A DNA stretch of 64,000 bases from NCBI GenBank assembly GCA_963750165.1, contig CAVVPN010000003.1:3456001-3520000 (forward strand), given 5' to 3'. This document shows, one piece after another, positions 1 through 64,000 of this stretch. The notes under the pieces are model-generated. The model did no database searches, had not been told where the DNA came from, and worked only from the letters and a program-made list of their open reading frames with translations. The translations under genes were made by a program, and so were the position numbers. Each line of letters opens with the position of its first letter. Positions within the stretch are counted from its first letter, which is position 1. The DNA is from an uncultured Gemmataceae bacterium. GTDB taxonomy: Bacteria; Planctomycetota; Planctomycetia; Gemmatales; Gemmataceae.

Positions 1-76
1 GATCAGGCGCTGATTCAGGCCAGGACTTCCGTTCCGAATAAGTGATTCAGCAGGAAACTTAGAGCGGTTCGCAGTT

Positions 77-144
77 GGGTGTAGCGGAAGTCGCCAGACT
101 TCCGTCCGGTGCTGCTCGGAAGTCTGGCGACTTCCGCTACACCC
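77..144. repeat. GTAG-type REP doublet (hairpin), preceded by a MITE-like terminus TAGAGCGGTTC at 60-70
   Basis: GTAGCGGAAGTCGCCAGACTTCCG at 81-104 and its reverse complement ending CTAC at 140, extended by GGGT/ACCC. Each arm is itself an imperfect palindrome. Confidence 0.75.
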
Positions 145-317
145 ATTCGCAATCTGCAATAGCTTGCACACTTCAGATGTTAAGAAACTACCATTCCCAT
201 TTCACGAAATAAAGCGATTGTTACAAAAAATCGACAACGGGAAAGTCGTCCAGCGCCAGTGCTCCCTACCATGCCGGCCACAACGGCGCTGCGCCGCCTA
301 CCCCTGCGTTACTTTTC

Positions 318-3300
318 CTACAACCCGCGCTCCAGGAATTCTCCGTAACCTGAGCCCGACGCGCTATCGAACCAATCCGTTCCTCCCAGGCCTTCAAAGA
401 TGGCGTCGAGTGCCGCCAGGTTCGGGCCGCTATCCCACGGGTTGGAATCGACGTTAGCCGTGTCCTGGGAATAACCCTTCTGGGCGCCGCTGTTGCCGAG
501 CACGAGCGCCGGGATGCCGGAATTCATGGTGTCGGCGGTGGCGGCCGACCCGTTGACCGTGAACGAGCCCGGGAGACTGAGGTACGTTTCCGGCTGCGTC
601 GGGGCTTGCAAGTCGCTCGCCTTGCCGGTGTCCGTCCGTGGCTCGGTCGCCGGGAAGGCGGCAGTCCCGGACTCCTGGACGATGGGATTCTGGTTGGCGT
701 CGAGGTCCGAGTCGGGTGCCGCCACGAACTCGGCATTGAACACGTTCACGATGGCTGCGACCATCCCATTGATGGAGCCGTAAGGAGCGGTCGCGTTGGC
801 TTCCATGTCTGCCACGCTTTGCGCAGTCACGGTGACGCTGCGCTGGGCATTGACACCGCCGTTGGGGGTGGCGTTAATCAGGTCGGGAAGCAACAGGTTG
901 GCCACGGGGCTGCCCAGACCAGTGGCCAGATTGTAGCCCGCGCCGGCGTTAAAGGTGCCGTTGCTGCCGCTGGTGATCTGGTGGAAATCACTGACCGGCA
1001 CGCTGTACAGGTCTTGCTGGGCCTCGTTCGGGCTGGCGGTGCCGAAGCTGGCTTTCCCGGCCAGGGCGCGGCCCTGGTTGGCGAGCACGAGGAGCCCCGC
1101 CCAGTTCGGGGCCGACAAACTGGTGCCGCCGACAGTGACCATCGGACTACCGCCGAGCAGGTTATACGTATCGGCGATCCAGGCGCCCGTGGCGGGGTCG
1201 GCCACTGCCGCCACGTCGGGGGTGGAACGGCTGCCCGTGGACTGCACGCCGAGTTGCCAGGCCGGCTCGGCTTCAAACTGACTCAGGCCGCCACCGCTGC
1301 CGATGAACTGACCCATCGTGCTGGAGTAATACCCCCAGGCGGTCTCGCTGTTGTACGAATCGTCCGCGTTGAGCGTGAGGCTGGTGCCGCCGACCGCCAC
1401 CACGTTGGGCGAATAGGCGGGGTACTCGGGGTCGGCCGCGCCGTAGTCGCCGGTGCTGGCCACGAAGGTCACGCCCTGGTGGCCGGCTGGCGTGGTCAGG
1501 TAGCTGTCGTAAAGGGCTTCCTGCTGGGCCGTAATCATCTGATTCTCGGCGAAGCCCCAGCTCATCGACACCACCGACACGCCCGGTTGATCGGCTGCGG
1601 TGGCCACGCCGGTCATCAGGTCGGCCAGCGACTGGCTGTTACTTTCCACCAGCACAATGTTCGCGCCGGGGGCGAGGGCGTGGACCCATTCCACGTCGAG
1701 CGCGATCTCCATTTCCCAGTTGCTCACCCCTGCCCCGGTCGGGTCGGTCGCGGGCAACGGGGTCGTTTGGCCCTGCTGATTGAGCACGGTCAGGAAGGAC
1801 GACGCCGGGCCGTACTGCTCGAACAGGCTCGGGCTGGTAGTCGTCAGGCTGAATTGCAGGTCGAACGTGTCCAGCGACTGATAGATGTTCGGGTCGTCGT
1901 AGGCATCGACGATGGCGATGGTCTGGCCCGTGCCGTCCAGGGCGGCACTGTTGATGCCGTAGGCGGATCGGATCTGGGCGGGCGTGTACACCGTGCCGCC
2001 GGCGCCGGTCGATTGATTGAGGATGGTGTTGCCGCTGATGTTGATGGTATCGACGATGAGCGAACCTCGGAACTGCCCGTTGCCGCTAATGCCGAGCGGG
2101 GCGGTGGGCGCGTAGATGAGGCCGCCGGGCATGACGATGCCGTTGCCGCTCAAGGTGATGGTCTTGGTGTTCGTGCGTGGCTGGAAGAAGAGGATGCCGT
2201 CATAGGGCCCGCTGGTCATGGGGGTGAGGCTGATGTTGCCGTTGCCGCTCAGGTTGATGTTGCCATAGCTCGAGCCATTGCCGGCGTTGTCGATCATGAC
2301 GCCGTTGCCCGAGACGTTGCCGTTGCCCGAGACGCTGAAGCCGCCCCCCTGGATGACGTAGATGCCGGGGTTCATCGTCAGGTTGCCATTGCCCGAGACG
2401 GAAATCCCGCTGTAGAGGCCGGGGTAGATCATTAGCGAACTGTTCCCCGAGACATTGACCGCCGTCGCGGTGCCGCTGGCGGTGGGCGCAACGAGGCTGG
2501 CGAGCGGGTCGGTGAACGACGCGGCGCCGGTGGTGGGCGCCGGGCTGATGTGAGCATTGCCACTCGTCTTGACTGCCCCGTGGACCCGGACGGCGCTGCC
2601 GGTGACGATGGCGTTGCCGCTGGCGCTGAGGGCGTTTGTTGCGTTGGAGTCCACAGCGATGATGCCCCCAACCACGAGTTGCGCGTTGCCGCTGAGCGTC
2701 AACGCATTGGCGGCGGTCGGGTCGAGGACATAGGCGGTCGTGCTCGTTACGGCGGTCACCGTCACCGACACGGTGCCGCTGCTGGGAAGCAACACACTGT
2801 TGCCGCTGTAAGCCGCGCTGATCGTATGCGTTCCCAGCGTGAGGGCGGAGGTGGTGAGCGTTGCCGTCCCATTCGTGAGGGAGATCGTTCCCAACGTGGT
2901 TGAGGTCGTGGTGTCCACGAAGACCACGTTCCCGGTCGGCGGCAGCGCGGCGGCAACCGTCGCCGTGAATGTGTAATTCGCGCCGCTGGCCGAGGCGGTG
3001 ACGGTGGTGGTCGTCGCCGGTTGGAGAACGTTGACGGTCGCCGTTACCGTGGTCGCGGAGAAATAGCTATCCCCGCTGTAGACCGCTGTGATGTTGTGAG
3101 CCCCAAGGGTCAGCGCCGAGGTCTGGTAAGAGGTGCTGCCGTTGGACAGCGTGGTTACGTCCAGAACCGTGGTGCCGTCCTTGAAGGTCACCGTGCCGCC
3201 GGGAGTGACATTGGCAAACCCGTTCGGCGTGACGGCGACCGAGAAGGTGATTCCCTGGCCATAGACGGCGTTCGTGGTAGATGGGGTCAACGCCACGTTG

Positions 3301-6300
3301 GGGTTGCTCGAACTGACCAGTACGTCGGTGCCGGTGGTGGTGTTGTAAGCCGCGAACCGGTACATGAACAATTCGTAATCACCGCCCGTGCTGGCCTGGC
3401 CCGTGGCGTGCTGATAATCGTCCACCTCGACCGTGTAAGTGCCGGTCGTCGGCAGCGTCTCATCGATGATGGACGAATCGGACGGCTCGAACTGGTCGTC
3501 GTTCCAGGTGAGCAACTGACCGTTGGGCCCGTAGAGATAGAGCACCGAGTCAATGGGGTCGGTGATGCGGGTCAGGGCGGCGGACTTGACGTAGAAGCTC
3601 ATCAGCGAGCCGGCCGTGGCCTGGAAGGTGTAGAAGTCCGGAGAGGTCGTCGTCGCGCTGCCGGCCGCGAGGGTGCCAAGCACGTCCACGGCGGCCACGT
3701 CAAAGTTCATGCCGGCGTCGTAGCCGGTGGTGACGGGGTTGGGCACGTTCAACTGATACAGGCTCACGGGCTGCGCCGACACATTCGTCGGCATGGTGCC
3801 GGGAGTGGTGGTCGTCCCGGGGGTAGGATTCGAGGGGGTGGGCGGCGTCTCGGAGACCAGATAGATGGGGTTCGCTTGCGCAGCTGAGGCACTCACGGTG
3901 TACGGCCCGTCGTCGCCACTGTGGTTCGTGCCATCGACCACGGTGCCGTCGGAGATGAATGCCAGGCTGATGGCGTCGCGCTCGCCGAACGACGCCTGAC
4001 CGGTTGCCAGTTCCTGTAACGTGGAGCCGACCGACGCCGGCGAAGCAATGATGTTGTCCAGGGTGTTGAAGGCGGCCACCGGGCCGGTGTAGGCCGGGTA
4101 ATAAGCGCCGGCTCCCGGCGGATTCGAGATGCCGAAGCCGATTGGGTCATAGGAATCCTCATGCCGCAGTCCCAGGGTGTGCCCCAGTTCGTGGGCCGTG
4201 ACCGTGATCGACATGCCGATGAAATTGGCGTCGGTGTCCGGCTGCTGGTAGAGGCCCGTGCCCAAAAAGCCGTTGACATCCACCACCATACTGGTGTTCA
4301 AGTTCAGGTTGCGGAAGTCGATCTCGTTCGATTTGCCGCCGGGCGACGGTTGGGCATTGGAGATCGGCACCACGTTGAAATAAACGGTCTCATAAGGCGT
4401 GCCGGCGGGGATCACGGTGGGGTCGAGCGTGAACTGGGTGAGGTTGAAGGTGCCGCCGTTCAGGGACTGATTGTTGAACGCCGCGAAGTCATTCTGAAGG
4501 CCCTGCAAAATGGCTTGCTCGTCGCTGGCGGTATAGCTGCCGGTGCCGTTGTGCAGCGACTCGGTAATCGGGATGACGGTCGGGTTCACCGCGACGTTGG
4601 CATTGATGTCGTTCAGGGCGGTCTGGATGTTTGCGGCCAGGGTTGTCGGGTTCGAGTTCCACAGGATGGGGGCCGTTTGGGAACCGTTGAGCGACAGGGT
4701 GAAGCTACCGCCCGTGACATTGCCGCTGAACGTGATGGTCTGCACCGCCGGAGTGGTGGCCGTGCCGGCAGTGGTGGTGTCCACATAGACGAACGCGGCG
4801 GGGCCGGTGAGGGATGCGTTATTTGCGGTCATCGTGTCCGGGATGCCAGGATTCTGGAAGCTGACGACTTCACCGATGTCGGTCGCCAGCGGCGTCGGAA
4901 AATCAGTGAAATCCAGGTACACCCACTGGGTCTGGGCCGTCGTGGGCGGGACGGCGGCGCGGGCATAGGGATCGGGGTTATCGACCTGGGAGCCCTTGAC
5001 GGTGCCGTTGATACCGCTCCCGATGATGGTGTCGTTGCCAGGACTGCCGATCGCGTTGGTGATGGCCGGCACGGCCGGCAGGGTCAGCGACAGGTTCGTG
5101 GAGCCGTCACTATTCTTGGTGACCGTTTGCGTGCCGGCGGTTGTCAGATTCAGGTTGACGCCGCCGCCCTGGAAATTCGAGAAGTCGAGAGTGCTGTTGG
5201 TGGCCGCCCCGGTGGGTTCGTTCAGGGTCACGTTGCCGAAGTTAAAACCCGAGTCGCCGCCGACGAAGGAGAAGGTGTCGGTGCCGCCGCTGCCGTTGAA
5301 GGTGCCGCCGTTCTGATAAATGGCGGCAGACACCGCCGTCCCCGGCGTCAGCCCCAACAGCCCCGGATCCTCGATGACGAAACGGTTGTTACCGCCTCCC
5401 GTGGCGCTCAAGTTCGACAGCAAGCCACCAACCATAACATTGTTGCTGCCGGTGGCGGTGGCCGTCAGTTGATAACTGCTGGCGGCCAGGCCGTTACTGA
5501 CCGCCTGATTCACCACGGCCAGCTGGCTCGGAGTAATGTTTTCGGTGAGCACCCCGCCGCTGCCCATGTTGACCGTGGAAAACAACCCCGCCACCACCTG
5601 GTTGCCGCTGCCTGTGAGATTGATGTTCAACTCGATGTTTTGCAGACCCGCGTTGGTAACCGCCTGGCTGTAGAGGGTCGGATTGATTTCGAAGAGGCTC
5701 TGCAAGAATGTCGGTTGATTGACGAGCAGGGCGTCCACCAGCGCCGGTGTGGAAACGACCAGTTCGAGGATCACCATCGGGCTGATCCCGGCGTCGGTCG
5801 CCGCCGCGGGCACCGGGGTGACCTCGGCTCCGGTCGCCGCCACGGGCAACGGGGTGACTTCCGTTCCGGCCGCCGCCGCGGGCAACGGGGTGATCGTGGC
5901 CCCGGCGGCCACCACGGGCAATGGGGTGATCGTGGCACCGGCGGCGGCCACCGGCAACGGAGTGATCGCGGCACCGGCGGCCACCACGGGCAACGGGGTG
6001 ATCGTGGCACCGGCGGCCACCACGGGCAACGGGGTGATCGTGGCACCGGCCGCCACCGCGGGCAACACGGTGGTCGCGGCACCGGCGGCCACCACGGGCA
6101 ACGAGGTGATTGCGGCGCCAGCGACCACCGCGGGCACTGGAGTGATTGCGGCGCCCGCGGCCACCACGGGCAACGGGGTGATCGTGGCTCCGGCCGCCAC
6201 CGCGGGCATCGGAGTGATTGCAGCACCGGCCGCCACCACCGGCAACGGGATGACCTCGGCTCCGGCGGCGGCCACGGGCAACGGGGTGATCGCGGCGCTC

Positions 6301-9300
6301 GCGGCCACCGCGGACAACGGAGTGATCGCGGCACCGGCGGCCACCGTGGGCAACGTGGCGGCGTCCAATAGCGTGACCAGTGGCAGCAATACCACCACTT
6401 CATTCAGCGTCCCCGGGTTCACTTTAAGATTCGCCAGCGTCGCGGCATTCACCTCGCCAACCAACGTGTTCAGGATGGTTGGATCGACCGCCGCCACCAG
6501 GGCGTTGAGCGTGGTGGTGGACACTTCACCGAGCACGGTGTTCAGCGCGTTGGTGCTGACCCCACCGAGCACGGCGTTCAGCGTGGTGCCACTCAGGCCG
6601 CCGAGCACGGCGTTCAGCGTCGTACTGGTCACGCCGCCGAGCACCGCGTTCAGCGTGTTACTGGTCAGGCCGCCGAGTATTGCATTCAGCGTCGTGCTGG
6701 TCAGGCCGCCCAGCACGGCGTTCAGCGTGTTACTGGTCAGGCCGCCCAGTACCGTGTTCAGCGTACCACTGCCCGCACCGCCCAGCACCGCGTCCAGCGT
6801 ACTGGAAGTCAAGCCGCCGAGCACGGCGTTCAGCGTGTTGGTGTCAAGACCGCCGAGCACGGCGTTCAGCGTGTTGGTGTCAAGACCGCCGAGCACGGCG
6901 TTCAGCGTGCCGGTGGTCAAGCCGCCGAGCACGGTGTTCAGGGTGCCGCTGCCCACGCCGCCGAGCACGGTGTTCAGGGTGCCGCTGCCCACGCCGCCGA
7001 GCACGGTGTTCAGGGTGCCGCTGCCCACGCCGCCGAGCACGGTGTTCAGGGTGCCGCTGCCCACGCCGCCGAGCACCGCGTTCAAGGTGCCAGTGGTCAA
7101 GCCGCCCAGCACGGCGTCGAGCGTGGTACCGGTCAAGCCACCCAACACGACATTGAGTGTGGTGGTGTTCAGGCCACCCAGCACCGCGTTCAACGTGCCG
7201 CTGTCCAACCCGCCGAGCACGGTGTTTAGCGTGCCGGTGTTCAAACCCCCCAGCACGGTGTTCAGGGTGCCGCTGCCCACACCGCCTAGCACCGCGTTCA
7301 GCGTGCCGCTGCCCACGCTGCCGAGCACGGTGTTCAGCGTCGTGCCACTCAGGCCGCCCAGCACCGTGTTCAACGTCGTGCCACTCAGGCCGCCCAGCAC
7401 CGTGTTCAGCGTTGTCCCACTCAGGCCGCCGAGTACGGTGTTCAGCGTGGTGCCACTCAGGCCGCCCAGCACCGTGTTCAGCGTCGTGCCACTCAGGCCG
7501 CCCAGCACCGTGTTCAGCGTGCCACTGCCCACACCTCCCAGCACCGCGTTCAGGGTGCCGTTGCCCACACCGCCGAGCACGGTGTTTAGCGTGGTGCCAC
7601 TCAGGCCGCCCAGCACCGTGTTCAACGTCGTGCCACTCAGACCGCCGAGGACGGTATTCAGCGTTGTGCCACTCAGGCCGCCCAGCACGGTATTCAGCGT
7701 CGTGGTATTCAGACCGCCGAGGACGGTGTTCAGTGTCGTGCCACTCAGGCCGCCGAGGACGGTGTTCAGCGTGGTGCCACTCAGGCCGCCCAGCACGGCG
7801 TTCAGGGTGCCACTGCCCACACCACCCAGCACGGTATTCAACGTACCGCTACCCACACCGCCCAGAACCGCGTTCAGCGTGGTATTGCTAGCGCCGCCCA
7901 GCACGGTGTTCAGCGTGCCGGTGCTCAGGCCCCCCAGCACCGTATTCAACGTGCCAGTGGTCAAGCCGCCCAGTACGGCGTTGAGGGTGGTGCCGGTCAG
8001 GCCGCCCAGCACGGCGTTCAGCGTCGTGCCGCTGGCCCCGCCCAGGACGGCGTTCAGTGTGCCGCTGCTCAAGCCACCCAGGACGGTGTTCAGCGTACCG
8101 CTGCTCAAGCCGCCCAGGACGGTGTTCAGCGTACCGCTGCTCAGGCCCCCCAGCACAGTGTTCAGCGTGCCTGTACCAAGCCCGCCCAGGACGGCGTTGA
8201 GCGTGGTGGTGGTAATGCCGCCGAGTACCGTGTTCAGCGTCGTGCCGGTCAGGCCGCCGAGTACCGCGTTCAGCGTCGTGCCGCTGGCCCCGCCGAGCAC
8301 GGTGTTCAGGGTGGTGCTGTTCACGCCGCCCAGCACGGCGTTCAGCGTCGTGCCGGTCAGGCCGCCGAGTACCGCGTTCAGCGTCGTGCCGCTGGCCCCA
8401 CCGAGCACGGCGTTCAGGGTGGTGCTGTTCACGCCGCCCAGGACGGTGTTCAACGTGGTGCCGCTCAGCCCGCCCAGCACGGCGTTGATCGTGGTGCTGT
8501 TCGCTCCCCCGAGCACAGCGTTCAACGTGGTGCTGGTCAAACCGCCCAGCACGGTGTTCAACGTCGTGCTGGTCAGGCCGCCCAGGACGGCGTTCAGCGT
8601 GCCACTGCCCAGGCCGCCCAGGACGGTGTTCAAGGTGGTGCCGCTCACCCCCCCCAGGACGGTATTCAGCGTGGTGCTGCCCAGGCCGCCCAGGACGGTG
8701 TTCAACGTGGTGCCGCTCACCCCGCCCAGCACGGCGTTCAGTGTGGTGCCGCTCACCCCGCCCAGTACGGTATTCAGCGTGGTGCTGGTCAGCCCGCCCA
8801 GGACGGCGTTCAACGCGCTACTGTTCAAGCCGCCCAGCACGGTGTTCAGCGTCGTACCCGTCAGGCCGCCCAGCACCGCGTTCAGTGTCGTGCTGCTGGC
8901 GCCGCCCAGCACGGCACTGAGCGTGGTGGTGTTCAAGCCGCCCAGCACGGTGTTCAGGGTGGTGCCGCTCACCCCGCCCAGCACCGCGTTCAGCGTAGTA
9001 TCGCTCACCCCGCCCAGGACGGTGTTCAGCGTGGTGCCGCTCACCCCGCCCAGCACCGCGTTCAACGTCGTGCTGCTGGCGCCACCGAGCACGGTGTTCA
9101 GCGTGGTGCCGCTCACCCCGCCCAGCACCGCGTTCAGCGTGGTGGTGTCAAGACCGCCGAGCACGGCGTTCAGTGTGGTGGTGGTCAGGCCGCCGAGCAC
9201 GGCGCTCAGTGTGTTCGTGTTGAGGCCACCCAGCACGGCGTTCAGCGTAGTATCGCTCACCCCGCCCAGCACGGCGTTCAGCGTGGTGCCGCTCACCCCG

Positions 9301-12300
9301 CCCAGCACCGCGTTGAGGGTAGCGCTGCTGGCGCCGCCCAGCACGGTGTTGAGCGTGGTGCCGCTCACCCCGCCGAGGACGGTGTTGAGCGTGGTGCCGG
9401 TCAAGCCCCCGAGCACGGCGTTGAGCGTGGTGCTGCTGGCACCCCCGAGCACGGCGTTCAACGTGGTGCCATTCAGGCCGCCCAGCACCGCGTTCAGCGT
9501 GGTACTATTCAGACCGCCGAGCACGGCGTTGATCGTCGTGCTGCTGGCGCCGCCCGAGCACGGCGTTGATCGTCGTGCTGCTGGCGCCGCCCAGCACCGC
9601 GTTCAGCGTCGTGCTACTGGCGCCCCCGAGGACGGCGTTGATGGTGGTGCTGCTGGCGCCGCCCAGCACCGCGTTCAACGTGGTGCCGGTCAGGCCCCCC
9701 AGCACGGTGTTCAGCGTGGTGCCGGTCAAGCCCCCGAGGACGGCGTTGATGGTGGTGTTGCTAGCGCCGCCCAGCACGGCGTTCAGCGTGGTGCCATTCA
9801 AGCCGCCCAGCACCGTGTTCAGCGTGGTACTATTCAGACCGCCCAGCACCGCATTGAGCGTGGTGCTGCTGGCGCCGCCCAGGACGGCATTCAACGTGCC
9901 GGTGCTTACCCCGCCCAGTACGGCGTTGAGTGTGGTCCCTGTCAGGCCGCCGAGCACGGCGTTCAGCGTCGTGCTGCTGGCGCCGCCCAGCACCGCATTC
10001 AACGTGGTGGTGTTCAAGCCCCCGAGCACGGCGTTCAGCGTGGTGCTGCTGGCGCCGCCCAGCACCGCGTTCAGCGTCGTGCTGCTCAAACCGCCGAGCA
10101 CGGCGTTCAACGTGGTGCTGCTGGCACCGCCCAGCACCGCGTTTAGCGTGGTGGTGGTGACGCCGCCCAGTACGGCGTTGAGGGTAGCGCTGCTTGCGCC
10201 GCCCAGCACCGCGTTCAGCGTGGAACCGCTGGCGCCGCCCAGCACGGCGTTGATGGTGGTACTGCTGGCGCCGCCCAGCACCGCGTTCAGCGTGGTGGTG
10301 TTAAGACCGCCGAGCACGGCGTTGATCGTGGTGCTGCTGGCGCCCCCGAGAATCGCGTTGATCGTCCCGGTGTTCAAGCCCCCCAGCACGGCGTTGAGGG
10401 TAGCGCTGCTGGCGCCGCCCAGCACGGCGTTCAGCGTGGAACCGCTGACGCCGCCCAGCACCGCGTTGATCGTGGTGCTATTCAAGCCTCCGAGCACGGT
10501 GTTCAGGGTGGTGCTGGTCAGGCCGCCCAGCACGGCATTCAGGGTCGTGGTGCTCACGCCGCCGAGCACGGCGTTCAGCGTGGTCGTACCCACGCCGCCG
10601 AGGACGGTGTTGAGCGTGGTCGGGGTCAGGCCGCCCAGCACGGCGTTGATCGTGCCGCTGCTGACGCCGCCGAGCACGGCGTTCAATGTGGTGCTGCTGG
10701 CGCCGCCGAGCACGGCGTTCAGCGTGGTCGGGTTCACACCGCCCAGCACGGCGTTCAGGGTGGTCGGGGTCAGGCCGCCGAGCACCGTGTTCAGCGTCGT
10801 GCCACTCAGGCCGCCGAGCACGGTGTTCAGCGTGCCGGAATTCAAACCGCCGAGCACGGTGTTCAGCGTGCCGGAATTCAAACCGCCGAGCACGGTGTTC
10901 AGCGTGCCGGAATTCAAACCGCCGAGCACGGTGTTCAGCGTGCCGGAATTCAAACCGCCGAGCACGGTGTTCAACGTACCGCTGTTCACACCGCCGAGCA
11001 CAGTGTTCAGAGTGCCGGAACTCAGGCCGCCGAGCACGGCGTTCAACGTGCCGCTGCTCGCCCCTCCGAGGACGGTGTTCAGCGTGCCGCTGTTCACACC
11101 GCCGAGGACGGTGTTCAACGTGCCGCTGGTCAAGCCGCCGAGCACGGTGTTCAGCGTGCCGGAACTCAGGCCGCCCAGCACGGTGTTCAACGTGCCGCTG
11201 CTCGCCCCTCCGAGGACCGCGTTTAGCGTGCCGTTGTTCAGGCCGCCGAGCACGGCGTTGAGCGTGGTGTTGCTCACTCCTCCGAGGACCGCGTTCAGCG
11301 TGTTGCTGCTCAGGCCGCCGAGCACGGCGTTCAGCGTGGTACTGCTCGCGCCCCCGAGCACGGTGTTCAGCGTGCCGGAACTCAAGCCGCCGAGGACGGT
11401 GTTCAGCGTGTCGCTGCTCAGGCCGCCGAGCACCGTGTTGAGCGTGGTGCTATTCAAGCCGCCGAGCACGGCGTTCAGCGTGCCGCTGCTCAGGCCGCCG
11501 AGGGCAGTATTCAAGGTCGATGGCGAGCCGGCCAGGGCCTGCGTCAACGCCTGAGACACTGTGGTGGATTGGTCGGCCGCGACCAGGAAAGCGTTCGCCT
11601 GGTTGGGGTCGTAATTTTGAACGATGTTGTTGAAGCCGCTGGAGGACTGGACGGTGACTCCAGTGCCGGCGTAGACCGTATTGTTGCTACCCAGGACCAC
11701 GACCGTCGTGCCCGGCACCATCGCGCTGCCGGTGGAAGTGCTAAAGGTCGAGGACGCCGTGTAGAGGGTGTCGCCGTTGCCCAGAATGACCTTCGGGATC
11801 GGCCCTTGAAAACTCAGCGAGTCCACCAAATTCGACGCCACCACATTGGGATCCATCAGCGCGTCACTGGTTGTCAGGCTGGTCTGGTAAATGTCCTGTG
11901 GTTGGCCGCTGTTGTCATTGACGTTTACCGTGGCCCCGGTCTGCAGTGCGGGCTTACTGACAACGGCACCGGAGAGGGTGGCTTTGCTGAGGTCAACGGT
12001 GTTGGATGTGGCCGTGGCAGTGACCAACGCGACGTTGTGGTTGCCGCTCGGGACGGGGATGAAGCTGTTTTGACCAGTGCCCCCCTGGAAGGTCACATTG
12101 TTTTGCTGCGTCCCGGTCTGCTGGAAGGTGTTGTTGACCTGACCGCCCTTCACGACCACTGGCACGGGGGTGGGATCGACTGTCGCCGTGATGGCGGCGG
12201 GATCACTGGTGAGATCGACGGTGGTGCTGCTCATGGTGGAGACAATCCCCAGAGTGCCGCTCACGGTCGAAGACAGTGTACTGCCCGTCACGTCCACGTT

Positions 12301-15300
12301 CTGGAAAGTGCTCTGGACCGTTACCACGATGGGCGTGGTCGTGGTGGGAAGCGCGAGCGTCGTGGTCGGCGGGGTGGCACTCGTCACGATGGTCAGCGTA
12401 CCGCCCGGGGACGAAGACGGTGGACTGTTCATGAACACTACGTTCTGGAGCGTGCTGGTGGTGGTGTTGACCGTCACCGGGACCGTCACGGTGGAGATGT
12501 CCACCGTCGTGCCGGTCGTGACCATGATGGTCAGGCCGGCCAGCGTCGTTTCCGTGAGCGTCACGTACTGGCTGTACTGGCCGGCAGTGACGGGCCGGGT
12601 GCCCTGGGTCAGGGAGCCGATGCTCAGGTTGGTCCGGATCGTCAGGGTGCGCTGGGCCGTGGAATTGCTGTCCGCCGAGTACAGGGCGATACCCGCGCCG
12701 GTGGTCGCGGCATCGATCAACGTCACGTTGGCGCTGAGGATGAGGGGGTTGCCGACCGTCAAGTTACCCACGGTCGTCACGTTCCCCCCGAGGGTCGTTT
12801 GCCCCGCCGCACCGGTGACCAGCCCCGTGAGCGGGGCGGCGTCGCCGACATCGCCGGTGAAGGTCGTCGTGCCAGCCGTGTTCACCGTGAGAACATGCGG
12901 CCCATCGACGGTGCCCAGGAAGCTGATGTTGCCGCCGCCCGTGGAGGTCAGGGCGACGGCATTGCCGAGGACCGTGGGCCCATAGGTTTGGTTGCCGGTG
13001 GTACTCACACTACCGTCCAGGACCGTGGCGTTGGCGACGGCGACGCTGGTCAGTGACGTGGAATTGCCGACGGCGGCGCTGAACGTGGTCACGCCGGAAC
13101 TGCTATCGCTCAGGTTGTAGCCGCCGTTGAGGGCGCTGGCGAACAGGACGGCTCCGGTGTTGTTGATCGTCACTGCGCCGCCGGTCACCTCGGTGATGCC
13201 CGTCACCGTGAGGGTGGTGCTGGTGTTGGTCAGGCTGATGGTGCCGCTGGTGTTGTTGGTGGCGTTGAAGGTGCCGACGCTGTTGGCGCCGTTCAGGGTG
13301 GTGCCGGTCGCGGACGACGTGGTCAGGGTGCCGGTGGTGCTGACCAGGCCGCCCGTCTCGGTAATGCTCGTGGAGGCGGTGGCATTGATGGCGCCGGAGG
13401 TGCTACTGACCGTGCCGAGGATGGTGATGGCGCCGGTGGATGCGCCCGTGGCCGAGAGCGTCACGGAGTTTGCGCCCGGCGCGGTCACCGCGGCCCCGGT
13501 ATCGATGTCGATGCCGACCGTGGTACTGCCGCCGCCTGCGCCAGTAACGGAGATGTTACCGCCCGTGGCGGTCACCAGCGCTGCGACGCCGTTCACGTAG
13601 ACGCCGAAGTCGCCGCTGCCGGACGTATTGCCGCCGGTTCCCTGGATGGTGACCGTGCCGGTGCCGCCCGCTGTCACGGTGCTGCTACTGTCGATTTGCA
13701 CGCCGACGTTGTTGCTGCTTGCGCCGAACCGCCGCCAAAGCCGGTGACCGAGACGTTGCCGTTGTGGGATGTCAGCGAACCGCTTTGGAGAACGTAGACG
13801 CCGATTTCGGTGCCCCCGCTGGCGCCGCCACCGGTGCCCTGGACGGTGACTGTGCCAGTACCTCCCGCGGTGATCTGGCCGCTGACGGCGACGACGACGC
13901 CGTAGGCGGTGGCACTGGCGCCGGTGCCGCCGCCGATGCCGGTGACGGAGACGTTGCCGCCGCTGCTCGTCACCTGGGAGCCGATGCCGGTCAAGTAGAC
14001 GCCGTAGACATAAGACCCGGCGCCGCCGATGCCGCCAGTGCCCATAACGGTGACCGTACCGGCGCCCCCCGCCATGATCTTGCCGCCGGTATCGAGCACG
14101 ACGCCGTCATTGCTGCCCGTGAGGCCGGCGCCGCCGCCGGTGCCGGTGACCGAGACGTTGCCGCCACCGGATGTCACCAGCGAGCCGCTGCCGGTGACCC
14201 AGACGCCGAAGTTTTCGGTCACGGCACTGGCGCCGCCGGTGCCCGTGATGCTGACGGAGCCGCTGGCGCCCGTGGTCTGGACCTTGCCGCCGCCTTCAAT
14301 CACGACCCCGGAGACACCGGTCGTTCCTCCCTTGCCCAGAAGCTGCACGGCGCCCGTGGTGCTCTGGACCGTGGCGCCGTTGATGTCGATGCCGATGAAG
14401 TTGCCCGCCGTGGTACCGGTGCTGTTGGCTGTCAAGGTCAAGGACCCGGAACCGGCCGCCGTCACGCCGGCGGTGACGGTCATGCCTCCGGTCGAGGTCA
14501 GGCTGATGTTGCCGTTGGCGGTGGCGGTGGTCGAGACGGCGCCGGTGACGCTCAGCGCGCCGGTCTGGCTGATCGTCACGTTGGACCCAGCAGCCGTGCC
14601 ACTCTGGGTGATGCCGGTCACCGCCAGGGTCGTCGAGATGTTGGTCAGGCTGATGGGGCCGCTGGTGCTGTTGGTAGCCGTGAAGTTACTGAGAGAATTG
14701 CCGGGATCGGTGAGCGTGATGCCGGTGCTGGCGCTGGCGGTCAGCGTGGCCGCGTTGATGCCGGCGCTTTGCGTGATGGCGCCGCCGGTGGAGGTCACAG
14801 TCACCGACCCGGTGCCGCTGATGGGGTTGGCCAAATTCACGCTGCTGCTGAAGTCGTAGACCAGGGCGCCGTTATTGGTGATGAAGCCCGTCGTCAGAGC
14901 ACCCGTCGTGCCGCCGTTGCCGACCTGGAGCGTGCCGGTGGAAATGTTCGTCGCGCCGGTGCCGGTCAAGGTGCCCGTCACTGAAACGGTGGCGCTACTA
15001 TTGGCGATGTCCAGGGCGCCGCCAGTGTTCACCAAACTGCCGCTGCCGCCGGGGCCGGTACCGACGTAGTTGTCCTCGACGACATTGCCGGTATTCGCAC
15101 CCGTGCCGCCGAACTGGATGCCGAAGCCCGAGTTGCCGCTGATGAGATTGGCTGCCGCCGCCGTGGCGCCGCCGATGGTGTTCCCGGAGATATCGACCTC
15201 GACGCCGACGACGTTGCCGAGGCCGCTGTCGCCGGCGGCGTCGGTGCCGATGAAGTTGCCGGCCACGGTGTTATTGCTGGCGGGGGCGCCGATGGAGGTG

Positions 15301-18300
15301 TAAATCCACACGCCAAACAGGGTGGCCCCGGCGATAACGTTGCCAGCTCCGCTGACAACCCCGCCGATGGTGTTGCCGTGGGCGCCGGCGTAAATGCTCA
15401 CGTCGTAATTGGGTTCCCCGCTCGCGGGCACCTGGGTGCCGCCCACCCTGGTGCCGATGAAGTTACCTTCGACCACGTTGTTGCTGGTTCCTCCCTGACC
15501 GTTAATCGCAACGTCCGACCCGCCGGCAGTGATGACGTTGCGCGCGGCCGGCGTGGTGCCGCCGATGGTGTTGAGAGAAGCCCCGTTGGAGATGAGCACG
15601 CCGAGGTCGGTACCGAGTATGGTGGTGCCGGTCGCGTCGAGGCCGATGATATTGCCCTGGACCTGCGTGCCCGTGGTGCCCGACTGTTCGAGGTAGACGT
15701 CCCAAAATCCGTTGGCGGAGATGACGTTACCGGCCCCCGCCGCCGTGCCGCCAATCGTGGCGTTGGCGGTGTTGTAGACATCGATACCGTACTGCGTGTT
15801 CGCGAGCGCGTTCAAACCCGCCGCATTGGTGCCGATGTAATTGCCCTCGATGCCGTTGCCGCTGCCGGCGGCATTCAGGTAGATGCCGGTGTTGGAGTTG
15901 CCGCTGATGACGTTGCCGGCCCCGGCCGTCGTGCCGCCGACGAGGTTGTTCGTCGCGCTGCTATCGATCGCCACCCCGATGCTGTTCGCCACGGCCGCCG
16001 TGCCGCCGGCGTTGGTGCCGATGTAGTTGCCTTGAATCACGTTGTTGTTGCTGGTGACCTCAATGCCGTCGCCGCCGAAACCGTTGATGACCAGCCCCAT
16101 GACCGTGGTGTTACCGGCCGCGAGGGTCAGGCCGTTCGCGCCCACGCCGGCGCTGGCGCCGTTCAGGACGATCAGGGGGGTGCCGCTGTATCCGGGTTGG
16201 GTGGTGCCGTCGATGGTGACCGCCTCGGTGACCGTCGGCAGCGCCGAGGTCGGGGTGATTGTCTGCGCACCGGATCCGATCTTGATAACGATGGTGTTGC
16301 CGCCGGCGGTCGCGTTGGTGTTGAGGATGGCCTGGCGCAGCGAGCCGGTGCCGCTGTCGGTGATGTTCGTGACCTTGAACAGGTACTCGTAGGCGCCGAT
16401 GTCGGTGCTGCCGAAGCGCGTCTGGCCGCGCTGGTCGGTGTACCCGTCCATGACCGTGGCGATCGTGAGCGTCGTCCCGCCCGACCCGAGTCCGGTCATC
16501 TGCGGCAGGTTTTGATTGGCCAGGGAGCCGGCGAACGTGATCGTGTAAAAGTCCCCGTACTGGTTCACGATCACGCTACCGCCCACCCCGGTGATGCTCG
16601 CCAGGGCGTTCAATGCGTTCTGAACCGCGACGGCAGACGCGCCGTTGAGAAGTGACGCCGTCGTTTGCCCGTTGAAGGTGAGCGTGAACGTACCCGTCGC
16701 GACGGGGACGGTGACGGACTGCACCTCCGAGACGGCCACGAGGGCGCTGTTGCCGGCACCGATGGCCGGGCTGGCCGGCAGCAGGGCCAGCGTTTGCGTC
16801 GGGCCGCCGTTGCTGGCCAGTGCGCCAAGCTGGGGGTTGAGCGGCGCGGCGATGGTCCCGGTCAGGTCGCCGCCGACCCAGCCGACGCTGCCGTCGGTCT
16901 TGCCGATCAGGTTGTTGCCATTGGAGGTGAGGAACCCCAGGCTCGGGGAATTGACATCGGGCCCGCTACTGTTGGGAAGGTTGTTCCCCGCCACGATCGT
17001 GTTGCCGATGTGCAGGTCGCCGCCGTTGTCCAGACCGCCGCCGGCGGTGGTGGCGGTGTTGCCGCTGACGGTGCAGTTGGTCAGCGTCGCGGCAAAGCCG
17101 GTGCGCAGACCGCCGCCGGAGGTGGCGGCGGTGTTGCCGCTGACGGTGCAGTTGGTCAGCGTGTCCTGGCCGTTGTTGTCGTACAGGCCGCCACCTGCAC
17201 CGTTCGTGGTGTTGCCGCTGACCGTGCAATCGGTCAGCGAGAAACGGAAGCCGGCACCGGATGCCGCCAGGCCGCCACCGCCGGTGGCTGCGTAGTTGCC
17301 GCTGACGGCGCAGTTGGTCAGATATGTGTGGCCTGTGGCTACCAGGCCGCCGCCGGTACCGCTGGAGGTGTTGCCGCTGATGGTGCAGTTGAGCATCGTC
17401 AGCGTGCCGCCGTTGGCCAGACCGCCGCCGGTAGAGGTGGCGACGTTGTTGTTGACGGTGCAGTTGAGCATCGACAGCGTGCCGCTGTTGTCCAGACCGC
17501 CGCCGTCCACGCCCTGGCCGCCGGTGACCGTCAGCCCCAACAATGCCGCTGACTTGTTGGCATTGACGATGAATACCTGGCTTGCGTTGTTGCCGCTGAT
17601 CGACAGCAGGCTCGCACCGGGGCCGGTGATCGTGGTGCGGGCCGCGTCGGTGAAGGTGATCGCGCCGCTGGTCAGGGTGATGGTCTGCGGCGTGTTGAAC
17701 AGGCTGGTGAAGATGACGGTGTCGGCGGTGGTGGCGGCGTTGGCGTTGAGGACGGCCTGGCGCAGCGAGCCGTTGCCGCTGTCGCTGGTGTTGGTGACCT
17801 TGAACTGATACTCAAAGGCGCCGATGTCGCTGTTGCCGAAGCGCGTCAGGCCGCGCTGGTCGGTCGCCGGGGCGGTAACGGCGTTGCCGGCGTTGATGGC
17901 CGGGCTGCTGGAGAGCAACGGGATCGTCTGGGTTAGGCCGCCGTAGCTGCCCAGTGTTCCCAGCTGGGCGTTGAGCGGCGCAGCGCCGGTGCCGGTCAGG
18001 TCGGAGCCGACCCAACCACTACTGCCAGTGATGTCGCTGACCAGATTGTGGCCGCCGGAGATCACCCCATCGCAGACCTCGGGGTGCGTGGGGTTCGAGT
18101 CCCCCGCGAGGATCGAATTCGTGACCGTGATACTGTAACCGCCGTAGTAATTGTCGATGGCGCCGCCAGAGCCGGCGGCAGTATTGAGGGTGAACGTGCA
18201 ATTGGTGACCGTGACGGTCCCTCGGGCCTCGATGCCGCCGCCAGAGATGCCCGTCATATTGGCTGCCACCGTGCAGTTAGAGAGGCTGAGGCTCCCGCCC

Positions 18301-19049
18301 TGGGTGAACAGCGCACCACCGTAGCCTGTCGCCGAGTTGCCGGTGAGCGTGCTGCCGGTTAACGTCATGGTGCCCGTGTTGAAGATGCCACCGGTCGTGG
18401 CGGCCGTGTTGCCACTGATGGTGCAGTTGATCAGAATCGAGGTGCCCTGCGCGTACAGGGCGCCGCCGTTGGCCGAGGAGGCGGAGTTGCCGCTAACGGT
18501 CGTGTCGGTCATGGTCAGCAGGCCGTTGCTGAAGATGCCGCCGCCGTTACCGGTTGCGGTGTTGCCGCTGACGGTGACATTGGTCAGCGACAGCGTGCCG
18601 AGGCTATAAATGCCGCCGCCGGTCAGGCCGCTATTGCCCCCGGTGACCTTCAACCCCGAGATCGAAGCCGCCGTCCCGGCGTTGAGCCAGAACACCTGCT
18701 GCGTGTTGCCGCCGCTGACCGTCACGTTCGCCGCCGGGCCGGTGATCGTGGTGAGGGCCGTGTCGGTGAAAGTGATCGCGCCGCTGGTCAGGGTGATGGT
18801 CTGCGGCGTGGCGAACACGCCGGTGGTGTCGAACGTGATCGTGTCGGCCCCCAGGTTCGAGTTCGCCTGGGCGACCGCGTCGCGGAGCGAGCCGGCACCG
18901 GTATCGTTCGTGTTGGTCACGAGGTAGTTGGCCGGAACAATACGGTCCTCAAGCGCCTCCAGGGCCAGTCGGACCCAGTGCGGCTCCTTACGCATCGGGC
19001 GGCTGACGGGGCGGGCGAATATGTTGCGGATCCAGGAACGCTTCATCAT
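318..19049 (-). CDS. Giant secreted multidomain protein (~6,240 aa): planctomycete export motif, beta-helix/choice-of-anchor-Q-like repeats, 12-aa repeat array, zincin metalloprotease, PPC-like and Ig-like domains, S53 peptidase. Broken by two single-base indels.
   Basis: ORFs 13674-19061, 9505-13701 and 318-9524 join if one G is added near 13724 and one extra C is removed near 9554. ATG at 19049 follows GGAG. Motifs: LEALEDRIVPA, GSLRDAV/GSLRQA, TDQRG..DIGA(F/Y)E, HELGHTLGLRH, EMEIALDVEW, STGD, GGTSLSAP and C-terminal ALDAIFEGL. Confidence 0.85.
900..1990 (-). other. Sedolisin (peptidase S53) catalytic domain within the giant protein
   Basis: YTPAQIRSAYG start, ExxLD catalytic Glu/Asp (EIALD), oxyanion STGD, catalytic Ser in GGTSLSAP, and YNLATGLGSP C-terminal motif. 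Boundaries are approximate. Confidence 0.9.
4161..4193 (-). other. Zinc-binding motif HEXXHXXGXXH of a metalloprotease domain within the giant protein
   Basis: Translated HELGHTLGLRH. Confidence 0.85.
5784..6360 (-). repeat. Coding tandem repeat, 36 bp / 12 aa, 16 copies (TPLPVVAAGAxI)
   Basis: Counted directly in the translation of ORF 318-9524. Confidence 0.9.
6500..11518 (-). repeat. Coding tandem repeat, 36 bp / 12 aa, about 140 copies ([LVA]-x-x-[TG]-T-L-N-[AT]-V-L-G-G)
   Basis: The 36-bp period is visible, e.g. GCCGCCGAGCACGGTGTTCAGGGTGCCGCTGCCCAC repeated from 6921. Copy number is estimated as span/36. Confidence 0.95.
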
Positions 19050-19121
19050 GGGTAACTCCAAAAAAAGGATGGAAAACCGCCCGTGTGCGGACTGAGTTCA
19101 GGGTTTACAAGGGAACACGAA

Positions 19122-20249
19122 TCAAGAGGCGCGAACCGTTGCCGCGACCTCGCCGAGCCATTCGGTGGGAACCACGAAGGAGTTCTCCAGCAACTCCCCG
19201 TCTTCATTAATCAGGTCCGGATAGCGCCGGCCCAGCACCGTCACGGCAAACACTTCCTGAACACTGGTCTCGAAGCGCAGCAGTGCCGCCACTTGCCCGG
19301 TCGTCAGGTCGATGGCGCAAACGCCGCAGGCTCGCTCATGCTCGGCTAGCCGTTCGGTGATCGTGATGCCGCTGAAGACGGCGCTCTCGCGCACCTGCGA
19401 CAGGCCGACGAAGGCGAATTTCCCGGCGAAATCGAGGCCCCGGGTGAAGCCCGGCAACTCGGTGATTGACTCGTACTTGCCGCTGTTCGGGTCGATAAAG
19501 CCGAGCGTCCCCGCGCCCGATTCGCAGACCCAGAGCCGGCCGGCGTACCAGCGCGGCGAGTGCGGCATCGATAACCCGCGGGTGATCACCGCGCCCAGGT
19601 CCAGGTCGATCAGGATGCCGCCCCTGGCCTTGTTGGCCCGCCAGCCGCCCGGTTCGTCCGTCTCCCCAAGCGCCGTGACGTAGCGCGGGCGGCCATCGAC
19701 CACCGCCAGGCCGTTCAGGTGGCAGCGGTCGGAGGGCTCCAGCGCCGAGACGAACGGCGGTCGCCACCGCGGCGCGAAGCTGGCCGAAGGGTCGAGCGTG
19801 CAGAGGCACGAGAACCGGGTGTTGATGACCCAGAGCACCCCCTCGGCGCTCCAGGCCATCTCATGAATCTGAATGTTGCCCGTGACGTGACTGGAGCGGG
19901 GCAGGTAGCAGGCGTCGTGCCGCCCGGGCGGTTCGAGCCGCGCGGCGACGGCCGGGACGTTGACGTATTCCCAGACCTGGATGGTGGTGCCGATGGCCAG
20001 CCGGTCGCCGTCGAGGGCCATGCCCATGGGGGCCTGAAAGACGCGAAAGTGGGTGTTGAGGTGGTCCCCCTCAGCGCGGACGATCACGAGTTTGCCGGCC
20101 TGGTAGGTGGTGACCAGCAACGACGCGCCGAGTTCCCGCAACAGCGCGGGGAAGTTCGGCGTGTGGACGGCCCGCAGCGGCGCCGGGTCGTCCGATACGG
20201 GGCGTCCCGAGTCCTGGATCAGGAGATCAGGAGCATGTTGCAGAGTCAT
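19122..20249 (-). CDS. TIGR03032 (DUF4915) family protein
   Basis: Family motifs TTYQAGKL, IHEMAW, NTRFSCL, DRCHLNGLA, GLSMPHSPRW and PGFTRGL. Start placed at ATG 20249; the ORF track extends to 20348. Confidence 0.85.
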   Translation of the reverse strand: MTLQHAPDLLIQDSGRPVSDDPAPLRAVHTPNFPALLRELGASLLVTTYQAGKLVIVRAEGDHLNTHFRVFQAPMGMALDGDRLAIGTTIQVWEYVNVPAVAARLEPPGRHDACYLPRSSHVTGNIQIHEMAWSAEGVLWVINTRFSCLCTLDPSASFAPRWRPPFVSALEPSDRCHLNGLAVVDGRPRYVTALGETDEPGGWRANKARGGILIDLDLGAVITRGLSMPHSPRWYAGRLWVCESGAGTLGFIDPNSGKYESITELPGFTRGLDFAGKFAFVGLSQVRESAVFSGITITERLAEHERACGVCAIDLTTGQVAALLRFETSVQEVFAVTVLGRRYPDLINEDGELLENSFVVPTEWLGEVAATVRAS

Positions 20250-20975
20250 GAAACACGTTGGTATTTGAACAACGAGCCAGCCGAACCTGGCGGAGTCAGT
20301 ACATTCTGGAAGCGCGTCTGGGCGGCCTGTCTTGACCAGGGGATCCAACAGAACTCATTTCGAGAAACGCAACCGACGACGGCACTTATAGCGAAACGGT
20401 TAAGCGCTACAGGCGACCGATCCTATGCATTCGTTCAGGTCATTTCGCAGTTACCGGCGCTCTGGTGGTCAACCGGGATCGAACGCGCAGCGGCATCTCT
20501 GGCACAAGCGTTTTCCAGAAAGCCAGACCGAGCGACCCGATTCGGGAGATCCAGCAACGCCAGGCAGATGTCGCGCTTATCACTTGGGAGTGATCTCCCT
20601 AGCTGTATGGGGTTGATTCACGATGCTTTTTTCAACGATTTATAGAATAATGCGACGCCCGGCCGAAATCACGCCAATTTTTCATAATTCCGGATCGGTC
20701 GCGGTGTCTGCGAGTTCCCGGCGAAGCCCGGCTCTGGGCCATGGCCCAAACCCGATCCGCGGTCGGGCTCACCGTTGTTAGCCGGGTGCGGATGGCGGGC
20801 GGCATCGATGGGTTCTGCCTCACGGCACGGCTGCAGGGCCGTTGCGGCTCCTCGCTCCCAATGCGAGATTCCGACCAAAAGCTGGCCAACAATTTTTTTT
20901 CACAACAAACCGCGCGGCAGCCGTCAAAAGGACGAGCGTAATCTACACCTCGCAGGGCGTTTTTTCCTGAATCGC

Positions 20976-20991
20976 CGGCACGGCTTGTGCC
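20976..20991 (+). promoter_or_regulatory. Candidate sigma54 (-24/-12) promoter upstream of clpB
   Basis: CGGCACGGCTTGTGCC has GG-N10-GC spacing and is a partial match to TGGCACGNNNNTTGC. Confidence 0.35.
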
Positions 20992-21127
20992 CTCTAAATA
21001 AGGCAGTAGCAGGTGACGCCGGAAAGGCCCTGGCCCAGCGGGGAGCTTGCGCCACGTCCGCCCGCGGCGTGCGGTCCCGGACCAGGGCTGCCCCGTTTCC
21101 GCTCACCGGAGAGGAGAATCACACTTC

Positions 21128-23704
21128 ATGAACACCGACCGTTTCAACGAACGCACCCAGGAAGCCCTGAGCGCCGGGCACCGCCTGGCGGCCAAGTTCG
21201 GCCACCAGCAGATGGATGTCGAGCATGTCCTGCTGGCGCTGCTCGATCAGGACCGCGGCCAGGCCGCCAGCCTGCTCAACCGCGCCGGCGTCGCCGCCGA
21301 GGCGCTCAAGATCAAGGTGCAGCGCGAACTGGAAAAGCTGCCGCGCGTCAGCGGCGGCGGTTCCGACCAGATCAGCATCACCGGCCGCCTCAACCGCCTG
21401 CTCGGCCAGGCCGAGGAGGAGGCGAAGCAGCTGAAGGAAGACAATGTCCAGGAGAAGCACCTGCTGTTGGCCATGCTGGAGGACACCGGCGCCGCCGGCA
21501 AGCTCCTGAAGGAGTTCGGCCTGAGCAAGGACAAATTGCTGGAGGCCATGAAGTTCGAGGCCCTGGAGCGCTACGGCCGCGACCTGACGCAGCTGGCCGA
21601 GCAGGGCAAACTCGACCCGGTCATCGGCCGCGATGAGGAAATCCGCCGCGTCATCCAGGTGCTGAGCCGTCGCACCAAGAACAACCCCGTGCTCATCGGC
21701 GAGCCCGGTGTCGGCAAGACCGCTATTGTGGAGGGATTAAGTCAACGAATCATCCGCGGCGACGTGCCCGAGGGCCTGAAGAACAAGCGTGTCGTTGCAC
21801 TCGACATGGGCGCCCTGATCGCCGGCGCCAAGTACCGTGGCGAATTCGAGGAGCGGCTGAAGGCCGTGCTCAAGGAAGTGCAGGAGGCCCAGGGCCAGAT
21901 CATCCTGTTCATTGACGAACTGCACACGGTCGTCGGCGCGGGCAAGGCCGAGGGCGCGATGGACGCCGGCAACCTGCTCAAGCCCATGCTGGCGCGCGGC
22001 GAGTTGCACTGCATCGGCGCCACCACCCTCGACGAGTATCGCAAGCACATCGAGAAGGACGCCGCCCTGGAACGGCGCTTCCAACCGGTGCTGGTCGATC
22101 AGCCGTCGGTCGAGGACACCATCTCGATCCTGCGCGGCCTGCGCGAGCGCTACGAGATCCACCACGGCGTACGCATCAAGGACGCGGCGCTGGTGGCGGC
22201 AGCGGTGCTGTCCAATCGCTACATCACCGACCGCTTCCTGCCGGACAAGGCCATTGACCTGGTGGACGAGGCCGCGGCCAAGCTGCGCACCGAGATCGAC
22301 TCGATGCCAACGGAACTGGACGAGATTTCGCGGCGCGTGATGCAGTTGCAGATCGAGCGTGAGGCGCTGAAGAAGGAGAAGGACGCCGCCTCGCGCGAGC
22401 GGCTCGACAAGCTCAACCGCGAGCTGGAGGAACTGGAAGGGCGGCTGAACCGGTTGAAGACGCAGTGGCAGAACGAGAAGAAGCGCGTGCAGGACGTGCG
22501 GCAGCTGCGCGAGCAGATCGAACAGACGAAGGTGGAGGTCGAGCAGGCGGAACGGCAGTACGACCTGAACCGCGCCGCCCAGTTGAAATACGGCAAGCTG
22601 CTGGAACTGGAGAAGCAGTTGAAGGCCGCCGAGGAGCAGTTGAACCAGAACCGCGGTGCTCAGGCGCTCATCAAGGAGGAGGTGGACGAGGAGGACATCG
22701 CCAGGGTCATCAGCCGCTGGACCAAGATTCCCGTCTCGAAGCTGCTGGAGGGTGAGGTGCAGAAGCTACTGCACCTGGGCGAGGAACTGCACAAGCGCGT
22801 CATCGGCCAGGACGAGGCGGTGCAGGCGGTGGCGGACGCGGTGCTGCGGGCGCGCTCGGGCCTGAAGGACCCGAACCGGCCCATCGGCTCGTTCATCTTC
22901 CTCGGCCCGACGGGAGTCGGCAAGACCGAGCTGGCGCGGGCGCTGGCGGAGTTCCTGTTCGACGACGAGCGGGCCATGATCCGCATTGACATGTCGGAGT
23001 ATCAGGAGAAGCACACGGTCTCGCGCCTCGTCGGCGCCCCGCCGGGCTACATCGGCTTTGAGGAGGGCGGTCAGTTGACCGAGGCGGTGCGGCGGCGGCC
23101 GTACTGCGTCGTGCTGTTCGACGAGATCGAGAAGGCGCACCATGACGTGTTCAACGTGCTGCTGCAAATCCTCGACGACGGCCGACTGACGGACGGCCAG
23201 GGCCGCACGGTGAACTTCAAGAACACCATCATCATCATGACCTCGAACGTTGGCAGCCAGCGCATCCTGAGTTACCGCGGCGCCTTCGACGGCGACGGCT
23301 ACGAGCGCATGAAAAACGCGGTGCTCGAGGAACTGCGCAGCCACTTCCGACCGGAGTTCCTGAATCGCGTGGACGAGATTATTGTGTTCCACGCGCTGTC
23401 GGAGGAGCACCTGAAGGACATCGTGGAAATCCAGCTGAACCGGTTGCGGCAGCGGCTGGCAGAGCGGCACATCACGTTGGAACTGACCGACCGGGCCAAG
23501 ACGCACCTGGTACAGACCGGCCATGACCCGGCGTACGGGGCGCGGCCGCTGAAGCGGGCGATTCAGAAGGAGGTCGAGAATGTGCTGGGCCGGCAACTGC
23601 TGGAGGGCAAGGTGCGCGACGGCCAGCATGTCGTCGCGGACTACGACGGCAGGAATGGGCAGCTGACGTTCCGAGCGCAGCAGGGCGTGCCGGCGGCCCG
23701 ATGA
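21128..23704 (+). CDS. clpB: ATP-dependent chaperone ClpB
   Basis: Clp N-domain, Walker A motifs GEPGVGKT and [19 protein letters not shown] pore loop, long coiled-coil middle domain, GARPLKR. RBS GGAGAGGAG precedes ATG 21128. Confidence 0.97.
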
Positions 23705-23712
23705 ATTACTAC

Positions 23713-23742
23713 CCGTCCCAGCCCTGCTACGGGCTGGGACGG
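23713..23742 (+). terminator. GC-rich hairpin just after clpB, possible terminator
   Basis: CCGTCCCAGCCC-TGCTAC-GGGCTGGGACGG: 12-bp stem with only a weak T tail. Confidence 0.5.
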
Positions 23743-23888
23743 TGATTTGCCGTTAGCCAGCTCCCACCTTGTTCTCCAGCCCTGCCGACGCCTGAGCCAT
23801 GAGAGACCGCACAATTTTTAACACTTCTGGGGAAGCAAAAATTGCGCGGAGGTGATTCTCAGGCGGAGCCGAACAACAACTTCCAAGA

Positions 23889-23938
23889 GTAGGACGGCTC
23901 TCCAGAGCCGTCCCGACGGCTCTGGAGAGCCGTCCTAC
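23889..23938. repeat. GTAG-type REP doublet (GACGGCTCTCCAGAGCCGTC family)
   Basis: GTAGGACGGCTCTCCAGAGCCGTC followed by its reverse complement. The same core recurs four times at 28757-28936. Confidence 0.85.
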
Positions 23939-24054
23939 GAAGTTGTTGTTCGGCGCCTCCTCAAAGTGCTCGGGGGTTGGCGCGATCCGTAGTGCGGTTT
24001 CCGCGTCAGGCAAAATAATTTGGGCAGGGTAAAGTTCGATGTCGTGGGAAACAT

Positions 24055-24230
24055 TTAATGCCATCGAGACTCGGCCGCTGGATGGTAACAGGTTCCCGGC
24101 GGTTCATGTTCAGGAGTCCCTGGAGGGTGGACATCGTGGGTCGAATCCCCGAAGAAACTCCACATGGGGTTGTAGAAAAAAAGATATTCTTTCTTGTTTA
24201 CAGTCCGCCAAGGAGAAAGAAGTCGAAGCC
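24055..24230 (-). pseudogene. Remnant resembling the C-terminal part of an endonuclease/exonuclease/phosphatase-family protein
   Basis: RTVNKKEYLFFYNPMWSFFGD...PPGTCY...WH, then a stop. No N-terminus, and locally lower GC. Confidence 0.45.
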
Positions 24231-24302
24231 GTTCGCCGAGCCACGCACCGCGGAGTATAATCAACAGGAAAGTTTCCGTTTCCTCTCGAAAGGGTTCCTG
24301 TC

Positions 24303-24764
24303 ATGAGCTTCAAACTGGATCGCGTGACCCTCTGGTCGGGCGAGGTGGCGGACCAGGTCGGCGGGGCCGCCACCAAGCTGTCGGCGCTGGCCCAGGCCGG
24401 GGCCAACCTGGAGTATGTCTTCACCAAGCGCCTGCCGGACAAGCCGGGCAAGGGCGTGCTGTACGTGGCGCCCGTGACCGGCCCGGCCCAGGTGAAGGCG
24501 GCGCGGGCGGTGGGCCTGCACGAGGCCGACCATCCCGTGGTGCGCCGCATTGAGGGCATCAACGAGGCGGGGCTGGCCCACAAGGTAACGCAGCAGTGGG
24601 CCATCGCCGGCATCAGCCTGCAGGGCCTGACGATGGCGGTGCTGAACAACAGTTTTGTCGGCTATGCCGCCTTCGACACCGTCGAGGACGCCAACCGCGC
24701 CGCCCAGATCCTCGCTGACCTCGGCTGGGCCGCCCACCAGCCCGCCGCGAAACCGCAAGCGTGA
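24303..24764 (+). CDS. Tandem ACT-domain (amino-acid-binding) protein
   Basis: Two ACT-like units (DQVGGAATKLSALAQAGANLEYV and NEAGLAHKVTQQWAIAGISL), with strong coding bias. Confidence 0.75.
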   Translation: MSFKLDRVTLWSGEVADQVGGAATKLSALAQAGANLEYVFTKRLPDKPGKGVLYVAPVTGPAQVKAARAVGLHEADHPVVRRIEGINEAGLAHKVTQQWAIAGISLQGLTMAVLNNSFVGYAAFDTVEDANRAAQILADLGWAAHQPAAKPQA

Positions 24765-24771
24765 GCAAGCG

Positions 24772-24871
24772 GGGATTCACCACAAAGACACAAAGAGCAC
24801 AAAGAAGACAGAAGAAAATAATTCAATTCTTCTGTCTTCTTTGTGCTCTTTGTGTCTTTGTGGTGAATCCC
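24772..24871. repeat. Long palindrome, family A (CACAAAGA-periodic arms), between convergent genes
   Basis: 45-bp perfect inverted arms around a 10-nt loop. Confidence 0.9.
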
Positions 24872-24876
24872 TGGAC

Positions 24877-26658
24877 CTAGCGCCCCGCCGGCGCGCTGCC
24901 GAGTTCCATCTGCGCCGCCTGCAGGATCGCGGCGGTGTCGTCGTCCTGCACCAGCGCGATCACCCGCAGGTTGGCGAAGCGCAGCGGCCGGTCGGTGCTC
25001 GGGAACTCCTGCTTGGTCGCCGCGTAATTGTCCAGGTACTTGTTGAGGTTCTTGCGCAACTCGCCCAGGTCAATGCTGGCGGTGTGCCGCAGCGCCTTGT
25101 CCTTGATGGCGACGCCCTCGACGCCGCCAGGGAAGGCGCGGACTACCTGGTGATGGAAGCGGAGCCGGTTGCCGCCCACGTAGCGGATCGTCTCCTCCAC
25201 CAGCAGCAGCCGCAACTTCACATTGCCGCCCTTCACCTCCGTGACGTTGGCCTCGATGCTCACCTTCTCGCCGGCGAGGCTGGCGCGGACGGCCACCTTC
25301 GCCCCCGCGGCCGTTTCCAGCAATGGCTCCAGCGCCGCCCGGTATGCCTCGTACTTCTGTTCGGCGGCCGCCATCGGGCCGCCACCGCCCGGCAGCACCT
25401 TGCCGTCGAGCAGCGTCGTCGGCGTGCCGCGCACCTGGTTGGGGAAGTGCTTGCGGTAGTAGTCCCAGCGAGCCTCGCTGGCGGGATTGGTCATCGGGTC
25501 CGGTCCCGGGATGTGCATGTGATACTGGATCAGCACCACGTCCCTGGGCTGGTACGTCTTGAGCAGTGCGTCGAAGGCCACGTCGGCGGCGACGCACGGC
25601 GGGCACTGCGCCCCGGTGAACAACTCCATGACGACGGCCCGGTCGCTGGTGCCCTTGCGGCCGGCGAACTCCTTCGCCTTGAACGGCGGCACCTTTTTCA
25701 GATATTCGCGGTCCGCGGCATCGTTCAAGCGTGCGTCCACCGCCTGGGCCTCGGCGGTCTTGCCCAGCCGCCGCAGCGCCGCCTCCAGGGCCGTCAACAC
25801 GGCCTTCTGGCGTTCCGGACTGGTTTTCTTGTCGAGCAACCGCTCCGCCCGCTGGGCCTGCTCCAGCGCCAGCGCCTCCATCTTCTCCTGGGCCAGCAGC
25901 AGTTTGGCCAGCTCGGCGGCGGCGTACAGGTCGTAGCGCTTGCCGTAGGTGGCGGCCACGCGGTTGACGGCCGTCGCCCACGCCCTGGCCTCGTCGGCGG
26001 TCACCTTGAATTTTTCGGGATCGCGCAGCAGGAACAGCACCAGGTCCACGACCACCGGGCTGTCGGGGTGACGCGTGACCGCCTCGCGGTACAGCCCCGG
26101 GGCCTCCTTCTTGACGCCCTTCAAGGCCGCCTGATATTCCTGGATAATCAGCGTCTTTTCACCCTGGTCCTTGGCGTCGGCCAGCTGTTTGAGCAGCTCC
26201 TGCGCCCTGGCGTGGAGGCCCGCCAGCTTTTTCAGCGGCGGCAGATCGAAGGCAATCGTCATCTCCTTGCTGATTTTACCCGCCCGGGCCGGCGCCAGGG
26301 TTGCGGCCGCCAGGGCGTCTTCGCTGCCGTAGGAGCCCCGGAAGGTCTTGCCGCCCGGAGCGACCACGCCCTCAAAGGTGTAAGTTTTGTCGCGGGCCTG
26401 CACCTCCATGCGCAGGACGCCGTTCTTGTAGGTGACGGCCTTGACCTCCTGGTTCTTGACCGGGGCGTCCAGCACAACGCCGATCCACTCCTTGTTCACC
26501 CTGGCGAACCGGAGCAGGGCCACGGGCCTGACGACGCCCTGCTCGCCCGCCACCGTGCTCAGCGTCCAGGTGCCGGTGAGCACCACGTCGCCGCCGGGCG
26601 CCAGCGGCGCCAGGCCGAGCAGCGCCAGCAGACAAAACGCGAACCGTTTGCTGTTCAT
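24877..26658 (-). CDS. Exported protein with a helical region and C-terminal thioredoxin-like (DUF1223/Omp28-like) CPPC domain, paralog 2
   Basis: Signal peptide MNSKRFAFCLLALLGLAPLAPG and motif VVMELFTGAQCPPCVAAD...LIQYHMHIP. Colinear with the neighbouring gene. Confidence 0.7.
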   Translation of the reverse strand: MNSKRFAFCLLALLGLAPLAPGGDVVLTGTWTLSTVAGEQGVVRPVALLRFARVNKEWIGVVLDAPVKNQEVKAVTYKNGVLRMEVQARDKTYTFEGVVAPGGKTFRGSYGSEDALAAATLAPARAGKISKEMTIAFDLPPLKKLAGLHARAQELLKQLADAKDQGEKTLIIQEYQAALKGVKKEAPGLYREAVTRHPDSPVVVDLVLFLLRDPEKFKVTADEARAWATAVNRVAATYGKRYDLYAAAELAKLLLAQEKMEALALEQAQRAERLLDKKTSPERQKAVLTALEAALRRLGKTAEAQAVDARLNDAADREYLKKVPPFKAKEFAGRKGTSDRAVVMELFTGAQCPPCVAADVAFDALLKTYQPRDVVLIQYHMHIPGPDPMTNPASEARWDYYRKHFPNQVRGTPTTLLDGKVLPGGGGPMAAAEQKYEAYRAALEPLLETAAGAKVAVRASLAGEKVSIEANVTEVKGGNVKLRLLLVEETIRYVGGNRLRFHHQVVRAFPGGVEGVAIKDKALRHTASIDLGELRKNLNKYLDNYAATKQEFPSTDRPLRFANLRVIALVQDDDTAAILQAAQMELGSAPAGR

Positions 26659-26689
26659 CGCAGTCTCCTTTGGCCAATGTCAGTCCTCG

Positions 26690-26753
26690 GGCGAGCGGCG
26701 CGGCGTCAGCCCGCCGGCAGAGCCACCGGCGGGCTGACGCCGCGCCGCTCGCC
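26690..26753. repeat. Palindromic repeat, family C (GGCGAGCGGCGCGGCGTCAGCCCGCCG)
   Basis: Perfect inverted arms; a second copy lies at 34210-34277. Confidence 0.85.
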
Positions 26754-26763
26754 AGACAAGAAT

Positions 26764-28554
26764 TTAGCGTCCTTCCTTGTCGCCGCCGACCTCCACCTGC
26801 GTCGCCTGCAGAATCTCGGCGGTGGTGTCGTCCTGCAGCATGGCGATCACGCGCAGGTGGGCGAAGTCCAGCGGCCGCTCGGTTTTGGGGAACGGCCGCT
26901 TGTTCGCGGCGTAGTCGTCCAGGTAACGGTTGAGGTTCTTGCGCAACTCCACCAGATTGATGTCGGCGCTATGCTTGCTGCTGCCGCCCTTGACCGCGAC
27001 GCCTTCGACGCCGCCGGGGAACGCCCGCACCACCTGATGATGGAAGCGAATCTTGTTGCCGCCGACGTAGCGGATGGTCTCCTCCACCAGCAGCAGCCGC
27101 AACTTCACGTTGCCGTTGTCCTTCAGCCCCCTTACGGTCGCCTCAATGCTCACCTTGTCGCCGATGCGGTTGGCGCGGGCCGCCAGCTTCGCCACCGACT
27201 TATCCTCCAGCAGCGGTTCGATGACGCCGCAATACTGTTTGTACTTGCCCGGCCCCTGGGCCATGCCGCCACCGCCGCCCGGCAGCACCTTGCCGTTGAA
27301 CAGCGCCGTCGGCACCCCGCGCACCGTGTCGGGGAAGAGCTTGCGGTAGTAGGCCCAGCGGGCTTCCGTGTCCGCGTTGGTCATGGGGTCAGGGCCGGGG
27401 ATGTGCAGGTGATACTGGATCAGCACCACGTCCTTCGATGGGTACGTCTTGACCAGGGCGTCGAAGGCCAGGTCGGCGGCCACGCACGGCGGACACTGGG
27501 CGCCGGTGAACAACTCCATGACCACCGCCCGGTCGCCCTTGCGGCCGGTGAACTCGTTGAGCTTGATCGGCGGCAGCTTCTTCTGATAGTCGCGGTCCAG
27601 CGCCGTAGTCACCTGATCGAGCCGCCCGGCGATGGCTTTCGCCTCGGTGGCCTTGCCGAGCGTTCGCAGCGCCCCGTGCAGGGCGGCCAGCACGTCGGCC
27701 TGCCGTTCCAGGCTGCTGTGCTGGTCGAGCAAGCGCTCGGCCCGCGTGGCCTGCTCCAGCGCCACCAGCGCCAGGTCGGACTGCATCAGCGCCAGCCTGG
27801 CGATTTCGGTGGCGGCGTACAGTTCGTAGCGCTTGCCGTGGGTGGTAGCCACCCGGTTGGCGGCGGCGGCCCAGGTCTTCACCTCGTCGGCGGTCAGCTT
27901 GGCCCTGGCGGGGTTGCGCAGCAGGGCCAGCACCACGTCCACGACCACCGGGCTGTCGGCGTTCCTGGCCACCACCTCGCGGTACAGCGGCACGGACTCC
28001 TTCTGCACGGCCTGGACTGCCGCCTTGTATTCCTTGAAGAGTTTGGCTTGCTCGTCCTTGTCCTTGGTTTTGGAGTACTGTTTCGCAATGTCCTGCACCC
28101 GGGCGTTCAACGCGGCGACCTTCTTGAGTGCCGGCACGTCGAAGGTGACGGTCATGTCCTTGGTGATTTTTTCTGCTTTGGTGGGCGACAGGCTCGCCGC
28201 CGACAGCGCCGCGTCGTTGCCGTAGGAGCCCTTGAAGTGCTTGCCTCCCGGGGCGACCACGCCTTCAAACACGGTCTCCGAGCCGGGGGCGGGTTGCACC
28301 ACCAGCCGCAGCGTGCCGTCCTTGAGCGTGACGCTCTTGACCTCGGTCTTCTTGAACGAGGCAGCCACCACGGTGCCCGTCCACTCGTTGTTCACCCTGG
28401 CAAAGCGGAGAATAGCCACTGGCCGCTCCGTCGCCGATACGCCCGACACCACGCCCAGCTTCCAGGTGCCCGTAAGATCGACCTCGCCGCCGCGCACCGC
28501 CGGCGCCAGGCTGAAGAGTGCCAGCAGACACCACGCCAACCGTTTGCTTGCCAT
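26764..28554 (-). CDS. Exported protein with thioredoxin-like (DUF1223/Omp28-like) CPPC domain, paralog 1
   Basis: Signal peptide MASKRLAWCLLALFSLAPAVRG, the same ELFTGAQCPPC motif, and RBS GAGGGAG. Confidence 0.7.
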   Translation of the reverse strand: MASKRLAWCLLALFSLAPAVRGGEVDLTGTWKLGVVSGVSATERPVAILRFARVNNEWTGTVVAASFKKTEVKSVTLKDGTLRLVVQPAPGSETVFEGVVAPGGKHFKGSYGNDAALSAASLSPTKAEKITKDMTVTFDVPALKKVAALNARVQDIAKQYSKTKDKDEQAKLFKEYKAAVQAVQKESVPLYREVVARNADSPVVVDVVLALLRNPARAKLTADEVKTWAAAANRVATTHGKRYELYAATEIARLALMQSDLALVALEQATRAERLLDQHSSLERQADVLAALHGALRTLGKATEAKAIAGRLDQVTTALDRDYQKKLPPIKLNEFTGRKGDRAVVMELFTGAQCPPCVAADLAFDALVKTYPSKDVVLIQYHLHIPGPDPMTNADTEARWAYYRKLFPDTVRGVPTALFNGKVLPGGGGGMAQGPGKYKQYCGVIEPLLEDKSVAKLAARANRIGDKVSIEATVRGLKDNGNVKLRLLLVEETIRYVGGNKIRFHHQVVRAFPGGVEGVAVKGGSSKHSADINLVELRKNLNRYLDDYAANKRPFPKTERPLDFAHLRVIAMLQDDTTAEILQATQVEVGGDKEGR

Positions 28555-28634
28555 TGCAATCTCCCTCAAACAAAACGGGATATTCCAGGTAAGGAACTGA
28601 TCTTACGGCAGCGCCGGGCCACTTGCAAGCAGGA

Positions 28635-28720
28635 GGATTCGCCACAAAGACACAAAGGACACAAAGAAAGACCCAACCTTCGGTCTTCCTTTGTGCTCTT
28701 TGTGTCTTTGTGGCGAATCC
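28635..28720. repeat. Long palindrome, family A
   Basis: GGATTCGCCACAAAGACACAAAG...CTTTGTGTCTTTGTGGCGAATCC. Confidence 0.85.
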
Positions 28721-28723
28721 GCT

Positions 28724-28971
28724 TAGAGCGGTTCACAGCCGCGTGGATCACGCCCCGTAGGACGGCTCTCCAGAGCCGTCTCCGAGACAAGGACGGCTCT
28801 GGAGAGCCGTCCCACAGGCTGTGCGCAAACCAAGTGTGAACCGCTCTAGAGCGGTTCCCAGTCGCGTGGACTACAAGTCGTGGGACGGCTCTCCAGAGCC
28901 GTCTCCGAGACAAGGACGGCTCTGGAGAGCCGTCCCACAGGCTGTGCGCAAACCAAGTGTGAACCGCTCTA
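28724..28971. mobile_element. Two tandem MITE-like units (123-bp period) with TA-flanked terminal inverted repeats, each carrying a REP doublet
   Basis: TA-GAGCGGTTC...GAACCGCTC-TA at 28724-28848 and 28847-28971, sharing the middle TA, with near-identical right halves. Confidence 0.7.
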
Positions 28972-29239
28972 ATTCGCCTTCGCCGGCAATTTCATGTGCA
29001 GGTTGCGCACCAGGAACGCGAGCTGGTCCGCCGCCTCTTCAATGATTTTACTGGTCGGCCGGCCGGCGCCGTGGCCGGCACGCGTCTCAATGCGCGCCAG
29101 CACCGGCGCCGTACCCGTCTGGCAGTATTGCAGCCTGGCGATGAACTTGAAGCTATGGCTCGGCACCACGCGGTCGTCGGTGTCCGCGGTGGTCACCAGC
29201 GTCGCCGGGTAGCTGGTGCCCTTTTTGAGATTGTGGTAC

Positions 29240-30759
29240 CTTGGCAGTCGCACTTTTCCGAGTGCTCAAACCGCGAGATTTACGCAGTTTTTCAGCGCTT
29301 CGATGAGTTTCAGGAGTTCCGTTGCATCGGCCGACTTGGGTTTAATTAGGGCGTTCAAAGTCGCCCGCCGCAACACGGCAACCATATGACGCAACGACCA
29401 TTCACTCTCCCAGGGTCCCATCACTTGGCGCAATTCCTCCGCCTCCGGCAACTGCCGACCGGCGGTAAGATACCACACCATCACGACGCTCTGCAACGAC
29501 CACACCCACGGCGCCACCTTCTCCACCGCTTCCCGACTGTAGTGTTGTGGCGCCTCGAGGTCCAGCACCTGTTTGCTCGCCCGGAACAGTACCTCAATGG
29601 ACCAGCGCCAGGCGAACTGCGTAATCACCCACCCCACGTCCGCACGCACGTCGGTCGTGAACAGGTAGGCATCGTCCAACTTCCCGTCCGGGTCGCGCAC
29701 CACCACCACCTGCACCGGCCGCAACCCCAACACCCGCGGCCACACCGCCCGGTAGGCGAACGCCCGCAGGACGCGCTGCTCCCCGTAGACGGTCACCGTC
29801 ACCGCCTGCCACACCCAGTCCCCGGTGGCCACGCGCTTACGGTCGGCCTTGGCGGCGGCTGCTTTGGGGTTGGGCAGACGCGGCCCCTTCTGCGCCTTGC
29901 GGCCGCGCCGGCCGGGCTTGGCCTGAGGCAGACGCGGGTCGTACACGGCCGCGTCGCCGCGCAACCGGCCGACGAAGGTCACGCGCTCGTCCAGGTCCGC
30001 CAGCAGCGCTTGGGCCGCGTAAGCGCCGTCGGCCACCAGGGTAAAGCGCCGGCCGGGGAACCAGGCCAGCACTTCGGCGAGCAGCGCGCGCGCCAGCAGT
30101 GGGCAGGACGGCTGCGCCTGGCCGGGCCGGTGCAACCGGGCCAGCAAGGGCAACGCCAGGATCGGGGCGTTCGCGAAGGGCAGGCAGACGGCGACGGCGA
30201 CGACCACCCAGTTGTGCCCCGCGGCCGTGGCGGTGCGTTTGCGGGTCGAGGCGACGGCATCGCGGAACCAGCCGAGGCCCCAGACGTGCTTGCCGCGCTT
30301 GTGGGCCAGGGTGTCGTCCACCAACAGCGTGATGGTGCCGCCCAGGTGGAGGCGCGTCAGGATGAGGACGGCGACGTGGTAGGCCAACCCGGTCACGGTC
30401 CAGGCGGAGCGCGCAAAGAAGTTGTAGGTGGTGTCCAGGCCGTGGCGCCGGGAATGGTCCCGCAAGTCTTGGGGTTGGGCGGTGTCGGCGACGCGACAGA
30501 GGCGGTGCTGGCCCAGGCACATCACCCAGCCGAGCACGAGTTGGCAGTGGGTGTGGAACGAGGGCAGGGTGAAGGCCGGGGCGAGGGCTTGGACGATGGG
30601 CTGGAGAGAAGCTATCATCAGCCACATGAGGGGCTCCTTCCGGCGAGTGCATGGCTTGAGAACCTATGCACAAACTTAGGAGGAACCCCTCTCTCTTTCT
30701 GCGACAGCCCCGTGACACTATCGGTGTTCGTCTGTTCATGGAAGCGTGCGACAGTTCAG
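29240..30759 (-). mobile_element. Insertion sequence, 1,520 bp, IS701-like, with GTAC target duplication
   Basis: GTAC at 29236-29239 and 30760-30763. Imperfect terminal IRs CTTGGCAGTCGCACTTTTCC / CTGAACTGTCGCACGCTTCC. Removing the element restores the peptidase frame. Confidence 0.9.
29266..30627 (-). CDS. DDE transposase (IS701 family / DDE_5-like)
   Basis: LLVDDT, VADGAY and RWSIEVLFRASKQ motifs; intact 453-aa ORF with a GGAG RBS. Confidence 0.88.
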   Translation of the reverse strand: MWLMIASLQPIVQALAPAFTLPSFHTHCQLVLGWVMCLGQHRLCRVADTAQPQDLRDHSRRHGLDTTYNFFARSAWTVTGLAYHVAVLILTRLHLGGTITLLVDDTLAHKRGKHVWGLGWFRDAVASTRKRTATAAGHNWVVVAVAVCLPFANAPILALPLLARLHRPGQAQPSCPLLARALLAEVLAWFPGRRFTLVADGAYAAQALLADLDERVTFVGRLRGDAAVYDPRLPQAKPGRRGRKAQKGPRLPNPKAAAAKADRKRVATGDWVWQAVTVTVYGEQRVLRAFAYRAVWPRVLGLRPVQVVVVRDPDGKLDDAYLFTTDVRADVGWVITQFAWRWSIEVLFRASKQVLDLEAPQHYSREAVEKVAPWVWSLQSVVMVWYLTAGRQLPEAEELRQVMGPWESEWSLRHMVAVLRRATLNALIKPKSADATELLKLIEALKNCVNLAV

Positions 30760-32775
30760 GTACGGCGAATATTTGAGCAGCACTTTGAACTGCTCCGGGT
30801 CATCGGGGCTGCCGTAGTCATCGACCCAGTAGCGGCCCGCCGTGAACTTGTGGAAGCGCAGCATGTCCATGACGCCGACCGCCGGCAGCGCCGCGCCGAA
30901 CAGCTCCGGCCGCTGCGTCATCACGGCGCCGACCAGCAAGCCACCGTTGCTGCCGCCCTGGATCGCCAGCCGCTTCGGCTGCGTGTACTTCTCCCGAATC
31001 AAATACTCCGCCGCCGCGATGAAGTCGTCATACGCCTTCTGACGATTGAGCTTGACCGCCGCCTGGTGCCACTCCTTGCCGTACTCGCCGCCGCCGCGAA
31101 TGCACGCCTGGGCGTAGATGCCGCCCATCTCCAGCCACGCCAGCTTGGTAATCGAGAACGTTGGCGTCAGCGGGATGTTGAAGCCGCCGTAGCCGTACAG
31201 CAGTGTTGGGTTGTCGCCGTTGAGCTTCAGGCCCTTCTTGTAGCTCAGGAACATGGGCACCTTCGTACCGTCCTTGCTGTGGTAGAAGACCTGCTTGACT
31301 TCGTAGTCGTCCGGGTTGAACGGCACCTTCGGTTGGCGGAAGATTCTACTATCACCGTCCTTGAGGTTGTAGCGGTAAATGGTCGGCGGCGTTGTGAAGC
31401 TGGTGAAGGTGTAGAATGTCTCGAATTCGTTGCGCTTGCCGCTGAAGCCACCGGCGGTGCCGATGGTCGGGAACGCCACGTCGCGGACGAAGGCGCCGTC
31501 CAGCTTGTACATCTTCACCTGCGTGCTCGCGTCGTGCAGGTAATTGCACACGAACATCTCACCGATGAGGTGGGCGCCCACCATGTTATCTTTCGCCTGC
31601 GGAATGATCGCCTTCCAGTTTTTCTTGGCGGGTTTGCTCACGTCGATGGCGATGATGCGGCTGCGCGGGGCGGCGTTGTCGGTCTTGAAGAAGAACGTGC
31701 TGCCGTTATTCCCCAGGAAGGCATACGCGGCCTCGAAGTTATCAATCAAATCGACCGTCTTCGCGTCCTTCTCCTTGAGGTTCTTGTAGGTGATGCGGTA
31801 GCGGCGGTCGGTGCCCTTCCAGGTGTAAATGACGAGCCAGTTGCCGTCCTCGCTCACGTCGCTGTCGAAGCCCCATTCCTTGTGGTCGGGCCGCTCATAG
31901 ACAATGGCGTCCTCGCTCTGCGGTGTGCCGACCTTGTGGTAGCATAGCTTGGCGTTATAAACCAGGCCCTGAAACTCCTCGCCCTTCTTGGGTTCGGGGT
32001 AGCGCGTGTAGAAAAAGCCCTTGCCATCGGGCGTCCAGTCGGCGCTGGTGAACTTGACCCAGCGCAGCTCATCGGTCATCAGCTTGCCACTGGCCACGTC
32101 CATGACGTACCACTTGCTCCAGTCCGAGCCGGCCTCGCTCTTGCCGTAGGCCAGCAGCTTGCCATCATCGCTGACCGACAGGCCGCTCAGCGCCACGGTG
32201 CCGTCCTTCGACCAGGTGTTCGGGTTGATGAGCACCTTGGCCGGCGCGTCCAGCGACTTCTGCCAGTACAGCACGCTCTGGTTCTGCAAGCCGTCGTTCT
32301 TGGTGTAAAAGTAACGGCTGCCCGCCTTCAACGGGGCGGAGTAGCGCTCGTAGTTCCACAGCGCGGTCAGGCGCTTCTCGATGCGCTTGCGCTCGGGGAT
32401 GGATTCCAGGTACTTGTTCGTGACCTTGTTCTGCTCCTCGACCCAATCCTTGACCTCCGGGGATTTGCGCACGTCCTGTTCGAGCCAGCGGTAGGGGTCG
32501 GGCACCCGGGTGCCGTGCAGCGTCTCCTTGAAATCGGTGCGTTTGGTCGCGGGGTATTTGATCGACTCCTCGCCGGCGTGACTGACCGACATGAACAAAA
32601 TTCCTCCCAGGACGGCGGCGGCGCGCCAGGCTGTTCCTCGCATCGGACTCTCCTCGGGTGATGTGAACGGGCGACCGACTCCCCTCAGAGTACGCAGCGG
32701 CCGCGGCAACGGGGAGGTCGATTGCGCGAACCCGGGCAGCGGCTTCGGTTGATCCAATCTCGACGTATGAAAAAG

Positions 32776-32806
32776 TTGGCCCCCTTGGCCCCCTTGGCCC
32801 CCTTGC
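32776..32806. repeat. 9-bp tandem repeat (TTGGCCCCC x3) in a divergent promoter region
   Basis: Read directly from the sequence. Confidence 0.7.
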
Positions 32807-32967
32807 TCAGTCAACCCACGCCACCCCATGTCGCCCCGTGCCCCTACTCCGACCGCTCTTCACACCACCCCTCGCCGCTGACCTTGCCGGTTTTTCTGAA
32901 GATTCCGCCTGTCAACTGCCGAAGATGTCACGGGCGAGCGGGATGCAAGGGCTGTGAGGATGACCCC

Positions 32968-34191
32968 ATGCTGTTCCTGACCTACTGGTTCGTCCTGTTC
33001 GGCGCCGTTGTGTTCCCCGCCTACTGGCTGATCCGCCACCCGCCGACCCGGCTGGCCCTGCTGTGCATCTGTTGCGTGGTCTTTCACACGCACTTCGCCG
33101 GCCCCGCGGGCGTGCTGCCCATCGTGGTCCTGAGCGTCCTGGCGTACCTGATCGGCCGGACGCGCAACCGCACCGCCTGCCTGGCGGGCATCGCCGTGTG
33201 CGTGGCCGCGCTGGTCTTCTACAAGTACACCAAATTCCTCTGCCTGGAACTGCTCGCCAGCGTCTGGCGCCACGGCGGCACCGAATCCTTCAAGTTCCTC
33301 GGCCCGTGGGTGCCGGAGGTGCCGCCACTGGCCGTCAGCTTCTTCGTCTTCGAGTTTGTCCACTACCTCTACGATGTCCGCCGCGGCGCGGAGCCGCTCC
33401 GCTCGCCGCTGGACTTCGGCCTGTTTTCGATCTTCTGGCCCAGTATCGTTGCCGGCCCCGTCAAGCGCTACGAGGAGTTCGTGCCCGCCCTGCACCAGGG
33501 GTTGCGCAACGTTTGCAGCCGCGACGTGGCCCTGGGCTGCATCCTGATCGCCATCGGGCTGGTGAAGAAATTCGTCGCCGACAACCTGACCGCCTACCTG
33601 GAATTCCAGGTGCCGCAGTTCGCCAAACTCGGCGCCTCCGGTCAGTGGCTGGTGTTCGTGGGCATCGGTCTGCGTATCCTGTGGGACTTCAGCGGCTACA
33701 GCGACATGGCCATCGGCCTGGCGCGGTTGTTCGGCGTGCGGTTGCCGGACAACTTCCGCTGGCCGTACCTGGCCACGAGCATCACCGACTTCTGGCACCG
33801 CTGGCACATTTCGCTGAGCCGCTGGATTCGTGATTACGTTTACATCCCCATCGGCGGTAGCCGCTGCGGCCTGGTGCGCAAGGTGTTCAACGGCCTGTTC
33901 GCCTTCGCGCTGTGTGGGCTGTGGCACGGGGCAGCCTGGAACTTCCTGTTCTGGGGTCTGTACCACGGCCTGGGGTTGGCGGTGTGCTCGAACTATCGCA
34001 CCGCCCTGGGCCGCGCTGGCGAGGCCGTCCACGGCTGGTTCGACCGCAACCGCATTGCTGCCTGGGCCCTGACCATGCTGTTCGTGAACATCGGCTGGCT
34101 GTTCTTCTTCTACCCGGTGCCGGCCGCGCTGAGCATGCTCACGCTCCTGGTGGCGAACCTGAAACCCGGGTTTGGGCTGCGGCCCGGTTAA
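32968..34191 (+). CDS. MBOAT-family O-acyltransferase (AlgI/DltB-like)
   Basis: Multiple TM segments and motifs IVAGP, DFSGYSDMAIG, FWHRWHISLSRWIRDYVYIPIGG and catalytic-His GLWHGA. It has no C-terminal FIYxxF tail. Confidence 0.93.
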   Translation: MLFLTYWFVLFGAVVFPAYWLIRHPPTRLALLCICCVVFHTHFAGPAGVLPIVVLSVLAYLIGRTRNRTACLAGIAVCVAALVFYKYTKFLCLELLASVWRHGGTESFKFLGPWVPEVPPLAVSFFVFEFVHYLYDVRRGAEPLRSPLDFGLFSIFWPSIVAGPVKRYEEFVPALHQGLRNVCSRDVALGCILIAIGLVKKFVADNLTAYLEFQVPQFAKLGASGQWLVFVGIGLRILWDFSGYSDMAIGLARLFGVRLPDNFRWPYLATSITDFWHRWHISLSRWIRDYVYIPIGGSRCGLVRKVFNGLFAFALCGLWHGAAWNFLFWGLYHGLGLAVCSNYRTALGRAGEAVHGWFDRNRIAAWALTMLFVNIGWLFFFYPVPAALSMLTLLVANLKPGFGLRPG

Positions 34192-34209
34192 GAAGCAGCA
34201 TTTGGCTTT

Positions 34210-34277
34210 GGCGAGCGGCGCGGCGTCAGCCCGCCGTGCAGTCCCCGACACGGCGGGCTGACGCCGCGCCGCTCGCC
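34210..34277. repeat. Palindromic repeat, family C
   Basis: Same arms as 26690-26753 with a different loop. Confidence 0.85.
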
Positions 34278-34313
34278 AAAGAGGTAGGGACGTTTTCAAC
34301 CGGAGGGAGACCC

Positions 34314-35506
34314 ATGCAGTCCCCGACGCCCGGCCCCGGTTCCGCGTTCGACCGGCTGGTCGCACCGTGGCCGCTCCTGGTGGGGGTCGTGGCCGCCTTC
34401 CTGGCCTGCTGCCTCGCCGGACATCTGGCTGGCCGCCGCAACCACCACCGCCAGTTCCACCGCTTCCACATCCTGCTTTCGCCACAGACGCTGTATTACC
34501 CGACACCCTGCGAGGTCCGCGCCCTGGCCCGTGACCGGCTGGGCCGCGACAGGATCGTGGTCATCGTGGGTGGCAGTTCCATCACGGAGGGCTGCTGGCA
34601 GGCGCCCGCCGACCTGTGGACACTGCGGTTGCAAGCCCTGCTGGGCGACGAGTACCAGGTCATCAACCTTGGCTTCATGGGCGCCATGACGGCCGAGTTC
34701 GGGGCCACCGCCGCCGAGATGCTGACGCGCGACTACCCCCGGCTGATCCTCATCAGCGACCTGCCTCCGGGTTGGCTGGCTCCCGAGCCCGACGGCGATT
34801 CCCACAAATATTTCTTCTGGCACGCGCACGCCCGGGGCTGGCTGCTGCCCGGTTCGGAGCGCGACGCCTACCTGGCAGCGCGCGACCAGTCCGAGGCCGA
34901 CGCCCGGCGCGTGCAGGAATTGCAGGCCCAGGCCACCCTCGACCGCGGCCTGTCCTTCGAGGAACTGTGGCAGACGTTCGGTTACACGACCGCCTTTACC
35001 GTGTGGTCGCCGGTGCCGGTGGTCCACGCCCGGGCCTCCTTCGCGCAGCCGCGGCGCCGTTCCCCTGATCTGGACCAGGGCCCGCGGCCGGGCCACGTCT
35101 ACCGCCTCGCGGACCAGGGCGCGCAACTGGTTCGGATTCTGGACCCCTACCACCGCAACTCCGCGGCGGCCTGGGACGACTTCGAGCGCACGGCCCGGCG
35201 GTCCTTCCCCGAAGCGCTGCGGCGCGGACCCACCTGCTCGTGATCTGGCGAAGTCCGCCGTACCGCGCTCTGCTGAGCCCCGCGGACCAGGCGCTGCACG
35301 ACGCGGTCAGTACCGAGACCGTCCGCCGCCTGGAGCGGCTGGGCTTTTCGGCGCAGGAGATCGGCAGAGATTACACGACCGCCGACTACGCGGACCTCTG
35401 CCACCTGGTCGCCTCGGGTGGGGCGAAGATGGCTGCGGAGGTGGCGCCCCAGGTGCGGGCGCTGGCGCAGCGGCTCGGCTACACCGGCGCGGCGGCCGGG
35501 CACTGA
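34314..35506 (+). CDS. Membrane-anchored SGNH/DltD-like acyltransferase, paralog 1 (one frameshift near 35223)
   Basis: RBS GGAGGGAG, N-terminal TM, VIVGGSS block, VINLG and C-terminal DYADLCHL (DxxH). Frames were joined by comparison with the paralog. Confidence 0.7.
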
Positions 35507-35526
35507 GCCCCAGGAGGAGGAGCGAC

Positions 35527-36788
35527 ATGGACCATCCGCCGGCCCCGCACTGGTTCGACCACCTCATTGCGCCCCGCGTACTGCTGCTGGGCGTGGCCGT
35601 GGCCTTCCTGGCCTGCTGCCTCGCCGGACACCTGGCCGGCCGCCGCAACCACCACCGCGACTTCACGCGCTTTCACCAGTTGCTTTCGCCGGAGAGCCTG
35701 TACTATCCGACCGTCAACGAGGTGTGCGCCCTGGCCCGCAGCCGGCTGGACCCAAACCGGGTAGTCGTCATTGTCGGCGGCAGTTCCGTCCTGCACGGCA
35801 CCGGGCAGCCAGCCGCTCAGGTCTGGACGGATCGGTTGCAGGCTCGCCTGGGCGCCGGCTACCAGGTGCTCAACCTGGCCCAGCGGGCGGGCCGGTCGGC
35901 GGAGGTCGGGGCGGTGGTCGCGGAAATCCTCGCGCGCGACTACCCGAAGCTCATGCTCATCACCGACGCGCAGCCGGGCTGGTTGCACCCCGAGCCGGAC
36001 GGCCTGTACTTCAAGTATTTCTTCTGGAGCGCCCACTACCGTGGGCTGCTCCTGCCCGACGCCGCCCGCGACCAGCGGCTGTCCGAGACCGTGATGGACG
36101 CGGACCAGCTGGAACGGGAACTGGGCAAGGAAGCGGCCGGAAAACTGTGCATTTTGAGCGCGGCCCAGCAGGAACTGCGCACGGGGCGCGGCTGGACAGC
36201 GCCCTCGGCTTCACCGATTTGTGGACCGCCTTCGCTTACACGCGCTGCCACACCGCCTGGACGCCGCTGACGCGACATTCGTTCACGCGGCCGCGGCAGT
36301 CCTACCCGGACCCCGAGCTGATGCCGCCGCCGGTGCCGGAGCGGTACGCCCACGACAACGCCGGGCACCTGGCTCGGCTGCGCGAATTCTTCGGCGGCAA
36401 GTGCGTTCCGGACGGTGAGGGCCAGTGGGTGGAGAACCCGAAGTCGGTCAGCTGGGACTACCTGGAGCGGGCCGCGACCGCGTCCTTCCCCGAAGCGACG
36501 CGCGGCCGAACGTTGCTGCTCGTCCGCTGGGTCAGCCCTTACTACCTGCGGCAACTGGGCTCCGACGAGCAGGCCAGTTACGCCGCGGTGAGCCGGTCCA
36601 CGGTTCGCCACCTGGAGCAACTCGGCTTTGCGGCGCTGGAGTTCGGCGGGGACTACACGCCGGACGATTACGCGGATGCGGATCATCTGACGGTTTCGGG
36701 CGGTGGGAAGTTGGCGGCAGCGGTCGCCGCGCGCGTGCGAGAGCTGGCCCGGCGGCGCGGCTACGTTCACGAAGGAGAGACGCGATGA
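35527..36788 (+). CDS. Membrane-anchored SGNH/DltD-like acyltransferase, paralog 2 (one frameshift near 36185)
   Basis: RBS AGGAGG, VIVGGSS, VLNLA and DYADADHLT. Adding one G to the GGGG run gives ELRTGARLDSALGF, which aligns with paralog 1. Confidence 0.7.
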
Positions 36789-36904
36789 AGTACTGGCGTT
36801 GGCTGTGGTCGTTCCTGCTGGGCTGCTGTGTGGGCGTGGTGTTTCATTACGCCCTGTACCGCATGGGGCTGCCGGTACAGCCGTTCATTTACATGGCGTT
36901 TTGA
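36785..36904 (+). CDS. 39-aa DltX-like membrane microprotein (putative acyl shuttle)
   Basis: MKYWRWLWSFLLGCCVGVVFHYALYRMGLPVQPFIYMAF. RBS AAGGAG, ATGA overlap with the upstream stop, one TM helix and a terminal FIYxxF motif. Confidence 0.8.
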   Translation: MKYWRWLWSFLLGCCVGVVFHYALYRMGLPVQPFIYMAF

Positions 36905-36951
36905 CGGCTTGTTGAAGGGGCAATTATCCTGTTCGTGGCACATTTGACACG

Positions 36952-37000
36952 GAGCGTCAGCGACCGGAGGGACACAAAACCCCTCCGGTCGCTGACGCTC
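36952..37000. repeat. 20-bp-arm palindrome downstream of the MBOAT operon (repeat element or terminator)
   Basis: GAGCGTCAGCGACCGGAGGG...CCCTCCGGTCGCTGACGCTC. Confidence 0.7.
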
Positions 37001-37247
37001 TGGCTCGCCTTCCTGCGACTTTCGCGAAAATAAAGGAAGAAAATGGTTGCGTTCCGCTCCGGCCACCCCTAAGATATTTTTTGTTAAGGGCATGGATTTC
37101 CACGCTGTCTTCGACGGGTAAGGATGCACGGTCGCATTTGCAACACCACACAACCCAAATGAGCGCGTGAGCGACTGAGTGTCAGTCGCGGTGTCGTAAT
37201 TGACTTCGGCCGGAGGGCCGAAGGGGATTGAACAAGGAGCTTCGGTC

Positions 37248-37466
37248 ATGCCAGCCACTATGCCGGAAAGTCCGCGGACGGTCCAGGCCCTGTTGCGGAA
37301 TGCACACCCCGCCCTGCGGCGCCTGTCGGTTGAGGAAACCGAGGAAGCCATCGTCATCAGCGGCCGGGTTGGCAGTTACTACCTGAAGCAGCTGGCCCAG
37401 GAAGTGGTCCGGCCGGTGCGCGGCGTCCGCCAACTCGTCAACTGTGTGACCGTGGCGCACGACTGA
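37248..37466 (+). CDS. Small BON-domain protein (planctomycete type)
   Basis: LRRLSVEE...ISGRVGSYYLKQLAQE...VNCVTV; RBS AAGGAG. Confidence 0.8.
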   Translation: MPATMPESPRTVQALLRNAHPALRRLSVEETEEAIVISGRVGSYYLKQLAQEVVRPVRGVRQLVNCVTVAHD

Positions 37467-37657
37467 GCCGTTCCCTGATGCGAATCACCTTCGGCCATCC
37501 GGCAGCGGATGGCCGTTGCCGTTTTCTAACCTGCTCAAAGCATGATCGATTCTTGTAGTGCAAATCATGCGTGCCAGCACCTGGCGTGCTGCCTACCCGC
37601 GCAACAATTTTGCCCACGAAGCGTGCAGCCCTGCGAACGCCGGGCAACGAATCGTGA

Positions 37658-37888
37658 ATCATCAGCTGCGGCATCCGGCCGAACGCGGAACTGGCGAAAA
37701 GCGCCGGCCTGGCGGTGAACCGGGCCATCGTGGTCGATGACCAGCTGCGCACCTCCGACCCGAATGTCTTCGCGCTGGGCGAGTGTGTCGAGCACCGCGG
37801 CAAGATTTACGGCCTGACCGGCACGAACCCGCACGCCCGCTACGAGGGTTCGCGGCCGGCGGCGACGCTGAAGGTCATGGGTGTCAAG
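37658..37888 (+). pseudogene. Internal fragment of an NADH-dependent nitrite reductase large subunit (NirB-like)
   Basis: GIRPNAELAKSAGLAVNRAIVVDDQLRTSDPNVFALGECVEHRGKIYGL...YEGS...TLKVMGV. Both ends are missing. Confidence 0.7.
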
Positions 37889-37950
37889 CGGCCGAGACGC
37901 CGGCGCTGGGCGAGCCAGCCCCCGCGCCGAGCCGGCGCAGTAAGAGCGCG

Positions 37951-38394
37951 TCAGGCGGCCAGTTTTTTATCCACCCCCGCCCACATGTCGTTGACGATGC
38001 GCTGGGCCGCGGCGCGGATCAACCCCGACGGCACCGCCTTGAGCAGGCCGCCCAGCCGCGACACCGTTGCGACCCAGTGCAGGACGCTGCCCTCATCCCG
38101 CGGTGTGAGCGTCATGGCGATTTCCACGGTGCTGCTGCTGGCGATGCCCTTGCTTTCGACCGCCACGCGGACGGACTGGTCCGGCACTTTTTCGAGCATC
38201 TGGGCACTCAGTTCCAGGCTGCCGCGCACGAACGAGAAGCCGGGCCGGACCACGCAGGCCGCGTGGTCCGCCTCGGCCACCGTCACCTTTTCGAGGTCGG
38301 GAATGCACTCGACGAGGAAGGCCGCGTCGCTCAGTTTCGCCCAGACGGTGGCCGGCCGTTGCGGAAACGTTTTGTCGCCCTCGAACTGGAGCAT
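37951..38394 (-). CDS. CoxG/SRPBCC-family protein
   Basis: VWAKLSDAAFLVECIP N-terminal motif and GGLLKAVPSGLI C-terminal helix; 147 aa. Confidence 0.8.
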   Translation of the reverse strand: MLQFEGDKTFPQRPATVWAKLSDAAFLVECIPDLEKVTVAEADHAACVVRPGFSFVRGSLELSAQMLEKVPDQSVRVAVESKGIASSSTVEIAMTLTPRDEGSVLHWVATVSRLGGLLKAVPSGLIRAAAQRIVNDMWAGVDKKLAA

Positions 38395-38477
38395 GACGCG
38401 CGCCCCTGGTCAGAGAAAGATGGTGCCGTTGGCGGCCTATCTTGTTCATACCAGGCTCGCCGAGGATTTCCACAGGT

Positions 38478-38825
38478 TCAGGTCGGTTCCCCCGACATCG
38501 AAGTCCGGCCATGTTGGTCGTTGAGCCGGCCGATGGTATGTTCGAGGACGCGGCGGAGCTTGTCCACCGCCCCGCGGGTCGCCTCGTCCAGGTTGGCGGC
38601 GCGGTGCTCGACGGCGACTGGGGTGTGCCCGGCCAGGTGTGCCTCAATGGCACAGCGTGTGTCGATTCCGCCCTTGGGGCCGTTGGTGTCCTGCAGGTAC
38701 ACCTCGACGCGTCGCAGCCGGTTGGTGAACCGTCGCGTGACGGTCCCTTCAACCTCCGCCCGGACGCGCTCGGCCAGGGCTTCGCTGTTCTTGATGTGGT
38801 TGTCAGTGCGGATTTGGAATTGCAT
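38478..38825 (-). CDS. HPF/RaiA-family ribosome-associated protein
   Basis: MQFQIRTDNHI...RVEVYLQDTNGPKGGIDTRCAIEA...AVDKLRRVL; RBS AAAGGAGG. Confidence 0.85.
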   Translation of the reverse strand: MQFQIRTDNHIKNSEALAERVRAEVEGTVTRRFTNRLRRVEVYLQDTNGPKGGIDTRCAIEAHLAGHTPVAVEHRAANLDEATRGAVDKLRRVLEHTIGRLNDQHGRTSMSGEPT

Positions 38826-39679
38826 GGCGTGTCCTCCTTTGGGCTGAGGAGATTCGGGGCAATTCACGTGCCGAACCCGGGGCCGAGTCCGCCCCGGGAC
38901 GTTGCACCAGCCACCGCCGATCCGCCTCGGCAACTTCGCGGCGCGGCCAGCAGGCCCGGCGGAGCGCGGGCAGCACCTGGCTCGGGTCGGCCCCGAGCAG
39001 CCCAGCGCACCACACAGGGTTGAACTCCACGACCGCCCAGCCGCGCTCCTCGATCATCCCGACATCGACGACGAAGGCCGGCGGCAACGCCAGCCCCGCC
39101 TGTGCCAGCAGCCGCTTGCACAGCGCGAACACCGGGCTGTTCGGGGCCAGCCCGCCGCGGGTCTCGTCAAAGGGTTTCCACGACGGGCGGCCGAAACTCA
39201 GGTACGGTGAGGTGGCGACGACCTGCCCTTCCAGGACGAAGCAACGGAACTCGCTCGTCCAGTGGACCGGCTCCGCGACCAGGACCGGGGTGTCGCCGGG
39301 GACGCGCTCGGCGAAGCGGATGTCACGGGCCGCGCTGTAGACGCCGGCGTCGAAAGCCTTGTTGAGAGCGTCAGCCGGTTTGATGAAACTCGGCGTTTTC
39401 AGCCGGTGCAGGTCAGCGAAGGTGCAGGCGGCGACGGGGCGTTGCAGAAAAGTCGCGGGCAGTTTGGCGAGCAGGTCGAGCGGCGGCTCGATCAGGGCCA
39501 GGTCCAGCTGCCGGGCGATTGCCAGGGCGGTGTCACTGCCGCCGTAATAGATGACCTCCTCACCGGATTGCGGGCTGGGCGGCTCGCCCCAGGCACACGC
39601 CCGCCAGCCGACGCGGCGCCGCCCCGGCCAGGGCGTGTGCCGCGGGCAAGGACCAGGCGGACAGCAGGAGCGTCGTCAC
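38803..39679 (-). CDS. ATP-grasp domain protein (DUF4343/R2K-like), one frameshift near 39615
   Basis: The reconstructed frame reads YYGG...FIKPADALNKAFDAGVY...VLVAEPVHWTSEFRCFVLEGQV...FVVDVG...WAVVEFNPVWCAGL. GTG start lies just after the macro gene stop; the 3' end is uncertain. Confidence 0.7.
38858..38873 (-). promoter_or_regulatory. Candidate sigma54 promoter of the HPF gene
   Basis: Minus strand CGGCACGTGAATTGCC matches GGCACG-N4-TTGC, about 35 nt upstream of the ATG. Confidence 0.6.
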
Positions 39680-39686
39680 GTTCACC

Positions 39687-40388
39687 TCACGAGGAAGGTT
39701 TATCGGGCTTTGCCCAGGTAATCTCCCGACCCCCGCGCAGGGCGAAGGGCGCCAGGGCCGGGTGCGTGACCGCGCGCCAACCGCCCTGGACCACATTGTC
39801 ATAAGCCGCCCGCATCTGCCGCGCCGCCTCCGCGAAGGCCATGCCGCCCACCCCCGTCCCCAGGCCGGGCACCGCCAGCGTGCGGATGCCGCGGCCGACG
39901 CCGGCTTTGTGCCGCAGCACCGCCACCAGCGCCGCCCGCAGCGCCAGGTAGGCGTTGAGCGAACCGGCCACGTTGCCCGGCACGCGCATGGTCGGCGCCG
40001 CGACCAGGTACGGAAAGCGCCGCCCCGCCATCGGCAGGACCAGCGCCGCGCCCACGGGGAGTTCGCCGAGGAATTGCTCCGCGATGGCCGCCATCACGGC
40101 CCGCTGGGCGGCCCCGTGAAAGAAGTCGTCGATGCACTTGTCGATGCCGCCGCCCATGTCGCCGAAGCTGTTGGCCGGGCTCACCAGCGCGTCGCACTCC
40201 AGGTCGAGCAGGTTGCCGTGAAGCACTTCCACGGCGTCCGCCTCCCGAAAGGCTGAGGCCAGTTCCACGGCCAGGTCCGCGTTGCTGTCGCACAGGCTCA
40301 GACGAAGGGCGGCAGCGGTGCCGGGCCCGAACGGCTTCAGGACTTTCACGTGCCAGCGCCTCAATTTGGCCAGGAATTTGGCGAGCAT
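39687..40388 (-). CDS. Macro-domain (ADP-ribose binding/processing) protein
   Basis: DALVSPANSFGDMGGGID, APTMRVP and PGLGTGVG. Confidence 0.9.
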   Translation of the reverse strand: MLAKFLAKLRRWHVKVLKPFGPGTAAALRLSLCDSNADLAVELASAFREADAVEVLHGNLLDLECDALVSPANSFGDMGGGIDKCIDDFFHGAAQRAVMAAIAEQFLGELPVGAALVLPMAGRRFPYLVAAPTMRVPGNVAGSLNAYLALRAALVAVLRHKAGVGRGIRTLAVPGLGTGVGGMAFAEAARQMRAAYDNVVQGGWRAVTHPALAPFALRGGREITWAKPDKPSS

Positions 40389-40395
40389 GGTATTC

Positions 40396-40452
40396 CGTAG
40401 TGCGGGCGGCCCGCCTGCACGGCCATTGTGCAGGCGGGCCGCCCGCACTACG
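40396..40452. repeat. GTAG-type REP doublet, family D, overlapping the meaB stop codon
   Basis: CGTAGTGCGGGCGGCCCGCCTGCAC...GTGCAGGCGGGCCGCCCGCACTACG. Confidence 0.85.
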
Positions 40453-41347
40453 ACCTGAGTAGCGTTTGGAACAACTCCGACACCACCTGGCCGTCATTCA
40501 ACTCGCCGCGCTGCCACCGCCCCACCAGCGCCGCCACCGCCGGCCCGCGGCGGCCGAAGCGCTCCGCCAGTTCCTCCTGCGCCAGCCGGAGCAGCGCCGC
40601 CGTGTTCTGCGCTTGCCGCCGCCGGGACGGCAGTTCGCGCACCAGCCGCGCCAACTCCTGCACGCCCTGGTTTTTCTGCGAACTGACGCGCACGATGGGC
40701 ACGGGCCGGCAGCCCGGCAGGTGCAGCAGCGCCTGCAACTGCGCCTCGACGCGATCCGCCCCGGGCAGGTCCGCCTTGTGGACGACGACCACGTCCGCGA
40801 CCTCCAACACGCCCGCCTTCTCCCACTGCAGGTCGTCGCCCGCCTCCGGTTGCACCAGCAGCACGACCACATCCGCCAGGTCGCGCACCGCCACGTCGCC
40901 CTGCCCCGCCCCGACCGTCTCGATCAGGATCAGGTCGAACCCGAAGGCGTCCAGTAACCGCACCAGCAGCGGCAGGTGCTCGGCCACGGCGCCGCGGCCG
41001 GACAGCGCCGCCAGGCTGCGGATGAAAACGCCGTCGTCGTCCGGCCGGCTCGGCATGCGGAAGCGGTCGCCGAGCAGCGCCCCGCCAGACAGTGGACTCT
41101 GCGGGTCGCACGCCAGCACTGCGACCGTGGTCCCGTCCGCACGCAGCACCTCGATCAGCTTGCCGATCAACGTGCTCTTACCGACGCCGCCGCTGCCGGT
41201 GACCGCGACGACCCGGCCGCGCGGCGGTCGCTCACCCAGGGCTGCGGCGATCTCCGCGGTCGCCTCCCCGCGCGCCGCCAGGCTGAGCAGGCGCGACAGG
41301 GCGCGGCGGTCGCCGTGGCGGAAGCGGTCGAGCAGATCAGTCAGCAT
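40448..41347 (-). CDS. meaB: MeaB/ArgK GTPase, chaperone of B12-dependent mutases
   Basis: TGSGGVGKSTL, DPQSPLSGGALLGDRFRM, FIRS, ETVGAGQ, GDDLQWEKAG; located in the mutase operon. Confidence 0.9.
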   Translation of the reverse strand: MLTDLLDRFRHGDRRALSRLLSLAARGEATAEIAAALGERPPRGRVVAVTGSGGVGKSTLIGKLIEVLRADGTTVAVLACDPQSPLSGGALLGDRFRMPSRPDDDGVFIRSLAALSGRGAVAEHLPLLVRLLDAFGFDLILIETVGAGQGDVAVRDLADVVVLLVQPEAGDDLQWEKAGVLEVADVVVVHKADLPGADRVEAQLQALLHLPGCRPVPIVRVSSQKNQGVQELARLVRELPSRRRQAQNTAALLRLAQEELAERFGRRGPAVAALVGRWQRGELNDGQVVSELFQTLLRS

Positions 41348-41756
41348 GGCCGGACCTCTCCGGGGCAGCCTGCCGCAGGAAATCGACGATCTCCTGCATG
41401 GTGGTGCCGGGGCCGAAGACGCGGGCGACGCCCAGTTCCAGGAGCTTCGGCACGTCCGCCTCGGGGATGATGCCGCCGACGAGCAGGCCGACGTTGTCGA
41501 GGCCGGCGTCGCGCAGCAGTTGGAGGACGCGCGGCACCAGGGTCAGATGGGCGCCGCTGAGGATGCTGAGGCCGAGCCAGTCGGCGTCCTCGTCGGCGAC
41601 GGTGCGCACGACCGCCTCGGGCGTCTGCCAGAGGCCGGCGTAGATGACGTGACAGCCGGCGTCGCGCAGCGCCCGCGCCACGACCTTGATGCCGCGGTCG
41701 TGGCCGTCGAGGCCGACCTTGGCGAGGACCACACGCAGGGGGGCCGGGTTGGACAT
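41337..41756 (-). CDS. Cobalamin-binding small subunit of acyl-CoA mutase
   Basis: AKVGLDGHDRG (DxHxxG), GLSILSGAH and GGII. Confidence 0.95.
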   Translation of the reverse strand: MSNPAPLRVVLAKVGLDGHDRGIKVVARALRDAGCHVIYAGLWQTPEAVVRTVADEDADWLGLSILSGAHLTLVPRVLQLLRDAGLDNVGLLVGGIIPEADVPKLLELGVARVFGPGTTMQEIVDFLRQAAPERSGHAD

Positions 41757-41767
41757 CGGTTCCTCGC

Positions 41768-42130
41768 TCAGCGCCAGTTGTTGAGGATGGCCACCTGGTC
41801 GGTCATGACGAATCTGGATCGCTCCAGGTTCCCGACGGCGGCTACAATATGCTTGGGTCTCATGTTATGTTTCGGGTCATCGTCATACCGCACAATCATC
41901 ATGCCCGGGTGACTGCCACCGGAGGCGTGGATGAGTAAATCCAGGTCTTCAAAATCCTCATGGTCACCGGTCAGCACGATCAACCCCTGGCGGACGGCAT
42001 GTTCCAGGTGCCGCGGGTCCGACGCGCCGCCGAGTCCCACATCTCGTGGAAGGACCACGTCATGATCAGCCTTTTTCAGCATCCCCACGAGGGTCGGGTC
42101 TGCAAGGTTATCGTCCAGGTAAATCTTCAT
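41768..42130 (-). CDS. DUF5615 PIN-like protein (putative toxin)
   Basis: MKIYLDDNL...HDV...GASD...VLTGDHEDF...HPG; its start overlaps the DUF433 gene stop. Confidence 0.8.
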   Translation of the reverse strand: MKIYLDDNLADPTLVGMLKKADHDVVLPRDVGLGGASDPRHLEHAVRQGLIVLTGDHEDFEDLDLLIHASGGSHPGMMIVRYDDDPKHNMRPKHIVAAVGNLERSRFVMTDQVAILNNWR

Positions 42131-42438
42131 GACCCCTCGGCGCGATAATCGGGCGGGGCAAAGGGTGGCTTATCCAGTCCCCTGCGGCGAATCCCCTCCT
42201 CTTCCCGTTCGTAATCCGCATGCACCACGTCCTTGTGGTTCAAGCAGTAATGAATCGCCTCCTGGACTGCTTCCAGTGGGATTTCATAATCCCTCGCCAC
42301 TTCCTCGGGAGTACGCGCATCTTCCCCAACCGTCTGACTGTAAATGATGATCGCCCGAATCTTTCGACCCTTGATGAACAGCTGCCGGTAGTTGGAACCG
42401 GGCCGCGCTTCCAGAAACTTGTAACCGTGGTCACACAT
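42127..42438 (-). CDS. DUF433-like protein (putative antitoxin)
   Basis: IKGRKIRA...TPEEVARDYEIPLEAVQEAIHY; RBS GGAGG. Confidence 0.75.
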   Translation of the reverse strand: MCDHGYKFLEARPGSNYRQLFIKGRKIRAIIIYSQTVGEDARTPEEVARDYEIPLEAVQEAIHYCLNHKDVVHADYEREEEGIRRRGLDKPPFAPPDYRAEGS

Positions 42439-42449
42439 GTTGCACCTCC

Positions 42450-44102
42450 CTACCACTTGGCTGCCCCGTCGTAGCGCCCGAACACGTCCGCCAGCGCCCG
42501 CATGATCTCGCCCACCGTACAGCGTGCCTCCGCCGCCTCGATCATCACCGGCATCAGATTCTCCGTCGTCGCCGCCACCCGACGAACCTCTTGCAGCGTC
42601 CGCTCTACTGCCTGAGCGTTGCGCGGCTTTTTGATGCGTGCCAGCGACGCCAGTTGCTCCTTCTCCACGGCGTCGTCGATCACCAGCGTTTCGATCGGCT
42701 TCTGCTCCGCCTCGGTGAAGGCGTTGACGCCGACGATCAGCTTGCGTTTGGAGTCCACGTCGCGCTGGTAAGCGAAGGCGGCGTCAGCGATTTCGCGGCG
42801 GAAGAAGCCCGTCTCCAGCGCCGCGATCATGCCGCCCAGTTGTTCAATGCGCTCGAAATAGGTGCGGGCCTGCTGCTGCATCTGTTTCGTCAGAGTTTCG
42901 ACAAAATAACTACCGCCGAGCGGGTCCACGGTGTTGGTCACGCCGGTTTCGTAAGCGAGTACCTGCTGCGTCCGCAGCGCCAGCGTGACCGCGTGCTCCG
43001 ACGGCAGCGCCAGCGTTTCATCCATGCTGTTGGTGTGCAGCGATTGACAACCGCCCAGTACCGCCGCCAGCGCCTGGTACGCCACGCGCATCAAGTTAAC
43101 TTCCGGCTGCTTATCCTGCAGCGAACAGCCCGCCGTCTGCGCGTGGAAGCGCAACTTCCAGGAGTTCTCCTTCAGCGCTCCGTACTTATTACGCAGCGTG
43201 TCCGCCCACAGCACCCGCGCCGCCCGGTACTTGGCGATCTCCTCGAAAATATCATTGTGGGCGTTGAAGAAGAAACTGAGCCGTGGCGCAAAGCGATCAA
43301 TGTTCATGCCGCGGGCCAGACAGGTTTCCACATAATGGAAACCGTCCGCCAGCGTGAACGCCAGTTCCTGCACAGCAGTCGAACCGGCCTCGCGGATGTG
43401 ATAGCCGCTGATGCTGACGCTGTTCCACTGTGGCACCTGCTCGGCGCAAAACTCGATCACGTCGCACACCAACCGCACGTGCGGCTCCGGCGGAAACACA
43501 AACTCGTTCTGCGCGTGGAACTCCTTCAAAATATCATTCTGGAGGGTGCCGCGCAGCTGCCGCCAGTCGATACCGCGGTCGCGGGCGTTGGCCAGGTAGA
43601 ACGCCATCACGATGATGGCCGGCGCGTTAATCGTCATGGACACCGACACCTCGGCCAGTTCGATGCCGCCGAACAGCACCGCCATGTCGTCAAGCGTATC
43701 GACCGCGACGCCGAGCCGGCCGACTTCGCCGAGCGCGAGTGGATCGTCGCTGTCCAGGCCCATGAGCGTCGGCAGGTCGAACGCGGTGCTCAGGCCGGTT
43801 TGGCCCTTCGAGAGCAGGAACTTGAAGCGCTCGTTGGTCTGCCGGGCGGTGCCGAAGCCGGCGAACTGGCGCATCGTCCAGAGACGGCTGCGGTACATCG
43901 AGGCGTGGACGCCGCGCGTGAACGGGTATTGGCCGGGGTAGCCGAGGTCGGCGTCGGGGTCGAAGCCGTTGAGGCTATCGGGCGTGTACAGCGCGTCGAT
44001 GGGCACGCCGCTCACGGTGGTCGGCGGTTGCTCGCGCACGGGCGCGGCGGCGTTTTCCTTCTCCCAGCGCTCGGCGGCGGTGCGGTCGGTGACGGTGGCC
44101 AT
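42450..44102 (-). CDS. Acyl-CoA mutase large (substrate-binding) subunit, methylmalonyl-CoA mutase family, isobutyryl-CoA-mutase-like residues
   Basis: PGQYPFTRG, WTMRQFAGFG, GLSTAFDLPT, QNDILKE, ISGYHIREAG, AKYRAAR and SLHTNSMDE. No fused B12 domain. Confidence 0.95.
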   Translation of the reverse strand: MATVTDRTAAERWEKENAAAPVREQPPTTVSGVPIDALYTPDSLNGFDPDADLGYPGQYPFTRGVHASMYRSRLWTMRQFAGFGTARQTNERFKFLLSKGQTGLSTAFDLPTLMGLDSDDPLALGEVGRLGVAVDTLDDMAVLFGGIELAEVSVSMTINAPAIIVMAFYLANARDRGIDWRQLRGTLQNDILKEFHAQNEFVFPPEPHVRLVCDVIEFCAEQVPQWNSVSISGYHIREAGSTAVQELAFTLADGFHYVETCLARGMNIDRFAPRLSFFFNAHNDIFEEIAKYRAARVLWADTLRNKYGALKENSWKLRFHAQTAGCSLQDKQPEVNLMRVAYQALAAVLGGCQSLHTNSMDETLALPSEHAVTLALRTQQVLAYETGVTNTVDPLGGSYFVETLTKQMQQQARTYFERIEQLGGMIAALETGFFRREIADAAFAYQRDVDSKRKLIVGVNAFTEAEQKPIETLVIDDAVEKEQLASLARIKKPRNAQAVERTLQEVRRVAATTENLMPVMIEAAEARCTVGEIMRALADVFGRYDGAAKW

Positions 44103-44108
44103 GATTCG

Positions 44109-45062
44109 TTACTCCTGCAAGCCCAGTTCCTGGAGCGAGGCCGCCGTCAACAACGCCTCGGCGATCTCGATCAAACGTTCCTCAGACACCGCCTCCAGGC
44201 GCTCGAGCACCTGGGCAGGCAGGGGGCCAAACCGTTTGCTGAGCTGGCGCGCCACCACGGCGCGTTGCCCCTCCTGGCGGCCCTCCTGGCGGCCTTCCTG
44301 GCGGCCTTCCTGGCGCCCCTGGGTCAAGCCTTTTTCGTAACTGGTAACGGCCATCATACGCGCCCCCTTGTACGGTTCGGTCAACAACAGGTGTTCGTAC
44401 TCCGCCAGTTGCGGCCCTTCCAGGGGAAGGTACGCCTCGACGCACTCGCACAACAAATACCTGCGCTGGTCGCTCTGCTGACTGCGACTCAGTCGCTCCA
44501 GCGCCTCCGCCTTCAGCCAGCCGCGCCGGTCCTCGGGGATGCGCATCAGCGCCGTCAACGCGATTCCCAGGACGTTGCCGCTCTCCAGGTATTCTAGCGC
44601 CTCCAGCGCCGGCAGGCCGACGTAGGCGAACTCAAAGCGGACCAGGCGGTGTTCCCAGAACCACTCCTCGTACTCATCCCAGCCGATACCGTCACGGCCG
44701 ACGCGCAAATAAAGTCCGATGGGCAGCACGGGCATCCTGTGTCGCGTACGTAACTGGCGGTAATACTCGAAGAAGCGCGGCCGCAGTTGGGCGATGTTGT
44801 CGCGCCATTCGACCTCGATGTGGACCAGCACCAGCCAGGCCTGCTCCCCGCCGGGGCGCGTTTGCACCGCCTGGCGTACCGGCAACTGTGCCACCAGGTC
44901 CACTGCACGCCGCTCACCCTGCGGCGGCTCCAGGAATACTTCCTGTTCCAGCCAGGTGATGTTGTCGAAGTCGAAGCGCTCGACCCAACCGGGGAAAAAC
45001 AGGGCGAAGAACTCGCGGAAGAACTCCCGGATCAGTCCCTTGAACCGTTGGTCGTGGTCCAT
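44109..45062 (-). CDS. DUF4351-domain / Rpn-like PD-(D/E)XK protein
   Basis: DHDQRFK...FFALFFP, DLVA...HIEVE, tandem QEGR repeats and RQLSKRFGPLP C-terminal domain. Confidence 0.75.
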   Translation of the reverse strand: MDHDQRFKGLIREFFREFFALFFPGWVERFDFDNITWLEQEVFLEPPQGERRAVDLVAQLPVRQAVQTRPGGEQAWLVLVHIEVEWRDNIAQLRPRFFEYYRQLRTRHRMPVLPIGLYLRVGRDGIGWDEYEEWFWEHRLVRFEFAYVGLPALEALEYLESGNVLGIALTALMRIPEDRRGWLKAEALERLSRSQQSDQRRYLLCECVEAYLPLEGPQLAEYEHLLLTEPYKGARMMAVTSYEKGLTQGRQEGRQEGRQEGRQEGQRAVVARQLSKRFGPLPAQVLERLEAVSEERLIEIAEALLTAASLQELGLQE

Positions 45063-45071
45063 GACCGGCCC

Positions 45072-46253
45072 TCACACTCGCTCCACCACCAGCGCCACCG
45101 CGTTGCCGCCGCCCAGGCACAGCGCCGCGCACCCGCGCTTCGCCCCGCGTTGCTGCATGGCATGCAGCAACGTCACCAGCACGCGCGCCCCGGACGCCCC
45201 GATTGGGTGCCCCAGCGCGATCGCGCCGCCGTTGACGTTCACCTTCGCCTCGTCCAGCTCCAGCCCCTTGCCGCACGCCAGCATCTGCGCCGCGAACGCC
45301 TCATTCAACTCGAACAGGTCGATGTCCCGCAACGCCAACTTCGCCTTCGCCAGCGCCGCCTGCACCGCCCCCACCGGCGCGATGAAAATGTCCTTCGGCG
45401 CCACGCCGCTGGTCGCGTACGCCAACACGCGCGCCAGCGGCTTCGTCCCCAGCTGCGCCGCCGCGGCAGCCGACGCCACCACCACCGCCGCGGCGCCGTC
45501 GCTCAGCGTCGAGGCGTTGCCGGCCGTCACCGTGCCGCCTTCCGCGCGGAAAGCCGGTTTCAACTTCGCCAATCCCTCCGCCGTCGTCTCCGGCCGCATG
45601 CCCTCGTCGCGCGCCACCGTCCGCGCCTTCGGGTCGCTGCCGACCGTCACCGGCACCACCTCCGCATTGAACGCGCCGCGCTCCCACGCGGCGGTCGCCC
45701 GCTGCTGGCTCTGCGCCGAAAAGCGGTCCTGGTCGGCGCGCGTCACGCCACATTTCGACGCGATGTGCTCCGCCGCCTCGCCCATGTGCCAGTCCTCGAA
45801 GGCGCACCACAGGCCGTCGTGGATCATCGCATCCACCGCCTTCTGGTCGCCGTACTTCCAGCCCGTCCGCGCCCCGAACAGCAGGTACGGCGCCCGGCTC
45901 ATGCTCTCCATGCCGCCCGCCACGATCACGTCGGCGTCGCCGGCGCGCACCGCCTGGGCCGCCAGCATGACCGCCTTCAGGCCGCTGCCGCACACCTTGT
46001 TGATCGTCACCGCGGCGATGCTGTCCGGCAGCCCCGCTTTCAGCGCCGCCTGGCGCGCCGGGTTCTGGCCCAGCCCCGCTTGCAGCACGTTGCCGACGAT
46101 CACCTCGTCCACGCGCGCCGCCGGCACGTTGGCTCGCCGCAGCGCCTCGGCAATGACGACGCCGCCCAGCTGCGGCGCCGACAACTCCGCCAGACCGCCC
46201 AGGTATTTGCCAATCGGCGTCCGCACGCCGGAGAGAATCAGGGCCTCGCTCAT
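45072..46253 (-). CDS. Acetyl-CoA C-acyltransferase (thiolase)
   Basis: [24 protein letters not shown] and CLGGG. Confidence 0.97.
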
Positions 46254-46519
46254 GACGACTCCTGTGACTGGAGGCGAAAAACAGAATCATTAATATGAAT
46301 TATACCTGGTCTCTGGGCCGTATGCCCAGCCGCGCCGCGCCCCGCTTCGTAAAGTAGCAGCACTGATACGCTCTGTGTTCCGGCCGAACCTCATGCGCAA
46401 ATTGCTCGCGGCCAAAATCGATCAGGGGTTGACGGACCAGCAAATTTTCGAGCAGTTGCTCCAGGAACGCGGGCCGGAACTGCTGCGGCCGCACCTGCGC
46501 CCGTGCGTCCTCCAGATCC

Positions 46520-46571
46520 GAGCCCGAGCGCAGCGCGGGGCCAGCGCTGCCCCGCGCTGGCGCTCGGGCTC
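46520..46571. repeat. GC-rich palindrome upstream of the ABC genes
   Basis: GAGCCCGAGCG(C)AGCGCGGGG...CCCCGCGCTGGCGCTCGGGCTC. Confidence 0.65.
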
Positions 46572-46597
46572 CGACCAAAAACGCCCTGAGGCCCGCC

Positions 46598-47473
46598 ATG
46601 CTGCTGCACACGGACCAGCTGACGAAGGACTACGGTCGCTTCCGCGCGCTCAGCGGGCTCGACCTGAGCGTCGGCGCCGGCGAGGTCTTCGGTCTGCTCG
46701 GCCCGAACGGCTCCGGCAAGTCCACAGCGCTGCGGCTGCTGCTCGGGTTTCTTCGCCCCACGTCCGGCCGGGCCGCCATCGACGGCCACGACTGCTGGCA
46801 CGACAGCGTCGCCGCCCGCGCCTGTGTCGCCTACCTGCCCGGCGAGCTGCGCCTCTACGAACACATGACCGGCCGCCAGCTCGTGCGCTTCCTCTGCGAG
46901 CTGCGCCGCCAACCGGTCACCGACGCCGTGGACCGCCTCGCCCGCCGCCTCGACATCAACCCCGATCTGCCCATCAAAAACCTCTCCTCCGGCATGAAAC
47001 GCAAGGTGGCCCTGCTGCAAGTGCTGACGCCGCACGTGCCACTGGTCATCCTCGACGAGCCCACCAACACCCTCGACCCCACCATGCGCGACGAACTGCT
47101 CGCCCAGCTGCGGCGCGCGGCCACGGAGCAGGGCCAGACAGTTCTGTTCAGTTCGCACGTCCTCGCCGAGGTCGAACAGGTCTGCGACCGCGTCGCCATC
47201 CTGCAGCGTGGCCGGCTGGTCCACCTGCAGGACATGGCGGCTCTGCGGCAGGCGCGATTGGTGCGCGTCCACCTCGACGGACAATCGGCGACGGTGCCGG
47301 AGTTGCCGGGCGTGACGGTCTGCGGCCGCAACGGCGACCGGCTGACGCTGGAGCAGCGCGGCGACCTGGGACCGCTGCTCACCTGGCTGGCGGCGCGGCC
47401 GGTGCGCGACGTGGTGATTCAGCCGCTGGGCCTGTCCAACATTTACCATCACTACCACGGGATCGACGCATGA
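46598..47473 (+). CDS. ABC transporter ATP-binding protein (ABC-2/export type)
   Basis: GPNGSGKS, LSSGM, ILDEPT and SSH. Confidence 0.95.
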   Translation: MLLHTDQLTKDYGRFRALSGLDLSVGAGEVFGLLGPNGSGKSTALRLLLGFLRPTSGRAAIDGHDCWHDSVAARACVAYLPGELRLYEHMTGRQLVRFLCELRRQPVTDAVDRLARRLDINPDLPIKNLSSGMKRKVALLQVLTPHVPLVILDEPTNTLDPTMRDELLAQLRRAATEQGQTVLFSSHVLAEVEQVCDRVAILQRGRLVHLQDMAALRQARLVRVHLDGQSATVPELPGVTVCGRNGDRLTLEQRGDLGPLLTWLAARPVRDVVIQPLGLSNIYHHYHGIDA

Positions 47474-48348
47474 GCCTGGTGCTGGTCCGCAAACTGCTCC
47501 GCGACGTGCGCTGGGGTCTGCTTGTCGTGGCCCTGTTGCTGGCGCTGTTCGAGTTCCTGTACGCCAAGGTCACGCAGCAAACGCTGGAGGTGATCGCCAA
47601 CCTGGGCCCTACCTACAATTTCGGCCGGGCCGTCCTGTTCAAGAGCGAGGCCGGGGAGGTGCTGCAGAAAGTGATCGGCGGAGAGAAGATCGACCTGGCG
47701 AACCCGATGCACACACTGACCGTCGGCTACGTCCATCCGCTGGTGCAGACCATCCTGTGCATCTGGGCCATCGGCCGGGCCGCCAGCGCAATCGCGGGGG
47801 AGATCGACCGCGGCACCCTGGAACTCCTGCTGGCCCAGCCAATCGCGCGCCGCCAAGTGATCGGCTCGCACCTCGTGGTGGATCTGCTGACGATTCCGGT
47901 GGTGAGCCTGAGCCTGTGGTTGGGGACGTGGGTGGGGGCGTGGGTGTTTGGTCTGCTCGGCCCACCGCGGCCAGGAACCGTCCACATCGATTTATGGCGC
48001 ATCGGGCCGGGGCTGTACAACGTGGCGGCCCTGGTGTTCGCGGTCTCCGGCTACACCATGTTCCTGTCGGCGTGCGGCCGGTTCCGCGGCCGCGTGCTCG
48101 GCAGCGCAGTCGTGGTCACGCTGGTGCAGTTCATGGTCAACCTGATCGGCCAACTCTGGGACGTGCTGGAGGGGTTTCGGCCGTTGACGGTATTTTACTA
48201 CTACCAACCGCAACCGCTCATCCTCGGTGAGGCGGGAGCGACGGGGCAAGCAGCCGTCAACCTCGGCGTGCTGGGCGCCGTCGGCGTGATCGGCTATGTG
48301 CTGGCGCTGGTGGTGTTTTGTCGGCGCGATCTGCCGGCGCCGCTGTGA
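47470..48348 (+). CDS. ABC-2 type permease
   Basis: ATGA overlap with the ATPase gene, IAGEIDRGTLELLLAQPIAR, about six TM segments and C-terminal FCRRDL. Confidence 0.9.
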   Translation: MSLVLVRKLLRDVRWGLLVVALLLALFEFLYAKVTQQTLEVIANLGPTYNFGRAVLFKSEAGEVLQKVIGGEKIDLANPMHTLTVGYVHPLVQTILCIWAIGRAASAIAGEIDRGTLELLLAQPIARRQVIGSHLVVDLLTIPVVSLSLWLGTWVGAWVFGLLGPPRPGTVHIDLWRIGPGLYNVAALVFAVSGYTMFLSACGRFRGRVLGSAVVVTLVQFMVNLIGQLWDVLEGFRPLTVFYYYQPQPLILGEAGATGQAAVNLGVLGAVGVIGYVLALVVFCRRDLPAPL

Positions 48349-48400
48349 CCGGTGTGGTGAATTTGTGAGCATGTGTCCGTTTTCGGAGCGCGCCGCGGAT

Positions 48401-48769
48401 TCACAGCAGGTCGTCGAGGTCGTCGTCGGTCAACGGCGTGAGCAGCTGGCAACCGACCACCCAGTCGCCGCTGACCTGTTTGGTGCAGTGGGCGACGCGG
48501 GCGCGGAGCTGGTAGACCCGCTGGCTGCGACCCTTCAGGCTGATGACGAACTCCGTCCGGGTTTCGAGCAAGTCGGGCACGAGCAGACCAGCCCCGTGGC
48601 CGGAGAGGTTAAGGATCCAGGCGCGCACCGGTTCCGTTTCGGGGTCGGTGATGAGGCGACCCGGCGTGGCAGGGCCGCACAGGTAGCGCGTCTCCGAGCG
48701 GCGAATGCCCGAAGGCGGCCTGTGAACCTGGCGGAGGTCCGCCGGCACAGGGGTGGTGGGTTGCGCCAT
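48401..48769 (-). CDS. PilZ-domain protein
   Basis: RRSETR (RxxxR) and NLSGHG ([DN]xSxxG). An alternative ATG lies at 48781. Confidence 0.85.
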   Translation of the reverse strand: MAQPTTPVPADLRQVHRPPSGIRRSETRYLCGPATPGRLITDPETEPVRAWILNLSGHGAGLLVPDLLETRTEFVISLKGRSQRVYQLRARVAHCTKQVSGDWVVGCQLLTPLTDDDLDDLL

Positions 48770-48923
48770 GACTGGCCACATCTCCTCTCAGCGAATGACC
48801 CACTTTACTTTAGGTCATTAATTGACGACTGTCAAACAAAGCCCGCCACTAATTCCCACTGAAGCAAGCGAGTCGTTGGGGTTGTAGGGATCGTCACGGT
48901 GGGCGCTCCCCGGAGCGCATCTC

Positions 48924-48939
48924 TGCAAGGGTCGTGCCG
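48924..48939 (-). promoter_or_regulatory. Candidate sigma54 promoter facing the PilZ gene
   Basis: Minus strand CGGCACGACCCTTGCA matches GGCACG-N4-TTGCA. Confidence 0.6.
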
Positions 48940-49065
48940 GTTTTTTTCCGCCCACGCCTCAGGTCGGGCAATCGTGTTCTATAGTTTGGTAGACTCCAGG
49001 AAGGGTTTGACTCGCCCCTCGTGGATGGACCACTCCCCTCATTCCCGTCACAGAGTGTAGTGGAC

Positions 49066-50361
49066 ATGATCGCAACATCGCCGGGCTCGTTCATGGAACG
49101 GCTGGTCGCCAGCCAGCTGTTAACCGCGGAACAACTCGCCGCCGTCCGCACCGCCGGGGGGGACGACAAGACGCTGGCCGACTCCCTGGTGGAGCAGGGG
49201 TTGCTGACGCGCTTCCAGGCGCGGCAGCTGCGGGCAGGCGCCACCTCGTTCTTCATTGGCAAATATGTGGTCGTGGACTGCCTCGGACGGGGCGGCAACG
49301 GCATCGTGTACAAGGCCCGCCATCGCCTGCTGAACCAGCGTTACGTCGCGCTGAAGACGGTGGACACGCGCAGCCTGCATCACACCCACGACGCCGTCGA
49401 GCGTTTCCGCCGTGAGATCGACATCGTCGCCGCCCTGGACCACCCCAATGTCGTCCGCGCCCTGGACGTGCTACAGACGCGCGGCCATCTGTATCTGGTG
49501 CTGGAGTACGTGCCCGGCCAGGATCTGGCCAAGGTGGTGCGCGAGCGTGGCCGGCTGCCGATCGGCGAGGCGGTCGATTACGCGGTGCAGACGGCGCGCG
49601 GTCTGGAGTACGCGCACGGTCAGGGGGTGGTCCACCGCGATCTGAAGCCGGCCAACCTGCTGTTGACGCCGGACGGCGTGGTCAAGTTGTCGGACCTGGG
49701 GCTGGCGCGGACGCTGAAAAAGTCGGCGACCGAGGATCCGAGCCTGAAGGGCCTGTGCCTGGGGACGCCGGAATTCATGGCCCCGGAGCAGGCCGAGGAC
49801 GCCAACCAGGCCGACCCGCGCAGCGACCTGTTCAGCCTGGGGGCGACGCTGTTCCACCTGCTGACGGCTGAATTGCCGCTGAACGGCAGCAGTTATCTGC
49901 ACCGGCTGCAGCAGCTGCTGACGGCGCCGCAGCGGTCGCTGGCGGTGGCGCGACCGGAGGCACCGGCGGAGTTGGCGGCGCTGGTGGACCGGCTGCGGCT
50001 GCGCGACCCGAACCAGCGGCCGGGCAGTGCTCGTGAGGTAATCGCGCTGCTGGAGCCGTTCGCGCGCAAGCCGGAGGATCCCGCGACGTGGGAGGCGCCG
50101 CGCAAGGCGGCGGTGGTGCTGGAGGTGCTGCGGACGCAGAAGACCGTCGCGGTTTGCTCGAGGCATCGCGTGCCGCTGCACCTGTTCGCGGACTGGCAAA
50201 AGTCCTTCCTGGAAGGCGGCGAGCGGGCGCTGGCCGGCGCCGCCCGGCCCGTCACCGCAGCCCAGGAGCAGGTCCGCGAGTTGCAGCGCCGCATCGGCGC
50301 TCAGGCCGTGGAACTGGAGGCGCTACGCAAACGCTTACAGGAAGCGGAACCGCGTCAATAA
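49066..50361 (+). CDS. Ser/Thr protein kinase with a C-terminal transposase-OrfA/DUF1153-like HTH and coiled coil
   Basis: GRGGNG, VALK, HRDLKPAN, DLG and GTPEFMAPE. Tail reads WEAPRKAAVVLEVL...WQKSFLEGG...ELQRRIG. The start could be GTG 49021. Confidence 0.9.
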   Translation: MIATSPGSFMERLVASQLLTAEQLAAVRTAGGDDKTLADSLVEQGLLTRFQARQLRAGATSFFIGKYVVVDCLGRGGNGIVYKARHRLLNQRYVALKTVDTRSLHHTHDAVERFRREIDIVAALDHPNVVRALDVLQTRGHLYLVLEYVPGQDLAKVVRERGRLPIGEAVDYAVQTARGLEYAHGQGVVHRDLKPANLLLTPDGVVKLSDLGLARTLKKSATEDPSLKGLCLGTPEFMAPEQAEDANQADPRSDLFSLGATLFHLLTAELPLNGSSYLHRLQQLLTAPQRSLAVARPEAPAELAALVDRLRLRDPNQRPGSAREVIALLEPFARKPEDPATWEAPRKAAVVLEVLRTQKTVAVCSRHRVPLHLFADWQKSFLEGGERALAGAARPVTAAQEQVRELQRRIGAQAVELEALRKRLQEAEPRQ

Positions 50362-50470
50362 ACAGAGGATTCACCACAAAGACACCAAGGGGCACAAAGA
50401 AGAGATAAAAAGGAATTTGTTTTTATCTCTTCTTTGTGCCCCTTGGTGTCTTTGTGGTGAATCCTCTGTT
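50361..50470. repeat. Long palindrome, family A, filling the gap between two convergent stop codons
   Basis: AACAGAGGATTCACCACAAAGACACCAAGG...CCTTGGTGTCTTTGTGGTGAATCCTCTGTT. Confidence 0.9.
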
Positions 50471-51488
50471 ATTGTCCGCGCGACTTTCTACCGTTGGGGG
50501 AGGCGCCGATGAGCGTGCCTTCCGGCAGCGGCCGGCCCGCGACCTCGACATTGCTGCGGTGCAACAGGTCGCGCAGCTGCCGGTACAGCGCGAAACTGTC
50601 CGGATACACCCAGAACGTCACCGTGGTGTGCTCCGGGTCGAGCCGGTCCACGATCTGGCGGAACATCGAGCCTGGCCGCAGCGCCGCCACCGCGGTTTCG
50701 CCGCGCTGCGCCGCGATCGGCACCACCTGCCAGGAGCCGTTCACCGCTCCGCTGCGGTCGTCCTGTAACTCCAGCGTGTAGTGCAGCTCAAAAGCGCCGA
50801 GCGGGTTCGCCACGCCGGTGATGCGCCCCTGGGTGCGCAACTCCTGGGTTCGCGTTTGCAGGTCGTGCTTCAGGTCTTCGAGGAAGGCCGCCAGGTCCAC
50901 GAACGCCACGCGGCCGTCCTTGCACTCGAAGTGCAACTCCTCCGACTGCACCACCCGACTGACCGGCGTGCGGAAGCGCAACGGCTTCTTCGCGGACGGT
51001 TCCTTTTGCAGCTTGCGAATCTCCTCCTCCAGCTGCTTCGCCCGCGGCGCCAGCTCCGCCACGCTCACCGTGACCTCCTTGTTGGCGAGTTCCTTCTCCA
51101 CCTGGGCGGCGATCAGGTCGCGCCGCTGGCGGTCGAGCTTCTGTTCCTCCTCGGTCAACTGCGCGAGCTGCCGGACGGTCGCGGTGCCGGCGCCGCGCAA
51201 CTGATCCATCTGCGTGCCCTGGGTCTGCACGCGCTGCTCCACCTGGAGCAGTTCCCACTGCTGCCGGGACAGCGTCTTGCGTACCGCCTCCTCGGCGTCA
51301 GTGGACGCGGGGAGCGCGACGGCAGCGGGCGGCGACGGCAGCGCCTGCAGCACTGCGTGGTACGCGCGGGCGCCCACCCAGGCCACCAGGATGAGACGAA
51401 TGATGATGCCCACGACGTTCGTAATCACGTCGAGGAAGCAATCGAGGCTGAACGGGACTTCGCGGGGCGGACGGCGGCGACGGATCAT
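50469..51488 (-). CDS. Single-pass membrane protein with ExbD/TolR-like N-terminus and coiled coil
   Basis: Basic N-terminus, FSLDCFLDVITNVVGIII TM with Asp, coiled coil and a C-terminal alpha/beta domain. Third gene of the MotA/ExbB cluster. Confidence 0.6.
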   Translation of the reverse strand: MIRRRRPPREVPFSLDCFLDVITNVVGIIIRLILVAWVGARAYHAVLQALPSPPAAVALPASTDAEEAVRKTLSRQQWELLQVEQRVQTQGTQMDQLRGAGTATVRQLAQLTEEEQKLDRQRRDLIAAQVEKELANKEVTVSVAELAPRAKQLEEEIRKLQKEPSAKKPLRFRTPVSRVVQSEELHFECKDGRVAFVDLAAFLEDLKHDLQTRTQELRTQGRITGVANPLGAFELHYTLELQDDRSGAVNGSWQVVPIAAQRGETAVAALRPGSMFRQIVDRLDPEHTTVTFWVYPDSFALYRQLRDLLHRSNVEVAGRPLPEGTLIGASPNGRKSRGQ

Positions 51489-51489
51489 G

Positions 51490-53601
51490 TCAGTTCACCC
51501 CCTCCCGTGCCAGCGGCAGTCGTAGCGGCTCCAGCAGCGGACAGACCGCGTAAAACGTGCCCAGCCCACCAGGCCCCACCTGGAGCCGCAGCAACGGCCG
51601 ATACGGGGCCTCGCCGGGTCGCACTGTCGCCTGCCGCCGGGCCACCAGTTGCCGCACCGCCTGCGCCAGCGGGTGCTCGCCGGTCGGCCGGGCGTTCAAC
51701 TCGGTGAGCGCGAAACGTTGGCCGGTGGGCCGCAGCACCGCCGCGTTCGCCTCGCAGGTAATCTGGATGATCCAGTCACGGTTGCCGATCAGGCCGCTGA
51801 GCGTCACCGGCGTCGGCCGTTTGCCGTACTGCCTGCCCGCCAGCAGCGGCGGCAGCGGTGGCCCCGGGTTGCCGCCACCGCCCCCGGAAGATGCGGACCC
51901 GCCGGGGCTTCCTGCTCTGGCGGTCTGGCCGTCGGGAGTGCCCGCGCTGGCGGCCTGGCCGTCGGGAGTGCGAGGGCTTCCCTGATCGTCGCCCGGCGGA
52001 GTCTGACCATCGCCTGGTGGACCGCTCGGTTGTCCGGTGCCTGTGCTCTTGCCCTTACTGATGCCGCCGCCCGGGCCGGCGCCCGTCGCGGTGACAACGG
52101 CGCCACCCGGCGGCCCATTTCCTCCTGGGCCGTTCTCGCCTCCCGCGGTCACGCCCTGAGGACTGCCACCGTTCCCGCGCCTGGGCGTCGCAAGGTTGCT
52201 GATACTCTGGCTCAAATTGCCGATGTTCGGCGCACCGGCAGGTCCGACGAAAGGAGAGCCCCAGCGTCCTGCAGTCGCTGACGCTCCCGGCGCGCCGGTG
52301 CCGCCGCGGCCGGCGCCGCTGAACATGCAATCCTCCAAACTCGGTATTTCGCCTCCGAGAACGTTGGTTTTCCTCCCACCGCCCGAACCGCCCCGCTCAG
52401 CACCGGCCGCCGCATTGCCCGCGCCGACGCCCCGCCCATCGCCCGTCCAAACGCCTTTCCCAGAGCCACCCGTCGCGTTGCCCGGGCCGCCGCCCGGCTT
52501 ACCACCGCCCGAACCGCCCCACCCGGAGCCGCCCACCGTGGTGCTCGGGCCGATGCCCTGCCCACCGCCTGCCCGAACGCCAGAACCGACCCCCACGCCG
52601 CCACCGCCGGAACCTCCCGCAATCTGGCCGCCGCCACCCGCAGGCCCGGCCAGGCTGCTGCCCCCCATGCTCAGCGTGGCCACCCGCTTCGGGATGGGCG
52701 GCACCGCCAGCGCGAGCGAAGGCGGCACCGGCGGCACGCCGGCCGCCAGCGCTTCCTGCGAAAAGTCCAGAATCCAGTCGTCCTCGATCAACTCATAGCC
52801 GAAGTCGATCTCGAGCCCCTCCAGCGCGGCCCGCAGCAGCCCGTACGTCGGAATGCCGACGGGCCGGATCAGCACCATCAGGTAGGGCGTCGCCGCCTTG
52901 CCGTCGCCGCGCTGCTGGGCGATGCGCCGCTGCACCTCGGCCCGCACCGTCAGCGGCGACGGCAACGCCTTCAGCCGGTCGGGGTGAAAGATCAGGCTGG
53001 TGCCGCACTCGATGTAAATCGGCTTGCGGTTGTCACCGTGCTTGCCGGCGTAGGGGATGAGCGAGTACGTCTGCTGGTCGAGCGACCGCCGCGCCTTGAG
53101 GTCGTTCAACGTGGCCTCCAGCTCGCGCACCCGGGTCAGCTGTTTGACCAGTTCGCTGCGGGCGCCTTCCGCCTTGTTCTCCACCAGAAAGATGCCGTGC
53201 TTGCGCTCGGCCACGTCGGCGCGGAGTTGTGCCACGCGGTCGCCGGCTTTTTGGGCTTGCTGCAGCAGTTGCCCCTGGCGGGCCCGCTCGTCGCGCAGCG
53301 CCTGCTCGACGGTGGCGGCCCGGCCATGCACTTCCTGAAGCTGGGCCAGCTGGGCGGCGGCGATGCGGTTCAGCTCCGCCCAACGCAGCCGGCGGCGCTG
53401 CTCCTCGGCGGACAGGCGGGCCTGATCCTGGGCGGCGTCCTGCAGGCGCTGGGCGTACTGCAAGCGAGCCTTGTTCCGGGCGACGATTTTAGCGCGGCGG
53501 TCCATCACCAGCAGCAACAGAATCAGCGCCCCCATCGCGCACAGCAGCACCGCGAGGAACGGAAAGGTCTCAGGCTTGAGCTTCGCCTTCCGGGATCGCA
53601 T
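51490..53601 (-). CDS. Single-pass membrane protein with ExbD-like N-terminus, coiled coil and long Gly/Pro-rich linker
   Basis: MRSRKAK...FPFLAVLLCAMGALILLLLV, followed by two similar periplasmic segments separated by a low-complexity region. Confidence 0.6.
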   Translation of the reverse strand: MRSRKAKLKPETFPFLAVLLCAMGALILLLLVMDRRAKIVARNKARLQYAQRLQDAAQDQARLSAEEQRRRLRWAELNRIAAAQLAQLQEVHGRAATVEQALRDERARQGQLLQQAQKAGDRVAQLRADVAERKHGIFLVENKAEGARSELVKQLTRVRELEATLNDLKARRSLDQQTYSLIPYAGKHGDNRKPIYIECGTSLIFHPDRLKALPSPLTVRAEVQRRIAQQRGDGKAATPYLMVLIRPVGIPTYGLLRAALEGLEIDFGYELIEDDWILDFSQEALAAGVPPVPPSLALAVPPIPKRVATLSMGGSSLAGPAGGGGQIAGGSGGGGVGVGSGVRAGGGQGIGPSTTVGGSGWGGSGGGKPGGGPGNATGGSGKGVWTGDGRGVGAGNAAAGAERGGSGGGRKTNVLGGEIPSLEDCMFSGAGRGGTGAPGASATAGRWGSPFVGPAGAPNIGNLSQSISNLATPRRGNGGSPQGVTAGGENGPGGNGPPGGAVVTATGAGPGGGISKGKSTGTGQPSGPPGDGQTPPGDDQGSPRTPDGQAASAGTPDGQTARAGSPGGSASSGGGGGNPGPPLPPLLAGRQYGKRPTPVTLSGLIGNRDWIIQITCEANAAVLRPTGQRFALTELNARPTGEHPLAQAVRQLVARRQATVRPGEAPYRPLLRLQVGPGGLGTFYAVCPLLEPLRLPLAREGVN

Positions 53602-53615
53602 GGAGACCTCAAATT

Positions 53616-53710
53616 ATTTCACCACAGAGACCGCGGAGAACGCAGAGAGAAGACACTTGAAACAATGCTTTCTCTCTTTTGTCTGTTCTCCGCGGTCTCT
53701 GTGGTGAAAT
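53616..53710. repeat. Long palindrome, diverged family A member, inside the operon
   Basis: ATTTCACCACAGAGACCGCGGAGAAC...GTTCTCCGCGGTCTCTGTGGTGAAAT. Confidence 0.85.
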
Positions 53711-53719
53711 CCATGCTCA

Positions 53720-54994
53720 TCACGCCGCCGTGGGAGGCCGCGGTCCCAGGCGGTTGCTCGGACTGACGCCGCCGAGCCGTGCCGTGAGCAAGTGAATCGC
53801 CGCGGTCAGGCTGTGCGTCATCTGCTCGAACGCGCCCGCGCCGGCCAGCGCTTGCAGGTTGTGCTGCAGCGCTTCCTGCAACCGCACCAGCTGGCCGCCG
53901 TCCGCCTGCAACCGGGTCAGCGCCTGCGCCGTCTCGCGCAGCGCCAGTGCCACCGTTGCCAGCTGCCCCAGCAACGCCGCACCCTGTTCCTGCGACTGTC
54001 GCTCCTGCGCCGCCAGCCGCTCCTCGTGCTGCTCCAGCGTCCGCAGCAGCGCCGCCTCCAGCGCCTGCGTCAGCACCTCCTGTTGTTGCTGGCCCGCCTC
54101 GTCCCAGCGCTGCCGCGCCGCTGCCAGCGCCTCGGTCCACACGGCCGCCTGCCGCTGGACCAGCTGCTCCGTCGCCGTCACCAGCACCTGCGTGTTCTGC
54201 CGCACCACATCGACGAACTCGCCGTTCTGCGCCGCCACACGCTCGAAGCGGTGCGCCAGCTGCTCGTCCACGTAACGGTCCACCTCCGCCAGCACGCCCT
54301 GCTCGACGCGCTCGACAACGAAGCTGACGAACATCACGATCATCGTCAGCGCCAGCGCCAGGGCGGTGGTGTCGAACGCCTCGGCCAGACCGCCGGTGAC
54401 CGCACTGAGGTTGTTCTCCATCTGGTCCGGCGACACATTGGCGATGGCCTTGGTGATGCCGAGCACCGTCCCCAGGAAGCCGAGAATCGGAATCGCCCAG
54501 GTGATGAACCGCACCAGCGAATAGCTGCCCTCCAGGGCGACGCCGTCACCGTCCGCGAGGGTGCGCAACTGGTCGTCGAGTTCGGCGACGGAACCGCGGC
54601 CGGTCACGAAGTCCAGCACCGCGGCGACGCGCCGGCCCAGGTACGTCTGCCGCAGCCGGTCGTCCAGCCGCCCCAGCCCCGCACGCAACTCTGCCGCCTC
54701 GGACGCGGGCACCGGCTGGCCGTCCCAGGGCGGCAGCAAATCCTGGCCGCAGGCGGCGCGCTCGCGGCGGCTGTGCCAGAGCTTGGCCAGCAGCGCCGCC
54801 AGGGCGCAGCTAAAGGCCACGACGGCGACCTGCTCGGCCGGGTGCTTGACGTAGTGATGGCCCTCCTCGCCGAAGACGCCCAGCAGCAGCGGCGCCAGCA
54901 GGACGGCCGCCAGGGGCAGGCCCAGCGTGAACGCCGCCATTGTGCTCGCCGATCGCTGGGCGGGTCGCGCCGCGCCGGAGTTCGATCCGCTCAT
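53720..54994 (-). CDS. MotA/TolQ/ExbB proton-channel family protein with long C-terminal coiled coil
   Basis: AIPILGFLGTVLGI and GLAEAFDTTALAL motifs. Confidence 0.9.
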   Translation of the reverse strand: MSGSNSGAARPAQRSASTMAAFTLGLPLAAVLLAPLLLGVFGEEGHHYVKHPAEQVAVVAFSCALAALLAKLWHSRRERAACGQDLLPPWDGQPVPASEAAELRAGLGRLDDRLRQTYLGRRVAAVLDFVTGRGSVAELDDQLRTLADGDGVALEGSYSLVRFITWAIPILGFLGTVLGITKAIANVSPDQMENNLSAVTGGLAEAFDTTALALALTMIVMFVSFVVERVEQGVLAEVDRYVDEQLAHRFERVAAQNGEFVDVVRQNTQVLVTATEQLVQRQAAVWTEALAAARQRWDEAGQQQQEVLTQALEAALLRTLEQHEERLAAQERQSQEQGAALLGQLATVALALRETAQALTRLQADGGQLVRLQEALQHNLQALAGAGAFEQMTHSLTAAIHLLTARLGGVSPSNRLGPRPPTAA

Positions 54995-55119
54995 TCGTTT
55001 ACCCTCACCTGGGACGGCCGCTATAGTAACATCGCCCACGCTGGGCGGCGGATTCTAGCGTTTTTTCCGCGGCGGTCGAGTGCGGTTGACCGAATGACAA
55101 GCCGGGAGGGGGTGGCAAG

Positions 55120-55680
55120 GTGGAGGAGTCACGCAAGCGGTTTCTGGAACTGTTCCGCAGCCGAGCGCTGTCGTTTGGGCAATTCACGCTCGCCTCGGGC
55201 AAGACGAGCAGTTACTACATCAACAGCAAAAAAGTGCTGTTCGCCGGCGAGGCGGTCTGGCTGCTGGGCGATCTGCTCTGGCACCTGACGCGCGACCTGA
55301 ACGTGCAGGCGATGGGCGGTCTGGAGGTCGGTGCCATCCCGATGGCGGTGGCGGCGGCGCTGCGCTATCACCAGGAGGGCCGGCCGCTGGAGGGCTTCTT
55401 CGTCCGCAAGGAGGCCAAGGGCCACGGCAGTCAGCAGCGCGTCGAGGGCCGGTTGGAGGCCGGCATGCGCGTCGCCGTGCTTGACGACGTACTGACCACC
55501 GGCGGTTCCGTCCTGCAGGCGCTCGCCGAGGTCGAGAAGGCCGGCGCCGTGGTCGTCGCGGTCGTCTGCATTGTTGATCGCCTTGAAGGGGCACGCGAAC
55601 AGCTGACGCCGCGCTACCATTATTTGCCGCTGTACACCATCCGCGATTTCGGCATCGAGCCACCCGCTTCAGGCGTATGA
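55120..55680 (+). CDS. pyrE: Orotate phosphoribosyltransferase
   Basis: FTLASGKTSSYY, VRKEAKGHG and VLDDVLTTGGS. Confidence 0.95.
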   Translation: MEESRKRFLELFRSRALSFGQFTLASGKTSSYYINSKKVLFAGEAVWLLGDLLWHLTRDLNVQAMGGLEVGAIPMAVAAALRYHQEGRPLEGFFVRKEAKGHGSQQRVEGRLEAGMRVAVLDDVLTTGGSVLQALAEVEKAGAVVVAVVCIVDRLEGAREQLTPRYHYLPLYTIRDFGIEPPASGV

Positions 55681-55800
55681 AGGCCAGGGCAACGAGTGGT
55701 CGAGGTGCCCAGGAGTAACATGGCCACATGGCCACACGGCGCGCCCCCCCATTCCGCGATGTGAGAATGGTTGCCAATGGTTGACCTGACACCAGTTGAC

Positions 55801-56811
55801 ATGCGCACCCAGGTGATTGCCGTGGATCCCGCCGCGCCCGATGCCGCCGTGCTGGCGCGGGCCGCGGCGGTGCTGCGCGGCGGCGGCCTGGTCGCGTTCC
55901 CGACCGAGACGGTCTACGGCCTCGGGGTGAACGCCCTGGACGCGGCGGCGGTGGGCCGGTTGTTCGCGGCGAAGGGGCGGCCGGCGCAGAATCCGTTGAT
56001 CGTCCATGTCGCGGAGGTGGCGCAGGCGCGCGAGTTCGCAGCGGACTGGCCGGAGGCGGCGGCGCGACTGGCGGCGCAATTCTGGCCGGGGCCGCTGACG
56101 TTGGTGGTGCGCAAGCAGCCTGTCGTGCCCGACGCGGTGACGGCCGGAGGCCCGACGGTGGCACTGCGACTGCCGGCGCATCCGGTGGCGCTGGCGCTGC
56201 TGCGGACGGCGGCGTTGCCGGTCGCGGCACCGAGCGCCAACCGCTCCTCGACCATCTCGCCGACGCGGGCCGAGCACGTGCTGCGCAGCCTTGACGGCCG
56301 CATTGACCTGGTGCTGGACGGCGGGCCAACGCCAGGCGGACTCGAATCAACGGTGGTGGATGTGACGGTGACGCCGCCGCGGCTGCTACGGCCGGGGCTG
56401 GTCACGCCGGCGGAACTGGAAGCGGTGCTGGGGCGGGTGGCGCGGTCGGGCAATGCGGGTGCCGGGGAAGTGCTGCGGTCGCCGGGGATGCTGAGCCGGC
56501 ATTACGCCCCGTCGGTGCCGCTTGAGTGCGTGGCGGAGGACGCCGCGGCGGGGCGGGTGACGGAATTGCTGCGGCAGGGGATGCGGGTCGGCTGGCTGAC
56601 GTTTGCAGCGCCGCCCGATGTGGTTGACGCAGAGCGGTTGCGAGTACTGGCGCTGCCGCGGGAGCCGGCGGCGTACGCGGCTCAGCTGTACGCGGCGCTG
56701 CACGGTTTCGAGGCGGACGGTGTGGAGCGCATCGTGGTGACGCTGCCGCCGGCGGATGAAGAGTGGCTGGCGGTGCGGGACCGGCTGCGGCGGGCGGCGG
56801 CAGAGTATTGA
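55801..56811 (+). CDS. tsaC: L-threonylcarbamoyladenylate synthase (Sua5 type)
   Basis: VAFPTETVYGLG, KGRPAQNPLIVH, FWPGPLT, APSANRS, SPGMLSRHYAP and a SUA5 C-domain. Confidence 0.95.
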   Translation: MRTQVIAVDPAAPDAAVLARAAAVLRGGGLVAFPTETVYGLGVNALDAAAVGRLFAAKGRPAQNPLIVHVAEVAQAREFAADWPEAAARLAAQFWPGPLTLVVRKQPVVPDAVTAGGPTVALRLPAHPVALALLRTAALPVAAPSANRSSTISPTRAEHVLRSLDGRIDLVLDGGPTPGGLESTVVDVTVTPPRLLRPGLVTPAELEAVLGRVARSGNAGAGEVLRSPGMLSRHYAPSVPLECVAEDAAAGRVTELLRQGMRVGWLTFAAPPDVVDAERLRVLALPREPAAYAAQLYAALHGFEADGVERIVVTLPPADEEWLAVRDRLRRAAAEY

Positions 56812-57051
56812 TGGAGAATTGGCTCGTTCCTGTTTGGATTCATCGGTTCGGACGCGCGGAGGCGGCTGGCCGCTCCTTTGAGAATGTCTGGGTGGTTTGC
56901 TTTTTTTCGGCGATTCTTTCTTGAATGGAAATCAGAAAAAGCCGACATTTCACATTCCGAAAGATGCCCTGAGGCGCATCAATCTCGGGCAGTCTTTTGC
57001 CGAATACGACAAAATCCTGACAAAACCCGGCGTTTTTGTTCGCATGCTGAC

Positions 57052-57076
57052 GGTGCAGGCGGGCCGCCTGTGCTAC
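57052..57076 (-). repeat. Single GTAG REP, family D, overlapping a stop codon
   Basis: Minus strand GTAGCACAGGCGGCCCGCCTGCACC. Confidence 0.7.
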
Positions 57077-57306
57077 GGCAGCGCGTCGATCAGGCGCAAG
57101 CGCTCGGGGTCGGGCGGGTCAATCTTGACAACCGCGATGTCCTCTAAACCGAACTGGTCGCGGCCGGCCTGAAGGGCGTCGCGCTGGGTGTCCCAGATGC
57201 TGACGACTTCAGCGCCTTTGATCAGGGCGCGGCAACCGGCGTGCCCCTCGGCCAGCAGGCGCCCCACTTCGCGGCGATACGTCTCTGCCTCGCGCTCCAG
57301 CGGCAT
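57073..57306 (-). CDS. Small hypothetical protein (DUF5678-like)
   Basis: LEREAETYRRE...ALIKGAEVVSIWDTQRDALQAG...FG pattern; RBS GAGGAG. Confidence 0.6.
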   Translation of the reverse strand: MPLEREAETYRREVGRLLAEGHAGCRALIKGAEVVSIWDTQRDALQAGRDQFGLEDIAVVKIDPPDPERLRLIDALP

Positions 57307-57416
57307 TGCCAACTCCTCTTTTGCTCGGCTCTAATCGGCAGCAGCCACCAACAGCGCATCCCGGCCCACACCCGCGCCGTCAACCCGCATGACCGCCGCC
57401 TGCGCCAGCACCTGGT

Positions 57417-57662
57417 TTATTTCTTCACCTTTTTGTATTTTTTCGTGAGCATGCCGTCGCTGCCGATAATTCCCGCTGCAAGAAGGGATTGACGGAATTT
57501 CAACGAGGTCAGGGAATTCAACTGCTGGAGAACCATTCCGAATTTACTCCCCTGCCGGGCGGTCTTTTTTTTGTTTCCCGTACCTCCCGTCTGGCCGGAC
57601 GTGCCAGACGGCGAGGATGTTTCTTGGGTTTCTGACGCAGATTTGGATGTGCGCTTCTTCAT
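57417..57662 (-). CDS. Small basic hypothetical protein, lower GC
   Basis: 81-aa ORF with GGAG RBS and C-terminal AGIIGSDGMLTKKY. Confidence 0.5.
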   Translation of the reverse strand: MKKRTSKSASETQETSSPSGTSGQTGGTGNKKKTARQGSKFGMVLQQLNSLTSLKFRQSLLAAGIIGSDGMLTKKYKKVKK

Positions 57663-57699
57663 AAATCCAACTCCCTGTCCAAACTCATTGGGCGGTCGC

Positions 57700-60600
57700 C
57701 TACGCCTTCTTCTCCTTCGGCAACACCGGTCGTACGCAGCGCCATCCCGCCCACGCCCGCGCCGCCAGCCCGCACGTCCGCCCGATGTGCCGCACGCAGC
57801 GCCGGTAGGTCTTCTTCAGACACCGGTCATGCGTCACCGCCGCGCTGTCCGCCGCTGCCCGCGCCAGCAGTTGCCGCGCCTCCCGGAACGCCCGGCCGCG
57901 CTCCGCCTGCACCAGCAGCACCGCGTCCGCCAGCGCCGCGAAGAATTTGTGCCAACCGTCCAGCGCGGCAGGCTGGACGCCCGCCAGCCGCTGCCGCGCC
58001 GCTTCGGTACGGCCGGCCAGCGCGTCGTCCAGCGCCAGCCAGACGTGGTGGTACGGCGTCGTGTAGTCGGCATCCAGCGTCACGGCACAGGCGCTGGCGC
58101 GGTTCGCCTCCTCCGCGCGGCCGACCGCCCGCAGCGACACCGCCAGGTTGAGGAGCATCCACGGCTCCGCGTCCGCCTGCTGCTCCCAGTCGCGCTGCCA
58201 GTCCACGATCAACTCGTCCGCGTCCTTGTCCGTCAGGGCGAGCGCGTGCCCCATCTGGCCCCAACCGTGGCCGTCGGCGCGGAGCAGGTCGCCGTGCTGT
58301 CGTAGCAGCGCCAGCAAACACGGCTGCTGCTTCGCTCGGCCCAGCGCCACCGCATACTCGATCAACACCGCGCGGCCCGCCTCGCCCTCGGCCGCCAGCG
58401 ACTCCAGTTCCTTGTCGCTGAACCACGCACCGCGCGCCGCCCGCCGCTGCGCCAGGATTTCGCCGGCCAGCGGGTTGCCCTCCTCACCGCCGACCGACTC
58501 ACGCAGCACCCGCTCCGCGTCCTCGCCGCAGCCCGCGCCCGTCAGCGCCTGCAGCGCCTCGTCGAAGTGCCAGCGGCTACCGTCGCACTGCTCACACGCC
58601 AGGCGGAACAGCTGCAGCGCCTCGTCGCGCTCCTGACGTTTGGCCGCCAGTTGAATCTCCTTGAACAGCACGTCCACCGCGGCCGCGTGCTGCCGCGCCA
58701 CGTCCAGCGTCTCCTCCGCGGCGTCCAGTTCGCCATCCGCCAGCTGCCGGTCGAACAGGCTCAGACTGCCGAAGAAGTAGGCCGGGTCCAGCTCGACCGC
58801 GCGGGCGAAGTCCGCCTTCGCCCCGGCCAGGTCGCCGGTCAGCCGCCGGGCCTCACCGCGGTTGCCGAACGCCGGCGCGTGGTCCGGCGCCAGCCGCACC
58901 AGCTGCTCCGCCGCCGCCAGCGACTCCGCCAACTCCTTGCGCTGCTCGTGCCACTCGACCAGCTGCGTCCAGCCCCAGTAATAATCGGGATGCTCCTCCA
59001 GCAGCGCCCGCATCAGCGCCAGCGCCCGGTCCAGGTCGCCGCGCTGCTTCTCCACCCAGGCGGCGCGGCCACGCAGGTTCACCGGCACCTCCGGCAAGTC
59101 CGCCGGCGCGCACGCTGCCCGTGCCTCGTCGTACCGGCCCGCCCGCGCCAGCAATTCCGCCAGCACGTCGTCGAAGTCCTGCGGCACCTCCGCCAGCGCC
59201 CGCGCCCGCCGCAGCGCCGCCAGCCGCTCCTCCAGTTCCTCCTCGTCATCCCCCTCGTCCCAGGTCCGCGACCACAGCAGCGCGGCGTGCGGCGGAAATT
59301 CCTCCTGCCGCACCACCTCACCCAGCACCTCGTCCACGCGGCCGCCCCAGCCGGCCTGCCGCAGCGCCTTGACCGCCTCGTCCAGCGGCCAGGTCGCCTG
59401 AAACACGTGGTCGCACAGCCGCCGCAGACACTCGACCGCCTGCTCCTCCTCATCGCACTTCGCCGCCAGCTTTGCCGCCCGCGTCGCCACGTACTCGCCG
59501 CCGATGTGCTCCTCCATCAGCATCAGCGTGTGACGGGCGCCGTCGATGTCGTCATCCGCCAGCTGGGCGTCGAAGAGCGTCATGGACGCGAAGGCGTAGT
59601 CCGGCGCCGCCGCCACCGCCGCCCGCAGATCCTCCAGGCCGGCGGTCCGCTCGTCGGTGCGCAGCCGGGCCTCGCCGCGGTAGGTCAACGCCGTCGGGTC
59701 TTCCGGGGCCAGCCGCACCATCTCCTCCGCGGCGGCCAGGTAGCCCGGCAGGTCGCCGAGCCGCTCACGCCACTCCGCCACCTTGGTCCAGCCCCAGTAA
59801 TAATTCGGATCCTCTTGCAGCAAATCCTCCATCTGCGCGACCGCCTGCGGCACGTTGCCCCGCTCCGCCTCGATCCACGCCGCCCGGCCGCGCAGGAACA
59901 ACGGCTGCTCATCCACCGGCGGCCGGCACGCCGCCCGCGCCTCGTCGAAGCGGCCCGCCTTCGCCAGAAAATCCGCCTGCAGGTCCAGCGCCTCGAAGCA
60001 GCGCGGGTACACCGTCGTCGCCTGCCGCAGCGCCGCCACGTACTCGTCGCCAGCCCGCGGCGTCAGCATCTTGGCCAGCATCAGCCACGACCGCGCCTCG
60101 TGCGGCCGCTTCTCCGTCAGCTCGCGCGCCAGCGCCACCGCCTCGTCCGGCTGCTCCAGGTGTCGGGCGAACTCGCTCAACCGTCGCCAGGCCCACTCGT
60201 AACCGGGGTCCAGCCGCAGCGCGTGCTTCAACCGCTCCACTGCCGCCTCGTGCTCGCCCTGCTGCCACAGCAGGTCCGCCAGACAGCCGTGGTTCGCCGC
60301 CGCCAGCGGCGCTCGCACCACCGCCTGCTCCAGCAACTGCCGGGCCTCGTCGAGCCGGTTGTCCTCCTCGTACAGCTCCGCCAGCTCGCGCACCGCGGCG
60401 CTCCACGTCGGGTTGATCTCCAGCGCTCGCTTCAGCGCCTCAATGGCGCCTTCGCGATCCGCGCGAACTTGTGCACGCGGGCCAGGTCGAAGTGCAGCGC
60501 CGGCACCAGCGGGAAGCGGTCCACCGCCTCGGTCATCACGTCCAGCGCTTCGTCCAGGTCGCCCAGATCCAGCAGCTGCCGCGCCACCGCCGCCCACGAT

Positions 60601-63521
60601 TGCCACAAATCCGGCCGGGCGTCGCGCAGTGTGCGCAGCGACACCAGGATGTCCTCCGGCGGCACATTGCCCTGCGCCTGGTCGCGGTACGCCAGCAGCC
60701 CCGCGCCGAAATGCACCTGCCGCAGCAATTCCTGCTCGACGAACTCCAGCGCCTCCTGCCGCTCGGCCAGCGTGTCGCAGGCGAACACCAACTCGCTGAT
60801 GGCCAGGTCGAAGTCCACGGACAGCCGCAGTGCCTCGCGGTTGGCGTCCCGGCACTCGGCCATGCGGCCCGCCAGCTGGCACACGCGGCCGCGCACCGAG
60901 TAGTACGACGGGTGGACCGGCTCCAGGTGAAACGCCACCTCCAGCTCCGCGAACGCCTCGTCGAAGCGGCCCAGGTCGCCCAGCGCCAGCGCCAGTTCGC
61001 GCCGCGCCCAGGCGTCGGCGGGGTGGATGGCGATCAGCCGTCGCACCACCGGCTCCAGGGCCACGGCCCCCTCGTCGCGCAGCCACTCGACGTACAGCTT
61101 GTGCAGCCCGAAGTGGTGCGGAAAGCGTTCGCAGCAGGCGTACAGTTGCGCCAGCGCCGCCGGCCGGCCGCCCGTCTCGGCCAGCAACTGGGCGACGGCG
61201 CGGTGCGCGTCCAGGGCCAGCGGCTCGACTTCCAGCACCGAATGCCACAGCCGCAGCGCCTCGGCCTGGTTGCCCTCGCCGGCCGCGAAGTCCGCCGCGG
61301 CGCGCAGCCAGACCGTCTCCTGCGCCTTACCGTGAGCCTGCCCCAGCAGCGCCCGGCCGCGCTCGCGGTGGCCGTGGTTCCAGAACAGCTGGGCGGCGTG
61401 CAGCAGCAACTCGCCATCGTCGGGCCGCTGCCGCAGCGCATTCTCGATGGCGACGAACGCCTCGGGGGCGCGCTCCAGTTGCTCCAGCGCCCAGCACCAC
61501 GTCCGCACCGGCCGGCTCGAACTCGCGCCCAGGCGGCGCACGCGCTCGCGCAGCAGCCGCAACAACTCCTCCGTCTGTTGCAGCCAGCGCGCCGCCGTGA
61601 AGTAGGCACGCACCAGTCGCTCGTCCTTGTCCTCCAGGCAGGCGGCGAAGCGGTACAGCTCCAGCGCCTCCGGATAACGGCGGCGATCCCAGTGCAGGTT
61701 GGCGAGAATGTAGTAGTTGCCGGCCTGCACCGGGTTGAGCCGCAGCGCCCGCCACAGCAGCCGCCGCACCACCGGGAACTCCCGGGCGTCAACCATCAGC
61801 TCCTGCGCGTACTGCTGCCAGCACACCGGGTCCGCGCCCGGCCGGTCGCTCAGTTTTTCCAGCAATTCGACGCGCTCGTCGCGCCGCGCCAGTTCGCGCA
61901 GGCAGTTCACCTTGAACATTTGCAGCGCGATGTCATCGGGGAACAGCGTCAGCAGTTTCTCGACGGCGGCCAGGACCGCTGCGGGGTCGGCGTCATAGCC
62001 GGCCAGCGAGCGCCGCGCCTGCAGTGTCAGGAAGTGATCGGGGGCCTGCTGCTCCAGGGCGGTCAGGGCGGCGGCCGCGGCGGGGCGGTCGTGCAGTTGC
62101 AGGGCGCGCTGCAGGCGGTGCATGTGGTCGTAGAGCGGCGCGTCCGGCAGTTCCAGATTCAGCAGGTCCGCCCGTTCGCGCGGCACCAGGGCCATGCCGC
62201 GCGGGCCGGTCGCCCGGTAGCGCTCCAGCACGCCGCCGGCCAGCACCTCGTTTTGATGGCGTTCGCCGGGGTCGCGCAGGATGAGGGTGCCGCGACGGGC
62301 GTCGTAGCCGATGACCGCTTGCAGGTGCGAACTGGTCGGCTCGGCGGTCGTCAGTGTGAAGGGAATGCCGCGGTCGATGAGGGCGGCGGCGCTGTCCCAG
62401 GTGACGGTGAACTCGCGGGCCACCCAGCCGTTGCTCTCGGCCCAGTGGCGTTCGCTGTGACAGGGGGTGCCGTCGTAGCAGATGGACGCGGCGACTTCGA
62501 GGTGCTCGCCCGGCATCGACCAGAAGCGGCAGATCATGGCCAGCGTCGCCGGCGAACAGGTTAAATGGTGCTGGCGCACGAAGCCGACCGGCAGTTGCAC
62601 GCGCTTCGCATCCGGCGGCGCCGCGGCGAGGCGGCGGCCGATTTCCTCATAGAACGGCCCCGGCACCTGGCGGGCGTGCTCCACCGCTTGCTCCAGGTCG
62701 CCGCAGAAGTACGCGGTGTCGGAACGGCGAGCGCTCAGCCAATCGCGGTAGTATTTCTCCATGAGCGGCGACAGTTCGGCGAAGCGCTCGTAAGTGCGGC
62801 GGGCGTCGGCGTAGCGGCGCAGCTCGATCTGCAGCGCCGCCAGCTGGGTGGCGATGGCGCCGTTTTCGATGGTGCGGTCGGCCTCCTGGAGCAGTGCGAG
62901 CGCCTCGTCGTCGCGCTGGAACTGCACGAGCAGGTGGGCGGCCATCTGCACGGCGGGGCGATACCACGGCCGCAACCGCAGCGTCTCCTGCGTCACTTCC
63001 AGCGACTCCTCGGGGCGGTCCTCCGCCAGCAGCAGGCCGGCGCGTTCCAGGCGCACCCACGGCAGGTCGGGGGCGATTTCCTCAGCGCGGGATTGCCAGC
63101 GCTCGGCTGCCTCGAAGTCGCGCAGCCGGGCCAGCACCGAGGCGTGCAGCGCCAGCCAGGGGCCACGTTGCGCTGGCGCGGCGTCGGGCAGTTCGCCGCA
63201 GCGCTTCAGCTTCTGCCAGGCGCGCAGCGGGCCGCGGCGGTCGAGCAGTTCGCGGACGTGATACCAGCACGCTTCCGGATGGGTCGGGTCGGCGCGGAAG
63301 GCGTGGTGGAAGTGCCAGGCGGCCAGGCGCGGCGCCCCCAGATTGCCCGCCAGCCGGCCGGCCAGGACGCGAGCCGCCGTGCCGCGCCACTGCGGCAGCG
63401 GGCCGAGCGTTTCCGCCAGGCGGTACGCTTGCAGACACAGGCCGCGCTCGTACAGCTCCAGGATGGGCTGCAACTGCTGGACGGTCAGGGCTTCCGGGGC
63501 GGTCAGGGTCTGGGTGCTCAT
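57700..63521 (-). CDS. Large TPR-repeat protein with embedded C39-like cysteine peptidase (~1,940 aa), one frameshift near 60465
   Basis: VRQHHLTCSPATL (Gln/Cys), HLQAVIGYD (His/Asp) and many TPR-like units. ORFs 60432-63611 and 57700-61248 join at HK-VRADREG. Confidence 0.8.
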
Positions 63522-63730
63522 GGTGGCGCTCGCAAAGAGTGGTGGTGGTCTTCGTGACAACCGACATCGGTAAGACCGAATTGGCGCGGGCGGGTTCGGC
63601 CCGTCTGCCAACTGGGAAGTATCTTAACCGGCCGCGGGGGGTGGAAGGAAGTCAGTAGCGGTGGTCTGCTGATTTGCAGATTTGCAGAGCAAGACGCATT
63701 TTCTGCTCCGTAGAAAACCTGCGGTGCTTT

Positions 63731-63759
63731 CGTAGTGCGGGCGGCTCGCCCGCACTACG
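63731..63759. repeat. Compact GTAG palindrome, family D, overlapping a stop codon
   Basis: CGTAGTGCGGGCGGCTCGCCCGCACTACG. Confidence 0.8.
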
Positions 63760-64000
63760 GGGTCGGCCCGTGGCCGATGTACTTCTCCAGCCACGCGAAC
63801 ACCTCGCGGTGCCACACCAGCGAGTTCTGCGGCCGCAAAATCCAGTGGTTCTCGTCCGGGAAGTACACCAGCCGCGTCGGCACGCCCTTGAGCCGCAGCG
63901 TCATGTAATACTCCAGCCCGTGCGTCACCGGCACCCGATAATCCTTTTCGCCGTGCAGCACCAGCGTCGGCGTCTTGAAGTTCTTTGCGAAGCGGCTGGC
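63755..64000 (-). CDS. S9-family peptidase, C-terminal part only (runs off the window)
   Basis: TPTLVLHGEKDYRVP and FPDENHW (catalytic Asp and His). Confidence 0.9.
   Translation of the reverse strand, partial: ASRFAKNFKTPTLVLHGEKDYRVPVTHGLEYYMTLRLKGVPTRLVYFPDENHWILRPQNSLVWHREVFAWLEKYIGHGPTP

Follow-up and report, generated by a model that had tools for sequence, protein, structure and literature searches.

Bacterial acylation systems that pair an MBOAT with an SGNH protein have been divided into Dlt, which combines a carrier protein with a free microprotein, and all others, which combine acyl-CoA with a fused tail (PMC12148441); a 2025 paper describes the non-Dlt MBOAT/SGNH pathways as lacking such microproteins. 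The former is represented by DltB-DltX-DltD, encoded by dlt(X)ABCD and serving teichoic-acid D-alanylation in Bacillota, and dlt genes are also known in the diderms Dickeya and Pectobacterium (PMC5541007). The fused-tail acetyltransferases comprise PatA-PatB (peptidoglycan O-acetylation), AlgI-AlgJ/X, WssH-WssI/F, CcsHI and PatA1B1. The chemistry of the terminal motif is described in PMC12148441 and PMC13653941.

The cassette reported here lies in a 64,000-nucleotide stretch of DNA (the window). Like DltB-DltX-DltD, it contains a short, tail-less MBOAT, a free single-pass microprotein ending in FxYxxF (DltX examples end in FIYNEF) and a membrane-anchored SGNH protein with G-x-S, DxxH and a predicted DltD-like extended fold. 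Unlike Dlt, it is accompanied by neither DltA nor DltC at any locus seen, its MBOAT scores 153 bits against the DltB family (TIGR04091) cut-off of 375, its peptide matches no Pfam family and its score against DltX is about 0, the sequence of its SGNH protein does not match DltD significantly, and its hosts are diderms. The MBOAT core is closest to the PatA/AlgI type (35-45% identity) and carries the cytoplasmic helix RDYxYIPLGG of these fused proteins, whereas DltB has RDYxFMRxxF; a carrier-free constitution, an SGNH partner and frequent glycan-gene neighbours are likewise shared with PatA/AlgI-type systems. In contrast to PatA/AlgI-type MBOATs, two helices and the tail are missing from the MBOAT and a separate gene is present instead. 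The first-pass annotation had called the cassette dlt-like, which holds for its architecture and fails for the MBOAT, given its score, its helix and its position in the tree, far from DltB.

Gene content of the cassette

The features of the cassette are collected in Table 1. The MBOAT and the two membrane-anchored GSS/DxxH paralogues recognised in the first-pass annotation were recovered, and so was the 39-aa reading frame missing from its list of open reading frames, which buries it within a 159-aa GTG frame.

Table 1. Features of the cassette and of its immediate surroundings in the window
Feature	Position	Strand	Description
Short MBOAT acyltransferase	32968..34191	+	ATG 32968 to TAA 34191, 407 aa; PF03062 E 3.9e-25
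Perfect palindrome, 33-bp arms	34206..34281		REP-like dispersed repeat in the MBOAT-SGNH1 gap
SGNH1, membrane-anchored transferase	34314..35506	+	ATG 34314; ~397 aa read through; base lost near 35221
SGNH2, paralogue of SGNH1	35527..36788	+	ATG 35527; ~420 aa read through; base lost near 36181
Single-pass microprotein, ends PFIYMAF	36785..36904	+	ATG 36785 to TGA 36904, 39 aa
Perfect palindrome, 20-bp arms	36952..37000		directly after the cassette

The catalytic His of the MBOAT, His320 of GLWHG, is invariant across 65 aligned relatives. The protein ends in ...GFGLRPG with no FxYxxF, as had been noted before; in an alignment with fused MBOATs and DltB it stops at the DltB end point, and the two-helix FxYxxF tail of about 85 residues found in AlgI/PatA-type MBOATs is absent. 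Its model (pLDDT 93) has DltB (6bug) as top structural match (E 8.5e-12, TM 0.70). In the tree, DltB occupies a long, fully supported branch. A quick tree did not separate the short subtypes A, B and C from the fused group (support of 47 for the short MBOATs as one side), and therefore no order of events, fission or fusion, is claimed. We infer that the RDYxYIPLGG helix may serve as a marker of acyl-CoA use; the motif is absent from a fused, ACP-linked MBOAT (L267). Members of the short clade are carried in databases under the label 'AlgI'.

The start of the microprotein overlaps the stop of SGNH2 by ATGA, indicating translational coupling, and GAAGGAGAG is found upstream of the start at 36785. 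Among the four ATG reading frames of at least 25 aa in the host genome that end in F[IVL]YxxF, only the microprotein is MBOAT-adjacent and unfused, and shuffled loci (4.2 Mb) yielded no motif frame; a chance origin is therefore excluded. An alignment of 41 peptides shows G13, P30, P33, F34, Y36 and F39 to be invariant. Across three peptide subtypes the Tyr and the two Phe are conserved and the helix varies; F-Y-F occurs, by selection, in 69/69 distinct peptides. Lys and Arg are richer before the helix than after it in 57 of the 69, therefore the tail is placed outside. Searches of Pfam and NCBIfam gave no family at E<=1. In the ESM Atlas, the microprotein lies near a 39-aa cluster (0.96) and, as a lead only, near a cluster with DltX in 14% of its members (0.87). 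A complex prediction of the MBOAT with the microprotein, using an alignment for each and with controls not folded, scored 0.16 against a mark of 0.32 and is given no weight in either direction.

SGNH1 and SGNH2 share 52% identity over 387 columns, and each has an SD-like sequence before its start codon (34314, 35527); a hydrophobic segment at the N terminus, GGSS and DxxH are found in both. Read through, both copies hold the block I Ser and the block V DxxH of the SGNH/GDSL superfamily (Ser89/Asp361/His364 in SGNH1 and Ser87/Asp384/His387 in SGNH2), and across 175 family sequences the Ser is conserved in 100%, the Asp in 98% and the His in 99%. Before the block II region there is an Asn conserved at 99%, and no column corresponding to the block III Asn is conserved at the 85% level. 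Pfam and NCBIfam gave at most weak GDSL matches and no DltD family match, and comparison of the family profile with the DltD profile was not significant. An SGNH/DltD-like fold, anticipated in the earlier annotation, is supported by the model of a relative (L090), which was folded in place of the broken window copies. SGNH/GDSL proteins account for nearly all of its best 50 structural matches (the highest Z being 12.6, with rmsd 3.6 and 174 aligned residues), and the longest alignments are with DltD (7dxm, Z 10.8, rmsd 4.4, 277 residues; 6pfx, Z 10.1, rmsd 4.8, 282 residues), compared with 176 residues for PatB (Z 10.5, rmsd 4.1). With Foldseek, DltD gave the highest query TM (0.41) at E 0.022, and no match reached E<=0.001.

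Conservation, linkage and neighbourhood

Dozens of uncultured bacteria carry the trio, and its conservation and linkage follow directly from the computed comparisons. None of 68 complete short-clade MBOATs (393-418 aa) ends in the motif, and a free same-strand peptide is present in 58 of 67 short-MBOAT loci, and in 37/38 of those with at least 1.5 kb of flank on both sides, which bears out the expectation that the microprotein would be conserved beside homologous MBOATs; near-duplicate loci (for example L116/L138 and L109/L146) make such counts overstate independence. Among longer homologues the motif is fused in 77/79, as it is in both other MBOATs of the host genome, and one of the 79 loci has a free motif frame, of another type. 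The fused tail and the free peptide are thus mutually exclusive. Gene orders M-S-P, P-S-M, M-P-S and S-M-P were all seen (M, MBOAT; S, SGNH; P, peptide), the trio persisting throughout, and each of the three peptide subtypes is found alongside SGNH genes that have the Ser and the DxxH; one locus (L111) has an MBOAT and an SGNH gene with no peptide in view. SGNH genes were found in 12 of 252 family genomes, and the peptide profile matched 11, the same set minus one genome (G016) whose contig ends there. The SGNH family was found in none of 400 other genomes of a phylum sample, with four candidates scored per genome, nor did plasmids contain a match. The host genome holds 67 DUF1559 (PF07596) matches, fitting a planctomycete, of which we take this family to be a hallmark.

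Earlier, two terminal transferases had been described. Two paralogues are indeed present here, and as SGNH1 and SGNH2 are sisters in the tree and 8 of the 12 family genomes have one SGNH match, the pair is a lineage-specific, local duplication.

The reported absence of adjacent DltA or DltC holds well beyond this locus, no match to DltA, DltC or FkbH being found in the window or in 88 related loci (623,594 bases, 5-10 kb per side). Because DltC tblastn queries failed to catch the host genome's own carriers, the carrier search was repeated with an ACP profile and leave-one-out controls; this profile recovers 12/13 left-out controls at E<1e-4 and gave no match at cassette loci. In the host genome (93% complete), the closest of eight PP-binding matches lies 1.16 Mb from the cassette, and none of nine weak adenylation-domain matches comes near the DltA cut-off (best 94.9 vs 559.85).

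Glycan genes were detected in 12 of 27 larger loci and in none of 20 control stretches, a contrast inflated by a query set drawn from the same loci; with this set the other 15 loci and the window contained none. In the closest relative, the cassette lies behind two GT2 genes. The label 'GT-C' is not applied to the large membrane proteins beside some cassettes, as only weak PMT/YfhO matches were obtained (2/16). The repeat between the MBOAT and SGNH1 has 318 blastn matches in the host genome, 228 of them over the same stretch (both orientations counted), and is outside the conserved system. The palindrome after the cassette is possibly a transcript end or a repeat element; promoter and terminator scans found nothing clearly tied to the cassette.

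Frameshifts in the window copy

Both SGNH genes are interrupted by a one-base loss, located in a G run in SGNH2 and placing the DxxH of SGNH1 in a second frame (35216-35506). The first-pass annotation had brought up these breaks only as a possible refutation. The split shuttle that it described exists, and it is the completeness claimed for this copy that is in doubt. The frameshifts may be assembly errors; we lean somewhat towards both being artefacts, one real break being doubtful and two real breaks more so. The competing explanation, which concerns the window copy and not the family, is that at least one frameshift is real and the cassette is decaying here, with one working transferase or none; this falls short of even odds and is a serious possibility all the same. 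With 4 breaks in 45 orthologous genes (0.075 per kb), the background lies below the two breaks in 2.4 kb seen here, and by our arithmetic background error rates would produce such a double break by chance in about 1-6% of cases. Moreover, a repeat element stands between the MBOAT and SGNH1, an IS disrupts a neighbouring peptidase gene, and a second MBOAT/SGNH copy is broken in another genome (G587). Against decay, one-base losses are many in this assembly: the sole pth match found in the host genome is frameshifted, 8/43 DUF1559 genes are split, one IS has indels in 5/10 of its other copies, and the class of the cassette breaks makes up 154 of 216 frameshift candidates genome-wide, from a detector that caught 1/2 cassette breaks and 1/4 known breaks. 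Both genes also read through with no in-frame stops, GC3 stays at 0.86-0.90 either side of each break, and conserved columns are kept or conservatively changed in 38/40 (SGNH1) and 40/40 (SGNH2) cases. Poor quality at the contig end was rejected as a cause of the breaks, since frameshift candidates are no denser there.

The proposed relay and its alternatives

The cassette is read here as an acyl-CoA-fed split relay of the DltX type that acylates a surface glycan, with a probability of about 0.75; donor, acceptor and binding are what we infer. Together, the MBOAT, the microprotein and the SGNH protein would carry out O-acylation across the membrane as a three-part relay, with the layout of DltB-DltX-DltD and no carrier protein. 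The MBOAT would take a cytoplasmic acyl thioester, fairly probably an acyl-CoA such as acetyl-CoA, and His320 would activate the Tyr of the periplasmic FIYxxF tail, Tyr36 being the proposed acyl carrier. By analogy with DltX and PatA chemistry, the acyl group would pass from this Tyr to the Ser of the SGNH protein; the latter, anchored in the membrane, would quite likely acylate a periplasm-facing surface glycan (LPS/O-antigen, capsule or a different lipid-linked glycan). The last helix and tail, held in cis by AlgI/PatA-type MBOATs, would come in trans from the peptide. If both SGNH proteins of the host genome are intact, the balance tilts towards one peptide serving two transferases.

The same relay could instead, as in true Dlt, receive an amino acid or another acyl group from a carrier protein that is charged elsewhere in the genome. 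The length and end point that the short MBOAT shares with DltB, the DltD structural alignments and the PP-binding and adenylation-domain matches of the host genome would agree with this, as would the fact that free microproteins have otherwise been described only in the company of DltC (PMC12148441). However, the 88 loci contain no ligase or carrier, no adenylation match is DltA-like in score, the cytoplasmic helix matches that of the fused MBOATs and DltB stands on its separate long branch, so that such a donor is considered unlikely. Rated lower still is a purely structural role of the peptide, as a subunit completing the MBOAT fold, or an acyl-removing esterase activity of the SGNH proteins. 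GDSL esterases do make up most of the top structural matches, and an esterase, DltE, binds the DltX tail too (PMC13653941). Against this, it is the Tyr and both Phe of the peptide that are conserved while the helix varies over three subtypes, each accompanied by SGNH genes with Ser and DxxH, and in the two systems studied the motif Tyr carries the acyl group (PMC12148441).

Summarizing, the cassette probably decorates a surface sugar polymer. Where a split shuttle in a diderm had been highlighted, the new element is its carrier-free form, Dickeya and Pectobacterium having provided earlier examples of dlt genes in diderms (PMC5541007). A free shuttle with no carrier uncouples the published dichotomy between Dlt and non-Dlt systems. 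Taken jointly, and with an even chance of being right, the results would describe a third, widespread bacterial MBOAT acylation architecture, present in Planctomycetota, Verrucomicrobiota (Opitutaceae), Obscuribacterales and further uncultured diderms, in which acyl-CoA feeds a free DltX-type shuttle and neither ligase nor carrier takes part. It would comprise at least three co-evolving peptide/SGNH subtypes, and one shuttle could feed duplicated, diverged transferases that differ in the position or glycan they act on, a GDP-heptose-derived glycan being among the targets in some hosts. In evolution, this architecture may connect fused PatA/AlgI with split Dlt. The family predicts a large number of unannotated genes of 37-60 aa adjoining MBOATs that at present bear the label 'AlgI', and an envelope modification of PVC bacteria and Melainabacteria that has yet to be described. 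The cassette also offers a simple system for testing if the shuttle can be swapped as a module and if several transferases can share one shuttle.

The free peptide and its conservation beside short MBOATs

The MBOAT, the two paralogous proteins with GSS and DxxH motifs and the coupled 39-aa ORF ending in FIYMAF, all reported in the first-pass annotation, are present in the window. The start of the peptide overlaps the SGNH2 stop by ATGA, and GAAGGAGAG lies upstream of the peptide ORF. In read-through translation, SGNH1 and SGNH2 are 52% identical, both contain GGSS and DxxH, and neither is interrupted by a stop. The remaining two MBOATs of the host assembly (G000) both end in FIYFQF.

Features of the window (G000:C3:3456001-3520000; assembly of 9.6 Mb in 12 contigs, 93% complete) and of other G000 sites
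Feature	Position	Strand	Remarks
Three very long putative ORFs	318-19061	-	3068, 1398, 1795 aa; without a Pfam hit at 1e-5; DUF4915 comes next
Tandem paralogues	24877-28569	-	593 and 601 aa; CxxC motif; Omp28-like domain in one
Prolyl oligopeptidase	28969-32652	-	adjoins cassette; split by 1.52-kb IS
DDE transposase of that IS	29266-30627		11 near-identical IS copies in G000
Dispersed repeat	32760-32845		250 blastn matches in G000
MBOAT	32968-34191	+	407 aa
Dispersed repeat	34206-34281		inside cassette; 318 blastn matches in G000
SGNH1	34314-35506	+	397 aa read through with X; one base missing near 35221
SGNH2	35527-36788	+	420 aa read through with X; one base missing near 36181
Free peptide ORF	36785-36904	+	39 codons; C-terminus PFIYMAF
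Dispersed repeat	36952-37000		with 32760-32845, flanks cassette on both sides
Pyridine nucleotide-disulphide oxidoreductase	37715-37900	+	short gene remnant
pth (peptidyl-tRNA hydrolase)	G000:C3:1362152-1362702	-	frameshift, one base lost
Single-helix ORF site	G000:C12:824266-826806	-	64-aa ORF, ends APFIYTMF; no MBOAT at site

Among the best 80 of 576 MBOAT loci in the species-genome scan, the top one (L001, Obscuribacterales; 52%) has a short MBOAT followed by an SGNH gene and a peptide ending in PFIYAWF, and 77 of the 79 others carry the motif fused to the end of a long MBOAT, while two show none. A clade-specific pattern gave at least 121 metagenome stretches, with flanks for 80, which were pooled with the family relatives into 68 complete short MBOATs across 67 loci (window counted, some loci near-duplicates). 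The motif stands at the C-terminus of none of the 68, in agreement with the earlier view that the window MBOAT lacks a fused motif while a free peptide is present. A same-strand free peptide was found in 58 of the 67 loci, and a flank is shorter than 1.5 kb in eight of the nine loci without it. When both flanks reach at least 1.5 kb, the peptide occurs in 37 of 38 loci (exception L111), and shuffled loci (4.2 Mb) yielded no free motif peptide; the microprotein is conserved next to homologous short MBOATs, a point on which the first-pass annotation had made its reading depend. Of 252 genomes in the host's family, 12 have a match to the SGNH protein, and 11 of these also carry the peptide, always in single copy. 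The peptide was found in no further genome of the 267 searched in the host's order; as the peptide-profile positives are included by construction, the information lies in its absence from the other genomes. The arrangement of the genes differs among loci. The large SGNH family comprises 400 clusters at 50% identity (E<=1e-30), with named members in Verrucomicrobiota/Opitutaceae and Obscuribacterales.

The 73 peptides (69 distinct) form three subtypes. Subtype A, YxLYRxxLPxxPFIYxxF, has 45 members, the window peptide among them; the other two are WxxxAPxFIYVAF with 11 and SKFIYVDF with 17. Different SGNH families, which likewise retain Ser and DxxH, accompany subtypes B and C. Charge bias predicts an outside location of the tail in 57 of the 69 distinct peptides, is neutral in 10 and opposite in 2. 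In four subtype C loci (L117, L151, L162, L175) the order SGNH-peptide-MBOAT is followed by a conserved, secreted-looking 160-aa protein lacking a Pfam match, perhaps a fourth component comparable with AlgF in alginate acetylation. P0128 (826 aa) and P0081 (872 aa), read as proteins, are MBOAT-SGNH fusions with the SGNH family of the cassette; their C-termini lack FxYxxF, and the MBOAT half of P0128 belongs to the short clade. The APFIYTMF ORF on contig C12 is a possible MBOAT-free use of the motif; upstream of it lie a 145-aa membrane protein and a 612-aa gene that we take, from its N-terminus, to be carbamoyltransferase-like. A similar peptide, in locus L010, ends in APFIYAIF.

Affinities of the SGNH proteins and the MBOAT

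The SGNH fold expected of the partner proteins was seen in the model of a relative's protein, from locus L090 (pLDDT 74). Its longest structural alignments are with two DltD entries, one over 277 residues (Z 10.8, rmsd 4.4) and the other over 282 (Z 10.1, rmsd 4.8), but scores of up to Z 12.6 go to generic GDSL proteins; Foldseek with the SGNH model and SGNH-versus-DltD profile comparisons gave no significant match. The idea of two terminal transferases sharing one shuttle would probably apply to the window if both copies are intact; in the family, 4 of 12 genomes have two SGNH matches (G000, G499, G527 and G587, one being broken in G587). The pairs are sisters in the window and in G499 and non-sisters in G527, and the duplication is recurrent yet no defining trait of the cassette. 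Locus L234 (G527:C39) shows a tandem MBOAT-SGNH-MBOAT-SGNH-peptide with a single peptide, and L237 (G587:C25) two MBOAT/SGNH sets, of which one is broken and the other intact.

The model of the window MBOAT (pLDDT 93) has DltB as its top structural match (TM 0.70), a rank reached without a PatA/AlgI rival because the PDB search gave only DltB and HHAT sequences. In alignment, the protein stops at the same point as DltB, whereas fused MBOATs extend about 85 residues further. It has the cytoplasmic helix RDYxYIPLGG in common with the fused MBOATs, unlike DltB (RDYxFMRxxF), and scores 153 against a DltB cut-off of 375. In a quick tree (72 rows) DltB forms a distant, fully supported branch, and the short and fused groups show no clear branching order. 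The reverse combination to the window cassette, a carrier plus a fused tail, is found in Sinorhizobium meliloti pSymB (L267), where the genes next to an MBOAT ending in PFLYQGF encode an FkbH-like HAD protein and an acyl carrier protein.

Frameshifts in the host assembly

One-base losses affect 4 of 45 G000 orthologues of genes from genome G501, including pth, and this broken gene is a sign that frameshifts in G000 call for read support. DUF1559, whose abundance we take to be a planctomycete mark, has 67 matches in G000, and 8 of 43 of its genes are frameshifted (from 52 of the 67 matches). There are 10 indels across 10 other copies of one IS, and 154 of the 216 genome-wide frameshift candidates belong to the one-base-loss class. 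Both SGNH frameshifts are probably artefacts. The background of 0.075-0.23 per kb makes a double hit in the cassette only about 1-6% likely, so decay of one copy is possible; that one frameshift is real is rather unlikely, and that both are real is less likely still. The family-level result is independent of these frameshifts because relatives carry intact cassettes.

Donor, acceptor and nature of the module

The 88 loci (623,594 bases) and the 64-kb window yielded no match to an adenylation enzyme, DltC/ACP or FkbH, which extends to the relatives the earlier observation that no DltA/DltC-like gene is adjacent. G000 has no DltA above cut-off, and its eight carrier domains are all distant from the cassette. 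Therefore, acyl-CoA is the simplest donor to infer. As the DltA, DltC and DltB tests were all negative, the module lies outside the Dlt pathway, and the term dlt-like fits its architecture only. It also lies outside the fused PatA/AlgI type, because its tail is unfused.

PMC12148441 describes the Tyr shuttle and states that non-Dlt MBOAT/SGNH pathways are without a carrier and without a DltX-like microprotein, as does its preprint. Binding of the DltX tail to DltD is confirmed (PMC13653941), a set of 185 DltX-family proteins is said to be encoded upstream of dltA with two exceptions (PMC3783018) and dlt genes are noted in Dickeya and Pectobacterium (PMC5541007); the available portion of PMC13721041 holds nothing further on the subject. 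No description of a carrier-free split system was found in the literature searched; the founding paper (Schultz 2023) and its supplements, outside that search, may list such systems.

Neighbours of the cassette in relatives include GT2, GT4, GT28, GtrA, Wzm/Wzt, epimerases and UDP-glucose dehydrogenase, as well as a transaldolase/SIS/GHMP-kinase/HAD/nucleotidyltransferase set, presumably the GDP-heptose route. Among 27 loci of subtype A that span 8 kb or more, 12 have glycan genes and 5 the heptose-type set, versus 0 of 20 control stretches, a contrast that is inflated because the queries came from the tested loci. The 64-kb window contains no glycan genes. In the nearest relative (G484, 64% MBOAT identity) two GT2 genes precede the cassette, and their best homologues in G000 are on contig C10. 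The MBOAT, the peptide and the SGNH protein form a real, conserved three-part module, which is predicted most likely to work like DltB-DltX-DltD, and its predicted acceptor is likely a surface glycan.
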